IMG/VR virus record: IMGVR_UViG_3300011008_000999
Source: a virus
Taxonomy: Duplodnaviria; Caudoviricetes
Strand: one strand, 5' to 3'
Length of the DNA stretch: 64,000 nt
Shown: piece after piece, positions 1 to 64,000 of the stretch
How positions within the stretch are numbered: the first letter of the stretch is position 1
Layout of the letters: every line of letters begins with the position of its first letter
Made by a program: the position numbers and the translations under genes
The notes under the pieces: generated by a model
Told to the model about the DNA's origin: nothing
Seen by the model: the letters and a program-made list of their open reading frames with translations, nothing else
The model's database searches: none

Positions 1-212
1 ATGATATTGACGCCAGCTTCAATATAGGCATCAAGTGCCTGATATATCTCTTCGGTTAAGTCGGCGACATCATACCAAATACCTTCATCAATTTCAAGAC
101 CGTCATCGTCTGACGCACGAGAAAAGAACTCGTTAGGCGTCCACTGCTCAACCTGAAAACCCTGTGCAAGATCTTCAGGAAGGCGCTGATCGGTACTTAC
201 TACAATGTACAT
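1..212 (-). CDS. Hypothetical protein, 5' part only (runs off window start); MYIVVSTDQRLPEDLAQGF...
   Basis: ATG at 212 preceded by AGGAGG; frame open to the window edge; N-terminus resembles that of ORF 10076-10555. Confidence 0.75.
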   Translation of the reverse strand, partial: MYIVVSTDQRLPEDLAQGFQVEQWTPNEFFSRASDDDGLEIDEGIWYDVADLTEEIYQALDAYIEAGVNI

Positions 213-260
213 ATAAGTTTCCTCCTAATTTGGCCACAGCAACAACACTGTGGCCATGTG

Positions 261-276
261 TTATAATTAAATAGCT
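261..276 (-). promoter_or_regulatory. Class II motif AGCTATTTAATTATAA
   Basis: One of 10 copies of RGCTATTTAWTWWWA found just upstream of minus-strand genes. Confidence 0.6.
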
Positions 277-278
277 TT

Positions 279-2987
279 TTACAGACGATTTTTAGCTCTC
301 TGTATGCTTGCTTTAGTATCTTGATACAAATGTCTAACGTCTTTCCAAGAAAATCCAAGGACAACGATACAACATAAGATATAAAGAACTAATTCTATGA
401 AACCTTTATCTACAAATATATAGTATAAAGTTATCATTATATTAAGTTTCATTGCTGCAGTGAAATAATCTACAAAACTCTTCTTTATAGAATCAAAGAA
501 TGGTGCAATACCCATATCTGGTTTAAAGATCTCTAATATAGAGAAATAAATCATCTTAAATGTAGTAATCATTAATAAGAAGAATGATGTAAGCTTCTTA
601 ATAATTACTGGAAACATGAATAATAACAAACCTGCGTTGAATAAAGCTACATAACTCTGAAGATCAAAGTGAGTCTTTAACATATGAGCATGTAAGTAGT
701 TATTATTTATTGAACCATTTGCATAATACTGAGGTGAAATATTCATCTGCGCATCAATGATTCTAAATAAATCTGCAGGTAAATCTGGGTTATTTGCAGT
801 AGTTTTTGTTGTCCAGTGAGGGAATCTAATACCTAAATCTGTATTAACATCTTCTACTGCTTCTTCATCAAGTGTAGAATCTATATGATATATAGTACCA
901 CATGAATAAGCATACGCTGCCCAGTTTCTAAGTTCTGTACCACCACCAACAGGAACAAATACATCACCAGTAGCTTCTACACTATTATAGAATGCTTTAC
1001 CAGTCATATCAGTTGTATCTATTTCCTCATTATCTTGTGGCATCATTTCATCTTCTGATTTACCAGAATAATGTGTGTAAAGATGTTCATATTCCATATT
1101 ATCGAACTGACCTCTACACCAAGGATTAAATACTGCTTTTCGCCACATAACTGCATGTACAGCTAAGTCTGGATCACTAACACATATAACTTCATCATCT
1201 GATAGCGACGCAGTTAAAGCCTCATTAAAGATCGTATCGATAATTGTAACCGCTTTAGAAATTACATTATTAAATACTGCAGGTCGAGCAATAGCTGCAA
1301 ACATCATACCTAAACAAATAAATCCTACTAAGAATCTATTTATAGCATCTCTAGCTGCACCTTGACCTTTAGCATATTTAATTGCTTTTCCAGCTAACGA
1401 GAATATGAAGAATATCATAGCAAGTCCTAAAATACCTAAAATAGGAATTTTCATGACTTTCCATACATCAGTACTTTCAAGATATTCAAGTAAATCAACA
1501 AAAACTTGTCGTATTTCAGGTCCCATTAAAATTGCTACAATAGAAACAAACCATTTTGCAATTTCAAACTTAAATGAACCTGATACATAGAAGAATCCAT
1601 CGAACCAACCAATATTTAAGTGTGATACACGCGGATCTTTATCTCCATTATGAACATCATCTTTAGTAAGAACTAAAGGTCTATTTGGATAAACATTACA
1701 TGATAGATAGTTATATGCATCATAGTCAATTGTATTAAAACTAATTAAGTCTTTAACTTTATTCTGATCAATTGCACTCCATACATGATCTATCAATGTA
1801 GGTGTATATGTAGCTTCACCCATATACCTATACCAATGTAGGTCTTCACCATATAGTTCAAATAAACTATATTTTGATGAGCTATCTCCAACACCTTTTA
1901 GATTATTTATATAGCCTGTCCAAACTTCTTCATTACGATCTCTAAGATCATCATTCAAAGTACGATTTACAATAAATCCACCATTTCTAGGATAATAAGC
2001 AACAGTAGAAGCAAAGCTATAAATAATACCTCTATCCTGAATACCTTCTCTTACTTGTATTAAACTAAGACCGGCCATTGATAAAACTTTCTTAGCGTAT
2101 TTCTCATTCCAATCAAGACCGCAGAATAATGGATATAAATCAGCTGCAATTACCTGTCTTGCCGCTACGAAATCAGGAAGTTCATTACCATTAATCATGG
2201 TATGGAAGAATGTTTCTACACATTCATCAAGAGATTTTCCTTCAGTTGCAGCAATCCAATCTTGAAGTGCTTCACCTTTATAACCACCATCAGAAGATGG
2301 AGCTATAATATAAGCAAACTGGTTTTCAAATTCAAACCATCTCATACCAGTTTCTTCACTCCAAGCAAAAAGCTTTTTAAGTGATCCACCAGTAAACTGA
2401 TATAATCCGCATCCAACCCAACCAACACCATGTTCATCATAGTATGTGCTGAGTGATAATGAAGTACCTACGACTGATGAATAACTATCACCAGAAAAGT
2501 CGCCATCATGACATTTCTCAATAGTGTCTTCTGAGATACCATAATGTCTCATTATCTCATCAGTAACATCTGTTCTAAAATCTGCATTTGTGTCCATCAT
2601 AGAACTATAAGCAGCAGTATATGCTTCATAGTTTTCCATTGAATCTTCTAATGGACATAGACCTAAAATATCAGGTCCTTCAACACAGTCTGATCTAAAT
2701 AATGATGTACATTCTGCCTGCATACATGCTATCGCAGCTACGGCTTGGTTATCATCCATTCCCATTCCTTTATAAATACACCAAGCTTTGTATTTATTCA
2801 TAGCAGCAACACTGCCTTCGAAATCATCAGGATTTTCTGGATCTTCCAATCCAGTATAACCGTCCGTAGCTGTATACGCGTTAGCACGTGTAATTGTAGG
2901 CAAAGAAGATACAGCAAAGGATGTTAGTGTAATGAGTACTAAACTCAGCGCAATGAGGGCACTGACTTTATTGATCTTTGTCTTCAT
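279..2987 (-). CDS. Multi-TM conjugation-like membrane protein (VirB6/TcpH-like) with N-terminal phage-tail-lysozyme-like domain
   Basis: Signal peptide; AVAAIACMQAEC...GCGLYQFTG resembles Phage_lysozyme2 motifs; several hydrophobic segments in the C-terminal half. Confidence 0.55.
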   Translation of the reverse strand: MKTKINKVSALIALSLVLITLTSFAVSSLPTITRANAYTATDGYTGLEDPENPDDFEGSVAAMNKYKAWCIYKGMGMDDNQAVAAIACMQAECTSLFRSDCVEGPDILGLCPLEDSMENYEAYTAAYSSMMDTNADFRTDVTDEIMRHYGISEDTIEKCHDGDFSGDSYSSVVGTSLSLSTYYDEHGVGWVGCGLYQFTGGSLKKLFAWSEETGMRWFEFENQFAYIIAPSSDGGYKGEALQDWIAATEGKSLDECVETFFHTMINGNELPDFVAARQVIAADLYPLFCGLDWNEKYAKKVLSMAGLSLIQVREGIQDRGIIYSFASTVAYYPRNGGFIVNRTLNDDLRDRNEEVWTGYINNLKGVGDSSSKYSLFELYGEDLHWYRYMGEATYTPTLIDHVWSAIDQNKVKDLISFNTIDYDAYNYLSCNVYPNRPLVLTKDDVHNGDKDPRVSHLNIGWFDGFFYVSGSFKFEIAKWFVSIVAILMGPEIRQVFVDLLEYLESTDVWKVMKIPILGILGLAMIFFIFSLAGKAIKYAKGQGAARDAINRFLVGFICLGMMFAAIARPAVFNNVISKAVTIIDTIFNEALTASLSDDEVICVSDPDLAVHAVMWRKAVFNPWCRGQFDNMEYEHLYTHYSGKSEDEMMPQDNEEIDTTDMTGKAFYNSVEATGDVFVPVGGGTELRNWAAYAYSCGTIYHIDSTLDEEAVEDVNTDLGIRFPHWTTKTTANNPDLPADLFRIIDAQMNISPQYYANGSINNNYLHAHMLKTHFDLQSYVALFNAGLLLFMFPVIIKKLTSFFLLMITTFKMIYFSILEIFKPDMGIAPFFDSIKKSFVDYFTAAMKLNIMITLYYIFVDKGFIELVLYILCCIVVLGFSWKDVRHLYQDTKASIQRAKNRL

Positions 2988-3005
2988 TTACTGTATCTCC
3001 TTCCA

Positions 3006-6000
3006 TTAATCTTTAGATCCACCAATCTTTGGTGGACTCTTCTTCTTTTGGCCAGTACCAGTCTTAGTTTGACTAGCCTCAGTCTGTCCGTACATGTCAT
3101 TTACCTTTTTATGACGGTCTATTTTAGATGGTTGTGATTGTCTACCATCACCGTGATCTTTTACTTCACCCATGCCATTAGCAATCTTCTTGTCCATTGC
3201 TGCACTAGCTACTCCACGTTTATAGACATATTTCTTCTTATCTATATCTGCATTATAGTCAATCTTTGACTTTTCTTCATCAGTTATACCACAACGAAGT
3301 TTATCTGCAGCAGTCATTTGTGCATTAGCAGCAGCGCCAGCTTCACCTTGTTTCTTGATCTTATCACCAATTCTACCTTGGTCTTGTTCAAGAATGCTCA
3401 TCTGGCGAAGAGTGTCCATATCATGTTGTACGTTATACGCAGGTCCCTGAAGAGCTTTAGCTCTATTGTACCAGTTCATAACCTGAGTATCATACTTCTC
3501 ATCACGATATTCAGCTCTACGGTTACCATTCTCATCAAAGAGAACTTTACGCTGATCTTCAAGTGACATATCTGAGTAACCATCAACCATACCGTTCTGA
3601 ATATCCTGGTTCTTAGCTTCGTTTCTAATCTTATCCTGCTGAAGTCTCTGCTGAGCACGTGATAAGTTAGAAAGATAATAAAGAGGAACAAGTGTATTCG
3701 GGAACCATACTTGGCGTCCAAAATCATGCCACCATCTAATCATCATAAATGTAAGCCAGAATAAGAATATTTCAAGGAATATACCAATAAGTCCAGCAGC
3801 ATTCATACCCATAATCATGGCTATACCTGAATATAGACCAACCATAATCATACAAATTGTAGGTGCGAATGTTTCTAGAACTATTCTTCCCATAGGTTTT
3901 CCTTCTGCACCTCTACCAAGAATTACTCTAAAGATAAAGATATAAAATACAAACCATTGCCATAAGAATGTCATAAGTTTAATGAATGACAATAAGCAAC
4001 ATAAGATACAGTTCAAGAGTTTTACAATAAGATCTACAATTCCAGACTGGAACTCACCATTGTAATTCTCATTTTCCTTAATACTCATGCTAATCTCGTC
4101 ACCACTATCACTTAATGTTACTCTAGGAGCCATAAAGTGATCGACAACTCTATAGGCATTATTATTGATTGTAGGACCATTATAAGTCTTTCCACCAATA
4201 GTAATTGTATTAACTAGTGAATTTGAATATCCCCAATAGTGGAATGAATCCATTAAGAGAACAGACCAGTGTTTAACTTGGTTACCACCAATTGTAGGAA
4301 AATCACCATCTTCCAACTCACGATAATCACGAGTATCATCCATGAGCTGTTCATCAGCTAATATACCATAACCAGTATTATACTTAGACCAAGTATCAAG
4401 ATATGGCATATAATAAGTAACTTCATGATCTGTTGCATCACCGTATAAGTACGTTAACTCTGGAATACTATAGACTGACGCCATTTCACCTAGGTTAATT
4501 ATTTTATTTTCTACATTCTTAACCATATTCCAAACTTTATCTGGAGCGGCAAATGTAGCAGTAGTTAAACCTAACTCAAATACGAGTATAAAGAATGCAA
4601 CTATCAATCTAGCACCAGAATTAGTGCCCATTTTAATTACAGCAATAACGGTCTTAACAATAAAGAATAATGCTAATAAACACATCATTAAAGCTACATA
4701 TCCACTAGTCCACATTTTAGCAGGAGATAATCCATAATCATCTAATATATCAAAATTACATAGTTGCTGCATGAATACTGATAATTCAGTAAAGAATCCT
4801 GCAATACTAACTATGGTCTTTTGAGGTTTGAAATAAATTCCAATAGCTAATGGATTAAGATCAAAATTAGAAATTAACTTACCAATAACATGAGTCTTAT
4901 ATAATTCAACTCTAGGATCAGTTACTCCATAATTCTCTCTATCTCTTGATAAAAGTGTAGCAGTATCATAAGGCATTACTCTTAAATCATCAGAAATAAC
5001 AATCTGTGTAGGTTCATCATTTCCTTCATACTTAGCGGTAGCACACATGATTTTCATCATATTTGCTATAACTTCGTTAGAGTAAGGTCCACAATATGCC
5101 TGTAACTTAGATATAATTTCATGTGCATCTGCATCAGTTAATTTACTTGTACTTTCAGGATAATCTTCAGTAACTGTGTAAATTCTACTGTATGCATATA
5201 CTTGTACTATTGAAAGTGATGTCTTATCATCACCATATTTACGTGACCAACATTCATCATCTTTTTCACTTTCGCTAGTAATCATACATTGTCTATACAA
5301 CAATTCTTTCTTAGAAGTAGCATCTGTCTGATCGTCACCTCGTGCAAGCATTTCAATGAAATCAAGATACTTCTGTTTTAATTCTTCATTTGCTAAATAA
5401 GTTTCATAAATACCTTGTAATAATGCTGGAACGAAGTCTGATTCATCATATTCAAGTGAATCAAAACTACATACTTCCATAAAATTCTTCCAATCATCAT
5501 AAGACATAGTATTAGTTTTATCACTTTTAGCAAATAAGAAAATTATGTTATAATTAACATAAGATACTTCTGTTTGAGTATAAGTGTATTGAGACCAAGT
5601 TTCATATGACGTATCATCATCACCATCTTGATCAGATTCAGATGTAACAGCACTAGATGAACCATTAGTAAGAGAATAATTATCATAATAAGTTGGATCG
5701 TCTCTCCAAGGTTCTGTTTCAGTAAATACTACATCCTTTTCTTTATCTTCATAAGTAGGTGTAGACCAATCACCATAACTAGTTCCACCAGAACCTGTTA
5801 TAGTAGAAGTAGTTCCATCACTATTATGTGATGTATGTTGTGTTTCAACTGTTACAGTTCTAGTTCTAGTTTTAATCTGATATGAAATATGTGCTTTGAA
5901 ATTAGTACTTGTTTCAGTATATCTCAAAATATCAGCGGCTAAGCTGACTGAAGTATCAGTATCTATATTTTCGTCATAATGATCTGTATATACTCCATAC

Positions 6001-7112
6001 TTTTTAGGAGTATTAAGATAATTACCACTACCTCCATATCTTCTATGAGATCCAAGAGTAGCGTTAATCATAATATAAGCTTGATTAGGATTAGCAGTAA
6101 CCCAAGAATTAAATTGGCTCTTATATTTGTCAATACTTGCTAAGAAGTGCCAAGCATCGTATTTTCTATTACCAACTAACTGAGTTTGTGCTAAGCAGTT
6201 TTCAATACCTCCAGCTTCATAAGCATCCCAATATACATATCTTTGTACCGCTTCATTATATTCATCTTGGTGTGCAGTATTATAGTTACATGCAGCATTA
6301 TACGCATCTTCAGTAACTGCCATACTAATAACTTCTTCAGGTCCAGAGAAATATCTATCTGTTGAGCCACCAGTTGTAATTTCATCTAGAGGAATTTGTC
6401 TTTCAAAATAGTCTAAATAATAATCTTTGAAAAAATCAAGAATATAATCTTCTCTATTTTTGTATTCATGATTTAAGTAAGTAATTGTGTTAAAGTTATC
6501 TGCATCTGGTGCTTGTAAGAATGAAACACCAAACAAAGATTTAATTGCTCTCCAAGCTACTTCCCACCATTTCTTAGGCGAAGGCAAAATACCTGCAGTA
6601 GACATAACTTCTTTAGGATATTCACCCATATAAGTATAGCTTGGAATCTTAAATCCATACTTAGTAATTACATTTTCACTACTTGCTTCAGTACCTACTT
6701 TTACAACCCATTGTGTATCTTCTACTTTATAAGTTTCATCAGTATAACCATCACCTACTAGTGAGATCATTCTGTTCTTTACAATAGATTGTAGGTTTGG
6801 AGTGTTGAAATAACATTTGTAACGAGTAGTACCAGCTGTATCTTCGTATTTCTTAATGACTGTATAAGTCTTAAATTGAAACATCCAATCTACTATTTTA
6901 TCAACATCATAAATAGTAAAGTCAAATAAACTTTCTACGTCTTTTCCTTCGATAATATAGTAAGTTGCATCATCTCCACTATCGCTAACTACATAATCAT
7001 CTGCGAAGGCTGGACTGAAGGAAGATAAGATGGTTATCGCACAAATACAAACAGCTAAAAATTGTTTTAACCATTCCTTAAACATAATTCTATCTCCTTT
7101 CAGTGTAGTCAA
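3006..7112 (-). CDS. Large multi-TM membrane protein, paralog of 279-2987, probably conjugation apparatus
   Basis: Signal peptide, large extracellular domain, TM clusters, charged cytoplasmic tail; shares YxYMGE and DPRV motifs with its neighbour. Confidence 0.5.
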   Translation of the reverse strand: MTTLKGDRIMFKEWLKQFLAVCICAITILSSFSPAFADDYVVSDSGDDATYYIIEGKDVESLFDFTIYDVDKIVDWMFQFKTYTVIKKYEDTAGTTRYKCYFNTPNLQSIVKNRMISLVGDGYTDETYKVEDTQWVVKVGTEASSENVITKYGFKIPSYTYMGEYPKEVMSTAGILPSPKKWWEVAWRAIKSLFGVSFLQAPDADNFNTITYLNHEYKNREDYILDFFKDYYLDYFERQIPLDEITTGGSTDRYFSGPEEVISMAVTEDAYNAACNYNTAHQDEYNEAVQRYVYWDAYEAGGIENCLAQTQLVGNRKYDAWHFLASIDKYKSQFNSWVTANPNQAYIMINATLGSHRRYGGSGNYLNTPKKYGVYTDHYDENIDTDTSVSLAADILRYTETSTNFKAHISYQIKTRTRTVTVETQHTSHNSDGTTSTITGSGGTSYGDWSTPTYEDKEKDVVFTETEPWRDDPTYYDNYSLTNGSSSAVTSESDQDGDDDTSYETWSQYTYTQTEVSYVNYNIIFLFAKSDKTNTMSYDDWKNFMEVCSFDSLEYDESDFVPALLQGIYETYLANEELKQKYLDFIEMLARGDDQTDATSKKELLYRQCMITSESEKDDECWSRKYGDDKTSLSIVQVYAYSRIYTVTEDYPESTSKLTDADAHEIISKLQAYCGPYSNEVIANMMKIMCATAKYEGNDEPTQIVISDDLRVMPYDTATLLSRDRENYGVTDPRVELYKTHVIGKLISNFDLNPLAIGIYFKPQKTIVSIAGFFTELSVFMQQLCNFDILDDYGLSPAKMWTSGYVALMMCLLALFFIVKTVIAVIKMGTNSGARLIVAFFILVFELGLTTATFAAPDKVWNMVKNVENKIINLGEMASVYSIPELTYLYGDATDHEVTYYMPYLDTWSKYNTGYGILADEQLMDDTRDYRELEDGDFPTIGGNQVKHWSVLLMDSFHYWGYSNSLVNTITIGGKTYNGPTINNNAYRVVDHFMAPRVTLSDSGDEISMSIKENENYNGEFQSGIVDLIVKLLNCILCCLLSFIKLMTFLWQWFVFYIFIFRVILGRGAEGKPMGRIVLETFAPTICMIMVGLYSGIAMIMGMNAAGLIGIFLEIFLFWLTFMMIRWWHDFGRQVWFPNTLVPLYYLSNLSRAQQRLQQDKIRNEAKNQDIQNGMVDGYSDMSLEDQRKVLFDENGNRRAEYRDEKYDTQVMNWYNRAKALQGPAYNVQHDMDTLRQMSILEQDQGRIGDKIKKQGEAGAAANAQMTAADKLRCGITDEEKSKIDYNADIDKKKYVYKRGVASAAMDKKIANGMGEVKDHGDGRQSQPSKIDRHKKVNDMYGQTEASQTKTGTGQKKKSPPKIGGSKD

Positions 7113-7121
7113 ATGGAAGAG

Positions 7122-7571
7122 TTATGCTCTCGCTTTTGTTTTTCTCTTTTTAGCTGGTTCTTCTACTGGTGTGAATGCTTCAATACAATCACTTTCTTTA
7201 TAACCATTAGTAGAAATCCAATTGTGTGCCCAATTCTTAACTTTAGTGTCATGCACATCAAATCCTAAATGTGAAAATGTTTTTACTATGTTAGATTTTC
7301 TCTTATGCTCTCGATAATAAATCATCTTTACACCATAGCCTGCCCACATATTTATGCAGTATGAGAATAACGACATCATATCTTCTTTCTTAGTAACATA
7401 AATATAATGAATTATAGCTATAGTAAAACCATTTACTTCACGAAAACCAAAGGATATGAATGCATCACCTAAAGTAATCGTATACCCATCAAGAGGAACA
7501 TTTCTGTGGTAATTTGTACCATGTTCATCATTGATAAGTCTTTGCAATTTTACCTTATCATAATTGTTCAT
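7122..7571 (-). CDS. Hypothetical protein, possible GNAT-like fold
   Basis: 149 aa ORF; IHYIYV...GVKMIY...FSHLGF pattern is weakly GNAT-like. Confidence 0.35.
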   Translation of the reverse strand: MNNYDKVKLQRLINDEHGTNYHRNVPLDGYTITLGDAFISFGFREVNGFTIAIIHYIYVTKKEDMMSLFSYCINMWAGYGVKMIYYREHKRKSNIVKTFSHLGFDVHDTKVKNWAHNWISTNGYKESDCIEAFTPVEEPAKKRKTKARA

Positions 7572-7586
7572 GTTATAATTTTCCTC

Positions 7587-8006
7587 CTAAATTTCTATCA
7601 AGTTGTCCATATCAAGGACGGCCCAATTATTTTCGATAAAGGCTTGAAAGTCTTCATATATATTTGTAAATTCTAATAACGAAGCAAACTCAAAGATATT
7701 GATAGTTTTCAAGCTCTTTATCAATTCTTTCACTTCCGCTATTGATAGAATTTCTGTAAAAAAACGACGCTGATTGTTGTAAAAATCCTCAGCGTCAATG
7801 TAAAGAAATTCGTCCAAATCTTGATCGGACTCTGTATATAGAACAAAACATTCTTGGTGCTTGATGTCTGCCTTTAATCCAATTTTATATAGAACTTTTC
7901 TAATAATATTTCCATCATTATAAGTTACTCGTAATTCTTCTGTTAAAGGCTTTAGACGATCTAAGCAATAATAATTAAACTCTTGATGTTGCTTAGTCAA
8001 ACTCAT
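7587..8006 (-). CDS. Hypothetical protein
   Basis: 139 aa ORF overlapping the sbcD stop. Confidence 0.6.
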   Translation of the reverse strand: MSLTKQHQEFNYYCLDRLKPLTEELRVTYNDGNIIRKVLYKIGLKADIKHQECFVLYTESDQDLDEFLYIDAEDFYNNQRRFFTEILSIAEVKELIKSLKTINIFEFASLLEFTNIYEDFQAFIENNWAVLDMDNLIEI

Positions 8007-9037
8007 ATATGTTCTATTGCCTCCTTTGCCTTAATAAATATACCATCGTACTCAGGATAATTTTCCTTGACCCAATCATAAATATTAAGTGCAATTGAGG
8101 CTTCAGCGACATTTTCGTCCGACTCAACTTCGTGCTTAACAATATCTATAACAAGATTTACTGCTGTATTCTTTGCAGCAATAAACAGATCATTATCAAT
8201 GGCATTTACATCACCATCAAAAGTGATCTTATAAATATCTTCAATCACATTCTTGAGTTTTTCATTTATGTCTTTATCTGTACAATTAAGCTTTATAATA
8301 TGAGGTGTCTTAACCTTAATCTTATGCCACTTCATTGTATCTGTATCAAGTATAATTGGACCTGTTCTGTCTTCATATGCTTGGTAATCGATCATTGCAC
8401 CAGGGGAAAGTACTAAAGTATTATCCTGATAATAATCATAAGGAGTATGAATATGCCCAATGATTACTAAATCGAATAGTTTTACTAAGCCATCAGACAA
8501 CATGATAGGATCACTAATAAGACTATCTTTATAGTACTTCTCAGTAACACCATGAGTTACTAGAATTTTTTTAGAACATGTAGAATCTAAAGCAGCTTTT
8601 CTACAACTATTTAGATAATTAGCAATAACTTCTGCTTTACCATAAATGTAAGGCATCATGATAAAGCAGATATCGTTAATTTCTACTACTTTTAATTCAT
8701 AATCAGCAAAATATGTATGTGTAGCCATAGATACAGCACTACATTTATTAGCCATGTTAGCGAAACTAAAATCATGATTTCCTAAAATAGTCATAGTAGG
8801 AATATCTCGAAGTTCATTCATAGCCTCAAAATAATTTGTCATCGCTAATACAGATGGATTAGGTGTTTCAAATATATCACCAGCATGAATGATTAGATCA
8901 GGTTTTTCCTCTTTAATAATTCTAACATTTTCTTTAAGAGCTCTATATCCCTGCCATTCAAATGCATTATAGTTATTTTCATCTGTACGATACTGGCGCT
9001 TGCCAATATGAGTATCACTCCAAATGGCTAATTTCAT
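8003..9037 (-). CDS. sbcD: SbcD/Mre11-like metallophosphoesterase nuclease
   Basis: SDTHIG, HAGDIF, GNHD, VTHG, GHIH motifs; SbcC-like gene nearby. Confidence 0.9.
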   Translation of the reverse strand: MKLAIWSDTHIGKRQYRTDENNYNAFEWQGYRALKENVRIIKEEKPDLIIHAGDIFETPNPSVLAMTNYFEAMNELRDIPTMTILGNHDFSFANMANKCSAVSMATHTYFADYELKVVEINDICFIMMPYIYGKAEVIANYLNSCRKAALDSTCSKKILVTHGVTEKYYKDSLISDPIMLSDGLVKLFDLVIIGHIHTPYDYYQDNTLVLSPGAMIDYQAYEDRTGPIILDTDTMKWHKIKVKTPHIIKLNCTDKDINEKLKNVIEDIYKITFDGDVNAIDNDLFIAAKNTAVNLVIDIVKHEVESDENVAEASIALNIYDWVKENYPEYDGIFIKAKEAIEHI

Positions 9038-9056
9038 TTTGCTAATTTCCTTTCAA

Positions 9057-9848
9057 TTAAAATTCTAACTTCAAGTCTAATGACTTTTTCAATTCAATAT
9101 TATTATTAAATAGCTCCTCGATTAACTCAGGCATTATAATTTGTTCAGGTTCATAAGCAGAACCAACACAAGCAGCTTCATCCATGCACATAGCCTGTTT
9201 GGACATCATTCCCATTCTTTCATATTTAGGTACAGCAGTTGCAGCAGGATCAAGAACCTCAAGAAGATGTACTTTAGGTTGCTCAAGGAAGTCTAACTTA
9301 CTAGCAATAGTTTGGACCTCTTTTACACCTTGATTAATACACATTGCATAAAGTTCCTGCTCAGTAGACTTATTAAGTTCATCAGATACTGTATGCTGAT
9401 AAGTACACTTAAAGTCTTTTTCTGTACACATATTAAATATATTCATAAGATCATCTACAGTTGTTTCACCATAATTAAGTACCGCTACAAGATGAAGAAT
9501 TGCTTCATAATATAAGAACTTCTCTCTTGATCTATTATCGTACTCATTTCTCTTATCTTGATTCAATTTCTCATATTCGTTATGAGAAATCTCCTTTTTG
9601 GTTTTTTTATGAACATAATAATACTCTCTAGTTGTTCTTTTCTTAAGATCTACATCCATCTGATGATATGAATCAGGTCTATAAGATGTCTTACTTGTAA
9701 TATAGGTTTTTGCTGTATTTCGATCCTCATTAATCTTACTAATAGCTTCTTTTGCGGTTTGTGCTTTTGCATTAATAGTAATTGCTAAATCTACAATATC
9801 AGGTTTAACTTCTTTTGTAGCAACACTGTGATAAATCATTATACTCAT
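9057..9848 (-). CDS. SIMPL (DUF541)-like protein
   Basis: N-terminal KEVKPDIVDLAITI and overall SIMPL-like layout; no signal peptide. Confidence 0.6.
   Translation of the reverse strand: MSIMIYHSVATKEVKPDIVDLAITINAKAQTAKEAISKINEDRNTAKTYITSKTSYRPDSYHQMDVDLKKRTTREYYYVHKKTKKEISHNEYEKLNQDKRNEYDNRSREKFLYYEAILHLVAVLNYGETTVDDLMNIFNMCTEKDFKCTYQHTVSDELNKSTEQELYAMCINQGVKEVQTIASKLDFLEQPKVHLLEVLDPAATAVPKYERMGMMSKQAMCMDEAACVGSAYEPEQIIMPELIEELFNNNIELKKSLDLKLEF
9100..9115 (-). promoter_or_regulatory. Class II motif upstream of sbcD, inside the end of the SIMPL gene
   Basis: AGCTATTTAATAATAA. Confidence 0.5.
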
Positions 9849-9863
9849 TTTTCAAATTCCTCC

Positions 9864-10040
9864 TTAATCTAGATCTAAATCTATATAGTCGGTACAATCA
9901 TCGTCTTCTTCATCAGGAACCGATCTACCAATAGGTTTAGCAGTAACTGCATCATAGATAAATAATCCAATAATTACTAATGTACCAAAAATAGTTAAGG
10001 TACCAACAAAAGTTGCAAATGATTTTAAGGCTTTAATCAT
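9864..10040 (-). CDS. Small membrane protein (58 aa) with acidic tail
   Basis: Translated by hand: MIKALKSFATFVGTLTIFGTLVIIGLFIYD...DEEDDDCTDYIDLDLD; AAGGAG RBS. Confidence 0.65.
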   Translation of the reverse strand: MIKALKSFATFVGTLTIFGTLVIIGLFIYDAVTAKPIGRSVPDEEDDDCTDYIDLDLD

Positions 10041-10075
10041 TTATAATCTCCTTCTATAAGTTTATTTACCTCTTA

Positions 10076-10555
10076 TTAAAAATTATACATATTTCCGTCT
10101 TTTACTTCATAGGCACACTCTTTTACTATTTCATAATAATCCATATACTGAATGTATGGTTTATATTTATTATATGTATCTTGATCTATTATTACGTCAG
10201 TTTGGTCATTAAATGTAAGAGTCACCGATCTTTCACTAGGATTCTGAATTATTGAATCAATAACTTTATCAGAAAATTGTTCAATATTAATATCCTTAGT
10301 AATAAAATACGGTGGCGTACATTTATTTATCGAATAATACTTAATAATTAGCTCTGGGTAATCATTCTGAAGACTCTGGAGTATCTCAAATAACGATTGT
10401 TTAAGGTATTTAATATCTACTAATATACCCTCATCAACTGTCAATCCTCTAAATACCGCGTTAAAAAAAGTAACTGATCTTTGAAATTCTAACTCTGGAT
10501 ATTTGAATTTTAGAGATACTGGAAAATTTCGTTCTTCGCTAATTATAATATACAT
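10076..10555 (-). CDS. Paralog array member 5 (shared C-terminal domain)
   Basis: C-terminal VTLTFNDQTDVII...EIVKECAYEV. Confidence 0.75.
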   Translation of the reverse strand: MYIIISEERNFPVSLKFKYPELEFQRSVTFFNAVFRGLTVDEGILVDIKYLKQSLFEILQSLQNDYPELIIKYYSINKCTPPYFITKDINIEQFSDKVIDSIIQNPSERSVTLTFNDQTDVIIDQDTYNKYKPYIQYMDYYEIVKECAYEVKDGNMYNF

Positions 10556-10911
10556 TATTCAACTACCTCTAATGCGTATTCTCTAACTACTGTTTCATAG
10601 TCCATATTTTTGATCTGCTCATAACTATTTTCAAAATCATAAATACTTATATGAACTTTAGTATCATTAGAATAAGTCAATACTACATCATCTACGTAAT
10701 ATTCAACATCCTCTAATATAATATCTTCTTCACCATACTTTTCTTCATATAATAGCCAGGTTTTAGCGAACATAGTTTTACAGATATCATTAATAGTTTT
10801 GACATCTTCTTCACAATACTGGTGCTCTCGTTCATTATAAGATCTTATATTATCCCAAGAACCACCTTCGCATAACATTTCTTTCCAAGTATATTCATTT
10901 TTAGGATGCAT
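10555..10911 (-). CDS. Paralog array member 4 (start revised to MHPKNEY at 10911)
   Basis: GAGGT RBS 8 nt before ATG at 10911; C-terminal VVLTYSNDTKVHI...VVREYALEV. Confidence 0.75.
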   Translation of the reverse strand: MHPKNEYTWKEMLCEGGSWDNIRSYNEREHQYCEEDVKTINDICKTMFAKTWLLYEEKYGEEDIILEDVEYYVDDVVLTYSNDTKVHISIYDFENSYEQIKNMDYETVVREYALEVVE

Positions 10912-11417
10912 TATCAAGTACCTCGATTGCAAATTGCGATATAATAGTTTTGTAGTCCATCTTACCAATTTCAGATTCTATCATAAAGAAATCTACTGCA
11001 TTCATAATCATATGAGTATTATTACTAAAACGTACAGTTACAGTACAAGTATTTTCATCATATTCGTATCCAGTATATTTAATTACAACCTTCTTAGGTT
11101 TTGCTTTTTCCCTCTCAAACTGAAGACGTATATCATAATACTGTAAAGCTCTTTTAAACTCATCAAATGCTAAATCATCTTTATACCAATCTGCATCATA
11201 ACCATATTTATAATAATCGTCAATAAGATTATCTGCAAAATCATAATTACCATAATAGTCATTATACTCAAAATTCAACTTATTTGATACATATTCAAGT
11301 ATCTCTACTAGATGGTTATATTCATCACGATCATAAGTAGGATCAAGATAATTCAAATAGTCTTCAAGTTGTGCACAAAATCTTAAGTTGTTTTTAAATA
11401 TTTTTTTTAGGATGCAT
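10901..11417 (-). CDS. Paralog array member 3, apparently frameshifted at an A8 tract near its 5' end
   Basis: RBS plus ATG CAT CCT at 11417; deleting one A from 11401-11408 joins it in frame to ORF 10901-11356; C-terminal VTVRFSNNTHMIM...IISQFAIEV. Confidence 0.65.
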
Positions 11418-11882
11418 TTAATATACCTCTATAGCAAATTCTCTAATAATATCATCTTTGCTAAAATCTTCTAAGAATAGTGCATTCTCTTCATAGTCAT
11501 TTCTGGAAATAATGACAATTGTAGAATCTGAAAAACGCATTGAAACTATATCATTCATAATTTTAATATTAGAAATTACTGGATGATTCATTACTATTAC
11601 ATCTCCATCAAAGTCTAAACCGCTCTTTAATATGTCGGTCATTAACACTTGCGATTTACCAGTTCCACAACTAGAAGTAATTGGTGTATATACTTTACCT
11701 ATAGGAATTCCAGTACTTTCTCCTAAGTAATCAGTAATGCTATTAACCGGTATTAGTGTACAATTATGTGGTATAGAGGCAAAATCTAAATCATGAATAT
11801 AAAGATCATTATTACAATAGTCTTTAGATAGCTGTTTCAAAGAAGATTTTTGTATCTTTTTAGTAGTTTTCGCCGCCATCAT
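11418..11882 (-). CDS. Paralog array member 2
   Basis: C-terminal VSMRFSDSTIVII...IIREFAIEV. Confidence 0.75.
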   Translation of the reverse strand: MMAAKTTKKIQKSSLKQLSKDYCNNDLYIHDLDFASIPHNCTLIPVNSITDYLGESTGIPIGKVYTPITSSCGTGKSQVLMTDILKSGLDFDGDVIVMNHPVISNIKIMNDIVSMRFSDSTIVIISRNDYEENALFLEDFSKDDIIREFAIEVY

Positions 11883-12243
11883 TATATTTTACCTCAATAG
11901 CAAATTCTCTAATAACTCTTTCTATAGGTATTTTATGCAATTCTTCATGATATTTCATCCAATCATCATGTGTAATATACACAATAGTTTCATTTGTATA
12001 TCTTATAGCGACTGTATCTGTATCGAGGCCGTCTACATAACTAATATAAACTTTATCTTTCCAGTATTCTTTCTGTCGTTTATTATTCATTGATGGGCCA
12101 TATAATTCATGAAGAACTGCATCTAATTCTTCGTCTGACATATCATCAAAAGGATAATTATCTTTCTTCCACTCAATAGCGCTCATAACATCAAGCATAG
12201 AAGATTCACTTTCAAACATACCATTGTCTAATAAAGCGAACAT
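11860..12243 (-). CDS. Paralog array member 1
   Basis: C-terminal VAIRYTNETIVYI...VIREFAIEV. Confidence 0.75.
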   Translation of the reverse strand: MFALLDNGMFESESSMLDVMSAIEWKKDNYPFDDMSDEELDAVLHELYGPSMNNKRQKEYWKDKVYISYVDGLDTDTVAIRYTNETIVYITHDDWMKYHEELHKIPIERVIREFAIEVKYNDGGENY

Positions 12244-12252
12244 ATAATCTCC

Positions 12253-13899
12253 TTAGAGAAGTCTTTCATCATGAGATACAATAATCCACTGGTTATTATC
12301 TTCATGAATAATTCTTCTAATTGCTGCAATATTATCTGCATCCAAGTTAGAGAAAGACTCATCCATAACAAGTGGAAGTGAAGGTAAGAAAAGGTTTCTT
12401 ATTACCAAGATAAGTGATAATGCAACAATTGTCTTTTCACCTTTTGAAAGACACTGAACAGCATATACATTCTCAGATTTGAAATCTTTATCAAAGAGTC
12501 TTGCTTTATAAACACCATTCTCAATAAAGATCTCAGTATATCTTGTATTGATTGTCTTAACAATCTCAGAAGCTTTCTTTACAAGTTCCTGTGCATAATG
12601 TTCTTTTGCCTGCTCAATGAACTCTTCTACGATCTCAATACATTTCTTATCTTGATTCCAAATATCAGTAGCAAGAAGTAACTCATTGATCTTACCAAAG
12701 TCTTTACTAAGACTTGCAAACTCATTTCTCTTCTTATCATACTCTGCATATAACTGATTAGTTTCTGCGTTATAAGAATCAAGAATTGACTGATAATCAA
12801 ATTCAGTAGCATACTTAAGCGGCTCTAACAGTTTAACAAAATGCCAATACTTTTTAGATTCAAGCAGCTTATCAAATGTGTACTGCTTTTCTTCCTTTTC
12901 CTTAAGAATAGCTTCAAGTCTCTGAATCTTATCATTATCTACAGTATCATAATCAAGTTTAGGCTCTACAAACTTACCACCACAAAGGACACAAGTATTG
13001 TTATTGCACTTACTTTCATTAATCAACTGAGCAATTGTAGTTCTAGGATATTTTACAAGAGGTGAAGAAACAGGCTTAGACTTTTCAGCATTAAGTTCGT
13101 CTTCTACGTTCTTAAAATAAGCATCCCATTCTTCAGGAGTTTTACCATATCCATTAAGTTTTACACAGGTTTCACGATCATAAGCAGGTTCAGGACAAGC
13201 ATCTAACATCGCCTTTACCTTAAGATATTCTTCATGATCAGTTTTTGCTTTCTTTGCCTTGATTACATCTGAATCAGATACAAATGCTTTTTCCTTGATC
13301 TTTGCTTCGATATCAGCAATTTCTTTTTCAAGCGTATCAATATCTTCTTTAGTTACTTTCTGATTAGTAATAGCTTTTTCAAGGGTAGCTTTCTGTTTCT
13401 GCTGATATGATCTATCAGATGTGAAATGCTGCTTAAGAGAGAGTGGTTCTGAAAATTCAGTTTCAAGCAACGAATACAAATAACTAGAATTAAGTACCTG
13501 TGAAAGAGCTAATGACTCATATCCCCATAAAGAGGTAAGTACTGAATCAGGAATGATCTTATTAAGAAGTTCTTTACATTCCTTATTTGTTCTAGCTACT
13601 AAAGATTCATCTTTGAATACTTTATATCCAGTAGTTTTACCGACTTCTCTCTCAACTACATAAGTAGAAGCGTTATGCGTGAAGTGTAATGTGATCTTGG
13701 AAGGTTTTTCAATATCTACAAGACTTGCGAAATCAAGATTATCTGGACGCTTATCAAATAAGCAAAGAACAATTGCTTCAATAAGTGAAGTTTTACCTTC
13801 ACCATTTTTCCAGTTAAACATTGTGAGTCCATTTTCGAAATCAACCTTCTTATGATCAAAACATTTCCAATTGATCATTTCGATTGAGTTAATCCTCAT
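12253..13899 (-). CDS. sbcC: SbcC/Rad50-like ABC ATPase
   Basis: Walker A KNGEGKTS, CVLCG zinc hook, LSKGE signature, VMDESFSNLD, IVSHD. Confidence 0.9.
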   Translation of the reverse strand: MRINSIEMINWKCFDHKKVDFENGLTMFNWKNGEGKTSLIEAIVLCLFDKRPDNLDFASLVDIEKPSKITLHFTHNASTYVVEREVGKTTGYKVFKDESLVARTNKECKELLNKIIPDSVLTSLWGYESLALSQVLNSSYLYSLLETEFSEPLSLKQHFTSDRSYQQKQKATLEKAITNQKVTKEDIDTLEKEIADIEAKIKEKAFVSDSDVIKAKKAKTDHEEYLKVKAMLDACPEPAYDRETCVKLNGYGKTPEEWDAYFKNVEDELNAEKSKPVSSPLVKYPRTTIAQLINESKCNNNTCVLCGGKFVEPKLDYDTVDNDKIQRLEAILKEKEEKQYTFDKLLESKKYWHFVKLLEPLKYATEFDYQSILDSYNAETNQLYAEYDKKRNEFASLSKDFGKINELLLATDIWNQDKKCIEIVEEFIEQAKEHYAQELVKKASEIVKTINTRYTEIFIENGVYKARLFDKDFKSENVYAVQCLSKGEKTIVALSLILVIRNLFLPSLPLVMDESFSNLDADNIAAIRRIIHEDNNQWIIVSHDERLL

Positions 13900-14065
13900 T
13901 TATTATCTCCTTAATTTCCTTCTTCGCTTTCTGTCTATTATACTGCTTCTTTGTAGAGAATACTGTTGCACGAGGACGTAAAGGCTGCTCATAAGAAGAC
14001 TTATTTCCAGGATTGACTTTATTCTGATGTTCTATTTTTTCCATTATCTTCTTAATTGAAGCCAT
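13889..14065 (-). CDS. Small basic protein (58 aa), weakly ArfA-like
   Basis: Translated by hand: ...LRPRATVFSTKKQYNRQKAKK...; GAGG RBS; overlaps the sbcC start. Confidence 0.55.
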   Translation of the reverse strand: MASIKKIMEKIEHQNKVNPGNKSSYEQPLRPRATVFSTKKQYNRQKAKKEIKEIINED

Positions 14066-14097
14066 AATAAATATACCTCTTTCTTTTAGATATTTTT

Positions 14098-14130
14098 ATT
14101 ATATCAAGAAAGTTTTATAATGTAAATAGT
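14098..14130 (-). promoter_or_regulatory. Class I sigmaA-like promoter
   Basis: ACTA-TTTACA, 17 bp spacer ending TGA, TATAAT. Confidence 0.8.
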
Positions 14131-14538
14131 TTAGTCACAAAATTTTACAACATTGATTCCTTCATTTTGAAGCATATCAATAGCAGTACCATCCGGTCCA
14201 GCTCCACTACCATAACCATAAACTTCATCAAGATATTTAGCATATTCTCTCACAGTCATAGGTTTAGTAGTTTGAATAACTACATTAGGCCATCCACCAC
14301 CAGGACCAGTCATGTCAAGTACCTTAACAATTTTGTCAGGTATTCCATTTCTTTCTTCATAAGCATTATAAGCAGCTACAAACTTATCTTCATCATTTGC
14401 CTGTCCAGCTTGACTAATTGCTTCATCTTCAAGTCCATCATAACAAATATCAAATTCAAAACTAAATAGATATTTTTTGTTAGACTCAAGAATATTGTTG
14501 AAAGAAAAATCGTCGTTTTTACCAATTGATAGTATCAT
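14131..14538 (-). CDS. Hypothetical protein
   Basis: 135 aa ORF with AGGAGG RBS. Confidence 0.65.
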   Translation of the reverse strand: MILSIGKNDDFSFNNILESNKKYLFSFEFDICYDGLEDEAISQAGQANDEDKFVAAYNAYEERNGIPDKIVKVLDMTGPGGGWPNVVIQTTKPMTVREYAKYLDEVYGYGSGAGPDGTAIDMLQNEGINVVKFCD

Positions 14539-14553
14539 TTCTTATACCTCCTT

Positions 14554-14599
14554 AAAAAATATAAAGCCTACCGTAATAATAAATACTACGCTAGGCTTT
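14554..14599 (-). terminator. Rho-independent terminator after ssb
   Basis: AAAGCCTA...TAGGCTTT inverted repeat followed by a T-rich run on the minus strand. Confidence 0.65.
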
Positions 14600-14633
14600 C
14601 ATTTATAATTGTAACTCTCTTATGATGTTTATA

Positions 14634-15092
14634 TTAAAAATCATCGTATGCATCATAAGATGCTGTCGCAGGTGCGGAATCAGGCTTAGCGGCAGGCTGT
14701 TCAGTAGGCTGAGACTGTGTCTGAGGCTGAGGCTGAGTTGCAGTAGGTGTAGACTCACCGCCAGAAACATTACCATCAGACTTCTTACCAAAGAACTCAA
14801 CGTTATCAATAAGCATCTGGAAGCCATATACCTTGGTTCCATCTTCCTTAGTATAATTGTTGTTCTGGAATGTTCCTTCAATAAGAGCTTTAGAACCTTT
14901 CTTGAAATACTTAGCAATAAAGTCTGCAGTCTTACCGAATGCTACATACTGGAACCAGTCTGTGTCAGGGTCACCTTCCTTGTGGAAACGTCTTGCAACT
15001 GCTCCACTGAATTTAACCATAGTCTGATTGTCTCCGTAGTTCTTAACCTCCGGATCTCCACCAAAAGTAACTGTTTGAGTTGTTCTGTTCAT
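14634..15092 (-). CDS. ssb: Single-stranded DNA-binding protein
   Basis: OB-fold DTDWFQYVAFGKTADFIAKYFKKGS; Q/P-rich linker; acidic tail YDDF. Confidence 0.92.
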   Translation of the reverse strand: MNRTTQTVTFGGDPEVKNYGDNQTMVKFSGAVARRFHKEGDPDTDWFQYVAFGKTADFIAKYFKKGSKALIEGTFQNNNYTKEDGTKVYGFQMLIDNVEFFGKKSDGNVSGGESTPTATQPQPQTQSQPTEQPAAKPDSAPATASYDAYDDF

Positions 15093-15171
15093 AATTTTTG
15101 TTTCTCCTTTATATCTTACAATTTTTTATATACTAAACGCATTATTGCGTATTAGTTAAATAATGATTCTT

Positions 15172-15187
15172 GTAATATTAAATAGCT
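15172..15187 (-). promoter_or_regulatory. Class II motif upstream of ssb
   Basis: AGCTATTTAATATTAC. Confidence 0.6.
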
Positions 15188-15195
15188 CTTCGTTT

Positions 15196-16881
15196 TTAAA
15201 TCTTGAAGAAATCAACTGCATCTTTAAGATCATCTGCAAGATTCTTCATAGTAGTCATATCTTCTGATACACTATTTACTGCTTGAGACACAGTAACCGT
15301 AGTAGCAGTTACCTCTTCATTTGTAGCAGAAGTCTCTTCTGAAATAGCGGACAGATCAGAAATTGCACCAGAAATAACTGACTTAATTTCATCAAGCTTC
15401 TTAGTAATATCAGATACCTTGTTAATATTATCTACTGAAGAAGTAATTTCGTTATTAAGCGCATCGAACTGTTCCATAGCAATCTGAAGAAGTTCCTGTT
15501 CTTTATCAATAATTGCCTTAACTTCATCTGCCTGAGTTACACAGTTAGCAGAAAGATCAGTAATCTCATTTACAACATCTTTAATGTTCTTAGCAGATGC
15601 ATTACTATCAGCAGCAAGTTTACCAATTTCATCAGCAACTACTGCAAATCCTCTACCAGATTCACCAGCTCTTGCAGCTTCAATCTGTGCATTGAGTGAT
15701 AAGAGATTAGTCTGACCTGCAATATCAGAGATAAGCTTAACCATTTCACTGATCTTTTCAACTGCAGTATTTGTATTGTTAATACTCTGACGAATATTTG
15801 TAACAGCATCAACTGACTTCTTACTACTTTCAGAAATATCAGAAATACACTGCATAGCGTTTGTATTTGCATTAGACATTGTATCGGTACTATCTTTAAG
15901 AACTGAAACTATATCTACTGCATTAGATACGATTTTATCCATATCAGATACATTCTCGCTAATATCCTGTACATTCTCAGCAAGAGTAACTGTACCATCA
16001 GCAAGATTACTCATAGAATCGGAGATCTGTGACATATCACTAGATACCTGTTCTGCATTACAAGTAGTTTCTTCTATCTTATCATCAAGACCACTCATAT
16101 TTGTATTGATCTTGGATAAAATTTCCTGAAGGTTAACTAAAAGAATCTTAATACTATCAATAAGTGTAATAGTCTCAGTTACATGAGATTCAGCATTAAG
16201 TTCAATCTTAGTTTCACCAGTAGAAAGTGTTTTAAGACTATCTGCAACTTCTTTAATAGGATTAGAAACCTTTTTAACTATCATAATAGCGATTACTGTA
16301 AAGATACCAATAAGAATAGCTGCTAAACCAAAAATAATAAGCATAATATGCTGTTCTGCTTTCTGAATCTGAGTAGCAGGTTTACCAGCAAATGCCATAC
16401 CTACAACATTTTTATCTGCATCATATAGAGGCATGTAATATACAAAATACTTAATTCCACCAATTTTTACATCATTAGACTGATAATCCTCTTTAGACTT
16501 AACTGCTTTCCATACAGCCTCAGATGCAGTTGTTCCTTCATTTCTTGTACCATCTTCATTTCTAAGAGATGTCATATAACGTACATCATCTTTGAACAGT
16601 GTAAGATGTACACCGACGTTATTATTAACGACGTCAATATATTCAGTTGGATCATATTCAACGAAACCGTCAGTTAGATCCGCATCGTTTATCAAGTCAT
16701 ATTCATAATAACTCTTAAGACCTTGTGCAGCTAACTTCAGTTCTTCAAAAGTAGTAGTTTCAAGATTTGAGTTCATTATGTTTAGAGAAACTATAGCTAA
16801 CATAATGATTCCACAAGTCAGTGGAACTAATGCAAATAAGATCAGCATTTGTCTCAAGTTAATGCCCTTTTTGTTACTCAT
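15196..16881 (-). CDS. Methyl-accepting chemotaxis protein with Cache-type sensor domain
   Basis: Two TM helices flanking a Cache-like domain; signalling motif [37 protein letters not shown]. Confidence 0.93.
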
Positions 16882-16985
16882 TTTTTCTCCTTTTTGCCAA
16901 CCTCTTTAATTGGCTTTGGTGATGGTTTTGGTATAGGTTTGACCTTTATACCTCCACAGTTTGATCTAATATTTTTATCATTCAT
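16878..16985 (-). CDS. Small Pro/Lys-rich peptide (35 aa)
   Basis: [35 protein letters not shown]; AAGGAG RBS; ATGA overlap with the MCP start. Confidence 0.5.
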
Positions 16986-16995
16986 AATAACTCCT

Positions 16996-17685
16996 TTATA
17001 TTGCTATAAGACCATAAGTATATCCAAATTTTTTCTGATTCTTAAGCAACCAGTTATGTGAAGATACTAAATAAATATTATTTATACTATTACATTTAGT
17101 ATAATACTCATTTTTAGCATTTGCATAAATTCGATTAGACATTTCCTGAGTCATAATTCCATTATTTAACTGTACTTTAAGGAAGGAATTAAGTTTATCA
17201 AATTCAGCTTTTGCCGTAGCGATATCAGCGTCAATTTTCTTTCCAAGTTTATCATCATATTTTTTATAGGCTTCTACTATAGAAGGATCAAAATTATCGA
17301 GTTTAGTCATACTATATACACCTTCTTTAGTAACTGCTCTATAAGTATGTAACTTCTTAAATTCTACAAATATTTCTAAATCACCGACGCTAAAAGTACC
17401 ACCAATCATTCCTACGTTTCTAGGATGAACGTGAGAAAATACTGTAGATCTCTTATAAGCATCTACAGTCATAGCTACAAAACCCTTACAACCTTTATGT
17501 TCTTCAACTATTTTCTTATTATTTACTAAAATACCAAATTCAATTTTACTAAATTGTCTTTTAGTTTCAAAATCAATAATAGACTGAGGAACTACAGTAT
17601 TAAGGTTACTATATGTCAATAAAATAGGTAACTCAATTACTTTACCATTAACATCATTTACTGTTGTTATCTTAGTAGTTTTCAT
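16996..17685 (-). CDS. JAB/MPN-like domain protein
   Basis: SHVHP...TFSVGD matches the HxHP...FSxxD pattern. Confidence 0.5.
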   Translation of the reverse strand: MKTTKITTVNDVNGKVIELPILLTYSNLNTVVPQSIIDFETKRQFSKIEFGILVNNKKIVEEHKGCKGFVAMTVDAYKRSTVFSHVHPRNVGMIGGTFSVGDLEIFVEFKKLHTYRAVTKEGVYSMTKLDNFDPSIVEAYKKYDDKLGKKIDADIATAKAEFDKLNSFLKVQLNNGIMTQEMSNRIYANAKNEYYTKCNSINNIYLVSSHNWLLKNQKKFGYTYGLIAI

Positions 17686-17710
17686 TTAAGTTACCTTATT
17701 ATTATAGGTT

Positions 17711-17776
17711 TGATTGGATGTGGTGCAGTCGAAACACCCTCAGTGCTTAATGCCTTATGAGTCCGTTTACATCCAA
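17711..17776 (-). ncRNA. tRNA-like structured RNA (acceptor-like stem plus T-arm, no D-arm)
   Basis: TTGGATGT/ACATCCAA closing stem; GGTGT-TTCGACT-GCACC T-arm; internal CTCA/TGAG stem; lies about 60 nt downstream of a class I promoter. Confidence 0.5.
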
Positions 17777-17833
17777 CCTCTTTGAGAGGTAAATAATCAT
17801 GCAAGACAATATTATTATCATCTTACTATAATT

Positions 17834-17866
17834 ATTATAACACGAACATATAAGTTCGTAAATAGT
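17834..17866 (-). promoter_or_regulatory. Class I sigmaA-like promoter
   Basis: ACTA-TTTACG-N17-TATAAT with extended -10 TG. Confidence 0.75.
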
Positions 17867-17876
17867 TTTTTGCAAA

Positions 17877-19151
17877 TTAATTTGCAATATAGTCAATAGT
17901 TAATTTTTTATTGAGATTTGCATTATGTACAGTAAAACTAAAACTATCCATACCTATACGAGATCCATCCTTAAGTAAGATATATGAATGTGAGAAATCA
18001 TATCCGTTCTGCTGAGTCATATAATGTCCAGAAGGCTCTTTATATGTTTCAATTTTATATATTTCTCTTTCTATATATTCAATTTCATCTTCATCATACT
18101 GATCAATTTCTGATAATGGAATCTGATTGCCATCTTTATCTATAGCAATAGTTTCGTATTCACCAGTAGGTTCTTCTCTAGTTCTATTTACTAAAATCTC
18201 AGAGGTCCAGAAATGTGCAATCTTATTCAACTTTACAGTGTAATAAGATAACTTACCATCAGAATTATAAACACCTTCTATAATAAGTTCACTATTCATA
18301 TCAGTATTGACTTCAACATCAATATCTTCTGCAACCTCAGCATCTGGATCATCTGTTACTCCAGCCTCTTCTCTTGCAGATGCTTCTCTCTTTTCTTTAA
18401 TTTTAGCCATATCTTCTGCAGTATATTCTAGGTTAGCATCACCAATTGAAAACTTCCAAGTATATGTGGTACCCCAAATATCATTATCTTTAGCTTCTAC
18501 AGCTAAACTAAAAATATCATTAGAATTTCCTTCTTTTCTACTATCAAAATTAGTATCACAGAATTTAATCAATTCTTCAAATTTCTTAGTAGATCTAATA
18601 AGATCAGAAGGAGAAACATCTTTAATACCAATCTTAAACTTATCTATTGCAGGTACAAACATTGCTAAACTTTCTTCATCATATCTAGCATCATACTTAA
18701 CATCAGATAAGTTAAGTTTCATAGTATAACCAGAACAATAAACATGATTAGTGATACTTGTTTCTTTAAGCTGTTCTGTTTCGTTAACGCTAACTGATAC
18801 ATCATCTAATGTAAAACAATAAGGAGCTACCTGTGCAACAGCTAATCCATTTACATAGAACTTATCATCCCTATCATTTGGATAAATGTAATTTACATCA
18901 GAATAGTCTTCTACTTCAGGTTCCTCTTCAGCATCAGTGCTTTGCTTTTTCCAAGGATCATAGTCAGTGTCATTAGGACCGGCTATAATAATGTCAGTAT
19001 TTTGTTCTTCATCTTCAGTTTTTGTAACTATTGGATTTACTGCATAATTATGCTGTTCTTCTGTGCTAGCTTCAGGCTCTTTTTTACCACATGCAGCTAA
19101 ACTGACAATACATGTCAAAATAAGAAAACTAGCAAAAAGTCTCTTTTTCAT
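17877..19151 (-). CDS. Lipoprotein (HNYAxN motif)
   Basis: Lipobox LAAC; acidic tether. Confidence 0.75.
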   Translation of the reverse strand: MKKRLFASFLILTCIVSLAACGKKEPEASTEEQHNYAVNPIVTKTEDEEQNTDIIIAGPNDTDYDPWKKQSTDAEEEPEVEDYSDVNYIYPNDRDDKFYVNGLAVAQVAPYCFTLDDVSVSVNETEQLKETSITNHVYCSGYTMKLNLSDVKYDARYDEESLAMFVPAIDKFKIGIKDVSPSDLIRSTKKFEELIKFCDTNFDSRKEGNSNDIFSLAVEAKDNDIWGTTYTWKFSIGDANLEYTAEDMAKIKEKREASAREEAGVTDDPDAEVAEDIDVEVNTDMNSELIIEGVYNSDGKLSYYTVKLNKIAHFWTSEILVNRTREEPTGEYETIAIDKDGNQIPLSEIDQYDEDEIEYIEREIYKIETYKEPSGHYMTQQNGYDFSHSYILLKDGSRIGMDSFSFTVHNANLNKKLTIDYIAN

Positions 19152-19160
19152 AGAATCACC

Positions 19161-19916
19161 TCATCGATAAGTAACGGTATAATTATATAATACACCGTCT
19201 TTGAACAAAAAGTAATAACCATGATCTCCTAGATACTTCTCAGATAACCGTGTGTACTTATATGTAGCATAATTAATTGTACTCTCTTCTTCTACTGCAT
19301 CTCCAGCAGTATCTTGTACAGTACTAATATCTTCTTGCTGATTATCTATATCAGTTGGATCTCCAGCATTTTCAAGTAACTGTGTTTCAGTTAAATTAAA
19401 TGGACAAGATAATTTAAGCACATTATTTTCTACTACATCAAAAGTAAGAGAACTAAGTGGACAATTATTAATTGTCTTATTCTCATCAGTAAAGTTGCTA
19501 AATGTAACGTAAGCTAAATGTTCATCATCAAGTTTAATTTCAAATGTTTCTGATTCATAGTTAGGTCTAATGTTATTATTAGCATTAGAAATATCTACAA
19601 AAGGAACTTGATTGTCAATCATGTCTTGTAAAGTACTTTTATTAAATGTGTACTTATATCCATTAATTAGAATTGACATATCATCAAAATCGACATAATT
19701 ACTTGATAAAGTATCAGAAGATTGTGGAGCAACTACATTAGGTGTAGGTTCCTCAGTAGGTGTAGCTGTAGGAGCTTCAGTAATTGTAGGTTGCTCAGTC
19801 ACTACAGGTTGTTTTTCTGTAGTAGATGGCTTCATACTAGAACAAGCAGTAAGAGCCATAGAAAGCATCAAAATTCCAATGATAGCTCTCAATCTGTTTT
19901 TCATAATAATTTCCAC
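19161..19916 (-). CDS. Lipoprotein
   Basis: Lipobox LTAC; T/P/E-rich tether. Confidence 0.75.
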   Translation of the reverse strand: MEIIMKNRLRAIIGILMLSMALTACSSMKPSTTEKQPVVTEQPTITEAPTATPTEEPTPNVVAPQSSDTLSSNYVDFDDMSILINGYKYTFNKSTLQDMIDNQVPFVDISNANNNIRPNYESETFEIKLDDEHLAYVTFSNFTDENKTINNCPLSSLTFDVVENNVLKLSCPFNLTETQLLENAGDPTDIDNQQEDISTVQDTAGDAVEEESTINYATYKYTRLSEKYLGDHGYYFLFKDGVLYNYTVTYR

Positions 19917-19924
19917 TCCTGTTA

Positions 19925-20470
19925 TTAAATTGTAATAATACCTACATAAGAACCATTGACTGTTCCATCACTAGTTACTACATAGGTTCCAGAACTGATA
20001 TTCTCAATTCTTTCATCTTTTGCTATAGTTGCATACTTTGGAAGTCTTGCAGGAATAGCGATCTTTTTATTTCCAATAGCAAGATTATGAATCAAAGTAT
20101 CTTTATCTACAAGATATAATCCAACTTTTGTTTCAATAGGCACAATAGGAAACTTATCTATAGATGCAATTACATCTTTAATAGCCGCAGTTGCTTTGAT
20201 GAGCTTAACCTTCTTCATCTCATCTTTTACAGTATGAGCTTTCTTTCTAATCTCTACTACCTGATCATCTAAGAATTTAATCTGTTCATTTGTAGTAGCT
20301 AAGAATGTAGTATCATTATGTGCCATATAATTTCGCATAATTCTACATACTTTAAGTCTTTCCTGGTCTAATGTATCAAGAGAGTTCTCATAATCAAGAA
20401 CAGTCATTCCATCTGATTTAAGTTCGGTGTCTAATGCTCTAAAAGCATCTAAAAACTTTTCATTCGCCAT
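19925..20470 (-). CDS. HEPN-like (RNxxxH) plus CBS-like domain protein
   Basis: RNYMAH motif in a helical N-terminus; C-terminal TVKDEM...YVGIIT resembles a degenerate CBS pair. Confidence 0.55.
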   Translation of the reverse strand: MANEKFLDAFRALDTELKSDGMTVLDYENSLDTLDQERLKVCRIMRNYMAHNDTTFLATTNEQIKFLDDQVVEIRKKAHTVKDEMKKVKLIKATAAIKDVIASIDKFPIVPIETKVGLYLVDKDTLIHNLAIGNKKIAIPARLPKYATIAKDERIENISSGTYVVTSDGTVNGSYVGIITI

Positions 20471-20560
20471 CTTTATAAATCCTTTCTATTATATTTTTTC
20501 AAAAAATAACCAAGAGACTATATTTATAATCATTTGGCCATTGTTAACTTATATAAGATT

Positions 20561-20576
20561 ATAAAATTAAATAGCT
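20561..20576 (-). promoter_or_regulatory. Class II motif
   Basis: AGCTATTTAATTTTAT. Confidence 0.6.
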
Positions 20577-20624
20577 TTTGATAAAACAAAAGACTGACAC
20601 CTTTTGGGGTATCAGCCCTTATTA

Positions 20625-21290
20625 TTAACCATTCTTAAAGAAATTAAAGTTAGTGGTATTAGTAGCATTATCTAAATAACCTTCTCCTAACTTTCCATTA
20701 AGATCTAAATTCTCAAACATTTGTTCAAACATACTTTCAACAGTCTTACCAAGAGCTATTTTATTTTGAACATTATGTATCATTTCATATGAAAATACTT
20801 TATCAGATTGAGCTGTCAATATACAATTTACCTTAACATTTGATCCAATCTTCATAATTGTTTCAATCATATTAGTAACAGATTCTGCAAGCTCGTTATT
20901 GTCTTCATTTAGAATATATTCATCAAATGAGTCAATTATGATTACAATATAACCATGCTCATCTAAAGTCTCTCCACTTTTAATCCATTCATATCTACGC
21001 ATAATTTCTGGTAGAATAAGATGTTTTAATTCTGTTTCAATATCTGATAATGCACTAGCACTAGCATTAAAATTCAAATAATTATCATTTCCTGCAAATA
21101 TTGTTATAGTATTTTTAGGTTCATTATTTAGTTTGTATTGATTGATTATAGTTTTAACAAGAGTTGTTTTACCAGAACCTGGCAATCCAACTATAATTGT
21201 AGAACCAGGATCGAGGCTTACAATCTTCGTACCTATTTCTATCATAAGCGTTTCTCCTAATAAAATGGCTACCCATTTCTGAGTAGCCAT
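20625..21290 (-). CDS. Stand-alone FtsK/TcpA-like P-loop ATPase domain
   Basis: GLPGSGKTT, IVIIIDSFDE, ILTAQ, NKIALG; no TM segment. Confidence 0.65.
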   Translation of the reverse strand: MATQKWVAILLGETLMIEIGTKIVSLDPGSTIIVGLPGSGKTTLVKTIINQYKLNNEPKNTITIFAGNDNYLNFNASASALSDIETELKHLILPEIMRRYEWIKSGETLDEHGYIVIIIDSFDEYILNEDNNELAESVTNMIETIMKIGSNVKVNCILTAQSDKVFSYEMIHNVQNKIALGKTVESMFEQMFENLDLNGKLGEGYLDNATNTTNFNFFKNG

Positions 21291-21309
21291 TAATAAGATC
21301 TCTTTTCAA

Positions 21310-21627
21310 TTAAGCTAATAACATTTCTAACTGCTTTTTTGCTCTTTCTGGAATATTTGTTCTAAGAATTGATGCAGTCACTAAATCCTGATCTATACAT
21401 TCTAATTCATTATACATATACGCTTCACCAACAATAGCATTATCATCTTCTGGTGTAGGATATATAAGTGGATAGAATATTATACGATCTTTTGACATAT
21501 TGTGAGATTTATCAAACAATATCTCTGGAGCATTAGTCCATTTAGTACTTAACAAAAATTCAAAGAAAAATCCATCCTTTGTAGCTAAATAATGATTAGG
21601 ATCAATTTTATCAATATTCCAACTCAT
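21310..21627 (-). CDS. Hypothetical protein
   Basis: 105 aa ORF within a gene run. Confidence 0.55.
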   Translation of the reverse strand: MSWNIDKIDPNHYLATKDGFFFEFLLSTKWTNAPEILFDKSHNMSKDRIIFYPLIYPTPEDDNAIVGEAYMYNELECIDQDLVTASILRTNIPERAKKQLEMLLA

Positions 21628-21632
21628 ATTTA

Positions 21633-22235
21633 TTATTCTGTAACCTCGCTTGTTTCAACATCATCTACTGTCTCCTCAACAGTAGGTTCATCAGAAGAAT
21701 TTTCAGTCGCTACATTTCCAGTAATATCTTCTCTGGTACCTTCAAATTCTTTTACTGTAATAGATCCATCATTACCAACTCTAACAATTACAATAACATC
21801 ATTATCAGTTGCTGATGTAGCATGTCCTTCTTTTTTAGTTTCACCTACAAATGCATAAGACATAGCATTTTCTTCAGTTTTAGTACCAAGTAAAATATAC
21901 ACATTATATCCAGCTTCATCTGCAGCACTAGCACACTCAATAATGGATCTAGCATTATCAGTGTCCATCTCTTCAAATATGAGTAAGTTTGCACCATTTC
22001 TACCTGCAACTGGTACCCATTCGTTAAGAACTTCACCAGTGTCTTCATCAATAATTACTTCCTCAGGTGTACCAATATCAGCTACATTTACTGCTGCTTC
22101 TTTTGCTGAAACTGCATTTTCTGCTGTAGATGCTTTCTTTTCTCCTGTTTTACTACATGCTGCCAATGAACATACCATTACTGCACTAAGCAGCATTACT
22201 ACAAATTTCTTCATTTTTTGAAAAATTCCTTTCAT
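21633..22235 (-). CDS. Lipoprotein
   Basis: Lipobox LAAC; probable start MKKFVV. Confidence 0.75.
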   Translation of the reverse strand: MKGIFQKMKKFVVMLLSAVMVCSLAACSKTGEKKASTAENAVSAKEAAVNVADIGTPEEVIIDEDTGEVLNEWVPVAGRNGANLLIFEEMDTDNARSIIECASAADEAGYNVYILLGTKTEENAMSYAFVGETKKEGHATSATDNDVIVIVRVGNDGSITVKEFEGTREDITGNVATENSSDEPTVEETVDDVETSEVTE

Positions 22236-22245
22236 ATTTTTTATG

Positions 22246-22278
22246 ATTATATCACAGATTAGATAAAAAGTAAATAGT
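22246..22278 (-). promoter_or_regulatory. Class I sigmaA-like promoter
   Basis: ACTA-TTTACT-N17-TATAAT with TG. Confidence 0.75.
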
Positions 22279-23438
22279 TAATGTAGCTCTTTGTAGTCCC
22301 AGTCTTTAACTAAACCTTTTGCCTGAAGTTCAGGATCCTGAATCATGGCATTGATCTCTTTAGAAAGATTTGCATCAGGATTATCAAGAAGCTCTACTAA
22401 TCTAGCAGTAATTTCATCTTCAAAAAGTAAGAATTGAGTATCTACAAGATATTTACCATTACTTTTAAGCATCTTCTGTGAAAGAATGATGTTAAGCTGA
22501 AGAATAAGGTCAAGTGATAAGTTCTTATCATTGTCAAGGTGATATAAAAGACGGTTAATAGTACCAGGAACATCAGAAGCATGGAATGTAGTACTAGTAA
22601 TATGACCAGTACGAGCAGCTTCAATAGCTGCACAAATAACCTCTTTATCTCTACACTCACCAACGATGATGATATTAGGGTGTTCACGAAGAGCAGCTTT
22701 AATACCCATTCCAAATGATAAGAAGTCTTTACCTAATTCTTTTTGGCTAATCTTTACGCTATCAGTACTATTGAAAATATTCTCAATAGGATCTTCAAGT
22801 GTAATGAATACCTTATTATCTAGAATCTCCCCTGGCTGAGTGAATGTGTTAATACAAGCTGCCATAGTAGTTGATTTACCAGAACCAGTAGGACCAGTCT
22901 CGTAACAAATACCAGATGACTTTTTGTAAGCTCTCCTAAGGGCTTCTACACATTTCTCATTATAATTGATTGTGTCAAATGTTGGCTGATCTGGTTTAAT
23001 CATACGGAAAGTAGCTACGTTTCTTTCTTCTGAGAATCCAAATGATACACGATAACGATAACAGTTATTTGGATATTTACCGTAGTTAGCACTAGTTTCA
23101 GGAACTCTAATAGATACAGAAGTATCAAGAAGTTTCTGTCTAACATAACCAGCATTTAACTCATTAAGAATGTACTTATCATAAAAGATTGACCATGTAT
23201 CTTTTGTAATAGGTACACAAGGTACTCTAACAATACGACCAAATCTTGAAATATAAGGACATTCAAATGTCTTGATATACAAGTCAGAACAGTTATGTTC
23301 TGTAGTGAAGATCAATAAATCCTCAATTGACAAATTTTGCTTATTAAGATCAAGAATATCGGCATTAGGATTTTCAGGAGTAGATTCCTTTATTTCTTCA
23401 TCTTTTGGTTTTATGTTTAATTTAAGTGTTTCTGCCAT
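22278..23438 (-). CDS. PilT/VirB11-family secretion ATPase
   Basis: GPTGSGKST, ITLEDPIE, ALREHPNIIIVGECRD, AARTGH...TTFHA. Confidence 0.88.
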   Translation of the reverse strand: MAETLKLNIKPKDEEIKESTPENPNADILDLNKQNLSIEDLLIFTTEHNCSDLYIKTFECPYISRFGRIVRVPCVPITKDTWSIFYDKYILNELNAGYVRQKLLDTSVSIRVPETSANYGKYPNNCYRYRVSFGFSEERNVATFRMIKPDQPTFDTINYNEKCVEALRRAYKKSSGICYETGPTGSGKSTTMAACINTFTQPGEILDNKVFITLEDPIENIFNSTDSVKISQKELGKDFLSFGMGIKAALREHPNIIIVGECRDKEVICAAIEAARTGHITSTTFHASDVPGTINRLLYHLDNDKNLSLDLILQLNIILSQKMLKSNGKYLVDTQFLLFEDEITARLVELLDNPDANLSKEINAMIQDPELQAKGLVKDWDYKELH

Positions 23439-23451
23439 TTATCTCACCTCA

Positions 23452-24780
23452 TTATAAGTCTTCACCAATTGCAGGAGACCAAATAGGCTGACCATTAGCA
23501 GTTGTTAAACCGTCAGTATCACCTACTGTAGCACCAGAATTCTGCTGGAAACTAAGAGGGAACATAAGAGGTCCAGTGTGAAGGAACTTTTTAGGTTTCT
23601 TATTGATATAATTATCAAGGAAATCAAGCGCCTGAGTAAGTGACTTAGATACAAGAATATTTCTATCTTTACATTCTGTAATAAGATTCATTACTCTCTG
23701 CTTTAACTGATCCTTAGTCTCAGCATATACAAGAACTGAGCAGTTAAACTGACAAAGTACAGTACCCTGTTCAAGATCCTGAATTGCCATAGTCGCAATA
23801 TCAATATTCTGCTGTGTCTCTTCAATAGATTCAATTTCCGCATTAGCCTCAATAGCCTGATCTCGTTCATATCTATCTGATGCTCTAGTTCTCTTTAACT
23901 TAAGCATAGCATCTTCTTTCTTGAGACACTGAATTGTTGTAACAACATTAGGATAATCCATAGGGAAGTTACAAGTTGAAATCTGAGGTGGGAAAGCTTG
24001 AATATCGAGCATACAACCATAAGTTGTCTGAGGATCAAGACCAAAAATATCCATTCCTTCATTATGCATTTCAAACCATCCAAAGTTATCAGATACAGTC
24101 TGAGTAATGGCTCCCATAATAGAAGTATAAGTCTTCTCGCTGATATAAGAAAGTCTATCATAAGAAATCTCATAACAAGGGAACACTTTACTTACAAAGT
24201 TATAGAATACTAGCTCTCTAGATGCACGTACGCATTTATAGTTAATAGTTCTATAAATATTTTCCTCAATCTTCATGATCTTTTCAGGATCAGCTTTAAG
24301 GTTACCAAGACCAGCAAAACTATTAGCCATATTCTTAGCAATAGCTTTAGCCGTGTCCATAAGAGTAAACTCTTCTACATCAGTAACAGTTGTCTGCTGA
24401 ATATCAATACCAAGCATACAATAAGACTGAAGATCATCTCTTACATTTCTAGTAAACTCAGCAGGCATATCATAATCTTCACGATAGATCTTAATTGTAT
24501 TGTAAAGATTCTCAAGTACGTCCTTACGTCTAATAGTCTTTTCAATACGTTCAATTGTGAACTGAACTGTAGGATTATTAGTAGTAAGGTTAGAGATCAT
24601 ATTAGTGATCTGCTGAACTGTATTATGTACTCCACCAGGTGAGTTTGTAGAATAATTTGATAATGGAATTATATAAAAAGCTGTAATAACACCATTATTA
24701 TAAAGAATGTTATCGCCAATAATGTCAATAGTATTTTGAGCTCTGACATTTATTTTAGCTGAAGTATCTTTCTTAGCCAT
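23452..24780 (-). CDS. VirB4/TcpF-like protein, N-terminal half only (no Walker motifs)
   Basis: Directly follows a TcpE-like gene; layout resembles the Gram-positive VirB4 N-terminal domain; ends where the ATPase domain would begin. Confidence 0.45.
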   Translation of the reverse strand: MAKKDTSAKINVRAQNTIDIIGDNILYNNGVITAFYIIPLSNYSTNSPGGVHNTVQQITNMISNLTTNNPTVQFTIERIEKTIRRKDVLENLYNTIKIYREDYDMPAEFTRNVRDDLQSYCMLGIDIQQTTVTDVEEFTLMDTAKAIAKNMANSFAGLGNLKADPEKIMKIEENIYRTINYKCVRASRELVFYNFVSKVFPCYEISYDRLSYISEKTYTSIMGAITQTVSDNFGWFEMHNEGMDIFGLDPQTTYGCMLDIQAFPPQISTCNFPMDYPNVVTTIQCLKKEDAMLKLKRTRASDRYERDQAIEANAEIESIEETQQNIDIATMAIQDLEQGTVLCQFNCSVLVYAETKDQLKQRVMNLITECKDRNILVSKSLTQALDFLDNYINKKPKKFLHTGPLMFPLSFQQNSGATVGDTDGLTTANGQPIWSPAIGEDL

Positions 24781-24800
24781 ATTATTCTAATTTCCTTTCT

Positions 24801-25202
24801 TTATAGTATAGATCTTACAAAACTTTTAAATTTTATATCAGTTAAATGAAATTCAGTATGTCTGAAATCATTCATGTATACTTTCTTTGGTTTAAAATAT
24901 GCTGCAAGATATTGATACAGTCTATATCCAGCAAACTGCACATACCATAAAGCACATCCAGCACCAATACCAATTACAAGCCAGAAAATTGTCCATGCAG
25001 GTTTAAAATTACCACCAAATGGATTAAAGAAGTTAATTCTAAATGGTATACTTAAAACAGCACCAACTGCAATAATAACTAATGCTACTGGTGCAACAAC
25101 TTTAAGGAATTCAATTGAGAAACCACCAGGAAGCTGATAACCACCAATGTTATAAAGCTTTGTATCTCTTTTCTGAAGAGACGAGTAGTTGTACAAAATC
25201 AT
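24801..25202 (-). CDS. TcpE-like conjugation membrane protein
   Basis: YNYS...KLYNIGGYQLP, two TM segments, YFKPKKVY tail. Confidence 0.6.
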   Translation of the reverse strand: MILYNYSSLQKRDTKLYNIGGYQLPGGFSIEFLKVVAPVALVIIAVGAVLSIPFRINFFNPFGGNFKPAWTIFWLVIGIGAGCALWYVQFAGYRLYQYLAAYFKPKKVYMNDFRHTEFHLTDIKFKSFVRSIL

Positions 25203-25220
25203 ATAATTTACCTCCTAAAT

Positions 25221-25245
25221 AAAAAGCTGATCTTTCGATCAGCTT
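25221..25245 (-). terminator. Rho-independent terminator-like hairpin
   Basis: AAGCTGATC-GAAA-GATCAGCTTTTT on the minus strand. Confidence 0.65.
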
Positions 25246-25469
25246 ATTGTACAAAATATTGATTTTTCCTTTGACTTTCGTGGATGAATTACATAGTCTC
25301 CAGGTGATGAAATTATATTGCATCTAGCATAAGTAGAACCTGTTCTACAATTGTCTACATAGCATTCTCCATAAACTTCACTAACGTATTCATATAACTT
25401 TTGCGAAACATCTTTCACAGTTTCTGCTGAATATGTTAATCCACCATCGCTTAATATACCTGTTACCAC
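25239..25469 (-). CDS. Hypothetical protein
   Basis: 76 aa ORF with AAGGAG RBS. Confidence 0.5.
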   Translation of the reverse strand: MVTGILSDGGLTYSAETVKDVSQKLYEYVSEVYGECYVDNCRTGSTYARCNIISSPGDYVIHPRKSKEKSIFCTIS

Positions 25470-25497
25470 TGATTATTCATCTCCTTTATAATTCCGT

Positions 25498-25513
25498 ATA
25501 ATATTAAATAGCC
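25498..25513 (-). promoter_or_regulatory. Class II motif
   Basis: GGCTATTTAATATTAT. Confidence 0.6.
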
Positions 25514-25515
25514 AT

Positions 25516-26199
25516 TCAGACATCATTTAATAAAATTAGATCATCTGTAATTATCAAAATATCATCAATTTTATATTTTAATTGGTATACAGGCTTTTTA
25601 TTAATAGCGTATCTTATACATCCAGCTGTACCACCTTTAGATGTTTTCCAACTATCATCAGGATATAATGCAATAATCATATCTGCATCATCTACCATAG
25701 CTTCATTTCGCTTATAAAGTGCTTTTACTACTTCATGATATTCTGCATTCTGTGGTAACTTAGATATGTACTTAACTACATCTGCTCTATCTTTCTGATA
25801 ATTGTACATTTTCTGTCCAAAGAATCTATCAGTTAACCAAGACTTTTCTTGACCTTCAAATGGAATATATAGATGAAGATTGACTGGAAATATACTTTTT
25901 AGACGTTCTGCCGCAATAAATGCTAATTGATCAAATCCTTGCGCTCCACCACATATAAATGTAGTATCAGGTCCATAAGATTTAAGAATTTCAGTTAATT
26001 GATCTAAAAACTGATTATAATTCTTTTTATCATATCCTACAAGATCTTTAGGACGTCTACCAGTAAATGCAATAGTTAAATTAGTATTGTACATATTCCA
26101 TCCATATTTTGGTCCGCAGTATTTACAGTAATGATTATTATCTGTTACATGTTTACATCTGCAGCAATCAGGTTCATCATAGTCTGGTGCATATACCAT
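25516..26199 (-). CDS. SLOG-family (YspA/DUF1273-like) protein with Cys-rich N-terminus
   Basis: IAFTGRRP, GGAQGFD, RNEAMVD, GGTAGCI motifs. Confidence 0.75.
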   Translation of the reverse strand: MVYAPDYDEPDCCRCKHVTDNNHYCKYCGPKYGWNMYNTNLTIAFTGRRPKDLVGYDKKNYNQFLDQLTEILKSYGPDTTFICGGAQGFDQLAFIAAERLKSIFPVNLHLYIPFEGQEKSWLTDRFFGQKMYNYQKDRADVVKYISKLPQNAEYHEVVKALYKRNEAMVDDADMIIALYPDDSWKTSKGGTAGCIRYAINKKPVYQLKYKIDDILIITDDLILLNDV

Positions 26200-26822
26200 T
26201 ATTGTTCACCTTTAAGTTTAGCGAGCTTGGCTTCAAGTTCAGCTATTTTGTTAGCCTTTTCAGCATTCTTACGCTCTGCTATCTTACTATCAATTTGATC
26301 ATAGATTGACTTAATATATGTTTCATCATTAAGACATTTAGTTATAAAGTATTCTATAGGAATGCTAATATAACCACTTAACCATCCATCTGAACTAATT
26401 TCTTCAGCATAAAACTTTACGTGAGTGTCAGTAATTTCTTTGATATGATCAAGTTTACAACGTGTTATATCGAAATCAGATTTGTCTAAATCAAATACAT
26501 CTTCATCTGCAACTATTTCTCGTATAATGCCAAACCTTAATACTGCTTCCCTAGGATAATACCAACCATATTTTGACTCAATGAGTTTATTAATGTTATT
26601 TAAGATACCTTTACCTGAATGAATGAAATCTTTTTTAAAAGAGTCTTTTTCTTTAACAAGATCATTAATAGATTCATCGAAGGCTTTTCGTCTATTGGAT
26701 AATTCTTGTTCAAGAGTTGTTATTTCTTGTGTAAGAGATTCATTAGATTTTTTAAACTCATCCTGTTTCTGCTGTAGCTCAGTCTGAATACTAACATATC
26801 TATCAAATATATGTTTTTCCAT
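26199..26822 (-). CDS. Hypothetical coiled-coil protein
   Basis: 207 aa ORF, GGAGG RBS. Confidence 0.6.
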   Translation of the reverse strand: MEKHIFDRYVSIQTELQQKQDEFKKSNESLTQEITTLEQELSNRRKAFDESINDLVKEKDSFKKDFIHSGKGILNNINKLIESKYGWYYPREAVLRFGIIREIVADEDVFDLDKSDFDITRCKLDHIKEITDTHVKFYAEEISSDGWLSGYISIPIEYFITKCLNDETYIKSIYDQIDSKIAERKNAEKANKIAELEAKLAKLKGEQ

Positions 26823-26832
26823 AAAAACCTCC

Positions 26833-27168
26833 TTAATCCATATAACTTACTCGTCTAATTTCATACTTTATGTCGTAGTTACCAAGACTTCTATCAATTA
26901 AGAAAATAATCTCATCCTGATCAGTATCTTCTACTTCCCAAGTAAGAGGATCATTATAAATCTCTTCCATAGCCTCTTTTACATAATCAACACCTTTAGA
27001 TGTTCTAAAAGTATCAATTGCAAGCTTAAGATGTTTTTTAACTGTATCGATTGCTTTTACTGGGCTATCAAAAAGTTTATAATCATAATTCAAATCTTTA
27101 TATAACTCTACATAAAAATCTTTATCCTGATTGATCTTAAAATAAGCTAAATATGCGTAATTTTTCAT
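26833..27168 (-). CDS. Hypothetical protein
   Basis: 111 aa ORF. Confidence 0.55.
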   Translation of the reverse strand: MKNYAYLAYFKINQDKDFYVELYKDLNYDYKLFDSPVKAIDTVKKHLKLAIDTFRTSKGVDYVKEAMEEIYNDPLTWEVEDTDQDEIIFLIDRSLGNYDIKYEIRRVSYMD

Positions 27169-27570
27169 TTATCCTACCATATATTCATTAGAGAATTTAT
27201 CACCATAGTATGCTCTACCAGCACCTAAGTAATCACACATCATTTCAAGTGCATATTTGAATGGCATTTTCTTAGGAATAAATCCTTTTTCAAAATCGTC
27301 CATCCAGTATTCCCAATGATGTTTATTACGACCTCTATGATGAAACCATGCCATAGAATAACCATTTTCTTCTTTACATGCATCTATAGGAGATCTATTA
27401 CCTTGCCAGTACTTAGCTGATTCCCAAAATTCAGTTGGACTAAATTTTGACATATCATGTAAAATACCTTGTATATATAAGCCACACATAAAACAATAAT
27501 GTGCTACACATTTTTTATGTTTGAGAACAGTCTTTAAGTGTCCAATAAAGTTTTTCATTTTATACTCCAA
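27169..27570 (-). CDS. DUF5662-like HD-fold protein, possibly C-terminally shortened
   Basis: HDMSKFSPTEF, HHRGRNKHHWEYW, EMMCDYLGAGR. Confidence 0.65.
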   Translation of the reverse strand: MEYKMKNFIGHLKTVLKHKKCVAHYCFMCGLYIQGILHDMSKFSPTEFWESAKYWQGNRSPIDACKEENGYSMAWFHHRGRNKHHWEYWMDDFEKGFIPKKMPFKYALEMMCDYLGAGRAYYGDKFSNEYMVG

Positions 27571-27748
27571 TAGTTACTGCACAAGCATTCCACCAATCAA
27601 GATCAAATTTAGCTTGACCAGATGGATTAAGTTCTACAAATACTAAACTGCCAACTATTGAAATATCTTTAACTTTTAGTACCTGCTGAACTACATCTCC
27701 ATTTGTAACTATATCTTTATCAATTTTAATATTTATACTAACTTGCAT
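27560..27748 (-). CDS. Hypothetical phage-like protein
   Basis: 62 aa; TNGDV...WWNA pattern. Confidence 0.5.
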   Translation of the reverse strand: MQVSINIKIDKDIVTNGDVVQQVLKVKDISIVGSLVFVELNPSGQAKFDLDWWNACAVTIGV

Positions 27749-27756
27749 AATACTCC

Positions 27757-28239
27757 TTATACAAGACCATGATTTCGTTCATAATCAAATATATCACGAC
27801 CAATATTCTCAACATGAACTAACATCCAGTGTGTTTCTGTTTTAAGATATCTCATAATATCCTCTACAGAATCGAGTGTATTCTGACAAAGTCGATGCGC
27901 TTTGATAATACGATTCTCTTCTAGTTGTAGTTTATAAATACGCTCAGCAAGATCTCTAGCAACATCTTCTTTAGCATTCATTTTCTTCAGGTCTTTATGA
28001 AATTTTTCAATGTCATCACAAAGTTTACAACAATCTGCTGAAGTAAAGTATCTATCCATTCGTTTCTCCTTTACATAATCAATATGTTCAAATTCGCTCT
28101 TGATACAATCTATAGTATAGTCTTTACTAAAAAGTACGCTATTTTCATTATCATCTGTAACACATATTGTAGAATACGTTTTTCCGGTCTTTAACATGAG
28201 ATCTAAAGGATTAGCTGTAATAATAGTGTCAACTCTCAT
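27757..28239 (-). CDS. Hypothetical protein
   Basis: 160 aa ORF downstream of a class I promoter. Confidence 0.6.
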   Translation of the reverse strand: MRVDTIITANPLDLMLKTGKTYSTICVTDDNENSVLFSKDYTIDCIKSEFEHIDYVKEKRMDRYFTSADCCKLCDDIEKFHKDLKKMNAKEDVARDLAERIYKLQLEENRIIKAHRLCQNTLDSVEDIMRYLKTETHWMLVHVENIGRDIFDYERNHGLV

Positions 28240-28281
28240 TTTATTACCTCATTATATATTAAGTGTTTAGAAGTTAATTTT

Positions 28282-28314
28282 ATTATATCAAGCTAGAATA
28301 TAATTGTAAATAGT
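28282..28314 (-). promoter_or_regulatory. Class I sigmaA-like promoter
   Basis: ACTA-TTTACA-N17-TATAAT with TG. Confidence 0.8.
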
Positions 28315-28430
28315 TATTGCAATATTTTTATATATTAGACTATCTTAAAAGAAAAAGCCTATTACCAACGCTGATATTGTTAATAATAGGCTTTATTTCT
28401 TAAATTGTATAAAAAGTTACTTAAAAGGTA

Positions 28431-28652
28431 TTACTTATCCTTCATCATATTTTCGATCTCAGCAACAACAAGATCATCAGGTGCAGGAAGTTCACCGTTC
28501 AACTTAGAGATCTCTGCATTGATAATACGAATTGCATATCCCTTCATAGCAGCTGCCGGATCAGAGAACTCTGCTTCAAGTTTCTTAGTATCTACAAGGT
28601 CAATTCTTTCCTTAAGCTCTTCAAGCTTTTCAGTTATAATTTTGTTATCCAT
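28431..28652 (-). CDS. Hypothetical protein, monocistronic
   Basis: 73 aa; own class I promoter, RBS and downstream hairpin. Confidence 0.65.
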   Translation of the reverse strand: MDNKIITEKLEELKERIDLVDTKKLEAEFSDPAAAMKGYAIRIINAEISKLNGELPAPDDLVVAEIENMMKDK

Positions 28653-28726
28653 AGTATAATCTCCTTTCGATATAAAACCTTGGCATAAATGCCATCCACT
28701 TATATACTATGTTTTATTATGGTTTT

Positions 28727-28759
28727 ATTATAACATGAAACTATACTATTGTAAATAGT
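28727..28759 (-). promoter_or_regulatory. Class I sigmaA-like promoter
   Basis: ACTA-TTTACA-N17-TATAAT with TG. Confidence 0.8.
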
Positions 28760-28958
28760 TTTTTTCAACAAATTTAATAGAATGCTCCAAAAGTTCTTTA
28801 TTTATTTTAATATGCTGTATTCGATCATTATAAGCAGTTTTTAAATTATATCTAATCCTAAAGATAAGATGTTGTATAGTATGTGCTAAATACTTAAAAG
28901 ACTTAAATATAACAAATGCAGCTATAAGACTAAGTATAAGATATATTAACTCTTTCAT
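28746..28958 (-). CDS. Small membrane protein
   Basis: 70 aa, N-terminal TM segment, AAGGAG RBS. Confidence 0.5.
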   Translation of the reverse strand: MKELIYLILSLIAAFVIFKSFKYLAHTIQHLIFRIRYNLKTAYNDRIQHIKINKELLEHSIKFVEKNYLQ

Positions 28959-28975
28959 ATAATCTACTCCTTTAT

Positions 28976-29988
28976 TTAAAGTACACTTTTACTTGGTTTT
29001 TCTTCTATACCAATAATAGACATAACTTCATCAAATTCTACTTCTCTATTGAACAGAACTATAGGACATTCATATCCACCTGTATATTTATCAATAGGAA
29101 TTAGAGTTTTTGCTCTAGCTACATAACATTGAGCTAACTCATCATCAGTAAGTCTATCAGTAGTTACAAAGAACTCCTGTCGTTTTTTCTCAAATTCAGC
29201 ATCGTCTACTACATAAACATCATTATTATATTTGATCTTAACTACTGCTACAGAATTTTTATCAAATCCTAAAGAAGACTGTGAAGATGCAACATGGTAT
29301 ACTAAATCATCTGCATCATTAATTATTTTTTTTCTATATTAGGATCGGCCCAAACAAAACCATCATAACAAATTTTATCAAATTCAGTACCACCACCTCT
29401 AGTGCTAAGCGGACAGAGTCTGTGACCAGGACCTACAGCATAAAAATGCATATCTTTTATATAACTACCATTATAGTATTCTAAAATAGTATCTTTCATA
29501 CGAAAGTCAATCGGAACATATATTTTATCAAATATTCCGCTATATTTAACTTCCTTCTTTGCTTCAACAGGTGGAATTTCGTCATAGTTAACTTCAGGAT
29601 ATTGAATAATATAGTCTAAGATATATTCAAGATAATCATTAACTTCATTAAATATAGCATTTACATTAAACTCAACAGGCTCGCGGCCTTCAGGATCATA
29701 CTCTCTATTAAGATCATTAGTATGTCTTAAAATTTCAGCACGAACACCTCTATTACCACATCCTTCATATCTTAAATATCGTCTAGGGTTGCAGTGAAGC
29801 TTAGAATTAGTCTTAATACTATGTTTGAACCACCGCTTATCTGCTTCATAATTCTTACCTACATAATAATATAATGTAGGACCAGATTCATCTGAATATA
29901 CACGAAGTTGTTTGCCAGGAATAGTAATTTCTCTAAGACCTTCATAATCAAAATGAAGTAGGAAATCATCACCTTCTATATCAGACAT
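28976..29988 (-). pseudogene. Hypothetical gene interrupted by a frameshift at an A8 tract (29326-29333)
   Basis: ORF 29323-30021 stops at GAA AAA AAA TAA; the -1 frame stays open for 116 codons to a TAA at 28976. Confidence 0.55.
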
Positions 29989-30343
29989 TCTTACTTCCAG
30001 CTTTTTGATGAAGTCCGTCAATGTTCTGTGTTACAATCCACAGATCTTTCTTCTGTTCAAGTTCTGCAAGCTTCTTATGTGTGATATTAGGTTCAATATT
30101 ACGAGTGTCCATCTTCTGTCTGTAGAACTCATAAAATACTTCAGGTTTATCATACAGACAATCACTACTCAGCAGATACTCGGGTTCATATTGTTCAAAC
30201 TGTACATCGTGCTGATTGTAAAGACCGTCTTTTGATCTGAAGTCTGGAATACCACTTTCAGTAGATACTCCAGCGCCACCAAAGAATACGATCTTATTTG
30301 CATTGTCTATATATTCTTGCAGTGTCTTTATTTCTTCTGACAT
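29981..30343 (-). pseudogene. cobB: Sir2/CobB sirtuin, N-terminal half only
   Basis: GGAGVSTESGIPDFRS and TQNIDGLHQKAGS present; stops just before the catalytic ELHG motif. Confidence 0.85.
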
Positions 30344-30358
30344 ATACTTAATCTCTCC

Positions 30359-30856
30359 TTATTCTACATATTCAAATTCATGACCTACAATCTTAACTAA
30401 CTCTTCATGAGTCATCTTAGGAGGCTTTGGAGGAATGATCTTCCAATTATGCATAACCTTAGTGAGTTTATCTAATTCAGACTCACTATAACACCAGAAT
30501 GCTTCAGGTGCTTCACCAATAGACTTAATTAATGCTTTCTTAAGATAATCAACGATTTGTTGATCTGTCCAAGTATGCATTTTCTTACAGTCTTCTTTAG
30601 CGTCATCCCAAGTAGGTTTACTTTTAAGTGTAATTACAAAAAGTTCTTTGTTGTGCTGAGATCTATCCTGCTTAGTATCAAATTCAAAACAGTTCCAAAT
30701 ATCTTCATAATATCCATCTTCATAAGAACCATAATTACCTCTACTATTCTCCCAATAACCATCAGATAACTGAGTAGAGAAATGATGAAATAGACTGTTT
30801 ATCTTAGTCACAAAATCACATGCAATATAGATTTTTCTTGCTTTAAGTTTGTTCAT
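30359..30856 (-). CDS. Hypothetical protein
   Basis: 165 aa ORF after a class I promoter. Confidence 0.6.
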   Translation of the reverse strand: MNKLKARKIYIACDFVTKINSLFHHFSTQLSDGYWENSRGNYGSYEDGYYEDIWNCFEFDTKQDRSQHNKELFVITLKSKPTWDDAKEDCKKMHTWTDQQIVDYLKKALIKSIGEAPEAFWCYSESELDKLTKVMHNWKIIPPKPPKMTHEELVKIVGHEFEYVE

Positions 30857-30888
30857 ATTAAATACCTCACTATTTAATTGATAGATTT

Positions 30889-30921
30889 ATTATAACATTA
30901 TTCTATATACATGTAAATAGT
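30889..30921 (-). promoter_or_regulatory. Class I sigmaA-like promoter
   Basis: ACTA-TTTACA-N17-TATAAT with TG. Confidence 0.8.
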
Positions 30922-30976
30922 TTTTATACAAAAATGGATAGACCTACTATAGAAGTCTATCCATTTGTTGTTTTTA

Positions 30977-31327
30977 TTATTTCTTAGCTGCTGCAGCAAT
31001 TTTCTTATCACGATCAGCAATATACTGCTTAAGAACTTCTTCAGCTTTAGCATCATCATTAGATACTACATATCTGTAATTAGGTGTATAGAATACCGTA
31101 TTGAAATCAGCAAACTTCTGAAGGAAATAATTTCCGTCATTATCCTTAAATCTAATTGCTCTACCACCTTTTTCATCAACTGTTTCAGTTCCTTCGAATT
31201 CCTGAATTTGAATCTTATCAGGATTCTCAGTTAAAATACCGTAAAAAATTTTTGTCTTCATGATTACATCCTCCTCTTTAATGAATCCACGTACATATAA
31301 AATATGTTGCGACTGTAGAAACTGCAT
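30977..31327 (-). CDS. Hypothetical protein (probable true start MKTKIF)
   Basis: GAGGAGG RBS before the internal ATG. Confidence 0.55.
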   Translation of the reverse strand: MQFLQSQHILYVRGFIKEEDVIMKTKIFYGILTENPDKIQIQEFEGTETVDEKGGRAIRFKDNDGNYFLQKFADFNTVFYTPNYRYVVSNDDAKAEEVLKQYIADRDKKIAAAAKK

Positions 31328-31429
31328 ATAGTCCTAAAAATAATAAGACCATTGTAATAATAAACTTCTTTTTTGAAGATTTGTCTTCTACAGAAGTTTC
31401 TTCAACTTTAATGTTTTCATTTTCCATAC

Positions 31430-31864
31430 TTATTTATCTTTCCTCTTTTCTTCTAATTCTGTAACTACTTCATACGCAGGAATATCAATATCTTCTGAAG
31501 CATAAGATTCACCTTCATAAAATAAAGCGTTAGTAACTCCCATAAGAACAGGCTGTAAATACAATGCTCTAGATTCTACAATTTCTCTTACATTATCATC
31601 TAAATCACTTTTACGAATTACTGTATGAACTAATATTTCTGCTAAAGATACAAGGTCTTTGTTATGATATATATTTTCTTCATCAAATCTTAAATGATCG
31701 TAAGTAAAATTATAGTCATAAGAACGATATTCACCGGCCTCACTACCTTTACATCTAATAGTAGCCTTTCTTAAAGAATCATCTTTACCATCATAATCAA
31801 TAATTCCTTTCTTAATAAGATATTTTAATGCTTTAGTGTCATCACTTCTTGGAAAATATAACAT
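31430..31864 (-). CDS. Hypothetical protein
   Basis: 144 aa, GGAGG RBS. Confidence 0.6.
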   Translation of the reverse strand: MLYFPRSDDTKALKYLIKKGIIDYDGKDDSLRKATIRCKGSEAGEYRSYDYNFTYDHLRFDEENIYHNKDLVSLAEILVHTVIRKSDLDDNVREIVESRALYLQPVLMGVTNALFYEGESYASEDIDIPAYEVVTELEEKRKDK

Positions 31865-31877
31865 GATAAAAACCTCC

Positions 31878-32096
31878 TTATGTTATCTTTGGCAAACCTA
31901 ATGTACAATGGCATATACCATCTCCACCATTTGAAGGATGTGTAGGACATTGTTTACAAGGTTCTGGTGTAGTATCAACCTTAGGTAATTCTATAACAAT
32001 TTCTTTTTCTCTATCTTTAATATGACAGTCATCGTCAATATATTCTTCTCTAATTATTATTTTACTTGGTTTCACTGGTGGCAATTTTATGTCCAT
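31878..32096 (-). CDS. Small Cys/His-rich protein
   Basis: CKQCPTHP...GICHCTLG. Confidence 0.55.
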   Translation of the reverse strand: MDIKLPPVKPSKIIIREEYIDDDCHIKDREKEIVIELPKVDTTPEPCKQCPTHPSNGGDGICHCTLGLPKIT

Positions 32097-32177
32097 ACTA
32101 CCTCCTATATATTATTTCCTAATAGAAAAGACGCCTTTAAGGCGTCTATTCATATTTCTTATATTTTGAGTAAGAGA

Positions 32178-32471
32178 CTATCTCCTACAACATTTCTCTT
32201 TTCTAGGACCTCGTTTCTTATTAAGCTTTCTAATAGCTTTACTTTCAAGCTTATTTGGAATATGCTCTCGAGTATCTAATTCAGCTTTAATTACTTCGAC
32301 ATTCTTATGAGCAACCTCTACACACCTTTGATACATTACACATTCATAATCACTACATGCACGATGATTTGCCCAACTACGATATACTTCTAATAAAACT
32401 TTAGTTGGTACTATTTTTAATTCATCTTCAGTAATAGGTGTTATCTTAGATCCGCAAATATGATCTGACAT
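32178..32471 (-). CDS. Hypothetical protein
   Basis: 97 aa; ELDTREHIPNK motif, basic tail. Confidence 0.55.
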   Translation of the reverse strand: MSDHICGSKITPITEDELKIVPTKVLLEVYRSWANHRACSDYECVMYQRCVEVAHKNVEVIKAELDTREHIPNKLESKAIRKLNKKRGPRKEKCCRR

Positions 32472-32784
32472 AGTATTCTCCTACAATAGTATTTTTAGTA
32501 TCGTAATTTTTACCGTTCTTAATAACCTTTTTCATATACTGGATAATCTGATCAATATTATTAGCTCTAAGAATAGCCACTCGATCTTTAGCTAATCTAT
32601 CTGCACTAATCTGATGTCCAGTATTTCTAGCTTTAACAATCTCAGTAATGCAAATATCCTGTGCTTTATGCAACTTATCTTCCATATCTAAAGAAGAATC
32701 CTTTTTAATAGATTCTATATCAGGAAGCAATCTTTCAAATAACTCAGTCACGCTGTTCTCAACTTCAGATAAATCTTTTTTCAT
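32446..32784 (-). CDS. Hypothetical protein
   Basis: 112 aa ORF with RBS. Confidence 0.55.
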   Translation of the reverse strand: MKKDLSEVENSVTELFERLLPDIESIKKDSSLDMEDKLHKAQDICITEIVKARNTGHQISADRLAKDRVAILRANNIDQIIQYMKKVIKNGKNYDTKNTIVGEYYVRSYLRI

Positions 32785-32988
32785 TATATATCTCCTTACT
32801 GAATAGACATATCTAAATTATTCACGAAATCTTCAAACTCTTTCGCTTTCTTTTTCTTCAGAATCTACATATTTGTTAATATACTTTTCTACAATATTTT
32901 CAAGTTTACTTATAGAAATTCTAACTGCATTTCTACCACCGACTCTAAGTTTTGCATCATCGTTGATAAATCTATTCATAAATTCTCC

Positions 32989-33828
32989 TTAGATTAATTT
33001 CATAAAATCTTCTTCAGTAATTACTGGAATACCAAGATCTTTAGCTTTTTTAGATTTGCCGGAAGTAGAGGTCTTATCATTACAAATGAGATATGTAAGA
33101 TTCTTACCAACAGAAGCAATTTTACCACCATTAGCTTCAATAATCTTAACCATATCTTCTCTCTTCATTGAAAGAGAACCGGTAATACAAAAACTCATGT
33201 TATCGAGCTTACCGCCAACAACCTTCTGCTTAACTGTGATGTATTTCATAACGTCATTGATCTCAGTGTAATCGAATTCAGCAATAAACCTTGCAGTAGT
33301 AGCACCAATACCATTCATTGAAGTGAAATCAAACTTAGTATTAATTGCATTCATGAAATTTTCCCATGTCTCAAACTTATCTGCAAGAAGTGTAGAAGTC
33401 TGTTTCTCAACATTAGGAATACCAGCTGAAGCGATGATCTTCCAAAGTTCAAGTGAAGTAGGAATACCTTCAAGGATCTTATCTACAGAACCTTCTCCGT
33501 AACCTTTCATATGAATCCATTCATCTCTATGTTCCTTAAGAGTGAAGATATCACTCATCTGAGTAAGCCAACCAACTTTAATGAGATCTCTTACAGTTGC
33601 AGTGGACATAGATTCAATATCAAGTCCATGTGCACCAATGAAATGAAGAAGTTTTCCTTCGATCTTAGCACCGCAATTAGGATTCTGACACATAAGAACC
33701 TCAGTATTATATTTCTTCTCAATCTTTACATCACCACCACATCTAGGACAAGTAGTAGGAAGAAGAATTGGATTACCGTAAGCGGCCTCAAGTTTTTTAT
33801 CATTAACTTTCTTCAAAAGAGTGTTCAT
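32989..33828 (-). CDS. ligA: NAD-dependent DNA ligase, C-terminal subunit (Zn finger, HhH, BRCT)
   Basis: PTTCPRCG...CQNPNC zinc finger; HhH repeats; BRCT FCITGSL...YLICND...SGKSKKAKDLGIPVITEEDF. Confidence 0.9.
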   Translation of the reverse strand: MNTLLKKVNDKKLEAAYGNPILLPTTCPRCGGDVKIEKKYNTEVLMCQNPNCGAKIEGKLLHFIGAHGLDIESMSTATVRDLIKVGWLTQMSDIFTLKEHRDEWIHMKGYGEGSVDKILEGIPTSLELWKIIASAGIPNVEKQTSTLLADKFETWENFMNAINTKFDFTSMNGIGATTARFIAEFDYTEINDVMKYITVKQKVVGGKLDNMSFCITGSLSMKREDMVKIIEANGGKIASVGKNLTYLICNDKTSTSGKSKKAKDLGIPVITEEDFMKLI

Positions 33829-33860
33829 TGGTTGACCTCCATAATTTTTATTATGTAATA

Positions 33861-33893
33861 ATTATAACACAGGTAGAATCATTTGTAAATAGT
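33861..33893 (-). promoter_or_regulatory. Class I promoter of the ligase C-terminal gene
   Basis: ACTA-TTTACA-N17-TATAAT with TG. Confidence 0.8.
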
Positions 33894-33895
33894 TT

Positions 33896-35440
33896 TTAGT
33901 TTAAACTATTCACCAAAATATCAGTAATTCGATCATACAACTTCTTATTTTCTAAATGATTCTTAACATAAGTATCACTTGAAAGATGCTTTTTACAACA
34001 TTCTTTGATAATCAGCTCATCATCAAAAATCTCATTAAGTGTTTCAACTTTAAGATCTTTCTGATCATCACTATTAGGAAGTCTACGAATACGACCAAGT
34101 GTACGAATTATAAAGTTTTCAATTTCATTTGCAATATTACGATCATATTTATGATCTCCAGATGACACCAGAGGTAACTCATTAAGGATAATATATAAAT
34201 CATTAATGGTATGTTTATGACGTCTCAGTGAGTCAGTTATGGACATCTGGGTATCACCTAAGTTATATTTATAGTAGTCACCATCAAAATCATAAGTATA
34301 AAATACAGCAAGAATATCTGAATAGTATCTAATATTTGAATAGTGCTTATATGCAATTTCAGGAATTTCAAATCCATATCTTGTTTTAAGGGCAAACAAG
34401 TAACCTCTATCATGGAATGCTATGTCTCTATTTTTAGCAGTATATTTCCATAAGTTTGCTGCATATAAGAGTGATAAGAATCCAATATCATCAAGATCAG
34501 TGAATACTCTTATAGGTGCAGTATAATCAAGAAGAGTCTGGTTAGCAATATAGAGCAGTCTCTTATATCCATCAATAAGTTCTACTCTACCAGTCTTAGT
34601 ATTCATATTGATTGTGATAGGCTGTGCTTCAAGATTCTGGAAATATGCTAAAGTTCCCATTTTATTGTTAGCATAAATGATAGCATCAATAGCGTTGTTA
34701 AATGCAGATTCAGCTTCTTCTTTTGCTAAATGTCTATACATAGTATCTACACAAACGGTAAATACATTTTTTACATGATTAACATAAGAATTGACTTTTA
34801 TAGATATAGAATCTAATCCACCATAAATATGACTATAAGGTGAATTAACTGCAACATATATATTATTAAAGTCAATATTATTTACTTCATTCAGTTCAAT
34901 ATCTCTAGGAAGTACTTTATATTTGTAATTTGCAATTGTATATTCAGGATAATGCTCAGCTAACCAGTTATTAACAAATGTTTGTACCGCTTCAGTAACA
35001 GCGTCTTGAATACTACGATCATACTGTAAAGTATGAATTAAATGAAATTTAGCATTACTAAGTGCTACCTCACGTTCAGGTCTAATACCAAGTTTCTTAG
35101 AATCATATTCACCATCGTTTATCTTCTCAACTGTGACTGTAGAATCAATATCAGTCATTTTTTTAAATAATTCGTTGAATAGATTATCATACAGTTTTTG
35201 TGCTAAAGCAGTAGCATCAGTTTCTGCATATTTAAGTAAAGCTGCATGAATTTCAGCAATTACTTTATCATCATCTTTACCAGGCTTAATATCATATTCA
35301 GGCTTGATATTCGATCTTGTATGAAAACCTTTAAGAATGTCAAGAGGAGTTAGCTGATTCTCTTCAATAATTCTATTTCTAAGATCAGCTAACTTCATCT
35401 CTTTATATTCATAATTGGCATTTGCTAATAAACTAAACAT
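33896..35440 (-). CDS. Protein with a central ParB/Srx-like motif
   Basis: QPITI...VELIDGYKRL. Confidence 0.5.
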   Translation of the reverse strand: MFSLLANANYEYKEMKLADLRNRIIEENQLTPLDILKGFHTRSNIKPEYDIKPGKDDDKVIAEIHAALLKYAETDATALAQKLYDNLFNELFKKMTDIDSTVTVEKINDGEYDSKKLGIRPEREVALSNAKFHLIHTLQYDRSIQDAVTEAVQTFVNNWLAEHYPEYTIANYKYKVLPRDIELNEVNNIDFNNIYVAVNSPYSHIYGGLDSISIKVNSYVNHVKNVFTVCVDTMYRHLAKEEAESAFNNAIDAIIYANNKMGTLAYFQNLEAQPITINMNTKTGRVELIDGYKRLLYIANQTLLDYTAPIRVFTDLDDIGFLSLLYAANLWKYTAKNRDIAFHDRGYLFALKTRYGFEIPEIAYKHYSNIRYYSDILAVFYTYDFDGDYYKYNLGDTQMSITDSLRRHKHTINDLYIILNELPLVSSGDHKYDRNIANEIENFIIRTLGRIRRLPNSDDQKDLKVETLNEIFDDELIIKECCKKHLSSDTYVKNHLENKKLYDRITDILVNSLN

Positions 35441-35465
35441 ATAGTTACCTCCATATTATATTGTA

Positions 35466-35498
35466 ATTATAACATGGAAATAGGATAATGTAAATAGT
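35466..35498 (-). promoter_or_regulatory. Class I sigmaA-like promoter
   Basis: ACTA-TTTACA-N17-TATAAT with TG. Confidence 0.8.
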
Positions 35499-35506
35499 TT
35501 TTATTA

Positions 35507-36595
35507 CTAAAATTCAACTAATTCGTCATTAAAGTATAATTCAAAATCATTTTGGAATATTACTTCATCGCCAGTAGGATTATCAATACTGTAACTACAT
35601 ATTACTACAAATGCATCTGAATGATAGTCAGTATATAATGAACTAGTCATAGTTAAAATATTTTCAATATCTCCTATATAGTTACACTTAAACTTTTTAT
35701 CACCATCAATTCCTAAAGTATCTTTTAATAGTGTAGTCGATCCATCTAAAGTATAGATTGCATAAGTAATTTGTCCTGTAGCAGTATTGTTTTCAGGATC
35801 TATTCCAAATGAAGATACAGTTGTCCATACCTTATACTGTTTACCATCAATAGTCACTTCAGTTGCATGCTCACGTTCAAATTCATCGTCATCAAGAGAG
35901 AATCCAATCATATTTGAAGAGTCAGTCTTTTGAATTGAACCATCTGGAACAAATGTACCAGCATAAAATTCTTGTAGTTGCTCTTCAGATCCAACAATCT
36001 GAGTCATAAGTAATTGTAATCCAATAATTCCATCTCTAGCAGTATCGCTAAGTTCAATTACTTGTCCTTCTTCATCTAAAACTACATCTTCAATGTCACT
36101 GATTTCCCAGCCAGACTGTAACATAGAATTAAGACTATCTATATTAAGTTTATCTAATGATTCAATAAATTTTTCAGGACTTGCACTTTCAAGTTGTGCA
36201 AAAGTAGTTTCATATGAATTAGATTTTAGTGCAGCATATTTAAGTCCTAAATATACTGAAGAAAGTGGTGCTGAGCCGTACTTATAGTTTTCATAGTCTT
36301 TAGGTGCAGATAAAGTACCTACATATGAAAAAGGTTCTTTTTCTTCTACAGGTTCCTCTATTACTTCTTCATTATTTTCTTCCTCAGTATTATCTGTAGG
36401 CACAGGTTCTTCTTCCTTTGCTTGAGGACCATTAACTGCATAATTGTGTTCAGTAGTAACTTCAGATTCAGGTTCTTCTGTAACTGGATTTACAAAGTCA
36501 TGAATAGCTCCACTACATCCAGTAAGCATACTTATTGTAAGTATACTGCATATTCCTATTAAAAGTTTCCTTTTCATGATTTTACCTCTCCACAT
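35507..36595 (-). CDS. Lipoprotein (HNYAxN motif)
   Basis: Lipobox LTGC; acidic tether; probable start MKRKLL. Confidence 0.75.
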   Translation of the reverse strand: MWRGKIMKRKLLIGICSILTISMLTGCSGAIHDFVNPVTEEPESEVTTEHNYAVNGPQAKEEEPVPTDNTEEENNEEVIEEPVEEKEPFSYVGTLSAPKDYENYKYGSAPLSSVYLGLKYAALKSNSYETTFAQLESASPEKFIESLDKLNIDSLNSMLQSGWEISDIEDVVLDEEGQVIELSDTARDGIIGLQLLMTQIVGSEEQLQEFYAGTFVPDGSIQKTDSSNMIGFSLDDDEFEREHATEVTIDGKQYKVWTTVSSFGIDPENNTATGQITYAIYTLDGSTTLLKDTLGIDGDKKFKCNYIGDIENILTMTSSLYTDYHSDAFVVICSYSIDNPTGDEVIFQNDFELYFNDELVEF

Positions 36596-37197
36596 TTTAT
36601 TGTCATATTTTTATCTACATTATGTGTTACATAATAGTCAATAATATGTTTAGGAAAACCTTTGTTAGTAGAAAAGATCAATTCATAAGTTTGGTCTTTT
36701 TTATAGCCTAATTCCTTCATATCTGCAGCAATTCGTTTAAGTACTTCAATATAAAGCGGAAAACGTTCTTCTACATTTGCAGATACAATCTTATTCCAGT
36801 CTTCCTTAGTTGATTGTTCTATATAATTATCGTTAAGTTTGGTTATAAGTATTTTAGGACCACCTTTGAAATAACCAAACAAGTCGTTATTTTCATTATT
36901 CAGTTTTGCAATTTTAGCATGCAAGATTAAATGCTCAATACGGTTACAGTACACTAATCTATCTGCTTTTTGACATTCAGGGTACTGTCTTTCCGCGCCT
37001 CTATTACTAAGTCCGGCAATGTGATCTTCATCTATATGATGACATTCTAAACCTTCTTTTGTTCTAGAAGCCATGATCCTACCATTAACGAAATAATCAC
37101 TAGTGGCAGGTCCGTACTTCTTCAATAGTACCTGAACATATTCGTCATAACTCATATTCCAAACTTTGTTCAGTAACATAATTTTTTTATTCCTCAT
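36574..37197 (-). CDS. HNH-like endonuclease
   Basis: ECHHIDE...LVYCNRIEHLILH. Confidence 0.55.
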   Translation of the reverse strand: MRNKKIMLLNKVWNMSYDEYVQVLLKKYGPATSDYFVNGRIMASRTKEGLECHHIDEDHIAGLSNRGAERQYPECQKADRLVYCNRIEHLILHAKIAKLNNENNDLFGYFKGGPKILITKLNDNYIEQSTKEDWNKIVSANVEERFPLYIEVLKRIAADMKELGYKKDQTYELIFSTNKGFPKHIIDYYVTHNVDKNMTIKCGEVKS

Positions 37198-37263
37198 AGT
37201 AGCTACTAAATAATTGATTCTTGTGTTTCATTAATGATTGGATTTATTTTTCTCTCCTTTTAT

Positions 37264-37647
37264 TTAGCATGCACAAAGTTTGTTATACTTAAGCATGAAA
37301 ATACCTACTCCATCTTTACTAATCTTGACTACATTATTATCTTTTATGTAAAACTTGTCAATATTAGTGTCACTGTTAAATGTATAAATGTTAAACTCGC
37401 CTTCGGTACATTTATCATAAGGAGTATCTTCCATTACAAACAAAAGCTCAGATAAATTTACATAGTCATAATCATCATCTACATTATTGTTATATAGTAG
37501 AAATAATCTATCTAGTATATCAAATTTTCTTTCTAGTATTTTTCTTTTATATTCTACATAAGAACATATTAACAAAACTGTTATTATTAAAACAATAAAT
37601 ATTACGCATGATAAAATATTCATGTTGTCATTCCTTTCCATAAACAT
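37264..37647 (-). CDS. Hypothetical membrane protein
   Basis: N-terminal TM segment. Confidence 0.5.
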   Translation of the reverse strand: MFMERNDNMNILSCVIFIVLIITVLLICSYVEYKRKILERKFDILDRLFLLYNNNVDDDYDYVNLSELLFVMEDTPYDKCTEGEFNIYTFNSDTNIDKFYIKDNNVVKISKDGVGIFMLKYNKLCAC

Positions 37648-37685
37648 AAATAAAGGCTGTAACCTTTGATTAGGCTACAGCCGTA

Positions 37686-37701
37686 TTATTATTAAATAGC
37701 T
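37686..37701 (-). promoter_or_regulatory. Class II motif
   Basis: AGCTATTTAATAATAA. Confidence 0.55.
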
Positions 37702-38247
37702 CTATAATGGCTTATCACTAAATCTAAACGTCTTATACTCTGCCTTAGCGACCATTTTAGAAGTACTATATAGTATTGGTACAGCAAATTCGTCATATCC
37801 AAGTCTAGGATTATATGTCTTACCTAAGTCATATAACTGTTCTCCAGTTAGTTCTGGAATATCCTGGAATGACGACCTGTAAATAGAACTATACGCATTT
37901 GTAATATTATATTCAATAGATGGAATTACATCTGGGAGATTAATAAAGCACCATTTATGTTCTATAAAATCAATATCATGATCGTATTTAATACACCAAT
38001 AATTTCCAACTTCGCTCAAAATACAAAAAGCTTTTCCGGCTTCTACAATAAACATAGTTTTAGAATTATTATTAGGTAGTTCTTTTGCATTTTGACTACA
38101 AGTCGACCATCCAGTGGTACCAACTATACTTTTTTCAAAATAGTTTTCGTCATTAGCTGCATACACTTTGAAACTAAACAGTAAACTAATAATACCTACC
38201 ATGATTATAACAATAATCACAGTAGATATGATTTTCTTAATTTTCAT
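37702..38247 (-). CDS. Secreted protein with an SH3-like segment, possibly truncated
   Basis: Signal peptide; GKAFCILSEVGNYWCIKY; FINLPDVIPSIEYNITNA. Confidence 0.45.
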   Translation of the reverse strand: MKIKKIISTVIIVIIMVGIISLLFSFKVYAANDENYFEKSIVGTTGWSTCSQNAKELPNNNSKTMFIVEAGKAFCILSEVGNYWCIKYDHDIDFIEHKWCFINLPDVIPSIEYNITNAYSSIYRSSFQDIPELTGEQLYDLGKTYNPRLGYDEFAVPILYSTSKMVAKAEYKTFRFSDKPL

Positions 38248-38273
38248 AATTTCCTCACTTTGTATAGCTTGTA

Positions 38274-38765
38274 TTACGATTCACTTTCGTAATTATGTCT
38301 ACGCAAAAACTTGACTAAATCATCAAGCATATCGTCTGCTTTTTGAATATCCTCTTTAGTAACATAAAGTTCTTTATATCTACCTAAAGCAGACCATCTA
38401 CATAACATAACAGAATAACCTGTCTGTAGATCTGTTAATGTACCAGAAATTTCACGTAATTCTGGATTCTTTTCAGATAAAGACTCAAGAATTTTGGCAT
38501 TATTTGCTACAAAATGTCCTTCTCTAAAATTCTCATAATAGTATTTTATTAGACCTTTTAATGATAATTCTATAGATTGTGCTAACATATAACAAGCCCA
38601 GTTAATGTCAGCTGCTTCAGCTTTATTACAATAAATAGTGTCTAATAAAGGCTCGGTAATGTTCCGAGCCTTGCAAGCATTTTGTATAAGCATTCTGCCT
38701 TCGTTTCGTAAGTCTTCATCACTTCTTTTAGGTGGTGGTCCACCTCTATGATGTGGCTTACCCAT
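38274..38765 (-). CDS. HEPN domain protein (MNT-HEPN pair)
   Basis: ACYMLAQSIELSLKGL...GH...GRY; overlaps the MNT-like gene. Confidence 0.7.
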   Translation of the reverse strand: MGKPHHRGGPPPKRSDEDLRNEGRMLIQNACKARNITEPLLDTIYCNKAEAADINWACYMLAQSIELSLKGLIKYYYENFREGHFVANNAKILESLSEKNPELREISGTLTDLQTGYSVMLCRWSALGRYKELYVTKEDIQKADDMLDDLVKFLRRHNYESES

Positions 38766-39069
38766 AGATAATGTCTCCTTTGTTGACTATATTCATAATG
38801 TTACTTGAGTTATGCTGGCAGTTAATAATAACAAGATCGAATTTACCATCAGTAATATCATCTACCTTACAGAAAAGATCAAGTAGAGCATTATCATCAT
38901 CTGCGTCTTTAGGATTAGTCATTTGAACAGCTATCTCTAAATAATCATCTGCTGTAGTTTCTTCTGTAATGCTTTTACCGAATACGATCAATTTATTATA
39001 TCTGTCAGGATGCTTTTCGATGTAATCTTTAATTGCATCTACCTGAGGTTGTTTAATAGGATTTACCAT
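38758..39069 (-). CDS. Minimal nucleotidyltransferase (MNT)-like protein, degenerate
   Basis: LIVFGKS...DDYLEIAV...FDLVII...GDIIY. Confidence 0.6.
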   Translation of the reverse strand: MVNPIKQPQVDAIKDYIEKHPDRYNKLIVFGKSITEETTADDYLEIAVQMTNPKDADDDNALLDLFCKVDDITDGKFDLVIINCQHNSSNIMNIVNKGDIIYG

Positions 39070-39072
39070 GCA

Positions 39073-39252
39073 TTACTCCTTATCTACGGCAGTAATATCA
39101 ATCTTAATCATCTGACCGTCTTCGTAACTAATTTCTTTAAGACCTTCTTTCTGAACATATACAGGTCCAATAAGAACTTTACCGTCTACAGGAACTTCCT
39201 GAAATCTAACAGTATTTTTAGTTTCTTTGTCGAACTCGAATAGTCTTTCCAT
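39073..39252 (-). CDS. Small hypothetical protein (59 aa)
   Basis: Translated by hand: MERLFEFDKETKNTVRFQE...IGPVYVQKE; AAGGAG RBS. Confidence 0.65.
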   Translation of the reverse strand: MERLFEFDKETKNTVRFQEVPVDGKVLIGPVYVQKEGLKEISYEDGQMIKIDITAVDKE

Positions 39253-39263
39253 ATTTGTCTCCT

Positions 39264-39845
39264 TTACTGATCTAGTAATCTGTTATCAACATTAGGTAAT
39301 ACTCCACCGCAATTTTTACAACTTGTATATTTAGGTGGATTCATAGTACCACAGTATGGACACTGAACTGGTTTATACTTTAATTTTAATGTATTAAGTT
39401 CAGTTTCTTTATTTTCTTCTATTTTATTTTGTGCATTAATTGCCTTATCTGCAATTCTTTCATCATGATGTTTTACTACACCAACAATAACACGTATAAT
39501 TATGACTGGTAGAATCAGCATAATAAATCCTAAGATGCTAACTACAACTATCCACCAAAGGATATATCCATCTTTTTCTACATTAAATTCTGGTTGTTGT
39601 GCAATTCCGCTAACTGCACATAATGCTCCATATCCTATAAACATGACTGGTAGAAGCCATCCAAAAATTCTAGACCAAATATTACGTGGTGCACCTCTTT
39701 TTCGTCTGACTTCAGTTCTGCCTATAGTACTATCATAGTATTTTTCAGTGTATTTGTTATGATGAACAATTAAACTTATGATAAGTGCAATAATATCAGC
39801 TAAAATAATATAGCCAAAAATATTTGTAATTAAATCAAAGTTCAT
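39264..39845 (-). CDS. Membrane protein with C-terminal zinc ribbon
   Basis: Three TM segments; CPYCG...CKNCG. Confidence 0.65.
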   Translation of the reverse strand: MNFDLITNIFGYIILADIIALIISLIVHHNKYTEKYYDSTIGRTEVRRKRGAPRNIWSRIFGWLLPVMFIGYGALCAVSGIAQQPEFNVEKDGYILWWIVVVSILGFIMLILPVIIIRVIVGVVKHHDERIADKAINAQNKIEENKETELNTLKLKYKPVQCPYCGTMNPPKYTSCKNCGGVLPNVDNRLLDQ

Positions 39846-39850
39846 TTTGT

Positions 39851-40789
39851 TTATCCTTCATAATTTGAAATAAATTCGATTATAGGTGTATCGATATACT
39901 TAGCGAGAAATCCTTCATTCTCAAATACAAGATCAGACTGTCTAATCTCTTCGTTCTGAAGCTTTCTCATGACAAGCAGAAGATCCTGATTATTGAAACA
40001 CTTAAAATCGTAAGAACCATCAAACAATTCCTTAATATATCCAATAATCTTGTTATTCTTCTTAACTGCACTAAGTGTAAATTGCTCAACTCTGATAGGA
40101 ACTTCTACTGTAGGAAGTACTTCTTCAATATGAGCAAGGATCACAAGAGGATTCTTATTTACGTCAATAACGATCTCATCATTACTGAAGAATACTACAC
40201 TTTCAACATCAATTCCAGCAGCAAGCAGTTTAGTAAGAATAGTATCAGTGATATGTTTCTCGTATGTGATAACTCTAGAAGGATTGCAGTTACCCATAAT
40301 AACTTCTCTGATGTACTTACTGCTAACGATATACTCACTATCAGTAAACTTACGTATGAAATCCTCCCACGTCTCAGCATTACCAAAGATAGTTGGATCA
40401 TAAGCCTTAAGTGAGCTGAAGTTTGCCTTCTTCATATCAAGACTGATAAAAGACTTACCAATATTATTAGGCTTATAAATATCCTTAGATGGAAGATTCT
40501 TATTCTTAACTGCAAACAGATTCATGTCAAGTGCATTAAATTTATTGAAACCTTCACTTGACTTAATAAAGTCCATTGCTGCTTCCTTAGTAGACTCATA
40601 CATATCAAAGTATTCCTTTTCATTAGGAAACTTTTCTACTCCATTACAGAAAGCTAGCCATTTAGATTTGGTACCATAGAATTTATCAAGCAGTTCAAGA
40701 CGCTCAGTAAAATAAGGTTCTGCATAAAGTCTTATCGGAATCTTACAATCTCTAACAAATCTTTCTTTAAGTTTATCAGTCATTTTCAT
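39851..40789 (-). CDS. Uncharacterised protein with polymerase-palm-like motifs
   Basis: FISLDMKKANF (motif A-like), SKYIREVIMG, FFSNDEIVI (motif C-like). Confidence 0.45.
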   Translation of the reverse strand: MKMTDKLKERFVRDCKIPIRLYAEPYFTERLELLDKFYGTKSKWLAFCNGVEKFPNEKEYFDMYESTKEAAMDFIKSSEGFNKFNALDMNLFAVKNKNLPSKDIYKPNNIGKSFISLDMKKANFSSLKAYDPTIFGNAETWEDFIRKFTDSEYIVSSKYIREVIMGNCNPSRVITYEKHITDTILTKLLAAGIDVESVVFFSNDEIVIDVNKNPLVILAHIEEVLPTVEVPIRVEQFTLSAVKKNNKIIGYIKELFDGSYDFKCFNNQDLLLVMRKLQNEEIRQSDLVFENEGFLAKYIDTPIIEFISNYEG

Positions 40790-40826
40790 ATTTATCTACC
40801 TCCATAGAGTTTTTTAGATTATATTT

Positions 40827-40859
40827 AATATAACACAGATTTATTAGTTTGTAAATAGT
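40827..40859 (-). promoter_or_regulatory. Class I sigmaA-like promoter
   Basis: ACTA-TTTACA-N17-TATATT with TG. Confidence 0.7.
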
Positions 40860-40870
40860 TTCTAAACATA

Positions 40871-40906
40871 GTTTAAGCCAGACCTATAAAAGCATCTGGC
40901 TTAAAC
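40871..40906 (-). terminator. Terminator-like hairpin ending the ligase N-terminal operon
   Basis: GTTTAAGCCAGA...TCTGGCTTAAAC inverted repeat. Confidence 0.55.
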
Positions 40907-40941
40907 ATTTATGGAGGTATTTTAAATGAAAGATGGTAAGC

Positions 40942-41358
40942 TTAGTTATATTCCTGAAGTTTGTATCGTTTTCCAAACCAACCTTCAGTAAATGGAGATT
41001 TTTTAATATCAGCTATAAAAGCTTTAATCTCCTCATCTGTAGCATAAATATATATATCACCATATTCATGCCACGAAATATCTTCATCTTCTTCAAGATC
41101 ATCTGTGTATCTATCTTGCCATTCTTCTAAAATATAGAGCATACCGCCTGTATCTAAGAAGAAGTTATACATATCACATTCTTCTTGAGTATTAACGTCT
41201 TTAGCTACTAAATGAAGTGATCTACCTAAACCATCTATTTGACATTTAACCATATCATCATAGCTAAGATTATAATATCTATTAAATAGATCATCTTCTG
41301 TAGCATTAGGTGTATTAAAATAAATTCTAAGTTTTTCTATTTCATTTATCATAAGCAT
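40942..41358 (-). CDS. Hypothetical protein
   Basis: 138 aa ORF. Confidence 0.55.
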   Translation of the reverse strand: MLMINEIEKLRIYFNTPNATEDDLFNRYYNLSYDDMVKCQIDGLGRSLHLVAKDVNTQEECDMYNFFLDTGGMLYILEEWQDRYTDDLEEDEDISWHEYGDIYIYATDEEIKAFIADIKKSPFTEGWFGKRYKLQEYN

Positions 41359-41708
41359 TCTCCGCAGCAGCCATAATCAACATTTTCATTCATAAGATCA
41401 AGACAATCTAATACAACTTGATGTGGATCGTCAACAATATCAGTTAGTGCTTTATATACATCGTCAACATGATATTTATTGAGTACCCAAGGTAATGTTT
41501 GTACATCACCAGTATCTGTATTATAGTAACCACCGGAAGACCAAAATCTAGGAAAATCACAACTATTCTTAGAACCAAATTTCCAAGTGTTACCATCTAT
41601 CATTACAGTAAGAGTACCATCACAGTACATCAAACCTTCTTCGTATTTTATGAATTGAATATTCATCTCTTTTCTGCCTTTGCAATCTGAGGAATTATCA
41701 TATTTCAT
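41349..41708 (-). CDS. Hypothetical phage-like protein
   Basis: FWSSGG and C-terminal GCCGEC motifs. Confidence 0.55.
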   Translation of the reverse strand: MKYDNSSDCKGRKEMNIQFIKYEEGLMYCDGTLTVMIDGNTWKFGSKNSCDFPRFWSSGGYYNTDTGDVQTLPWVLNKYHVDDVYKALTDIVDDPHQVVLDCLDLMNENVDYGCCGECL

Positions 41709-42408
41709 AATATTTCCAATGTAAATTATTAGTTTTATTACGTGTACCTAAACAACATTCACTTATTTTAGAACTATTGCTATTAGTTTCTTTTGCTGCT
41801 TGTGTTATAGAATCATATACTATTCCAGTATCTATACATATAACTTTATGTCGTTTCTTGACTGCAGCAGCTTCAATTCGTTTTTTATGAATAATTTTCA
41901 TTTCATCTGGATGTTCTTTTTGCCAATTTAAACAATCCTTAACTTTCTCCTTTGACCATTCTGGATTATTTTTCATTTTAATCTTCATAGCATTTGTAGC
42001 ATTCGGAGAAATTATTTTTATTCCACGTGTAAATTTATTATATTCTGGTTTTAAAGTCTTAATATAATGTTCTTCTATATTTTTAGCTTCACTAATAGTA
42101 CAGGTAGCTTTAGATAGTTCAATATGAGTAAAACAATTTTCTCCATATTTTTCAATGTCTCGAGAAAGTTCTAAATTAAATCCGTACCCTTTTCCATTTT
42201 TCCATCTAGCTTCAATAGATTTTTGAGTAGTAGCTCCAACATACCGTTTATTATTAACTGTACATGTGTGCGTATAAAATATAAAATCATATTTATTAGT
42301 ATCTTCATCAGATTTTAATATAGGTTTTTCATTATGTATATGCACTAAATGTCTATTTAATGAAGTTCTACAAGAAAAACATTTATTACAAATCAAACAT
42401 TTTTCCAC
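41698..42408 (-). CDS. Free-standing GIY-YIG homing endonuclease with C2H2 finger and NUMOD1-like tail
   Basis: CLICNKCF...LNRHLVHIH; FIFYTH...KRYVGAT...RW; KVICIDTGIVYDSITQAAK...ISECC. Confidence 0.8.
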   Translation of the reverse strand: MEKCLICNKCFSCRTSLNRHLVHIHNEKPILKSDEDTNKYDFIFYTHTCTVNNKRYVGATTQKSIEARWKNGKGYGFNLELSRDIEKYGENCFTHIELSKATCTISEAKNIEEHYIKTLKPEYNKFTRGIKIISPNATNAMKIKMKNNPEWSKEKVKDCLNWQKEHPDEMKIIHKKRIEAAAVKKRHKVICIDTGIVYDSITQAAKETNSNSSKISECCLGTRNKTNNLHWKYYEI

Positions 42409-43502
42409 TAGTTATTCCTTTCAGCTTTTATTACCTGTGGTATAATACAATTAGCTTTTATTACCCAAATCTTCTGACCAATAAATGGTTTCTCACCAAG
42501 GAGTTCTTTCATAATAGAAATATTATGCATTGATGCATTCTGAACAGTAGTACCATCAATAATTACTGGTTTGAAAGTAGCTACAGGTGTAATAGCACCA
42601 GTACGTCCAACTGACCAAGTAATTCCAGTAAGTTCAGTTTCAAACAGTTCATCATAGAACTTGAATGCAAAACCACCGCGGAATGAATGTTCATCATGAC
42701 CTTTTGCCATGTAAGAAGCATAATCATTGATCTTATATACAAGACCATCAATAGGATATTTCTTAGCGGCTGCTTTCTGTCTCATTCTTTCCTGTTGAGC
42801 TTCAAGATTCTCAGTATTAGTATATTCCCAATCAACTACTACAAACTTGAGATCTGCAAGTTTCTGAAGCTTAACATCAAGATCATCTTCACCTGTGATC
42901 ATATCCCATGCAACAAATGTAAGCATTCTTCTCTCGCATTCATCAGGATTATCAAGTCGAATAGATCCAGATGCAAAGTTTCTAGGATTCTTAAACATCG
43001 AGCTGAACTCTTCAAAGTCATCATACTTACAAATAACTTCACCATCTATAACGATTGTATCTTTAACGGAAATTGTCTTAGGAATCGAAGGAAGTCTCTT
43101 TGCATTTTCAGTGATGTCTTCACCAACTTTACCATTTCCACGAGTTTCAGCAGAAACAAGCTTTCCATTCTCATACTTAAGAGAACAGGTAAGGCCATCC
43201 ATCTTCAACATAGTAATTGACTTTTCCTTCAACCACTTCTTAAGAACGTTATTATCTTTGGTTTTATCAAGAGAGAGCATCAGATGGTTATGAGTAACCT
43301 TCTTAAGAGAGTTCTGAATATCAAACTGAATTGTTGCTGAAGGAGACTTAGGATCAATATAACCAGTCTCTTCCTCATAAGCACAACACTCAAAGTAAAG
43401 AGCGTCCCAAGCTTCATCACTAATCTCAGGATTTCCTTCATCATACCTCTTAGTGTAATAATTCAGCTTCTCAATATTCTGAGTATATTCTTCTCTCGTC
43501 AT
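42408..43502 (-). CDS. ligA: NAD-dependent DNA ligase, N-terminal subunit (adenylation and OB domains)
   Basis: ISDEAWD, MLSLDK, KMDG active site, TRGNG, NPRNFASG, DGLVYK, AFKF, GRTG, IIPQV; GGAGG RBS supports start at 43502. Confidence 0.93.
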   Translation of the reverse strand: MTREEYTQNIEKLNYYTKRYDEGNPEISDEAWDALYFECCAYEEETGYIDPKSPSATIQFDIQNSLKKVTHNHLMLSLDKTKDNNVLKKWLKEKSITMLKMDGLTCSLKYENGKLVSAETRGNGKVGEDITENAKRLPSIPKTISVKDTIVIDGEVICKYDDFEEFSSMFKNPRNFASGSIRLDNPDECERRMLTFVAWDMITGEDDLDVKLQKLADLKFVVVDWEYTNTENLEAQQERMRQKAAAKKYPIDGLVYKINDYASYMAKGHDEHSFRGGFAFKFYDELFETELTGITWSVGRTGAITPVATFKPVIIDGTTVQNASMHNISIMKELLGEKPFIGQKIWVIKANCIIPQVIKAERNN

Positions 43503-43541
43503 TGTAAAACCTCCGTACAAGTTATTATTTATTATAGTATT

Positions 43542-43574
43542 ATTATAACATAGACTTATATAATTGTAAATAGT
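43542..43574 (-). promoter_or_regulatory. Class I promoter of the ligase N-terminal gene
   Basis: ACTA-TTTACA-N17-TATAAT with TG. Confidence 0.8.
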
Positions 43575-43576
43575 TT

Positions 43577-44014
43577 TTAGCTATTTTGTAATTCAATGTC
43601 AATATTTGAGAAGAAATTTGCACCGAATACTTTTTCACGTCTACTCTTATATAATATATATGCGTCAGTTCCTGCAGGTAATCTAGAGTCAACTGAACCA
43701 AGTTCAATTTCAGGAATTTCTTCAAGTTCTACTCTAAATCCATGCATATCAAGTAGTCTTTTCTTATTATTGGTAGTATTCCAAAGATCATCAGTATTAA
43801 GATAGATATTTACAATGAACTTAATACCTACATCATACGCCATAATATCATCATACAAATAATCCGCGTCTAATCTTTGTATTACTGCACAGTGTAATTT
43901 AGTTAAATCTCCTTGAGTTTCATAAGATCTAACTGTAATATTAATGGACTCTCCACCATACGTAGATGATTCAGAGAAAATAATCTGTGCGCTTGTTTGT
44001 TTAGTAATTTCCAT
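43577..44014 (-). CDS. Hypothetical protein
   Basis: 145 aa, AAGGAG RBS. Confidence 0.6.
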   Translation of the reverse strand: MEITKQTSAQIIFSESSTYGGESINITVRSYETQGDLTKLHCAVIQRLDADYLYDDIMAYDVGIKFIVNIYLNTDDLWNTTNNKKRLLDMHGFRVELEEIPEIELGSVDSRLPAGTDAYILYKSRREKVFGANFFSNIDIELQNS

Positions 44015-44120
44015 AGGTCAAGCTCCTTTCAAATAATAATTGATTGTTTTCATCTGAATAATTTCCATACATAAAGAAAAGAGACTAACATAACTTTGTA
44101 TATTAGTCTCTTTGTTTAAT

Positions 44121-44279
44121 TTACTTATCAATTGTCTGTACTTCACCAGTATCACGATGAACTAATTCAATGAATGTGGGAGTATTTTTAGTGACCAACC
44201 ATACATAAGTATCATAACCATTTGCAATTAAAATCTTTCTTTCCTCATAGGTTGGTTTTCTTCCACGTATTCTGCTCAT
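44121..44279 (-). CDS. Small phage-like hypothetical protein (52 aa)
   Basis: Translated by hand: MSRIRGRKPTYEERKILIANGYDTYVWLVTK...LVHRDTGE. Confidence 0.6.
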   Translation of the reverse strand: MSRIRGRKPTYEERKILIANGYDTYVWLVTKNTPTFIELVHRDTGEVQTIDK

Positions 44280-44297
44280 TTTTGAATTTAATCTCCT

Positions 44298-44696
44298 TTA
44301 ATTTTTCTCCTGTCTAAAAGATCTTTCGTCTTCAGGATAATTGTCTACATCCTCAATCATCATATCGATTGCAGCGGCAATTTCTTTACCATTAAGACGA
44401 GTTTCACCGTCCTTAACTAAAGCTATCATGTCTTTCCAATAAGTATTAAAATCACTTCTTGGATCAATAAGCCAGTCTTTGTATTCGTTGTAATTAGCTT
44501 CACATTTCTTTTTGCTAATTCTCTTATTGCCTTTTTCATCAACCTGTCTAGCTTCAGGGTCAGAAGGATCGTAATAATCCTTTCTTACTAACTTTCTACC
44601 CCATAAATACATTGCTGTACAGTTCTCTGCAACGATAGCTGCAATTAAAGATTCAAATCCATCAATTGTGCAGTTAATATCATTTACGTTTGCCAT
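44298..44696 (-). CDS. Hypothetical protein
   Basis: 132 aa ORF after a class II motif. Confidence 0.6.
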   Translation of the reverse strand: MANVNDINCTIDGFESLIAAIVAENCTAMYLWGRKLVRKDYYDPSDPEARQVDEKGNKRISKKKCEANYNEYKDWLIDPRSDFNTYWKDMIALVKDGETRLNGKEIAAAIDMMIEDVDNYPEDERSFRQEKN

Positions 44697-44762
44697 GACT
44701 TTCTATTCCTTTCTACAATATAAAAGTTAATTCGCATCATATTGTAAAATTTCCATACATTA

Positions 44763-44778
44763 TTATAATTAAATAGCT
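44763..44778 (-). promoter_or_regulatory. Class II motif
   Basis: AGCTATTTAATTATAA. Confidence 0.6.
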
Positions 44779-44779
44779 T

Positions 44780-45319
44780 TTAATTATTATATAACTCGGA
44801 TAATTTGCTCCAGTAATCATTAATTCTAACCATTAACTCATCCTGGATCTGAAGCCATTCATCTTTAGCTGTATTGAATTTGATCTCTCTACGATCATAT
44901 AAAAGTGCTTCAATTGAATCAGCTAAATTTACAATAAGTTTAGCGGTTTCATCATCTTCACATTTTTCCATAGTATCGTAGAAAGCAGGAACAGTCTGCA
45001 TAGCAAGCTTTTCTTGTTTCTTAACAATAGCTTTAAGTTCTGGATTCTTTTCCTTAACCATGTAGTTAACATCACCAAGTGATTCCTCAGTAGATTCTAC
45101 ATAGTCATGGCAACATCCATAACTAAGAGCCTTTAATGCTATATGATCAGGAATATGAAATAGATTTATAAGAATAACTATAATCTGAGTAACATATAAC
45201 TGATGTTCAGCATCATTTTCCTCAAACATAAAATCTCTTAACTGCCAACGCTTTACACGTGACTGTCTATAGAGTTTTAATGATTCAAGGTAAGTTACAA
45301 ATTCATTTATATTTTTCAT
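44780..45319 (-). CDS. HD-domain deoxynucleotide phosphohydrolase (YfbR-like)
   Basis: VKRW, ENDAEHQ, CHDYVE, GDV, ADSIEA. Confidence 0.8.
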   Translation of the reverse strand: MKNINEFVTYLESLKLYRQSRVKRWQLRDFMFEENDAEHQLYVTQIIVILINLFHIPDHIALKALSYGCCHDYVESTEESLGDVNYMVKEKNPELKAIVKKQEKLAMQTVPAFYDTMEKCEDDETAKLIVNLADSIEALLYDRREIKFNTAKDEWLQIQDELMVRINDYWSKLSELYNN

Positions 45320-45330
45320 TTATGTTTCCT

Positions 45331-45870
45331 TTACTCGATCATACCATTATATGCAACCTTAGTACCTTTTTCAATCCACTCAGGAAGCTTATCGAGACGA
45401 TCAAATGCTTTTTCTACAAGAGTATCACCATCATAGATATCAGTGATAGTAATATCTGCAGACTGTGAAAGCATAAGATTGAATGATGCTTTACCTAAAG
45501 TCTCTGCATAATAGACCATAATAGGTTTCTTACCAGATAAGCGTCTTGCATGATATGCATATCCAACTTCTACCATTGTACCAGCATCAATTGCCTGCAT
45601 AGGCTGACCTTCCTTATCAGGTTCAGTACAAGTACCACGCTTACCATCAGTAACTGCAAAAAGAATATCTGCATCATCTATATTTACAATATTACCTTCA
45701 AATGTAGCCTTCTGAACTGCAGGATCTGCAAATGAACCAGTAATATTAGAACTCTCTCTAGGTGAAAATACCTCGAATCCAAGTTCTCTAAGACGATTAA
45801 TAAGTCTCTTTTCTCTTTCTGCTTGTGCAGCAGTAAACCAAGGTGATGCAAAATAAATTTTCTTTGCCAT
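45331..45870 (-). CDS. Nucleoside 2-deoxyribosyltransferase / nucleotide N-glycosidase family
   Basis: IYFASPWF, FSPRE, DAGTMVEVGYA (catalytic Glu), FNLML. Confidence 0.85.
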   Translation of the reverse strand: MAKKIYFASPWFTAAQAEREKRLINRLRELGFEVFSPRESSNITGSFADPAVQKATFEGNIVNIDDADILFAVTDGKRGTCTEPDKEGQPMQAIDAGTMVEVGYAYHARRLSGKKPIMVYYAETLGKASFNLMLSQSADITITDIYDGDTLVEKAFDRLDKLPEWIEKGTKVAYNGMIE

Positions 45871-45909
45871 TGTCTAATTTCCTTTCATTTTTTTTTCGTG
45901 CTTTGGTTT

Positions 45910-46797
45910 TTAGATACCTTCAATAACACCGTTCTTAATCATATACTCATATACTTCAGGTTTTCTACCTCTAGTAGCATTATGTAAATATGCATACTTC
46001 TTAAGAGTATTATGATAATTAGGCGCAAATTTCTCAGGAGCAGAAAGAATTAAGTGTACGTATTTTCTCAACTCCTTATTAGATCTGTTTATAAAATAGA
46101 AAGTCTCAAACTTCTCATCAAGTCCCCAAGAAGTATGAACACGTCTATTTGTCCAGAACTCATATAAAACTTCGCTCTCATAAAAAGCTTTCATCATCTT
46201 TTCATAATCTGCAATGTCTTCTTCTGCAGCAACAATTAACTTATTACCTGCAGATTCATAGTTCTTAAGATACTTATTAGTCCAAAAGCTCTCAGTAAGC
46301 TTATAACCAAATATCTTACAAAATTCACGATAATATCTCTTAGCATTATCAGAAAGATCAGATACATGTGAAGGACCTGCAGATAATCTAATATGCATAA
46401 ACATATTATGATCTGATTCAAATACCTTACTGAATCCATCTCTAAAGATAACATCTTCATCAGATACAAACATCTTATCTAACTTAAGATACTTAATACC
46501 ATACCAGTGCGCTAAGTTCTTAGTAGACATACAATACTCTTCAACAAAAGAATTATCAATAACGTCCTTCTTGAACTTATCAACAATCTTGCGACTAGTA
46601 AGAATAGATGCTTTCTTAACTCTTTCAGAAATATTATACTTATCGTAAATCTTCTGTATTTCGTCAGTCTTATCGCCAATTCTAGTCTCATTAATGGCGA
46701 TAAACTGAATATCTTTCAAATCTGTTTTAGGCAGGTTCTTAACTAACAACTCGAAAAAATACATATTGTTAGCTAAAACCATTATTGCATTCTTCAT
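45910..46797 (-). CDS. GT-A fold glycosyltransferase-like protein
   Basis: MFVSDEDVIF DxD motif, SAG, GLDE, late YLHN. Confidence 0.5.
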   Translation of the reverse strand: MKNAIMVLANNMYFFELLVKNLPKTDLKDIQFIAINETRIGDKTDEIQKIYDKYNISERVKKASILTSRKIVDKFKKDVIDNSFVEEYCMSTKNLAHWYGIKYLKLDKMFVSDEDVIFRDGFSKVFESDHNMFMHIRLSAGPSHVSDLSDNAKRYYREFCKIFGYKLTESFWTNKYLKNYESAGNKLIVAAEEDIADYEKMMKAFYESEVLYEFWTNRRVHTSWGLDEKFETFYFINRSNKELRKYVHLILSAPEKFAPNYHNTLKKYAYLHNATRGRKPEVYEYMIKNGVIEGI

Positions 46798-46824
46798 CTA
46801 AGTTTCTCCTATTTTATTCATATA

Positions 46825-46852
46825 GGAGACATCTAAATGAATAGATGTCTCC
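46825..46852 (-). terminator. Hairpin between the ThyX-like and GT-like genes
   Basis: GGAGACATCTA/TAGATGTCTCC perfect inverted repeat; weak U-tract. Confidence 0.45.
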
Positions 46853-46862
46853 TTATAATTGC

Positions 46863-47831
46863 TTATCTATTGTAATAAGGCATGTTCTTAATTCTCTGTC
46901 TTGCAACAAGAGGATCATTAGGATCGTAATCAGCAGGAAGTTCCTTTCCTTCAGCTTCAAGCTTAAGCCAATTCTCAATCATTTCCTTCTCACCAGGAAG
47001 AAGAAGTTCAGGTCTCTCATGATACATCTTCTCAAGCTCGATCTTCCAAGAAGAAGTTCTCCAATCATTGTGTGCCTTTTCTCCGAAGTCGTATCCTTCA
47101 GGAGTAGGATAACGTGAGAAGTCATTGTTGTATGTATGGTCTCTCTTATAGAACTGCTTTCTATCAGAGAACTGAAGCAACCAAGTCCAAAGTTTCTTAG
47201 AAAGAGGATCAGTAAGCTCATCAATTGCTTTAACAAGCTCGTATCTCATAAGTCTGTAAATGTAGTTAATCTCATCCGCGAAGTTATTCTCAGTTCTTGC
47301 ATTACATGAGTTCATCCACTGCATTACATCAGCGGTATAGCAAAGAGAGATTGTCTGTGCATGGAAACCAAAGTATCTAGCATCCATATAAGATACTCCA
47401 CCTTCGCACATATCAATGTAAAGATCTTCAATATCTCTCTCAATCTTCTCAAGACGATCCATCCAATCCTTATTCTTATAAATGAATGCAGGAGTAATGA
47501 AGTCCTGAGTAAGAGGTCTTGTATCACCAGACTGTGAACAGAAGAATCCCTTCTCTCTAGTAAGCTGCGCAAGACATACGCGAGAAATGTTGTTTACCTG
47601 GAATGAAAGCTTAGAACCTTCAAATGCAAACTTTGCAAATGTCTTTCCGTTGATGATCTCATCAACTACTTTCTGGAAATGTGGATGATCAGGACTATAC
47701 TCGATATCCTCTGCACCTTCGTAAAACTCACCAAGCTTACCAAAAGAAGTAACCGCTTTAGCAAGATCGTTACCTTTCCAGTCAATGAGCTTTACATTGA
47801 TGTTCTCATAACCATTTCTAAATGTTCCCAT
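46863..47831 (-). CDS. Divergent ThyX-like flavin-dependent enzyme
   Basis: FEGSKLSFQVNNISRVCLAQLTR...DTR, DARY, CNARTEN...EI; the canonical RHRx7SxR motif is altered. Confidence 0.7.
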   Translation of the reverse strand: MGTFRNGYENINVKLIDWKGNDLAKAVTSFGKLGEFYEGAEDIEYSPDHPHFQKVVDEIINGKTFAKFAFEGSKLSFQVNNISRVCLAQLTREKGFFCSQSGDTRPLTQDFITPAFIYKNKDWMDRLEKIERDIEDLYIDMCEGGVSYMDARYFGFHAQTISLCYTADVMQWMNSCNARTENNFADEINYIYRLMRYELVKAIDELTDPLSKKLWTWLLQFSDRKQFYKRDHTYNNDFSRYPTPEGYDFGEKAHNDWRTSSWKIELEKMYHERPELLLPGEKEMIENWLKLEAEGKELPADYDPNDPLVARQRIKNMPYYNR

Positions 47832-47883
47832 AATTTTGTAATTTCCTTTCTAAAATTAGTCTTTTAGTTACATTTTGCATTTT

Positions 47884-47899
47884 ATAATAATAAATAGCC
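47884..47899 (-). promoter_or_regulatory. Class II motif upstream of the ThyX-like gene
   Basis: GGCTATTTATTATTAT. Confidence 0.55.
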
Positions 47900-47911
47900 C
47901 TTAAACTATTA

Positions 47912-48940
47912 TTATTTCTTACTGATCTTTACGAACTTTACTTTATCAAACTCATTGATCTTAGAGATCTTACCTGAGTCATTGTACAAGTAAATAACGT
48001 AATAGTTACCATCGTCTCCAATAAGGAAGTCATAGTAATACACCGGAGTTCCATCATAAACCTGACGATACTTATATCTGATATAAGTCATATAATCACC
48101 TAACATCTCGAAATTAGGTAATTCATCATCAAGTTCTTCTGACTTATAGTCATCTGATACATTAATACCAACAGAATTATGATATGTAGGAAAACCTAAA
48201 CATGTTTTATCAAAAATTCTATTTGCATCATAAACCATAGGTTCTACTGCTTTATTATTAACAGTAATAGGTGAGAAGTCAGAATCTGCAGGTACTACAA
48301 AGTTCTTAACAATATCTGTCATCTCATCTACATGACGCTCACATTCAGGTTTAAGAATAACAATATCAGCATAGTGTGCTGCAAAGCTAATCATATAAGG
48401 CATAGAAAAATCTGCAAGATTTCTAACAGCTTTATACTTACCACCAAACACACCGTATGAAATAATCTTAATACCTTTTTCCTTACAATACTTTACAGTA
48501 TCAAGATCTACATAATAAGGATTGATTTCAATCTCATTGTATGCAGGATAGAAACCAGTAATAGACTTATATTCTTCAATATCAGCTGCAGTAAAGTTAC
48601 TAACACCTTTCTCAATAAATCTATCATCAGTTGCCATCAACTTAGCAACCTTCTGCCAATTACCACGGTTACTATGAATAAGCATAATATCGATCTTATC
48701 TGTATTCAAACACTTAAGATGATTTGATACGAAAAATTCATAGTTATCTCCATGATATGATGAGATCTTACTAATCAACTTATATCTCTTTCTTATGTCT
48801 TTAAGAAGATAGTCGTTGTTATAGTCAATTGCTGTATCTACAAACTTACAAATCTCAATCATCTTATTCATAATCATAGATTGTTCAGATTTAGTCTGTA
48901 AATGCAATTCCCAAGTACCAACTGCAATTTCATTACTCAT
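47912..48940 (-). CDS. Aldo-keto reductase-like protein with C-terminal extension
   Basis: GTW, DTAIDY, SK, DIMLIH, GVSNF, NEIEINPY, GIKIISYG. Confidence 0.8.
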   Translation of the reverse strand: MSNEIAVGTWELHLQTKSEQSMIMNKMIEICKFVDTAIDYNNDYLLKDIRKRYKLISKISSYHGDNYEFFVSNHLKCLNTDKIDIMLIHSNRGNWQKVAKLMATDDRFIEKGVSNFTAADIEEYKSITGFYPAYNEIEINPYYVDLDTVKYCKEKGIKIISYGVFGGKYKAVRNLADFSMPYMISFAAHYADIVILKPECERHVDEMTDIVKNFVVPADSDFSPITVNNKAVEPMVYDANRIFDKTCLGFPTYHNSVGINVSDDYKSEELDDELPNFEMLGDYMTYIRYKYRQVYDGTPVYYYDFLIGDDGNYYVIYLYNDSGKISKINEFDKVKFVKISKK

Positions 48941-49459
48941 TTATTTACTTTCCTCCGGTTTGAACTCATAGAAGACATCTTCATTTTTAAGATCATCTTC
49001 ATTATAAAAGCCTAAAGGTTTAATTACAACAGGTTCTGTCATAAGATAATCTTCAGCTTTAGTAGTTTTAAGATACTCATTTACTTCCGTTGCGATCTGC
49101 ATAGGAGTCTTTTCAGACGTGTTGAATTTAAGAACTGTAATACCAAGTTTCTCAAATTCTTCAATATATCTATAGTAAGCTTCTCGATCTTTATTGATGT
49201 TAATCTTAGGTTCATGACTAATTGCACAACGAATCTGATGATCGTCATTAGATACATCAAGAAAAACAACAAGAGGTTTATAAAGCATTACGTAATCATG
49301 ATTTCTATGGAACTTATCATTATATACTACCTGTGTCAATGCACCACGACAGTTAACTGCGTATGCATAATTAGTGATAGTAGTAATGTAAGGCCCAATA
49401 GTATCTTTACCTGCTTTATCTACCCCTTCAATTTCAATCGCAATATTATTGATTGTCAT
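48941..49459 (-). CDS. dNMP/thymidylate kinase-like protein 2
   Basis: IEGVDKAGKDT P-loop; CRG in place of DR. Confidence 0.65.
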   Translation of the reverse strand: MTINNIAIEIEGVDKAGKDTIGPYITTITNYAYAVNCRGALTQVVYNDKFHRNHDYVMLYKPLVVFLDVSNDDHQIRCAISHEPKININKDREAYYRYIEEFEKLGITVLKFNTSEKTPMQIATEVNEYLKTTKAEDYLMTEPVVIKPLGFYNEDDLKNEDVFYEFKPEESK

Positions 49460-49476
49460 TTATTAAATATCCTTTC

Positions 49477-49977
49477 TTAAATATTTACACCTTTACTTCT
49501 AAGCCATTCATCAAGCTTTTCATAAGCATTAGGTTCAGCTATATCAATTACATAATATCTGTCATAGTTGAACTGTTTGAAATATTCTGCATATAACTTA
49601 AATAGCTCATTCTGATAATTAATTTCTTTTAGATAGTCATATTCACCTCTAGCAATAAGACGTTCATTAAGAATATCCATATTTGAAGTCAAAAAGATAA
49701 CAAAGAACGTATCTGTAGCGATAAGTTCTTCAGTTATCTTCTTAAACTCTTGATAAGTCAACTTAAAAGGTCGACCATAAATCTGTGGAAAAATATACTC
49801 GCTTAAGTGAAAGCGGTCAAAGATTTGATTATCTTTATTTAATAAATCAAGATAATACGGAAGATCGTTAGGTGTTTTAGCTGTTCCATGAATAGTATCA
49901 AGTTCATAATTAGCTAAGATCTTTTCTGCTAATGTAGTTTTACCTGTTGCATCAGGTCCTTCAATAATAATATTCAT
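49477..49977 (-). CDS. dNMP/thymidylate kinase-like protein 1
   Basis: IEGPDATGKTT, FDRFHLSE, ERLIARG. Confidence 0.8.
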   Translation of the reverse strand: MNIIIEGPDATGKTTLAEKILANYELDTIHGTAKTPNDLPYYLDLLNKDNQIFDRFHLSEYIFPQIYGRPFKLTYQEFKKITEELIATDTFFVIFLTSNMDILNERLIARGEYDYLKEINYQNELFKLYAEYFKQFNYDRYYVIDIAEPNAYEKLDEWLRSKGVNI

Positions 49978-50010
49978 GCCTAAAATCCTTTCATTTTATA
50001 ACTTAATTAT

Positions 50011-50043
50011 ATTTTATCACGATCTTCCGTAAATGTAAATAGT
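50011..50043 (-). promoter_or_regulatory. Class I promoter heading the nucleotide cluster
   Basis: ACTA-TTTACA-N17-TAAAAT with TG. Confidence 0.75.
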
Positions 50044-50045
50044 TT

Positions 50046-50420
50046 TTAATTGGCAACTTTTTTATATTTTCCAGGATTACGTCTCCACGCACAATATGTT
50101 TCAGTACTGAACCAACAGCAAGTATCATACATCATAACATTTGCATTAGGTATATAAGGTACAGACATTACTGTTTGAACTTCGTAGAACTTAACATTTT
50201 CTGGCTTAATAACATCTTTCTTATCATTAAGATAATTAGTTAAGAACTTATCTGCATCTTCTTTAGATTTGAAATACAATGCAAATCTTAAATCATTCTG
50301 CGATACATCTGTAAAAGTATCATTCTTTGCATTAGCTCCATGTGTAAATCCTAAGAACCAATTGTTCTTCTTATTTGCACGTACAACATACATTGCTGTG
50401 GTTAACTTGATTTCATCCAT
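50046..50420 (-). CDS. Hypothetical protein, paralog of 50423-50827
   Basis: FALYFKSKEDA...YL versus YALFFETEDLA...YL. Confidence 0.55.
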   Translation of the reverse strand: MDEIKLTTAMYVVRANKKNNWFLGFTHGANAKNDTFTDVSQNDLRFALYFKSKEDADKFLTNYLNDKKDVIKPENVKFYEVQTVMSVPYIPNANVMMYDTCCWFSTETYCAWRRNPGKYKKVAN

Positions 50421-50422
50421 AA

Positions 50423-50827
50423 TTACTTCTCCTTTTCTGTTAAAGCGTGATAAACATCTGCACTAAGAAGTACAAAATGTTCAAACTCGCCGTATTTAAG
50501 ATACGCACTTCTAAATACACCATTAGAAGCTTTTAGTTTTTCAGTATTCACCATAATGAATTTGTTAGTAAATGGAAATGTTACCATATCATAATCAAAT
50601 TCTACAGGTTCAACTGAAATAAACTTTTCATTACTTTTGAGCATTTTACAGTTCGGGCTGCTTAAATAAGCCTTTATTGCAGAAGCAGCCAGGTCTTCTG
50701 TCTCAAAGAAAAGCGCATAATCAAAATCAGATTGAGCTAATGTTGCAGGTCGCATTTTAATGTTTGCTGCAGACAAATATCTACCTGCTTTTTGATTGAG
50801 CTTTACGCAGTAAAATGTTTTTCTCAA
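50423..50827 (-). CDS. Hypothetical protein, paralog of 50046-50420
   Basis: 134 aa, TTG start with AAGGAG RBS. Confidence 0.55.
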   Translation of the reverse strand: MRKTFYCVKLNQKAGRYLSAANIKMRPATLAQSDFDYALFFETEDLAASAIKAYLSSPNCKMLKSNEKFISVEPVEFDYDMVTFPFTNKFIMVNTEKLKASNGVFRSAYLKYGEFEHFVLLSADVYHALTEKEK

Positions 50828-50846
50828 GATATTTCTCCTTTGTTAT

Positions 50847-52172
50847 TTATTCTTCATAAGAACCACCAAGGAATGTTACTTCCTCACCGTTCTCAAGAGC
50901 AATGTTAATATAGTCCATACATAAGTCAATTTCTTCCTGAGTCATAGATAAGTTATACTTACTGCAAATCATCAACCAAGAATAACAATAATCTTCTACA
51001 TTGATGTCTGGAAGATAATCACAAGGACCTTTGTCAGACTTACTACGATTAGCAGAATTGAGCACATCTACACCAACCCACTGATCATAAGCATAAGCAT
51101 TTCTTTGTTCTTCAGTCCAATCTTTTGCACCTCTTAAATAAGCAGATTTAAGTGGTACAATATGATCGTAATCAAGATTACCAAAATCATTATCTTCTTT
51201 CTTATCGTCTAAATCATGAATGATAGTTCCTGTATAAGGACACATATAAGTATTGTCTTCAGCATTATACCAAGGACTAGTCTTCCAAGCGTAATCATTA
51301 CGATTTACTTTCTTACCATTTAAGGTATAGCTTTGAGTTGGTTTCTCATAAGTGTTTCTATCGTAATCATCATATTCAGGTAAAGCGTCGATAACATTAA
51401 TTGAATTTACTAATGCATTAAGATTAGCAGTATTAGATAATGTTGTATCATAAGTTAATTCACCAGTAGTTTCAGTAGATTCAGATCCTTCAGTAGGAGT
51501 AGGTTCTACTTTATCTACAGTATACGAAATTTCTGCATCAGCATGCCAATGATTATTTAACCATCTTACAAATTCTACAGTATTCTTAGAAGTAACTTCG
51601 ATTTCAGTATCATCAAATTTAATTTTGAATGATCTAGCATAAGAGATTTCAATAGTATCAGGAAGCTTAATATCTTTCTTGACAATATTTCCATTCTCAT
51701 CTACATAAGAGTCATTTCTAGTAGGAGTAGTTTGATTACCAGGATCACTAATTCCAGGATTTTCTGTACTAGGTCCATCAATAGGACTACCTGGATCAGT
51801 AATTTCAGTATTGTTATTATTACCACCGCTAAATGGTCCACCAGGATCACTAATTCCAGGATCAGTAGTAAAATCTGGTAAATCAATATTATTACCACTA
51901 TTATCAGAATCTGCAACCTGATTATCTGAAGGATTAGTTAGAGTATTACCGCCTACAGTACCACCATTTTCAGTTTCATACGTAGGAAGTGAACCAATAA
52001 TATCGTGTCCTTTAGGCAACTCTGGAAGTGCCTGGATTAAAGGAGACATAACTGATTTTGGATCTCTAAGGTGTACCTCACTCTTAAATGAATTAAGAGT
52101 ATATCCACCTAGACTTAAGAGGCCCATAAACAGCAAACCTATAAAAAGTATTTTAATAATTCGTTTAATCAT
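50847..52172 (-). CDS. Membrane-anchored extracellular HNH (DUF1524-like) nuclease
   Basis: N-terminal TM segment; CPYTG, DYDHIVPL, ANRSKSDKGP. Confidence 0.75.
   Translation of the reverse strand: MIKRIIKILFIGLLFMGLLSLGGYTLNSFKSEVHLRDPKSVMSPLIQALPELPKGHDIIGSLPTYETENGGTVGGNTLTNPSDNQVADSDNSGNNIDLPDFTTDPGISDPGGPFSGGNNNNTEITDPGSPIDGPSTENPGISDPGNQTTPTRNDSYVDENGNIVKKDIKLPDTIEISYARSFKIKFDDTEIEVTSKNTVEFVRWLNNHWHADAEISYTVDKVEPTPTEGSESTETTGELTYDTTLSNTANLNALVNSINVIDALPEYDDYDRNTYEKPTQSYTLNGKKVNRNDYAWKTSPWYNAEDNTYMCPYTGTIIHDLDDKKEDNDFGNLDYDHIVPLKSAYLRGAKDWTEEQRNAYAYDQWVGVDVLNSANRSKSDKGPCDYLPDINVEDYCYSWLMICSKYNLSMTQEEIDLCMDYINIALENGEEVTFLGGSYEE
51738..51862. repeat. 23 bp direct repeat encoding PGISDPG (51738-51760 and 51840-51862)
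   Basis: accaggatcactaattccaggat occurs twice. Confidence 0.8.
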
Positions 52173-52195
52173 GGTTTGCCACCTCCTTTTTCATA

Positions 52196-52972
52196 TTATT
52201 TGTATTCAACATCGATAATGTAAAGACCATCATTATATCCGACGAAGTTTATATCATATTCTTCAAATGAATAATACAACATAAAACTACCCTTCTTTGC
52301 ATAACTTCCAGACTTAGTATTCTGACCAAACTGCTCATAAATAGATTCTTTTGCACTACCAAAGTTAATCCAATTAGGTAATGCACAAGTCATAAGTTTG
52401 TCACCAGAATTATTACCTGCCTGAAGTTTGTAACCTACACATTTCGTATTAGAAATAGTAGTTTCAGTATCAGACTTAAACTTAAAGATAATATTACCAT
52501 CACCAGTAGTAGGTGTAGCATGTACTTCAAAATATGTACCTACTTCTTCACCAGTAACATCTTTCTTTATAAGATACTTACCAACTTCTTCAATATAGAA
52601 CGGTCCAAACTTTTCAGATAAATACATATAATCACAAGGAAATGCAGTTAATTTTCCATCAATAGAAATAGTATTCATGTCAATAACTTCATTCATATTG
52701 ACATCGTCTACTACATTATACATCATTTCCTTTGGAACAATATCTAAATGTTCCCAAGTATCTTCTTCCTCTTCTGGTTCTTCTACAACTACAGTAGTAG
52801 GAGTTACGTCTTCAGTAGTTTCCTCTTCTACAGGTTTTTCTACAACTTCATTCTGAGCATAATTATGTTCTTCAGGATAGATTTCTTCAGGTTCATCATC
52901 TTTCTTACCACACGCAGCCATCGAAACTGCCATAAGAAGAGATAGACCTAATATTAAGATCTTTTTCATCAT
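52196..52972 (-). CDS. Lipoprotein (HNYAxN motif)
   Basis: Lipobox MAAC; acidic tether. Confidence 0.75.
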   Translation of the reverse strand: MMKKILILGLSLLMAVSMAACGKKDDEPEEIYPEEHNYAQNEVVEKPVEEETTEDVTPTTVVVEEPEEEEDTWEHLDIVPKEMMYNVVDDVNMNEVIDMNTISIDGKLTAFPCDYMYLSEKFGPFYIEEVGKYLIKKDVTGEEVGTYFEVHATPTTGDGNIIFKFKSDTETTISNTKCVGYKLQAGNNSGDKLMTCALPNWINFGSAKESIYEQFGQNTKSGSYAKKGSFMLYYSFEEYDINFVGYNDGLYIIDVEYK

Positions 52973-54930
52973 TTTCCTCCATTCTTCTTACTCTTTTTAC
53001 GAGTAGGCTTAGTGGCCTTGATTTTGTCTTTTAATGCTTCAATAAATGTAAAGTTCGAATCTTTTTCAGATGATAAATCAAATGTATTATCAACATTATC
53101 TACAACAGTATCAATATTTGCAGATTTATCACTAATCATTTCAATAAACAAACTGTCAAGAATAGAACTCATACAATATACATAATAAATCATACAACTT
53201 TCAGTCTGACCAGTTCTACAGATACGATCCTCTACCTGAACCATATCAGAAGGTACCCAAGCATAGTCAATAATAATCATTGTATGTGCAGCAGTAAGTG
53301 TAATACCTACACCACCAGCTTGCATATTTAAGATACATACAGTTTTCTTTTTAGCCTGAAAATCATCAATAGCTTGTTGTTTTGCTTGATCAGACATACC
53401 ACCTCTAATTTCACAACAAGTATCTTTGAAATGATCTCTAAGAATATCAGCAGAATCTACAAAATTAGTTACAATAACTACACTTTCTCCAGCATCTATA
53501 AGAGTCTCAGCTAAATCAATTGCTGCATCAATCTTATACAAACTTAACATCTTTCTACCAGTCATAGCAAGTCCCATGTAAGTATCACCATCTTCTGGTT
53601 CATAAAGACGTTTTTCAATATTCACATATTCTCTCTTAAAATGAGGATCAAGAGGAATAAACTGTCTTTGTTTCTTAAGGTTAGGAAGTACATCTTTCTT
53701 AAGACGTCTAACCATTAAGTTACTAAGTAAAGCATGTAACTGATCTGAGTTAGAATTACCAGAAAAGTCCTTACCAAAGTAAGTTTCCTTAGGATCACAG
53801 AACTTATTTGCATAATTAAGGAATGCCCACTTACTATTAAAGTCAAAAGCTTCACACTTGAGCATCTTTAAGATATTATACAAATCAAGATTGTGAGAAG
53901 GAAGTGGAGTACCACTAAGAAGATAACAGTATTCAACTGCATCTGCAAGTTCAAGTACTGCTTTTGCTCTCTTACTAGTAGGATTTCCCCAGTTATTTAC
54001 AGCTTTACAAGCATGACATTCATCTACAAAGATACAGTTAAAGTATTTCTTAAAGTCGTCTAAGAACTTACTTACTGAACCATAGCCAATAATTGTCCAA
54101 TCTTTACCAAAATGTGGTGCATCAGCATTAAGCTGAATCTGTACATCTGCATCAGGAGTTACATTCTTGATTTCTCTATACCAGTTTAATCTAAGAGATG
54201 CAGGACAAATAACCAATTTTGGTATATTTAAACTAGTTCCAACTAAGACTGAAATAAATGTCTTTCCACAACCCATTTCATGTCCAAGTAGAACTCTTTT
54301 CTTTTTAATGATCTTTGTAGCATCTTCAATCTGGAAGTCATAAGGTGTAAAAGGTAAAGATAACTTACTTAAATCTACCAGACTATTCTCAGACTTATTC
54401 AAGTAGAATAATCCAGCTTCAATATCATCAGGATCATACTTAATCATAAGTCTATCAAGTAATTTAGTAAAGTTATCTAGCTGATCTCTTGAAATAGATA
54501 TAACTAACTTATCAGGATCAGTTTTACTATCCACATACTTAAGACAATTCTTATTCTTTGCATCCCAAAGATCAGATACAAGATTTTTGTCATTAATATT
54601 AACTTCATACTCATAGAGTCCAAACTTATTGACTCTACCTGTATTCTTACATTCAACACTTGTAACAGTCTTCTTATAATCTGTTACTGGATGTTCAAAT
54701 CCAATAATAGAACCACCATTAGTAGCTCTAAAATATTGCATACGAAGTTCTCTTGCTTCTGCCTTCTCGTCTATAGGATAGTTACAAAGACAACAAGCAA
54801 CCAGATATAAGTCATAATCATTTGGATTGTCTAAAGATGCTATCTTAAGCATCATACGCTCATCAGCTAATTTGTATACTTTAGCATCTAGCATCTCCTT
54901 ATTTTTCTTTAACAAATCTAACATGACCAT
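52969..54930 (-). CDS. SNF2-family helicase (HARP/SMARCAL1-like)
   Basis: HEMGCGKT, DECH, LSGTP, GGVGITLT, QVEDRICRTGQ. Confidence 0.9.
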   Translation of the reverse strand: MVMLDLLKKNKEMLDAKVYKLADERMMLKIASLDNPNDYDLYLVACCLCNYPIDEKAEARELRMQYFRATNGGSIIGFEHPVTDYKKTVTSVECKNTGRVNKFGLYEYEVNINDKNLVSDLWDAKNKNCLKYVDSKTDPDKLVISISRDQLDNFTKLLDRLMIKYDPDDIEAGLFYLNKSENSLVDLSKLSLPFTPYDFQIEDATKIIKKKRVLLGHEMGCGKTFISVLVGTSLNIPKLVICPASLRLNWYREIKNVTPDADVQIQLNADAPHFGKDWTIIGYGSVSKFLDDFKKYFNCIFVDECHACKAVNNWGNPTSKRAKAVLELADAVEYCYLLSGTPLPSHNLDLYNILKMLKCEAFDFNSKWAFLNYANKFCDPKETYFGKDFSGNSNSDQLHALLSNLMVRRLKKDVLPNLKKQRQFIPLDPHFKREYVNIEKRLYEPEDGDTYMGLAMTGRKMLSLYKIDAAIDLAETLIDAGESVVIVTNFVDSADILRDHFKDTCCEIRGGMSDQAKQQAIDDFQAKKKTVCILNMQAGGVGITLTAAHTMIIIDYAWVPSDMVQVEDRICRTGQTESCMIYYVYCMSSILDSLFIEMISDKSANIDTVVDNVDNTFDLSSEKDSNFTFIEALKDKIKATKPTRKKSKKNGGK

Positions 54931-54961
54931 TTTACTCCTATTATATCTTACAATTTATGAA

Positions 54962-55195
54962 TTATTCAATTTCAAAATTGACCATATTGTTCACACAATC
55001 AATAGATATTACTTCTCGATCAAGTACTTCACCTTTTAATGATTCATCATATCTATCGCATACTTTAAAATTACCAGGTCTAAGTTTAAGCTCTGGAACA
55101 TGTAAATATGCGGTAATCATGAATTTTTGTACTGATCTTGGATTTAGATAATTAATAGCCTGTCCTAAACGCATAATAAATACCTCCATTGACAT
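54962..55195 (-). CDS. Hypothetical protein
   Basis: 77 aa; probable start MRLGQ. Confidence 0.5.
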   Translation of the reverse strand: MSMEVFIMRLGQAINYLNPRSVQKFMITAYLHVPELKLRPGNFKVCDRYDESLKGEVLDREVISIDCVNNMVNFEIE

Positions 55196-55230
55196 ATTAG
55201 GGAATTAGTATTGTTTAATTTTCTTATTGT

Positions 55231-55246
55231 ATAATATTAAATAGCC
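55231..55246 (-). promoter_or_regulatory. Class II motif
   Basis: GGCTATTTAATATTAT. Confidence 0.6.
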
Positions 55247-56670
55247 CTTGTCCCAATACCATTTTTCATATTAGTTTTAAGTTCTTGTACACATTCATCA
55301 TAAATCCAACTAAATTCGGCTTTAGATAATTGACTCTTTACTACATAAAATCCATCATATACATTCACACATTTAATTCCTTTATCTAAAAGCTTTCTTC
55401 TAATTAGAATATGCAAATTAGATTCTAAAGTGAATATATCAGATTTAATGAATTTCTTAGTATTCAATGTCAAATACATTGCATCTCGTACATGTTCAAG
55501 AAATGTTTTCACATCAATATTAAGTGATGTAGTAAATAATTCAAATCTCTCATAAATTTCTTGATCTTCTTTATTTAACTTCTGATATTTTCGTGGATGT
55601 CCTGCATAATATTTGTTTAAGTAGTCCCAATGACTTGCAGTATATCCAATAGCATGAGGTTTCATATAGATAGGCATCAATACTAACTTAAATGCTTTTC
55701 TAAATTTCTCTCTATTTCTACCAGACCAAGGAATAGGAAAACCACAGTTATTCCATATTTGTTCATAAATATCAGTATCAAATGGAAGTAACTTATCATG
55801 ATTTAGATTATATGTTAATCTATAAATTGAACCATTTACATCATATTCTGTTATATCTTTCATATTAGCACTAAGCATAGATTCCAACATATCAGATCTT
55901 GCTTTACTACTTCGCCAATAGTTACTTTCATTGATCTTATCCGTATGTTCAGGATTTACAGTTGTACAGATTTCATGAGTAAGTCTTAAACAGCCTTCTT
56001 CTAAATATCTACATGTAAATTCAGGAAAGTCAGTGTCCAAAGTCCTTTTTATATCAAGATAATATCTATTTTCTTCTATTTTATCATGAATCTTGAGTAC
56101 TTTCTGTAAAGTCTTTTTATCTTCTTTACTTAAGGTTTCTGTAAATTCTTTATCTAGATTATCTAAGTCTAAACTAGTAAAGTCGTTCTTTTTACTACGA
56201 TTTGACAAAAATGAGATAAAATCATTAAATGTGCCTTTATAGTCAGTAATATTATTAAGAACATCAATCTCTACATGATCTATCATATATTGATTAAGCC
56301 CTTTCTGGTCTAAAGAATACACATTCAAAAACTTTATCTCATTCGGTTCTCCAATTCGAATTTTCTTATATTTTGGAATAGTATACGGTACTTTATTACC
56401 TGCTCTATCTTTATAATATACAGACTTACCTGCATTATCTCTTTCTACATATTTAAGGAATCCTAAATCTCTTAATTTAGCACACCATCTTTTTACAGTC
56501 AAAACTGTACATCCAAAGTAATCAGATAAAGTAGTCTGTGGAATTGAAAATTCATTTGATACATTTGAACTTCTATTATAATAAGAATAAGCCAAGATTA
56601 GAATAAAAAAGTCTTGCATTCCTGGTCTATGTCTAGCAGGTCTAGATACTTTTTTAAGATCTTTTAGCAT
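55237..56670 (-). CDS. wHTH plus family-A-polymerase-like palm protein (candidate replication initiator, primase or minimal polymerase)
   Basis: PQTTLSDYFGCTVLTVKRWCAKL HTH; EYDVNGSIYRL, RKAFKLVLMPIYM and VNVYDGFY resemble motifs A, B and C. Confidence 0.55.
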   Translation of the reverse strand: MLKDLKKVSRPARHRPGMQDFFILILAYSYYNRSSNVSNEFSIPQTTLSDYFGCTVLTVKRWCAKLRDLGFLKYVERDNAGKSVYYKDRAGNKVPYTIPKYKKIRIGEPNEIKFLNVYSLDQKGLNQYMIDHVEIDVLNNITDYKGTFNDFISFLSNRSKKNDFTSLDLDNLDKEFTETLSKEDKKTLQKVLKIHDKIEENRYYLDIKRTLDTDFPEFTCRYLEEGCLRLTHEICTTVNPEHTDKINESNYWRSSKARSDMLESMLSANMKDITEYDVNGSIYRLTYNLNHDKLLPFDTDIYEQIWNNCGFPIPWSGRNREKFRKAFKLVLMPIYMKPHAIGYTASHWDYLNKYYAGHPRKYQKLNKEDQEIYERFELFTTSLNIDVKTFLEHVRDAMYLTLNTKKFIKSDIFTLESNLHILIRRKLLDKGIKCVNVYDGFYVVKSQLSKAEFSWIYDECVQELKTNMKNGIGTRAI

Positions 56671-56859
56671 TCTAATCTCTCCTTTCTTAAAATTTTCTTC
56701 AAAAAGTTCAAATTTAATATTTTGTATTTATTATATATAGCATATTAGGGTATCATTTTTTGCAATAAATAAGGAACGCCTCATACAAGCAAAAAGACTG
56801 CTTGCATAAGGCTTAAAAGTATTTAGTTGATTGGTCTACAGACTGAACCTTCCAACATA

Positions 56860-57588
56860 TTAAATGTTACTAAAATAGTGTGCGCCCCACTGGAAAGCAG
56901 GTGTTCCCAGGTTTTCATGATAATGACCAGTTCTGAAATAATATACTTCATAATTAATCTGTGAAATGGACTCTTCATACGCTATTTGTAACTCTTCCTC
57001 TGTAGGTGTATTATCAGCATTATACAAGATAGGTGCTGTAGAGAACTGATCTTTAGCATATACAATAGAATGTATATCAGCATTGTTATGCGCCATTCTA
57101 TTAAGAACTGTATCTGCTACAAGTCTCTTACCTTTCTCATCCTGATTACCAGACTCAGCATGAATTACTCTTGCAAGTAGATCCAATTCTTCATCTGTTA
57201 AAGGTGATTCAGGTACATAATTCTCTGCAATATATGTAGCTTCTTCAATAACTGAATTTTCTACATTTTTTGCAATGTCTACAGGGTTTACTGACACTAA
57301 ATCAGAGTCTACTTCTGAAATAACTTCAGAAGGAACTAGCTCTGTAACAGTAAGTACTGATGAAGTTACTGTTAATACATTTGGTGCAGCATACTTATTC
57401 GGTTGTACGATTTCAATTGTTTCAACTTCAACTTTGTTCTTTGAACATTCTTGGGCTGAAGCTTGTATTGTGTTTGTTCCAAACATTATTGCTTGTGAAC
57501 TTAAAAATATAAGTGCAGCTGCAATATATGCTAAACACAATCTAGTATTCAGTTTTCGAACATTTTTTAACATTAATCTTTCTCCCAT
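56860..57588 (-). CDS. SleB-like cell wall hydrolase (Hydrolase_2)
   Basis: Signal peptide; LLARVIHAESGNQ...VADTVLNR...QFS...HYF. Confidence 0.85.
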   Translation of the reverse strand: MGERLMLKNVRKLNTRLCLAYIAAALIFLSSQAIMFGTNTIQASAQECSKNKVEVETIEIVQPNKYAAPNVLTVTSSVLTVTELVPSEVISEVDSDLVSVNPVDIAKNVENSVIEEATYIAENYVPESPLTDEELDLLARVIHAESGNQDEKGKRLVADTVLNRMAHNNADIHSIVYAKDQFSTAPILYNADNTPTEEELQIAYEESISQINYEVYYFRTGHYHENLGTPAFQWGAHYFSNI

Positions 57589-57648
57589 TTTAGAGACTAA
57601 ATAGCCTCGTCTCCATCATGTTTGATCGAGATAAAATACCTCTTGAGC

Positions 57649-57942
57649 TTAATTGCTCCCGTCTGTTACCGTGATGTCTTCTACAAAAGTATAACATCTG
57701 CAGTACTTACATCCACAAGCTTCCATATCTGCATAGGTATCGAAGTGTCTGTAATATGGATGTCCGCACTTGCACATACGATCGTCACCATAATTAGGAT
57801 TATACCTTCTTATAGTTTCGATCTTTTTATATTCAATGTAGGGACCACTTGTATCACCTACCTGAATAGCGTTGTTTATATCGCCAAAGAATGTATGTAT
57901 CTTTGACTTGTAACCTTCAATTGTTACCTTTATCTTTTTCAT
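57649..57942 (-). CDS. Cys-rich phage-like hypothetical protein
   Basis: YNPNYGDDRMCKCGHPYYRHFD...CKYCRC. Confidence 0.6.
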   Translation of the reverse strand: MKKIKVTIEGYKSKIHTFFGDINNAIQVGDTSGPYIEYKKIETIRRYNPNYGDDRMCKCGHPYYRHFDTYADMEACGCKYCRCYTFVEDITVTDGSN

Positions 57943-57950
57943 TTTTCTCC

Positions 57951-58451
57951 TTATATTTCTACTTTATAATGCTTTTCGAAAAATCCAGGAGCAATAGCGT
58001 CAAAACCTTTATCTTGACACTGAGCAGTAACTCCATATCCATCGTCAATAACCAAAGTCCGAACGATTTCATAATCTGCAGCTACTTCCTTATTGTACGC
58101 CAGAATCATAGGTAACTTTGCATCCTGAGTCGATACACTAAAGTAGTTATCAAATAAACCAGGTGTAGCATTATCAAGTAGATCAGTCTTAGACTTGAAA
58201 TAGATGCTAGTCTGGCAACCAGTTAACAAGTTCACAAATGGCTTAATGCCATTATTTTGAAGATAAGCACAAATCTGTCTAACCTTCTCAATAAGTTCAT
58301 GATTCAGATATTTCTCATCATATTCAATCTTTCCAAATCCGAACATTACATTGTATTCAAAATCTTCATCATATCTCCAATGAAACTTATGATCATAAAT
58401 AGTATCATCGAAGTCGATATATATCATAAATGCTTTTTCTTTCTTTTTCAT
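57951..58451 (-). CDS. HAD-superfamily hydrolase-like protein
   Basis: YIDFDDT, LLTG, K, VIDD motifs. Confidence 0.6.
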   Translation of the reverse strand: MKKKEKAFMIYIDFDDTIYDHKFHWRYDEDFEYNVMFGFGKIEYDEKYLNHELIEKVRQICAYLQNNGIKPFVNLLTGCQTSIYFKSKTDLLDNATPGLFDNYFSVSTQDAKLPMILAYNKEVAADYEIVRTLVIDDGYGVTAQCQDKGFDAIAPGFFEKHYKVEI

Positions 58452-58454
58452 AGA

Positions 58455-58931
58455 TTATCTCCTTTTACTAAAATAGTCTTCCAAAATCTGTTTGTGATCA
58501 AATGCTAAATTATCCATATCAATATCCTTAATAAACTTAGCATCTGCTGCGTCGTCATCAGGTTTGACCATGGAGATATACTCTTGTGATAAGTTAATAG
58601 AATATACTATACTCACCACATGATCTCTAGGGTCTCTCTGAGGATCACTGTAGACTCCTTCTAGAACTATATTTGTAGGATCTATATCCAAACTAGTTTC
58701 TTCTTTTAACTCTCTGATTGCTGCTTGAAGAGTATTTTCTTTACCTACATCAAGGAAACCACCAGGAAGTGCCCATTTTCCACGGTAAGGAAAATTCTTA
58801 CGTTTTACAAACAAAATACCTTCATTATCAATATGAACTATAAAGTCCACAGTGACTGAAGGCTTTGGATATTTATTTGAGTCGTACTTTTCAAGGTATA
58901 ATCTTTCTTCTTCACTTTCAGGTACGTACAT
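58455..58931 (-). CDS. Nudix hydrolase (ADP-ribose pyrophosphatase-like)
   Basis: WALPGG...AAIRELKEET, RDPR, LAFDH. Confidence 0.9.
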   Translation of the reverse strand: MYVPESEEERLYLEKYDSNKYPKPSVTVDFIVHIDNEGILFVKRKNFPYRGKWALPGGFLDVGKENTLQAAIRELKEETSLDIDPTNIVLEGVYSDPQRDPRDHVVSIVYSINLSQEYISMVKPDDDAADAKFIKDIDMDNLAFDHKQILEDYFSKRR

Positions 58932-58949
58932 TTTAATAAATTCCTTTCA

Positions 58950-58965
58950 TATATATTAAATAGCT
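58950..58965 (-). promoter_or_regulatory. Class II motif immediately upstream of the Nudix RBS
   Basis: AGCTATTTAATATATA followed by TGAAAGGA. Confidence 0.6.
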
Positions 58966-58989
58966 CTTGATGTAACAATTGTGTAATAA

Positions 58990-59292
58990 TTACTTCCAGC
59001 TGTAACCATCTTTACAGATCATCTTACCAAGTACTACGCTTGCAGGACCATCGTCAAAATCAATCATCTCTTCAATATACTTCTCATGATCTATAGTTCT
59101 AGTCTTCTGAGCTACATAATACTCAGTATCATCCTGAGTATTATTCTTATGATTTTCATCAATGATCTTAGTATACTTTTTAAACATCTCATTATACTGC
59201 TTCTGAGTAATCGTCATTGTAGTGAAGTCCATATTATAAGTAGAAAATCCGATAAAATACTTTACTTTCTTTGCCATGATAAATACCTCCAT
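58990..59292 (-). CDS. Hypothetical protein
   Basis: Probable start MAKKVK; follows a class I promoter. Confidence 0.6.
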   Translation of the reverse strand: MEVFIMAKKVKYFIGFSTYNMDFTTMTITQKQYNEMFKKYTKIIDENHKNNTQDDTEYYVAQKTRTIDHEKYIEEMIDFDDGPASVVLGKMICKDGYSWK

Positions 59293-59310
59293 AATATTTA
59301 TTATGGTTTA

Positions 59311-59343
59311 ATTATAACAAGTTTCTATCGGATTGTAAATAGT
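59311..59343 (-). promoter_or_regulatory. Class I sigmaA-like promoter
   Basis: ACTA-TTTACA-N17-TATAAT with TG. Confidence 0.8.
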
Positions 59344-59379
59344 TATATTAAGTTTTTTATTTAAAGATACTATTCTTCG

Positions 59380-60282
59380 TTATTCTTCATCAAATATAAG
59401 TGTTAGTGTCATTCTATCTTCACCTACTACTGTGTTAGAAAAGATCTTATTAAGAGATTTTTCATACTGCTTAGGATTAATCATTGAAGGTGAAAAATGT
59501 GTAAGCCAAAGTCTTTTAACATTAGCAGTAGCAGCAATATCTGCAGCTTCTGTCATAAGCATGTGTTTTTTCTGTCTAGCTTTTGTCTTAGTATCTTCAT
59601 CTGTTTCACCATACATACCTTCACAAATGAAAAGATCTGAATCTTTTGCATAATCTATAATGGATTCAGTAGGTCTTGTATCTGTGCAATAAGTAACCTT
59701 AAGACCTTTACGAGGAGCACTCATAACCATATCAGGTGTAAAATTATCAATAGATTCACCATGCTGTAACTTATTCCAGTATTTAAGTGGAATATTAAGC
59801 TCTTTTGCTCGATCAGGATTAAACTTACCAAGTCTATTAAGTTGGAATGTATATCCAAAGCAAGGCATACCGTGCTTTACTTTAAATGCTGAAATATTGA
59901 GACCGTATAAATTAAGACTGGTATTATCACTCAATTCTATAAATTCAATCTCAAAAGAAATTTCCGGAGCAATAACTCTAAGACAGTTAACTATTCTACT
60001 AATTCCCTTAGGTCCAATAATTGTAAGAGGCTCTGTTTTACCTGAATTAGTCATTGCAAGTAAAAGACCAGGAAGACCTGAAATATGATCAGCATGAAAG
60101 TGTGTTATCATAAGAACATCAATATCCTTAAATGACCAACCATGTATTCTAATACTTGTCTGAGTAGATTCACCACAATCTATAAGAAAAGAATGACCAT
60201 TATATCTTAACATACAAGATGTCAAGAATCTCTCAGGTAAAGGCATCATTCCGCTTGTTCCTAATAAACATATATCTAGCAT
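59380..60282 (-). CDS. rnz: Ribonuclease Z
   Basis: LGTSGMMP, DCGE, THFHADHISGL, TDTRP, KHM, LTHFS. Confidence 0.92.
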   Translation of the reverse strand: MLDICLLGTSGMMPLPERFLTSCMLRYNGHSFLIDCGESTQTSIRIHGWSFKDIDVLMITHFHADHISGLPGLLLAMTNSGKTEPLTIIGPKGISRIVNCLRVIAPEISFEIEFIELSDNTSLNLYGLNISAFKVKHGMPCFGYTFQLNRLGKFNPDRAKELNIPLKYWNKLQHGESIDNFTPDMVMSAPRKGLKVTYCTDTRPTESIIDYAKDSDLFICEGMYGETDEDTKTKARQKKHMLMTEAADIAATANVKRLWLTHFSPSMINPKQYEKSLNKIFSNTVVGEDRMTLTLIFDEE

Positions 60283-60311
60283 AAAAATACTCTCCTTGTT
60301 AATATATTGCT

Positions 60312-60344
60312 ATTATAACAAAGAGAGTTTAGTTTGTAAATAGT
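60312..60344 (-). promoter_or_regulatory. Class I promoter of rnz
   Basis: ACTA-TTTACA-N17-TATAAT with TG. Confidence 0.8.
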
Positions 60345-60395
60345 TTGTTTGCAGACAAATAGGGAACCATATTTCTATGATTCCCTTTAGTTTAA

Positions 60396-60956
60396 TTACC
60401 AGAAATTTACAATGGTGTCATGCATAGCCTGATTATCAGATATTTGTTTTTCATTAGGACCTTTATCACTACCAGGATCACCAATAAAATCATCATTAGC
60501 CACGATCATATTACCAGTTACGTAAAAGAACTGAATATACTGTAATCCAATTGCTTCAGCTCTCTGACCTACTACAGTATTATCAGTAACTGTAGTATCA
60601 GTTAATACCTCAGTTTTGATATACTCAAATGTAGCATTTGCTGCATCCACATCGTCAAATGTATAGAAAGTAATAGTTGGCATACTATCAAATCTGTATA
60701 CATTTGCAGTGATTTCACCAAATTTCTCAGTTGTAGCAACACCTTTACTAAAAATCTTACCTTTTGTTTGAATAGATTCTAATGTCATCTCATTAGGATC
60801 AATTACTACTTCAGCAGGTGCAGAAGTAGGACTTGCTGCATTTTCAGATACAGTAACAGTTGCAGATTCTGTTACATCTGTGTCTTTTGCAGTGCATCCA
60901 GCTGTCATAGTTAGTACCATTACTAAAGTAAAGACAGCAATTAATTTGTTCTTCAT
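60396..60956 (-). CDS. Lipoprotein
   Basis: Lipobox TAGC. Confidence 0.7.
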   Translation of the reverse strand: MKNKLIAVFTLVMVLTMTAGCTAKDTDVTESATVTVSENAASPTSAPAEVVIDPNEMTLESIQTKGKIFSKGVATTEKFGEITANVYRFDSMPTITFYTFDDVDAANATFEYIKTEVLTDTTVTDNTVVGQRAEAIGLQYIQFFYVTGNMIVANDDFIGDPGSDKGPNEKQISDNQAMHDTIVNFW

Positions 60957-61169
60957 TCGTCTACTTTCCTTTCTCTAGGTGTTCTCCAGAGGTTCTAGGA
61001 TGACATCTGGAGACTTGGACTTAATGTAATATATGTTTTATTAACCATCAAACCAAGTAATATCTGGATGTCAATCTCAAATATTATAACAATATTAGCT
61101 GAGACTACAACTATTCCAAATACAAATAAGGTCTGATGTAAAACATCTTTTTTATCTAACCATTTACTC

Positions 61170-61679
61170 TCATGGATTTCTTTTCTTACGTTCTAATAAT
61201 GATATAACTACAAAATTTATCATTAGAGCTACTACACATCCTAAACAATCTATTCCTACATCAAGGATCGTGCAACCTCTTCCATTCACAAAATATTGAT
61301 GTAATTCATCAATTCCTGCATATACAAGAGTAAACACGAACGCTAATACATAATACTTAATCTTAGACTTAAATCCATACATAAATCTTAAATGTGTAAA
61401 TATACTAGCACCTAAAAGTCCAAATAACGTAAAATGTGCAAGTTTTCTAATGTTTATAAAGGTAAATAGCTTATTGTTCATTGTAATGAACTCATAGAAT
61501 TTACCACTTAACTTTCCAGATTCCTCTCCAGTTTGTGAAGAAAATAGAAAGATTAAAATCATAAGTAGAATCGATATAAATAAAAATCGATTATGCCTAA
61601 TAGTATGAAATACGTGTCTAACCTTATTACGTGTTTCATTTCGTTCAGCTAAATTCCTTTTAGCAAACTTAAAGTGCAC
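61170..61679 (-). CDS. vanZ: VanZ-family membrane protein
   Basis: IFLFSSQ, IRKLAHF, DELHQYFVNGR...DVGID. Confidence 0.85.
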   Translation of the reverse strand: MHFKFAKRNLAERNETRNKVRHVFHTIRHNRFLFISILLMILIFLFSSQTGEESGKLSGKFYEFITMNNKLFTFINIRKLAHFTLFGLLGASIFTHLRFMYGFKSKIKYYVLAFVFTLVYAGIDELHQYFVNGRGCTILDVGIDCLGCVVALMINFVVISLLERKKRNP

Positions 61680-61749
61680 GAGTCATATTCTCCCTTCATA
61701 ACATCTAATAGGGTACCAATTAGATATTGATACCCTATTATTTACATAT

Positions 61750-62034
61750 TTAATTTTTTCTTACTGCGTCTAATCGAGCTCTACACTCAGCTTTCTGCTC
61801 TTCAGTTAATACTCTAGGCTGTCTAAACGAGAGTAACTTTTTAGGAAACTCATACGTTTTAGATAATTCATCTTCTTTAACAACCTTATAAGTATCTGGA
61901 AATTTCTTAACTAGAGCATCAAGTTTACGTATGTACACAGGATCAGCAGTATAAACAGAAGCAATTTTCGTTTCAGCATCTGTTGTTACAATAGTTTCCT
62001 GCTCGCATCTTAATAAATGATGTACCATACGCAA
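61750..62034 (-). CDS. Hypothetical protein
   Basis: EQETIV...SVYTAD...YEFPK. Confidence 0.6.
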   Translation of the reverse strand: MRMVHHLLRCEQETIVTTDAETKIASVYTADPVYIRKLDALVKKFPDTYKVVKEDELSKTYEFPKKLLSFRQPRVLTEEQKAECRARLDAVRKN

Positions 62035-62041
62035 CTCCTTA

Positions 62042-64000
62042 TTATACTGAATGTACTTCTACAATTTCTTCACCCTTTTTGAGGTAAATTACTTTCTTAC
62101 CACCAGCTCCTCTTCCCTGAGGCTTACCAGTTTCAATTACCTCTTTGCGACCATTATTTGTAGTAATTTCAATCTTCTCATTTGTATCTTTCAAAAGCTT
62201 GATAGAGAAAATTTCGTCTGTATCAGACTTAAGACCACAAATAGTAGTACCAATTACCTTACTAAGCTTGAGTGTTGACTTAACTTCACCCATCTTACCA
62301 AGACCTTCTTTAGTAACGAAGTAGATGTATGGAAGATCAACATCTTCTGAGTAGATTGCAATAATCTTCTCATCTCCAATTTCAGGTCTAATAGTATTGA
62401 TTACTGTACCAGATGCAGTAGGCATACACTTATCAATCATATTTGAGAATACCTTATACATCTGACCTTTATTAGAAACAAGTACAATCTTCTGATTACC
62501 AGAAACCTTAACAGTCTTCTCATCTTCTTCTGTCTGACGGAACTTCATAACATCAATTCTCTTCAAGCAGTTTTCAGAAGTAAGAACAACCATAAATTCT
62601 TTCTTAGGTTTAAGTGAATCAGGCTTAGCAATCTTAGCAGGTCTATTTTCATCAGAAGAATTATCAACTACTACATCAATAACCTCAGTCTTACGTTCCC
62701 AAGCATATTTTTCAATAAGTGCATTGAATCTGCCAAGGAAGTACTTTTCCTGAGATTTCTTATTTACTAACAGATCTTCATTAAGTTTCTTCTGAGTTTC
62801 AAGAGTCTTCTTTTCATCATGAAGCTTAACCTGTTCAAGATTTGCGAGTCTACCAAGAGGTGTATGTACAATGTAATCTGCCTGACGTTCAGAGAACTTA
62901 TATTTCTTCATTCCCATAATAGCGAGCTTAGCATCTTCCATTGACTTGGACTTCTTAATAGTAGCAATGATTTCATCAATAATCTCAAGAGCATTAAGTA
63001 AGCCATCAAGTAGCTCAAGTCTAGCATTAATCTCATCAAGATTAAACTGAGCTTCTTTAATTACCATTGCAATATTACCTTTAACGAAGTTTTCCATATA
63101 ATGCTGGAAGGTAATAAGTACAGGCTTACCATTCTCATCAACAGCTTTATGCTCATCAGAGATATTGATCTGAAGACATGTCTTCTTGAATAACTGATCA
63201 AGTGTATATTCAGCAGTACCATCTTCACATTCAATTTCGATCTTAAAACCTTTCTTACCACACAAGTTACTTACATCTGTAATTGTGTTGGCATTATTAT
63301 TAAGATACTTCTTAACATCGTCAATGAACTGCTCAGGATAAACCTGATAAGGAAGTGAAAGAATACGAATAGTATTTCCATCAATTTCAGTCTTACCTCT
63401 AAGACGAATAGTACCTTTACCAGTCTCATAAAGAGCCTTCATCTTAGACTTATTGATAATAACACCACCAGTAGGGAAGTCAGGGTACATATTAGAACAA
63501 TCAGTTTTACCTGTCTTAAGATAATTCTCTAACTGTTCTTTGAATTCATATAAGTTACCAGAACTCCAAGAGTTAGAAACTGTATAACCCATACCAGAAG
63601 TATTTGTAATAAAGAGAAGTGGAAGTAATGCCTGCCAGTTTTTAAGAATAGGCTCATCTTCCTCTTCCAAATAGTTGAGACCCATATCAAGAAGCTTCGT
63701 ATTATAGAACAATACATCTTCAGTGAACTTAGAAAGTCTCATTTCAGTGTATCTTGCAGCACCAGGTGTAGGACCACCAATTGCAGAACCAAATGAACCA
63801 TGTCCATCAATATACGGAATATGATAGATATAGTCTGCTGCCATACGAGCAAGAGCGCCATAAGATCCACCATGAGGTGAGAATGACATTACTTCACCTT
63901 CAACTTTAGCGGACTTGGTGTAGGGTTTATTTGATCTACGACCATTAACCCACATTGCCCATAAAGCATGACCAGCAATAGGTTTAAAACCTGGAGCTAA
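62042..64000 (-). CDS. Type IIA topoisomerase (GyrA/ParC-like) subunit A; 5' end lies beyond the window
   Basis: Frame open to the window end (LAPGFKPI...); SPHG, GHGSFGS, AARYTE active-site Tyr, PDFPTGG, beta-pinwheel-like C-terminus. Confidence 0.92.
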   Translation of the reverse strand, partial: LAPGFKPIAGHALWAMWVNGRRSNKPYTKSAKVEGEVMSFSPHGGSYGALARMAADYIYHIPYIDGHGSFGSAIGGPTPGAARYTEMRLSKFTEDVLFYNTKLLDMGLNYLEEEDEPILKNWQALLPLLFITNTSGMGYTVSNSWSSGNLYEFKEQLENYLKTGKTDCSNMYPDFPTGGVIINKSKMKALYETGKGTIRLRGKTEIDGNTIRILSLPYQVYPEQFIDDVKKYLNNNANTITDVSNLCGKKGFKIEIECEDGTAEYTLDQLFKKTCLQINISDEHKAVDENGKPVLITFQHYMENFVKGNIAMVIKEAQFNLDEINARLELLDGLLNALEIIDEIIATIKKSKSMEDAKLAIMGMKKYKFSERQADYIVHTPLGRLANLEQVKLHDEKKTLETQKKLNEDLLVNKKSQEKYFLGRFNALIEKYAWERKTEVIDVVVDNSSDENRPAKIAKPDSLKPKKEFMVVLTSENCLKRIDVMKFRQTEEDEKTVKVSGNQKIVLVSNKGQMYKVFSNMIDKCMPTASGTVINTIRPEIGDEKIIAIYSEDVDLPYIYFVTKEGLGKMGEVKSTLKLSKVIGTTICGLKSDTDEIFSIKLLKDTNEKIEITTNNGRKEVIETGKPQGRGAGGKKVIYLKKGEEIVEVHSV

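Follow-up and report, generated by a model that had tools for sequence, protein, structure and literature searches.

The stretch of viral DNA analysed here (the window, 64,000 nt) belongs to a 332-kb element. On its minus strand, an NAD-dependent DNA ligase (LigA) is encoded as two separate genes, here called the N-half and the C-half, each with its own upstream signals:

43542-43573, minus strand: promoter-like box of the N-half (CTATTTACA, 17-nt spacer, TG-extended TATAAT)
43510-43514: GGAGG ribosome-binding site upstream of the N-half
42408-43502, minus strand: ligase N-half, 364 aa, with domain Ia, the adenylation (NTase) domain and the OB domain
33861-33892, minus strand: promoter-like box of the C-half, of the same class as that of the N-half
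33836-33840: GGAGG site upstream of the C-half
32989-33828, minus strand: ligase C-half, 279 aa, with a 17-residue N-terminal tail, Zn finger, HhH and BRCT domains

The N-half starts with ATG and stops with TAG at 42408-42410, seven residues past IIPQV (C-terminus ...IIPQVIKAERNN). It matched the Pfam families DNA_ligase_aden (PF01653, 1e-42) and DNA_ligase_OB (PF03120, 1e-20), as well as PDB LigA entries down to 2e-40. In its K100-x-D102-G103 motif, K100, D102 and G103 were unchanged in 20 sequences. The C-half matched BRCT (5e-15) and HHH_2 (2e-5), and it aligned with residues 397-657 of T. filiformis LigA (PDB 1dgs, 3e-21) and 401-668 of E. coli LigA. All four cysteines of its Zn ribbon (C27, C30, C47, C52) were invariant across 41 sequences, and its 17-residue tail was lineage-specific. 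Together, the halves tiled the 664 positions of the NCBIfam LigA model (2-384 and 393-664) with zero overlap and an 8-position gap. Singly they scored 272 and 140 bits, both below the full-length cut-off of 369 bits. The original prediction had placed the adenylation and OB part at 42408-43502, and the Zn finger, HhH and BRCT domains, behind a short new N-terminus, at 32989-33828; ORFs and domains were confirmed at these coordinates.

Ligase domains of the ATP-dependent type are absent from the 332-kb element, which holds a single adenylation domain and a single C-half, so that the two halves are its sole ligase genes. "Phage" is the label given to the element by IMG/VR and is not established from its genes; two quick Pfam checks turned up neither a terminase-6N nor an HK97 capsid gene.

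Conservation of the split ligase

The same order and orientation of the halves was found in 8 of 8 loci (the window, G001, G002, L009, L010, L012, L015 and L016). Stand-alone C-halves formed more than 110 clusters (258-286 aa, 57-99% identity), on contigs of up to 532 kb. Against G001, dN/dS was 0.09 for the N-half and 0.13 for the C-half, at an unsaturated dS of ~0.7; more distant pairs gave 0.1-0.3. The comparison of relatives' alleles that had been proposed as a check thus found the split retained in all eight loci, and decay of the C-half was not borne out. An assembly error at the junction was excluded, because assemblies from IMG/VR, ENA and Logan, made independently, show the same architecture. 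Only the unusual layout speaks for a misassembly or for two remnants of a dying ligase gene; both frames are intact, the catalytic residues invariant and the selection purifying, and such a reading has next to no probability. Judged by these sequence comparisons, the split is real and old, and a conserved two-gene LigA under purifying selection is supported.

Rejoining of the two products by protein trans-splicing (a split intein) or RNA trans-splicing is hardly more credible. As the original prediction had remarked, no intein termini are visible: neither half had intein-sized extensions at its ends. In G002, L009, L010, L012 and L016 the two ends sum to the native linker with zero extra residues, and this lack of extra residues in most members leaves no room for intein pieces. 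A Cys/Ser-initiated tag after IIPQV and an HN-C/S/T motif before the Zn finger were absent, likewise in the 17-residue tail of the window's subclade. Moreover, each half has its own promoter, ribosome-binding site, start and stop.

The gap between the halves

The halves are 8,579 nt apart. This distance holds 13 ORFs, where about a dozen genes had been predicted:

41698-42408, minus strand: homing endonuclease of the GIY-YIG family, free-standing, 236 aa; C2H2 finger at the N-terminus, NUMOD-like module at the C-terminus
41700-42560, minus strand: mosaic block by sliding-window identity (last ~150 nt of the N-half and the whole GIY-YIG gene)
33829-41697, minus strand: variable cargo, 12 ORFs besides the GIY-YIG gene
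39851-40789, minus strand: 312-aa ORF
38274-39069, minus strand: two overlapping genes, one MNT-like (103 aa) and one HEPN (163 aa); candidate toxin-antitoxin-like module of type VII
37702-38247, minus strand: truncated copy of an M15-peptidase gene
37655-37682, minus strand: intrinsic-terminator-like hairpin in mid-spacer (11 pairs, 6 GC, then a T run)
36574-37197, minus strand: SAV1803-related protein
35507-36595, minus strand: lipoprotein
35466-35497, minus strand: third perfect box of the same promoter class, upstream of the 514-aa ORF
33896-35440, minus strand: 514-aa ORF

The GTG start of the GIY-YIG gene and the TAG stop of the N-half have one base in common (TAGTG), in line with the predicted overlap. 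Its product matched Pfam GIY-YIG (2e-4), PHROG 314 homing endonuclease (5e-15) and TIGR01453 (8e-14). The gene was present at the junction in four of the eight loci, with orthologues in L009 (90%), L012 (64%) and G002 (48%) and invariant catalytic residues, and it was missing from the closest relative of the window, G001. Between the window and L009, dS was 0.23 for the GIY-YIG gene, compared with 1.13 for the N-half and 1.45 for the C-half. In the sliding window, the mosaic block was 88-100% identical to L009, while the remaining N-half followed G001. We read this block as a trace of homing, with a co-conversion tract of ~150 nt in the N-half. On the sequence evidence, the copy in the window came in recently by lateral transfer. 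It is much younger than the split and so did not create it.

Across the relatives, the gap ranged from 67 nt to 8.6 kb, and its cargo differed strongly in content. The commonest gap resident across the sampled loci was the MNT-HEPN pair (Pfam HEPN, 6e-7; MntA_antitoxin, 0.003, under the cut-off). Its orthologues were found inside the gap in G001, L009, L015 and L016, in the last two as the only content; in L010 the pair follows closely behind the C-half. In L010, the earliest-branching sampled relative, the halves are adjacent with no endonuclease between them. In L012 the GIY-YIG gene sits directly between N-half and C-half, its neighbours' stop and start codons overlapping with its own, and in G002 the same position is occupied by a further endonuclease-like gene, with a C2H2 finger and a Vsr-like motif. 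Such variation suggests that the gap has become a variable slot, an insertion hotspot gathering a homing endonuclease and other selfish genes.

The box CTATTTACA-N17-TATAAT, whose -10 is TG-extended upstream of both halves, occurred nine times in the window, against 0.04 expected. All nine copies were on the minus strand, so the box represents a promoter class in general use in the element, not one specific to the ligase. A TTTACA-17-TATAAT box of its own preceded each half in five of the six loci checked, and equivalent boxes were kept upstream of both halves in G001, G002, L009 and L012. A GGAGG ribosome-binding site and a shared promoter class had been predicted for both halves, and these were found upstream of each. 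The mid-spacer terminator-like hairpin argues against both halves being carried on one transcript; their co-expression through the common promoter class is plausible, though not specific to the ligase.

Origin of the split

The nearest relatives are fused ligases. The P0125 locus (L013) is syntenic with the window, sharing ThyX-like, PolA-like, SNF2 helicase (47%) and other neighbours. The original prediction had derived the split from endonuclease insertion, an origin that, in this form, finds no support in the young GIY-YIG copy of the window, its co-conversion tract and its absence from G001. In a wider form, a GIY-YIG or other homing endonuclease would have inserted into the fused-ligase linker of the clade ancestor, making the split, and would later have been lost elsewhere. 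The gene order in L012, the endonucleases at half of the junctions, the second endonuclease-like gene in G002 and the precedent of mobE in Aeh1 nrdA (PMC3045599) are all in favor of it. However, L010 has adjacent halves without an endonuclease, L015 and L016 have the MNT-HEPN pair only, most members carry no endonuclease-derived tails at the break, and T5-like phages keep their A and B genes adjacent with nothing between. We consider this origin possible but doubtful; the original cut could have been made by some older endonuclease.

Somewhat less likely still is a split shared with the T5-like phages, by which one ancient LigA fission gave a two-gene cassette that spread horizontally, with the fused relatives outside. 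The break lies 1-3 residues from the T5-type break, and AU tests did not reject the joint grouping of T5-type sequences and the clade (p = 0.68 and 0.58 for the N-half, 0.37 for the C-half, 0.27 concatenated). For the N-half, the constrained tree was even 3.8-10.9 lnL units better than a quick free search, but the concatenated one was 21.6 lnL units worse. Free trees grouped the clade with the fused P0125/P0148 (support 90/97 for the N-half, 94/99 concatenated), the C-half tree joined it to P0148 (99), and all of these groupings lay inside a mostly fused group (98). The T5-type sequences formed their own clade (100), beside a different fused protein (95). Identity was 50-52% to P0125 versus 33-37% to T5-type, and the P0125 locus is the syntenic one. 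The OB-Zn linker is also the obvious place where a cut can be tolerated, and N-only forms turn up at scattered points of the LigA tree, which takes at least 14 changes to explain. Fission independent of T5, from a fused ligase like that of L013, is the most likely origin on these sequence grounds.

A probable two-subunit ligase and its known counterparts

The two separately transcribed and translated polypeptides would together form the NAD+-dependent DNA ligase of the element. The N-half would provide the NAD+ reaction and the catalytic lysine, and the C-half the DNA-binding clamp arm. In NAD ligases, the HhH domain is essential for DNA binding (PMC7470946), and the Zn finger positions it relative to the OB domain, with the clamp closing through NTase-HhH contacts (PMC7470946, PMC10504179, PMC4797296). 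Most clade members are without added docking tails at the break, and association must therefore use native inter-domain contacts. The halves most likely assemble non-covalently on nicked DNA, via OB/Zn and NTase/HhH contacts as in T5 LigA/LigB. These native contacts are small in the absence of DNA.

Multimer structure prediction had been suggested as a check. The halves scored 0.44 (best control 0.00) and passed the mark, as did 58 of the 80 complexes of solved structure and 2 of the 110 mismatched pairs; passing scores of 0.60 or lower came from only 7 of the 80 solved complexes and from both passing mismatches. Runs agreed in at least 63% of contacts, with a partner pLDDT of at least 80, but the prediction gave no interface. 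This lends weak support to heterodimer formation, and the pass may be memory rather than evidence, because structures of fused LigA and of the T5 heterodimer have been solved.

Alternatively, the N-half could act by itself as a minimal NAD+ ligase or as an adenylyltransferase, and the C-half could have moved to a separate role, e.g. as an HhH/BRCT DNA-binding or recruitment factor. Separate transcription units up to 8.6 kb apart, the missing docking tails, the weak complex prediction and N-only LigA forms elsewhere, some with other N-terminal extensions, fit this reading. It is nevertheless improbable given the strict co-occurrence of the halves in fixed order and orientation, the comparable purifying selection on both, the retained Zn-finger cysteines and LigA-type HhH/BRCT domains, the essential role of HhH in DNA binding (PMC7470946) and the solution of the T5 enzyme as an A+B pair.

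Overall, we regard as probable a two-subunit LigA that arose by ancestral fission in the OB-Zn linker, independently of T5, and whose gap turned into an insertion hotspot. The cut would go back to the ancestor of a large clade of elements of 300-530 kb. The GIY-YIG gene, presumably targeting the 3' end of the N-half gene, would enter and leave by homing, and the MNT-HEPN pair and other accessory genes would have accumulated, separating the halves by 8.6 kb in this genome.

A two-subunit NAD ligase is already known from T5-like phages (Demerecviridae), which the original prediction had missed and which lowers the novelty of the present one. In T5, the annotation names ligA and ligB as subunits A and B (PMC3632103); their products were solved together (PDB 9hu3/9i5i). 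They have the same partition (Ia-NTase-OB / Zn-HhH-BRCT), a cut in the same linker within 1-3 residues, an own start and stop for each half, and no intein; the element's N-half matched chain A of 9hu3 with 1e-21 and its C-half chain B with 5e-6. However, identity is only 33-37%, subunit A of T5 is shortened in its Ia region, and host range and genome type differ: T5-like phages are ~110-kb proteobacterial phages, whereas the clade of the element consists of low-GC elements of 300-530 kb. T5-type genes are adjacent (~200 nt apart in DaisyDussoix), in contrast to the 13 genes, terminator and separate promoters here. Free trees join the clade to fused ligases and not to T5-type, while AU tests allow a common origin. 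What is new here is the dispersed form: a cut at the T5-type hinge, with the gap between the halves turned into a variable slot.

Single-chain LigA (E. coli 2owo, T. filiformis 1dgs/1v9p) has the same six modules and catalytic residues as the two halves, but its polypeptide is not broken between OB and Zn finger. The same modules occur in fused phage LigA (Clostridium phage c-st; metagenomic P0125/P0148), and with the nearest of the fused relatives the identity reaches 46-54%.

The T4 topoisomerase genes 39/60, with mobA, are a gene in pieces made by a free-standing homing endonuclease. In Aeromonas phage Aeh1 (nrdA-a / mobE / nrdA-b), endonuclease insertion made the split and supplied tails essential for activity (PMC3045599). 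As in the element, an essential DNA-metabolism gene is split in two in both phages, the first half being followed at once by the gene of a free-standing endonuclease, and the products presumably reassemble non-covalently. In Aeh1, however, the endonuclease created the split, whereas the present copy in the element is younger than it; most members of the element's clade are without added tails, and the gap also holds many unrelated genes and ranges in size from 67 nt to 8.6 kb.

Ligase genes and their expression signals

The window belongs to a 331,944-bp IMG/VR virus record with direct terminal repeats. Two quick searches of the whole 332-kb record found no match to Pfam Terminase_6N or HK97 Phage_capsid, and the record is therefore called a phage-like element and not asserted to be a bona fide phage. 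All genes of the ligase region are on the minus strand. The features referred to below are:

42408-43502, minus strand: N-half of the ligase (LigA), 364 aa from ATG, stop codon TAG
41698-42408, minus strand: free-standing GIY-YIG ORF, its GTG start sharing one G with the N-half TAG
38274-39069, minus strand: overlapping pair of MNT-like (103 aa) and HEPN (163 aa) genes, orthologous across the relatives with a split ligase
37702-38247, minus strand: apparently truncated M15-peptidase gene copy, 181 aa (compared with L005:14119-15762, L005 being the locus of relative G001)
37655-37682, minus strand: good terminator hairpin, inside the spacer between the halves
35466-35497, minus strand: third copy of the promoter box, same class as the boxes of both halves
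32989-33828, minus strand: C-half of the ligase, 279 aa, with four-Cys ribbon, HhH and BRCT

The split ligase is real. The original prediction had placed the adenylation and OB domains in one ORF and the Zn finger, HhH and BRCT domains in another; Pfam, structure alignments and NCBIfam agreed on this. For the N-half, the ATG was preferred over an alternative upstream TTG at 43520 because GGAGG lies 7 nt ahead of it. The N-half matched Pfam DNA_ligase_aden (PF01653, 1e-42) and DNA_ligase_OB (PF03120, 1e-20, residues 294-366), aligned with the first ~390 residues of solved LigA structures, and ended in ...IIPQVIKAERNN, followed by the TAG. K100, D102 and G103 of its catalytic KxDG motif (K100-M-D102-G103) were invariant in 20 sequences. 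The N-terminal ~65 residues aligned with domain Ia, with Y20 and D33 invariant and D29 nearly so. Matched by eye to E. coli LigA, D29/W32/D33 correspond to D32/Y35/D36 and Y20 to H23, and the Y22 position is occupied by Arg. The C-half matched BRCT (5e-15) and HHH_2 (2e-5) and aligned with residues 397-657 of T. filiformis LigA and 401-668 of E. coli LigA; its Zn cysteines C27, C30, C47 and C52 were invariant.

Instead of sharing one polypeptide, the LigA modules are divided between two ORFs that lie 8,579 nt from each other and have an RBS, a start and a stop each. The adenylation domain and the C-half each occurred once in the whole genome, and a whole-genome search found no ATP-dependent ligase domain. 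On the NCBIfam LigA model (664 positions), the N-half covered positions 2-384 and the C-half 393-664, with bit scores of 272 and 140 (full-length cut-off 369). Each half falls below the curated cut-off, and the ligase is therefore under-called in such genomes. The C-half is missed by annotation pipelines under the NCBI name 'hypothetical protein', which one C-half cluster member, in a Bacilli MAG, carries.

Each half was preceded by GGAGG and a box CTATTTACA-N17-(TG)TATAAT, in line with the predicted RBSs and common promoter class. Nine copies of this box were found in the window, all on the minus strand (0.04 expected), and TTTACA-17-TATAAT boxes, one per half, were present in the window, two IMG/VR relatives (G001 and G002) and the split loci L009 and L012. 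The box at each half, the third box and the terminator within the spacer make the halves separate transcription units; one general promoter class therefore drives both.

Both halves were kept in relatives. G001 (394 kb, direct terminal repeats) encodes them at 93% (N-half) and 85% (C-half) identity, and the 32-kb fragment G002 at 68% and 72%. The C-half search gave more than 110 clusters of stand-alone 258-286-aa proteins, 57-99% identical, on contigs of up to 532 kb. The split was maintained in the eight loci opened (sampled members of what is hereafter called the clade), and the N-half was upstream of the C-half on the same strand in every one. Between the window and G001, the N-half gave a dN/dS of 0.090 at a dS of 0.69 and the C-half one of 0.134 at a dS of 0.74; values for more distant pairs were 0.1-0.3. 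Both halves are under purifying selection.

Position and origin of the break

The break was mapped by aligning the concatenated halves to the nearest fused ligases. In five of the eight loci (G002, L009, L010, L012 and L016) the C-half is tail-less, and the end of one half plus the start of the other give just the native OB-Zn linker, as in ...IIPQVAKAEKSVN (end of the N-half) and MKFIEIPTTCPVCG (start of the C-half). In the other three (the window, G001 and L015) the C-half begins with an N-terminal tail of 17 residues. The junction alignment contained no intein junction residues (no C/S start and no HN-C/S/T motif). With a linker of native length and no junction residues, there is no room for split-intein pieces, and rejoining of the halves by a split intein, or by a three-piece intein acting through short tags, is ruled out by the junction anatomy. 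The original observation that no intein termini are visible is borne out.

T5, a Demerecviridae phage, has ligA and ligB genes whose annotation names them subunits A and B (PMC3632103). PDB entries 9hu3 and 9i5i contain a 'DNA ligase (NAD+)' of 339 aa with a 'DNA ligase subunit B' of 248 aa; a literature search found no description of this structure, and the molecule names are those of the entry. In the T5-like phage DaisyDussoix, the A and B genes matched the 9hu3/9i5i chains at 2e-104 and 6e-81, and the T5-type family proved very large, with 1,707 near-length A matches and 238 B matches. The T5-type break (...VIPCIVERVYD, then MKIEIPTQCPSCG) lies within 1-3 residues of that of the clade. The T5-type pair being solved and annotated, a two-subunit LigA is a known kind and the split described here is not a first.

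An exhaustive search with the N-half showed that its nearest relatives outside the clade are fused ligases of 630-660 aa, at 46-54% identity. The locus of the fused relative P0125 (L013) and the window have in common a ThyX-like gene and the gene next to it, and further a PolA-like gene, an SNF2 helicase (47%) and one more gene. In free trees the clade was monophyletic, with a support of 95-100, and adjoined the fused ligases P0125, P0148 and P0160. Support for this place beside fused ligases was 98 and 90/97 for the N-half (LG+G4 and C20 trees, respectively), 99 for the C-half (with P0148) and 94/99 for the concatenated halves. Together with these fused neighbours, the clade nests in a mostly fused group (support 98), and the T5-type ligases form a separate clade elsewhere (support 100). 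When T5-type and clade were constrained to join, the concatenated tree was 21.6 lnL units worse. AU tests on sets of 35-44 rows rejected the joint grouping in none of four cases (p 0.68, 0.58, 0.37 and 0.27). A fission independent of that in the T5-type ligases is favoured as quite probable; as the AU tests never reject the alternative, it is not put more strongly.

LigA forms with the N-half only are scattered over the LigA tree and need at least 14 changes; the count of 14-19 independent origins may include truncated or mis-called genes. One of the proteins, P0131, was dropped as a confirmed further split, its 1.2-kb contig giving no context. Five others (P0170, P0189, P0190, P0199 and P0254) carry the adenylation and OB domains as their C-terminal part, which stops at the same hinge; the N-terminal extensions that precede it measure 135-290 aa and have no Pfam match. 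A permuted LigA fusion was rejected for these five, the extensions not being HhH/BRCT; they appear to represent a different domain architecture built on the N-half.

Spacer content and the GIY-YIG endonuclease

About a dozen genes had been predicted between the halves, and 13 ORFs were found in the window. Across the clade, gap length and content form a graded series.

Gap between the ligase halves in the eight split loci (locus, length, content)
L010, 67 nt, empty
L012, 0.69 kb, GIY-YIG only
L016, 0.86 kb, MNT-like + HEPN
L015, 1.17 kb, MNT-like + HEPN + 77-aa ORF
G002, 4.5 kb, mixed cargo
G001, 7.4 kb, mixed cargo
L009, 7.5 kb, GIY-YIG + about 16 small ORFs
Window, 8.6 kb (8,579 nt), 13 ORFs

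Most gap genes are common to the window and G001, the latter without the GIY-YIG gene and four other window ORFs. The G002 gap has only one gene in common with the window, a displaced GIY-YIG orthologue. Directly after the N-half, G001 encodes not an endonuclease but a 234-aa protein (L005:11099-11803) that contains an HEFGH (HExxH) motif and matched nothing in Pfam. At the same place in G002 (L006:11094-12086) is a 330-aa ORF whose N-terminal C2H2 finger resembles the one in the GIY-YIG protein and whose C-terminus (ELDIYLP...LAIEYNG) is Vsr/DUF559-like by eye; its sole Pfam match, a weak one, was to the zinc finger. This ORF may be a second type of homing endonuclease at the same site.

The MNT-HEPN pair has orthologues at L005:13300-14092, L009:4596-5450, L015:8886-9666, L016:9155-9935 and L010:10809-11595. 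The pair accompanies the ligase locus across the clade; most members have it within the gap, L010 a short way downstream of the C-half, and rearrangement therefore contributed besides insertion. It resembles a type VII (MntA/HepT-like) toxin-antitoxin module. The MntA profile match of the MNT-like protein was below the cut-off, and PADLOC gave no match among the eight spacer proteins tested, the pair included. The 181-aa ORF corresponds, at 75% identity, to only the initial ~177 residues of a 547-aa Peptidase_M15 protein of G001 and appears truncated, with the terminator hairpin directly after it; this shortened copy suggests gene decay inside the gap. A 207-aa ORF at 36574-37197 (minus strand) matched an NCBIfam SAV1803-related domain above the cut-off (7e-32), shows an HNH-like CHHID...N...H pattern by eye, and has a 91% identical copy in G001.

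Genes for a 133-aa protein, a 442-aa protein and a PilT/T2SSE-like ATPase lie about 8 kb downstream of the C-half in the window (22278-25202, minus strand) and 1-4 kb downstream in L009, L010, L012, L015 and L016; the region past the C-half has therefore also expanded. The SNF2 helicase has 653 aa in the window (52969-54930) and 931 aa in L010 (L010:798-3593), where it matched Intein_splicing (weakly) and HNH_3; one relative therefore has an intein-containing allele. An IS605 OrfB/TnpB-like gene is likewise present in L010 (L010:16251-17426). A weak second GIY-YIG-like match was found in the whole record (G000:C1:326742-326978).

The GIY-YIG ORF, whose overlap with the N-half stop was as predicted, matched PHROG 314 (5e-15) and TIGR01453 (8e-14). 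Orthologues at the junction were 90% (L009), 64% (L012) and 48% (G002) identical, with invariant catalytic residues. On the clade tree the gene is patchy, being present in L012, G002, L009 and the window and absent from L010, L016, L015 and G001. The GIY-YIG gene of the window differs from that of L009 by a dS of 0.23 (92% nucleotide identity); the corresponding values for the ligase are 1.13 (N-half) and 1.45 (C-half). In sliding windows, the N-half followed G001 (identity 0.82-0.95) down to about 42560; from there to about 41700, the window was 0.88-1.00 identical to L009 and only 0.3-0.5 to G001. This mosaic block, made up of the endonuclease gene and the final ~150 nt of the N-half, is the pattern that homing with co-conversion yields; its boundary predicts a cleavage site within or close to that final stretch (about 42410-42560). 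Low dS, patchiness and the mosaic block together mean that the endonuclease is mobile and arrived long after the ligase was split; the window holds a fresh homing event plus its co-conversion tract.

The original prediction that insertion of the endonuclease made the split therefore fails for the present copy. An older endonuclease could have made the first cut, but the halves are adjacent, with no endonuclease, in L010, the earliest-branching sampled member. As a broader proposal, tentative and on the whole rather doubtful, the OB-Zn hinge of LigA would be a recurrent natural fission point, with one cut in T5-like phages, another in the clade and perhaps many more. The clade gap would then be a protected landing site, repeatedly re-opened by an endonuclease whose recognition site is the 3' end of the N-half gene, and would gather selfish or accessory cargo (MNT-HEPN, other endonucleases, envelope genes) because deletions straying into either flank would destroy the sole ligase. 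If true, split essential genes would anchor hypervariable islands in giant phage-like genomes, and LigA would tolerate a complete genetic separation of its catalytic part from its clamp part.

A two-piece ligase and its known counterparts

In LigA, domain Ia confers NAD+ specificity and the NTase is needed at all steps; NTase, OB and HhH contact DNA in a C-shaped clamp, in which the Zn finger sets HhH relative to OB and NTase-HhH contacts bring about closure (PMC4797296, PMC7470946, PMC10504179). HhH supplies DNA binding that is essential, and BRCT aids binding and is dispensable for sealing (PMC4797296, PMC7470946, PMC10504179). From these roles, the N-half would self-adenylylate and carry the chemistry, and the C-half would supply the clamp arm. 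Sealing would need both halves, joined non-covalently and probably on nicked DNA. A domain-deletion study from the Shuman lab reportedly found that LigA without Zn/HhH self-adenylylates and cannot seal nicks.

Complex prediction for the two halves gave a score of 0.44 (best control 0.00), with contacts agreeing at least 63% between runs and a partner pLDDT of at least 80. Of 80 solved complexes, 58 reached the mark, as did 2 of 110 mismatches; of the 80, only seven did so at a score of 0.60 or below, where both passing mismatches also lay. The pass may echo known structures, because the fused LigA and the T5 pair are solved. The modelling points weakly to a complex of the two halves, which may seal nicks. 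On comparative evidence, the two-subunit reading appears well supported.

What is new is a second large lineage with the same cut, probably of independent origin, in which the halves are fully dispersed genetically under separate promoters. This uncouples the catalytic and DNA-clamp modules in a large group of 300-530-kb elements. New as well are the graded series of a gap turning into an insertion hotspot and a homing event caught in the act. The series runs from adjacent halves over the endonuclease only and the toxin-antitoxin-like pair to 4.5-8.6 kb of cargo, and is useful for studying how the fission of a gene, homing endonucleases and the accretion of cargo interact. An NAD+ ligase that is two-piece by nature also offers a ready template for split-enzyme engineering.

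Two known systems are comparable. As in the T5-type ligase, fission at the OB-Zn linker gives A (Ia-NTase-OB) and B (Zn-HhH-BRCT), and the halves match chains A and B of 9hu3. The T5-type genes are adjacent (~200 nt apart in DaisyDussoix), whereas those of the clade are separated by 8.6 kb in the window and by 0.07-7.5 kb in its relatives. As in Aeh1 nrdA/mobE, a free-standing endonuclease gene lies between the halves, but here the present copy did not create the split. The insertion-derived tails of Aeh1 NrdA are essential (PMC3045599); most clade members, in contrast, add no tails.

Follow-up and report, generated by a model that had tools for sequence, protein, structure and literature searches.

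A candidate pyrimidine-modification cassette centred on a divergent ThyX-like enzyme in a giant rumen element

Introduction

Seven contiguous minus-strand ORFs at 44780-49977 of a 64,000-nt stretch of viral record IMGVR_UViG_3300011008_000999 (the window) raise the question of whether they merely supply dTMP or build a modified pyrimidine. A first-pass annotation had argued that the set goes beyond plain dTMP supply, is built like a pyrimidine-modification pathway and forms an undescribed combination, and on this last point our literature search indeed found no description of the cassette. Here we report that the conserved part of the cluster is a four-gene core whose composition fits such a pathway, and the cluster probably makes a modified pyrimidine of some kind.

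Results

Architecture of the cluster

The seven genes, in the order and at the positions first proposed, were recovered as ORFs with family or fold matches (Table 1), and the promoter assignments, a class I motif at the head and a class II motif within, also held, with genome-wide copies of both lying mostly between genes. The class I motif at ~50042 is one of 55 copies on the forward strand of the genome, 54 of them intergenic, with 2 on the other strand, while the class II motifs at 47897 (5' of the ThyX-like gene, hereafter ThyX*) and 44776 belong to a set of 23 forward copies (19 intergenic) and 1 reverse copy. Rumen metatranscriptome contigs from three studies span parts of the ThyX*, glycosyltransferase, NDT and HD genes, as contigs that cannot prove transcription or rank the genes.

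Table 1. Positions of the cluster's genes and promoter-like motifs in the window.
Feature	Position	Strand	Remarks
Class I promoter-like motif CTATTTACA	50011..50044	-	17-nt spacer, extended -10; heads cluster
Kinase 1, thymidylate-kinase family, accessory	49477..49977	-	PF02223 E 2.7e-8
Kinase 2, dNMP-kinase-like, core	48941..49459	-	family conservation, P-loop-like motif
Aldo-keto reductase (AKR), accessory	47912..48940	-	PF00248; catalytic tetrad intact; C-terminal half divergent
Class II promoter-like motif	47880..47903	-	heads ThyX*-GT-NDT-HD
ThyX*, core	46863..47831	-	PF02511 (Thy1) E 6e-11; ThyX fold
GT-A (GT8-like) glycosyltransferase, swappable decorator slot	45910..46797	-	predicted fold
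Nucleoside-type 2'-deoxyribosyltransferase (NDT), core	45331..45870	-	PF05014 E 1.4e-17
YfbR/DatZ-like HD 5'-deoxynucleotidase, core	44780..45319	-	PF12917 E 5.9e-11
Second class II promoter-like motif	44759..44782	-	heads next gene; marks cluster end

A four-gene core with swappable parts

Searches returned 697 ThyX* homologues, with no close ThyX* among cultured phages and plasmids and a single match in GTDB genomes, on a MAG contig. Most carriers are phage contigs in which the cassette abuts a DNA polymerase gene, and one carrier, a complete 55-kb genome, lacks any other thymidylate synthase. Across dereplicated loci, the HD nucleotidase lay within 5 kb of ThyX* in 32/32, the NDT in 31/32 and a kinase in 30/32, counts made with HMMs built from the same ThyX* loci but matched independently by Pfam; an NDT stood beside none of 11 control ThyX genes. 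The AKR was present at only 5 of the 32 loci and the cluster's glycosyltransferase at 4, while kinase 1 occurs in sisters L116 and L117 and is missing from L006, an 83% identical relative. Gene order, whose conservation among homologues had been put forward as a check, proved to be shuffled, and the core linkage persists despite this. The unit is therefore not the seven-gene set first proposed: ThyX*, the HD nucleotidase, the NDT and one kinase are conserved together, and the AKR, kinase 1 and the decorator slot are swappable parts.

ThyX* has lost catalytic residues of canonical ThyX

ThyX* (322 aa) comprises a single ThyX domain with a conserved C-terminal extension of ~100 aa, which makes it 100 aa longer than canonical ThyX (T. 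maritima TM0449, M. tuberculosis) and Streptomyces PolB, enzymes that also differ from it in lacking obligate NDT and HD partners. The fold is alike (VIA Z 11-12, rmsd ~3.5 over ~200 residues) at only 15-18% identity. Equivalents of Arg74, Gln75, Arg78, Ser88, Arg147 and Arg174 are retained, whereas the AQxEIR motif is changed and His53, His79, Arg90 and Tyr91 have no equivalents; in place of the canonical RHRx7-8S..SxRY motif the window's protein has REK and SGDT. His53, part of the GHxS motif, is the folate-stacking residue of ThyX. Its position is T, L or A across the ThyX* family (T64 here) and H in 25 of 26 control ThyX, a set drawn mostly from one viral clade. Arg90 and Tyr91 are missing throughout the family, while Ser88 is kept in 44/45 and Arg174 in 45/45 members, with the invariance of residues 82-89 being partly a product of the search pattern. 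In canonical ThyX, Arg174 has been assigned to dUMP activation, R90A and Y91A cause large rate losses, and free formaldehyde can be used without folate (PMC8316439). These residue losses, together with a separate canonical ThyX in the same element, support the earlier view that the cluster does more than supply dTMP. The suggested parallel with PolB fared less well, as PolB came first among the structural matches but was tied with ordinary ThyX (Z 12.3 versus 12.2-11.3) and so was set aside as a specific relative.

Partner enzymes and the decorator slot

Residues Y6, F12, P37, D95, E101 and N131 of the NDT are invariant, giving the Tyr/Asp/Glu triad, the 5'-OH Asp and Asn (D95 and N131, 43/43) and the water-excluding proline (P37, 43/43) of the NDT/PTD family. 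The NDT had previously been likened to the nucleotide N-glycosidases MilB and BlsM; the Asp/Asn pair argues against membership of the MilB/BlsM/DNPH1 group, as does the ranking, with nucleoside transferases (E 8e-19, 5e-15) well ahead of MilB (1e-3), DNPH1 (0.1-1.6) and BlsM (0.7), which instead makes it nucleoside-transferase type. The pair has been tied to 5'-OH binding (PMC12884076), which would account for the need for a nucleotidase. Among cultured phages such enzymes are rare, with tblastn matches in 14 of 50,697 records. The HD protein carries H39, H71, D72 and D134 and has a DatZ-type dATP triphosphohydrolase as its best PHROG, and in one subclade it is fused to a dUTPase, which favours a uracil substrate. 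Kinase 2 has a weak Pfam match (E 0.06) and a P-loop-like motif conserved across its family. The AKR matches PF00248 (E 5e-12) in its N-terminal half only, with the Asp-Tyr-Lys-His tetrad (D35/Y40/K58/H89) invariant in 7/7 sequences; a single-protein scan of viral contigs returned no AKR relatives, though ThyX* loci hold some.

The 295-aa protein had been guessed to be a GT-A glycosyltransferase, and although it has no Pfam match its AlphaFold model (pLDDT 71, 6 sequences) bears the guess out. The model resembles GT-A/GT8-type transferases, with WbbM as best match (VIA Z 10.3, rmsd 4.0 over 216 residues) and glycosyltransferases making up 8/8 chains at Z>=8, and an invariant DxD motif lies at 113-115, with His272 further on; judged from the model, the protein is a GT-A fold. 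It has no close relative that has been characterised. Its slot is occupied by LicD in a sister with a 96% identical ThyX*, and in phages L053/L054 a methyltransferase is replaced by the same glycosyltransferase. These occupants (GT-A, LicD, methyltransferase) are predicted to be decorators acting on a hydroxyl.

The carrier element

The complete element (G000) is a giant mobile element of 332 kb from the rumen that encodes a separate canonical ThyX (present also in G002), dUTPase, dCMP deaminase, thymidine kinase and a PolA split over two ORFs (~870 aa; a UDG part, as in the large fused PolA of the SP-15 group, was not evident on reading), with no ThyA or DnaE found in it. Two models for terminase and portal (PF03237, PF04860) had no match in this record, which is classed as a virus. 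VirB11-type and coupling-type ATPases of the conjugation type are present and give the element a plasmid-like look. No relative of its RNA polymerase was found among plasmids or phages. Six-bp palindromes are under-used (median ratio 0.86, a value taken without a control).

Likeness to T-hypermodified phages

The closest precedent, which the first-pass annotation missed, is the group of T-hypermodified phages SP-15, YerA41 and Carin-5, whose DNA contains 5-(poly)hydroxypentyl-uracil (PMC5977210, PMC9023294, PMC12686479) through a linker pathway described as not deciphered in papers of 2025-26 (PMC12686479). All three encode a YfbR HD, an NDT with the nucleoside-type motifs of the cluster and a different divergent ThyX (the gp130/gp081/gp049 family). 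Co-encoding of these two partner enzymes, a feature that we derived here rather than took from a published definition, recurs in the cluster. Every cultured phage with an SP-15 gp130-type ThyX (6/6) encodes an NDT with the same motifs; the two genes adjoin in Va2, phiXF1 and GXN1, and the GXN1 order NDT-HD-ThyX is that of most ThyX* loci. SP-15, like the element, has a normal synthase as well as its divergent ThyX, SP-15 and Carin-5 have a reductase nearby, and hydroxyl-decorating transferases also occur in T-hypermodified phages. Differences are that gp130-family proteins have ~400 aa, that these phages carry a sugar-biosynthesis block where the cluster has one GT and an SDR where it has the AKR, and that the element was not recognised as a tailed phage with the terminase and portal models above. 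Orthology of ThyX* and gp130 was rejected, since HMMs gave no cross-hit either way and a quick tree placed them in separate clades; the link to the characterised phages would run by analogy, through NDT and HD.

The closest cultured relative is Geobacillus phage GR1 (OK896991), with an NDT, HD, annotated glycosyltransferase, kinase and reductase. Its ThyX, also of 322 aa and without His53 (family HMM E 4e-21), differs in keeping RHR and groups, on a long branch and weakly supported, as sister of ThyX*; a literature search found nothing on GR1 DNA chemistry. Z-genome phages use the same enzyme types for base replacement, namely DatZ (HD) and DmtZ (NDT family), but the cassette has ThyX* as partner and no PurZ, and DmtZ acts on dAMP without the Asp/Asn pair that the cluster's NDT possesses (PMC12884076).

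Discussion

A proposed route to a C5-substituted uracil

From the genes and their folds, the changed residues, the linkage and the swapping in the decorator slot we infer a route, to which we give about an even chance, in which the element's own DNA receives a C5-substituted deoxyuridine nucleotide made by the cluster, folate-independently and in the manner of SP-15 and YerA41, with HD and NDT supplying 2-deoxyribose. Judging by its family, the HD enzyme would remove the phosphate from a canonical dNMP, presumably dTMP, to leave a nucleoside whose glycosidic bond the NDT would cleave, releasing or handing on 2-deoxyribose. In the boldest step, ThyX* would take up the sugar aldehyde on N5 of its reduced FAD, in the way that ThyX holds formaldehyde, couple it to C5 of dUMP and then reduce it, giving 5-(3,4,5-trihydroxypentyl)-dUMP or a relative that is ring-closed or has lost further oxygen. 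Kinase 2 would phosphorylate this product, the element's PolA would incorporate it in place of some thymidine, and the GT-A enzyme (in sisters LicD, by phosphocholine-type transfer, or a methyltransferase) would modify a side-chain hydroxyl, adding a sugar in the case of GT-A, with the optional AKR tailoring the chain or disposing of surplus aldehyde. The purpose would be nuclease evasion.

The nucleoside expected (dU + deoxyribose - H2O + H2) has a calculated mass of 346.138, +104.047 over dT. This +104 linker mass equals that of a YerA41 fragment, 242+104 (PMC9023294), where the published 346 is an m/z taken as a neutral sum, so that the fit is to the authors' reading; it exceeds the SP-15 linker by 16 Da (PMC13697223). 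Going by its title, a paper of 1978 that PMC5977210 cites reports ribose label in DHPU. Against the route, P37 suits an NDT that exchanges bases more than one that hydrolyses, the missing Arg90 could point to cytosine as the substrate, the 55-kb carrier has no other synthase, and the element under-uses 6-bp palindromes all the same. ThyX* carriers were also assembled from standard short-read metagenomes, in contrast to YerA41 and Carin-5, which defied sequencing, so that any modification would be smaller, partial or late. Should the element be a persistent plasmid, it would also have to keep the modified dNTP out of host DNA.

Alternative readings

A different modified pyrimidine, which we consider somewhat unlikely, is a second reading: ThyX* would install a small handle, be it hydroxymethyl, hydroxy or a cytosine derivative, whose hydroxyl the GT decorates. 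HD and NDT would serve either to eliminate the canonical nucleotide that competes with it or to transfer deoxyribose to the modified base, in the way that DmtZ works for Z. Linkage and decorator swapping are explained equally well, the transferase features of the NDT (P37), the DatZ-type PHROG of the HD enzyme and the Arg90 loss fit, and small modifications would sequence normally. Yet this leaves unexplained the NDT beside or near an odd ThyX in every pentyl-linker phage, and loss of the folate-stacking His argues against a one-carbon donor. The hmU, hmC and hoC pathways known so far run on ThyA-type enzymes and not on a ThyX with an obligate NDT (PMC13326640).

Two further readings seem improbable to us. 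Were ThyX* simply a divergent dTMP synthase, with HD, NDT and kinases balancing or salvaging dNTPs and GT and AKR as passengers, it would resemble phage VPE25, whose NDT serves salvage beside a deoxyguanosine kinase and a PnuC transporter, and would suit both the carrier lacking another synthase and the RHR kept by GR1; set against this are the canonical ThyX of G000 and G002, the lost catalytic residues, a nucleotidase that works against salvage and one slot hosting four unrelated decorator types. Just as doubtful is a product kept out of the element's DNA, either a small molecule of the nucleoside-analogue kind or a dNTP pool poisoned to the harm of incoming phages or competitors, which the conjugation-type ATPases and the ThyX paralogues of nucleoside-antibiotic pathways (PolB) would suit, but which sits poorly with carriers that are mostly phage contigs with the cassette against a DNA polymerase gene, with an NDT that is not MilB/BlsM-type and with a cluster that has no exporter.

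Wider meaning

Returning to deoxyribose transfer, we tentatively, and with rather less confidence than in the route itself, extend it to a joint reading: ThyX* may be a folate-independent flavin C-alkylator that moves a deoxynucleoside sugar supplied by HD and NDT to uracil C5, by a route shared with the gp130 lineage, with a plug-and-play choice of glycosyl, phosphocholine or methyl groups to decorate DNA, in a 332-kb conjugative and apparently virion-less element. If true, DHPU biosynthesis, open since the 1970s, would be solved and the origin of SP-15 modified thymine explained; the cassette provides a four-enzyme, mass-specific hypothesis for the SP-15-type linker, and NDT genes in YerA41, Va2 and phiXF1 are mis- or un-annotated. 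Implied as well would be new ThyX chemistry, modified DNA in a large class of phages and elements of gut and rumen, possibly including phosphocholine-decorated DNA, and an enzymatic polyol handle on uracil that would serve as a tool. As a minor point, a shared reductase behind the one-oxygen linker difference between SP-15/Carin-5 and YerA41 was considered and dropped, as gp129 of SP-15 has no match to the Carin-5 SDR; it matches the SDRs of YerA41 and Va2.

Conservation of the cassette

The seven genes and the order claimed for them in the first-pass annotation were recovered as open reading frames (table), and the identities of kinase 1, the aldo-keto reductase (AKR), the Thy1 protein, the nucleoside 2'-deoxyribosyltransferase-family enzyme (NDT) and the YfbR-type HD 5'-deoxynucleotidase (HD) were backed by Pfam, PHROG and NCBIfam, with kinase 2 giving a weak profile match yet being conserved across the family. 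The 295-aa protein, guessed to be a GT-A glycosyltransferase (GT), is indeed predicted by structure modelling to adopt that fold, with GT8-type enzymes closest, and the class I and class II promoter motifs proved real, being strand-biased and mostly intergenic genome-wide.

Among 32 loci of the divergent ThyX-like enzyme (ThyX*), dereplicated at 90% and with adequate flanks, partners within 5 kb were HD (32/32), NDT (31/32) and a kinase (30/32), as compared with NDT in 0/11 and HD in 2/11 beside control (ordinary) ThyX. The cluster did not hold up as an ordered unit: gene order varies, and both AKR (5/32) and kinase 1 are optional. The cassette is carried by 40-60 kb phage contigs, where it adjoins DNA polymerase, by sister elements, and by large phages that are TAG-recoded and have a T4-type portal. 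Loci L007-L010 belong to large gut phages reading TAG as Gln, L009 and L010 having an additional kinase with a degenerate P-loop. The window's cassette is real and conserved, and is probably a form of phage pyrimidine hypermodification; the combination had been thought undescribed, and no account of it or of the deoxyribose-coupling route below was found in the literature searched, which omitted most subscription papers.

Features of the window, of G000 (the element to which it belongs) and of related loci (L-numbers; G001 is the genome of L014)
Feature	Coordinates	Remarks
Seven-gene cluster	window 44780-49977, minus strand	kinase 1-kinase 2-AKR-ThyX*-GT-NDT-HD
Promoter motifs		one ahead of cluster, one ahead of ThyX*
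GIY-YIG-like endonuclease ORF	window 41698-43520	immediately after truncated NAD-dependent ligase ORF (370 aa); BRCT part further downstream, likewise in L006
Canonical second ThyX	G000 23196-24209	fully canonical
Split PolA	G000 133266-135882 (L109)	two consecutive ORFs, 500 + 369 aa
tRNA genes	G000 144222-171079	mainly in a single cluster; anticodon arm unusual in two
Second NDT-fold gene	G000 160220-160672 (L114:2221-2673)	without Asp/Asn pair; more like a nucleotide hydrolase
Two-subunit RNA polymerase	G000 200597-204062 (L115:5598-9063)	
Second divergent Thy1	G001:84563-85006	besides ThyX*; weak score (E 7e-6)
YerA41_086	L095:12380-12916	NDT by PF05014 (E 5e-15); annotated mannosyltransferase
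Geobacillus phage GR1 (cultured)	L094:8962-14773	NDT, HD, glycosyltransferase, kinase, nitroreductase, His53-less ThyX
Listeria phage LIS04	L101:6974-9626	tandem NDT, then third-type divergent ThyX (371 aa), weakly matched by gp130 profile

Enzymes and proposed route

The predicted ThyX* model (pLDDT 83) matches ThyX structures (Z 11-12). Relative to control ThyX, the equivalent of His53, which stacks folate in ThyX, is missing from the family, as are Arg90, Tyr91 and AQxEIR (and, in the window's subclade, the RHR motif); Arg74, Gln75, Arg78, Ser88, Arg147 and Arg174 are retained. In ThyX, Arg174 activates dUMP, R90A and Y91A slow transfer, and free formaldehyde is usable via an N5 carbinolamine (PMC8316439). 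Residue patterns thus compared would fit an enzyme that keeps nucleotide and flavin binding with a remodelled one-carbon donor site. The window's NDT had been likened to MilB/BlsM, a comparison overturned by its Asp and Asn of 5'-hydroxyl binding, by its transferase-type proline and by a similarity ranking in which MilB, BlsM and DNPH1 fall far below nucleoside transferases; its substrate should be a nucleoside, supplied by HD.

One slot of the ThyX* loci holds interchangeable enzymes: the window's GT-A, a GT32-type GT, a SAM methyltransferase, or LicD, alone or accompanied by choline kinase, LicC and a BCCT transporter. We therefore infer that a hydroxyl is left free on the product of ThyX*. 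In a sister element with a 96% identical ThyX*, LicD replaces the GT and AKR is absent from that interval, and distant phages (L053/L054) have the same GT (47%) where their sister phages have the methyltransferase. Because lic (phosphocholine) genes lie inside the cassette next to DNA polymerase (L138, L032, L040, L048, L055, L116), phosphocholine-type decoration of DNA is suggested there.

In the route we favour, HD and then NDT would furnish deoxyribose, ThyX* would join it to dUMP, kinase 2 and PolA would place the coupled product in DNA, and GT would decorate the modification; we give the whole route about an even chance. Reductive coupling of dU and 2-deoxyribose has a calculated mass of 346.138 (+104.047 over dT). 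Weak points are the transferase-type proline of NDT, a possible cytosine substrate and the ease with which carriers sequence. HD and NDT might instead clean pools or swap bases around a small-handle modification, which we consider rather unlikely. That the cassette serves ordinary metabolism seems improbable, and a small molecule or defence role equally so. The cassette turns a long-standing open question into a testable one.

Relation to cultured phages

The orphan second Thy1 of Bacillus phage SP-15 (PMC5977210), whose DNA has 5-(dihydroxypentyl)uracil, has an NDT and a reductase in its neighbourhood, and the genome also encodes a YfbR HD. Homologues of the divergent SP-15 ThyX, gp130, occur in Carin-5, YerA41, GXN1, Vibrio phages and phiXF1. 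All six gp130-type phages examined encode NDT, adjoining the gp130-type ThyX in three; HD is present in SP-15, YerA41, Carin-5, phiXF1 and GXN1, unlike Va2, where no match was found. GXN1 has the order NDT-HD-ThyX, with scores of 124 bits (NDT) and 158 bits (HD) against ThyX*-family profiles. Two proteins annotated as hypothetical, Va2 QPB08580 and phiXF1_89, are each an NDT encoded immediately 3' of the gp130-type gene. The measured linker is dihydroxypentyl in SP-15 and Carin-5 (SP-15: PMC13697223) and 16 Da heavier in YerA41 (PMC9023294). By analogy the window's cassette would function like this pentyl-uracil system, but it is no member by orthology because ThyX* and gp130 form separate clades. 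Geobacillus phage GR1 would be a convenient case in which to test for modified DNA.

The element

The G000 record is complete, 332 kb long, carries terminal repeats and is classified as a virus. Almost all of its genes lie on a single strand, and they include dUTPase, dCMP deaminase, thymidine kinase and about 40 tRNA-like genes. Plasmid and phage collections gave no close relative of its two-subunit RNA polymerase, which together with the two genome-wide promoter classes suggests a staged transcription programme. VirB11-type and coupling-type ATPases are encoded, and the two Pfam models tried for terminase and portal gave no match. Possibly G000 is a giant conjugative element whose replisome resembles that of a phage. 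Near-identical DNA is present in gut metagenomes of cattle and sheep.
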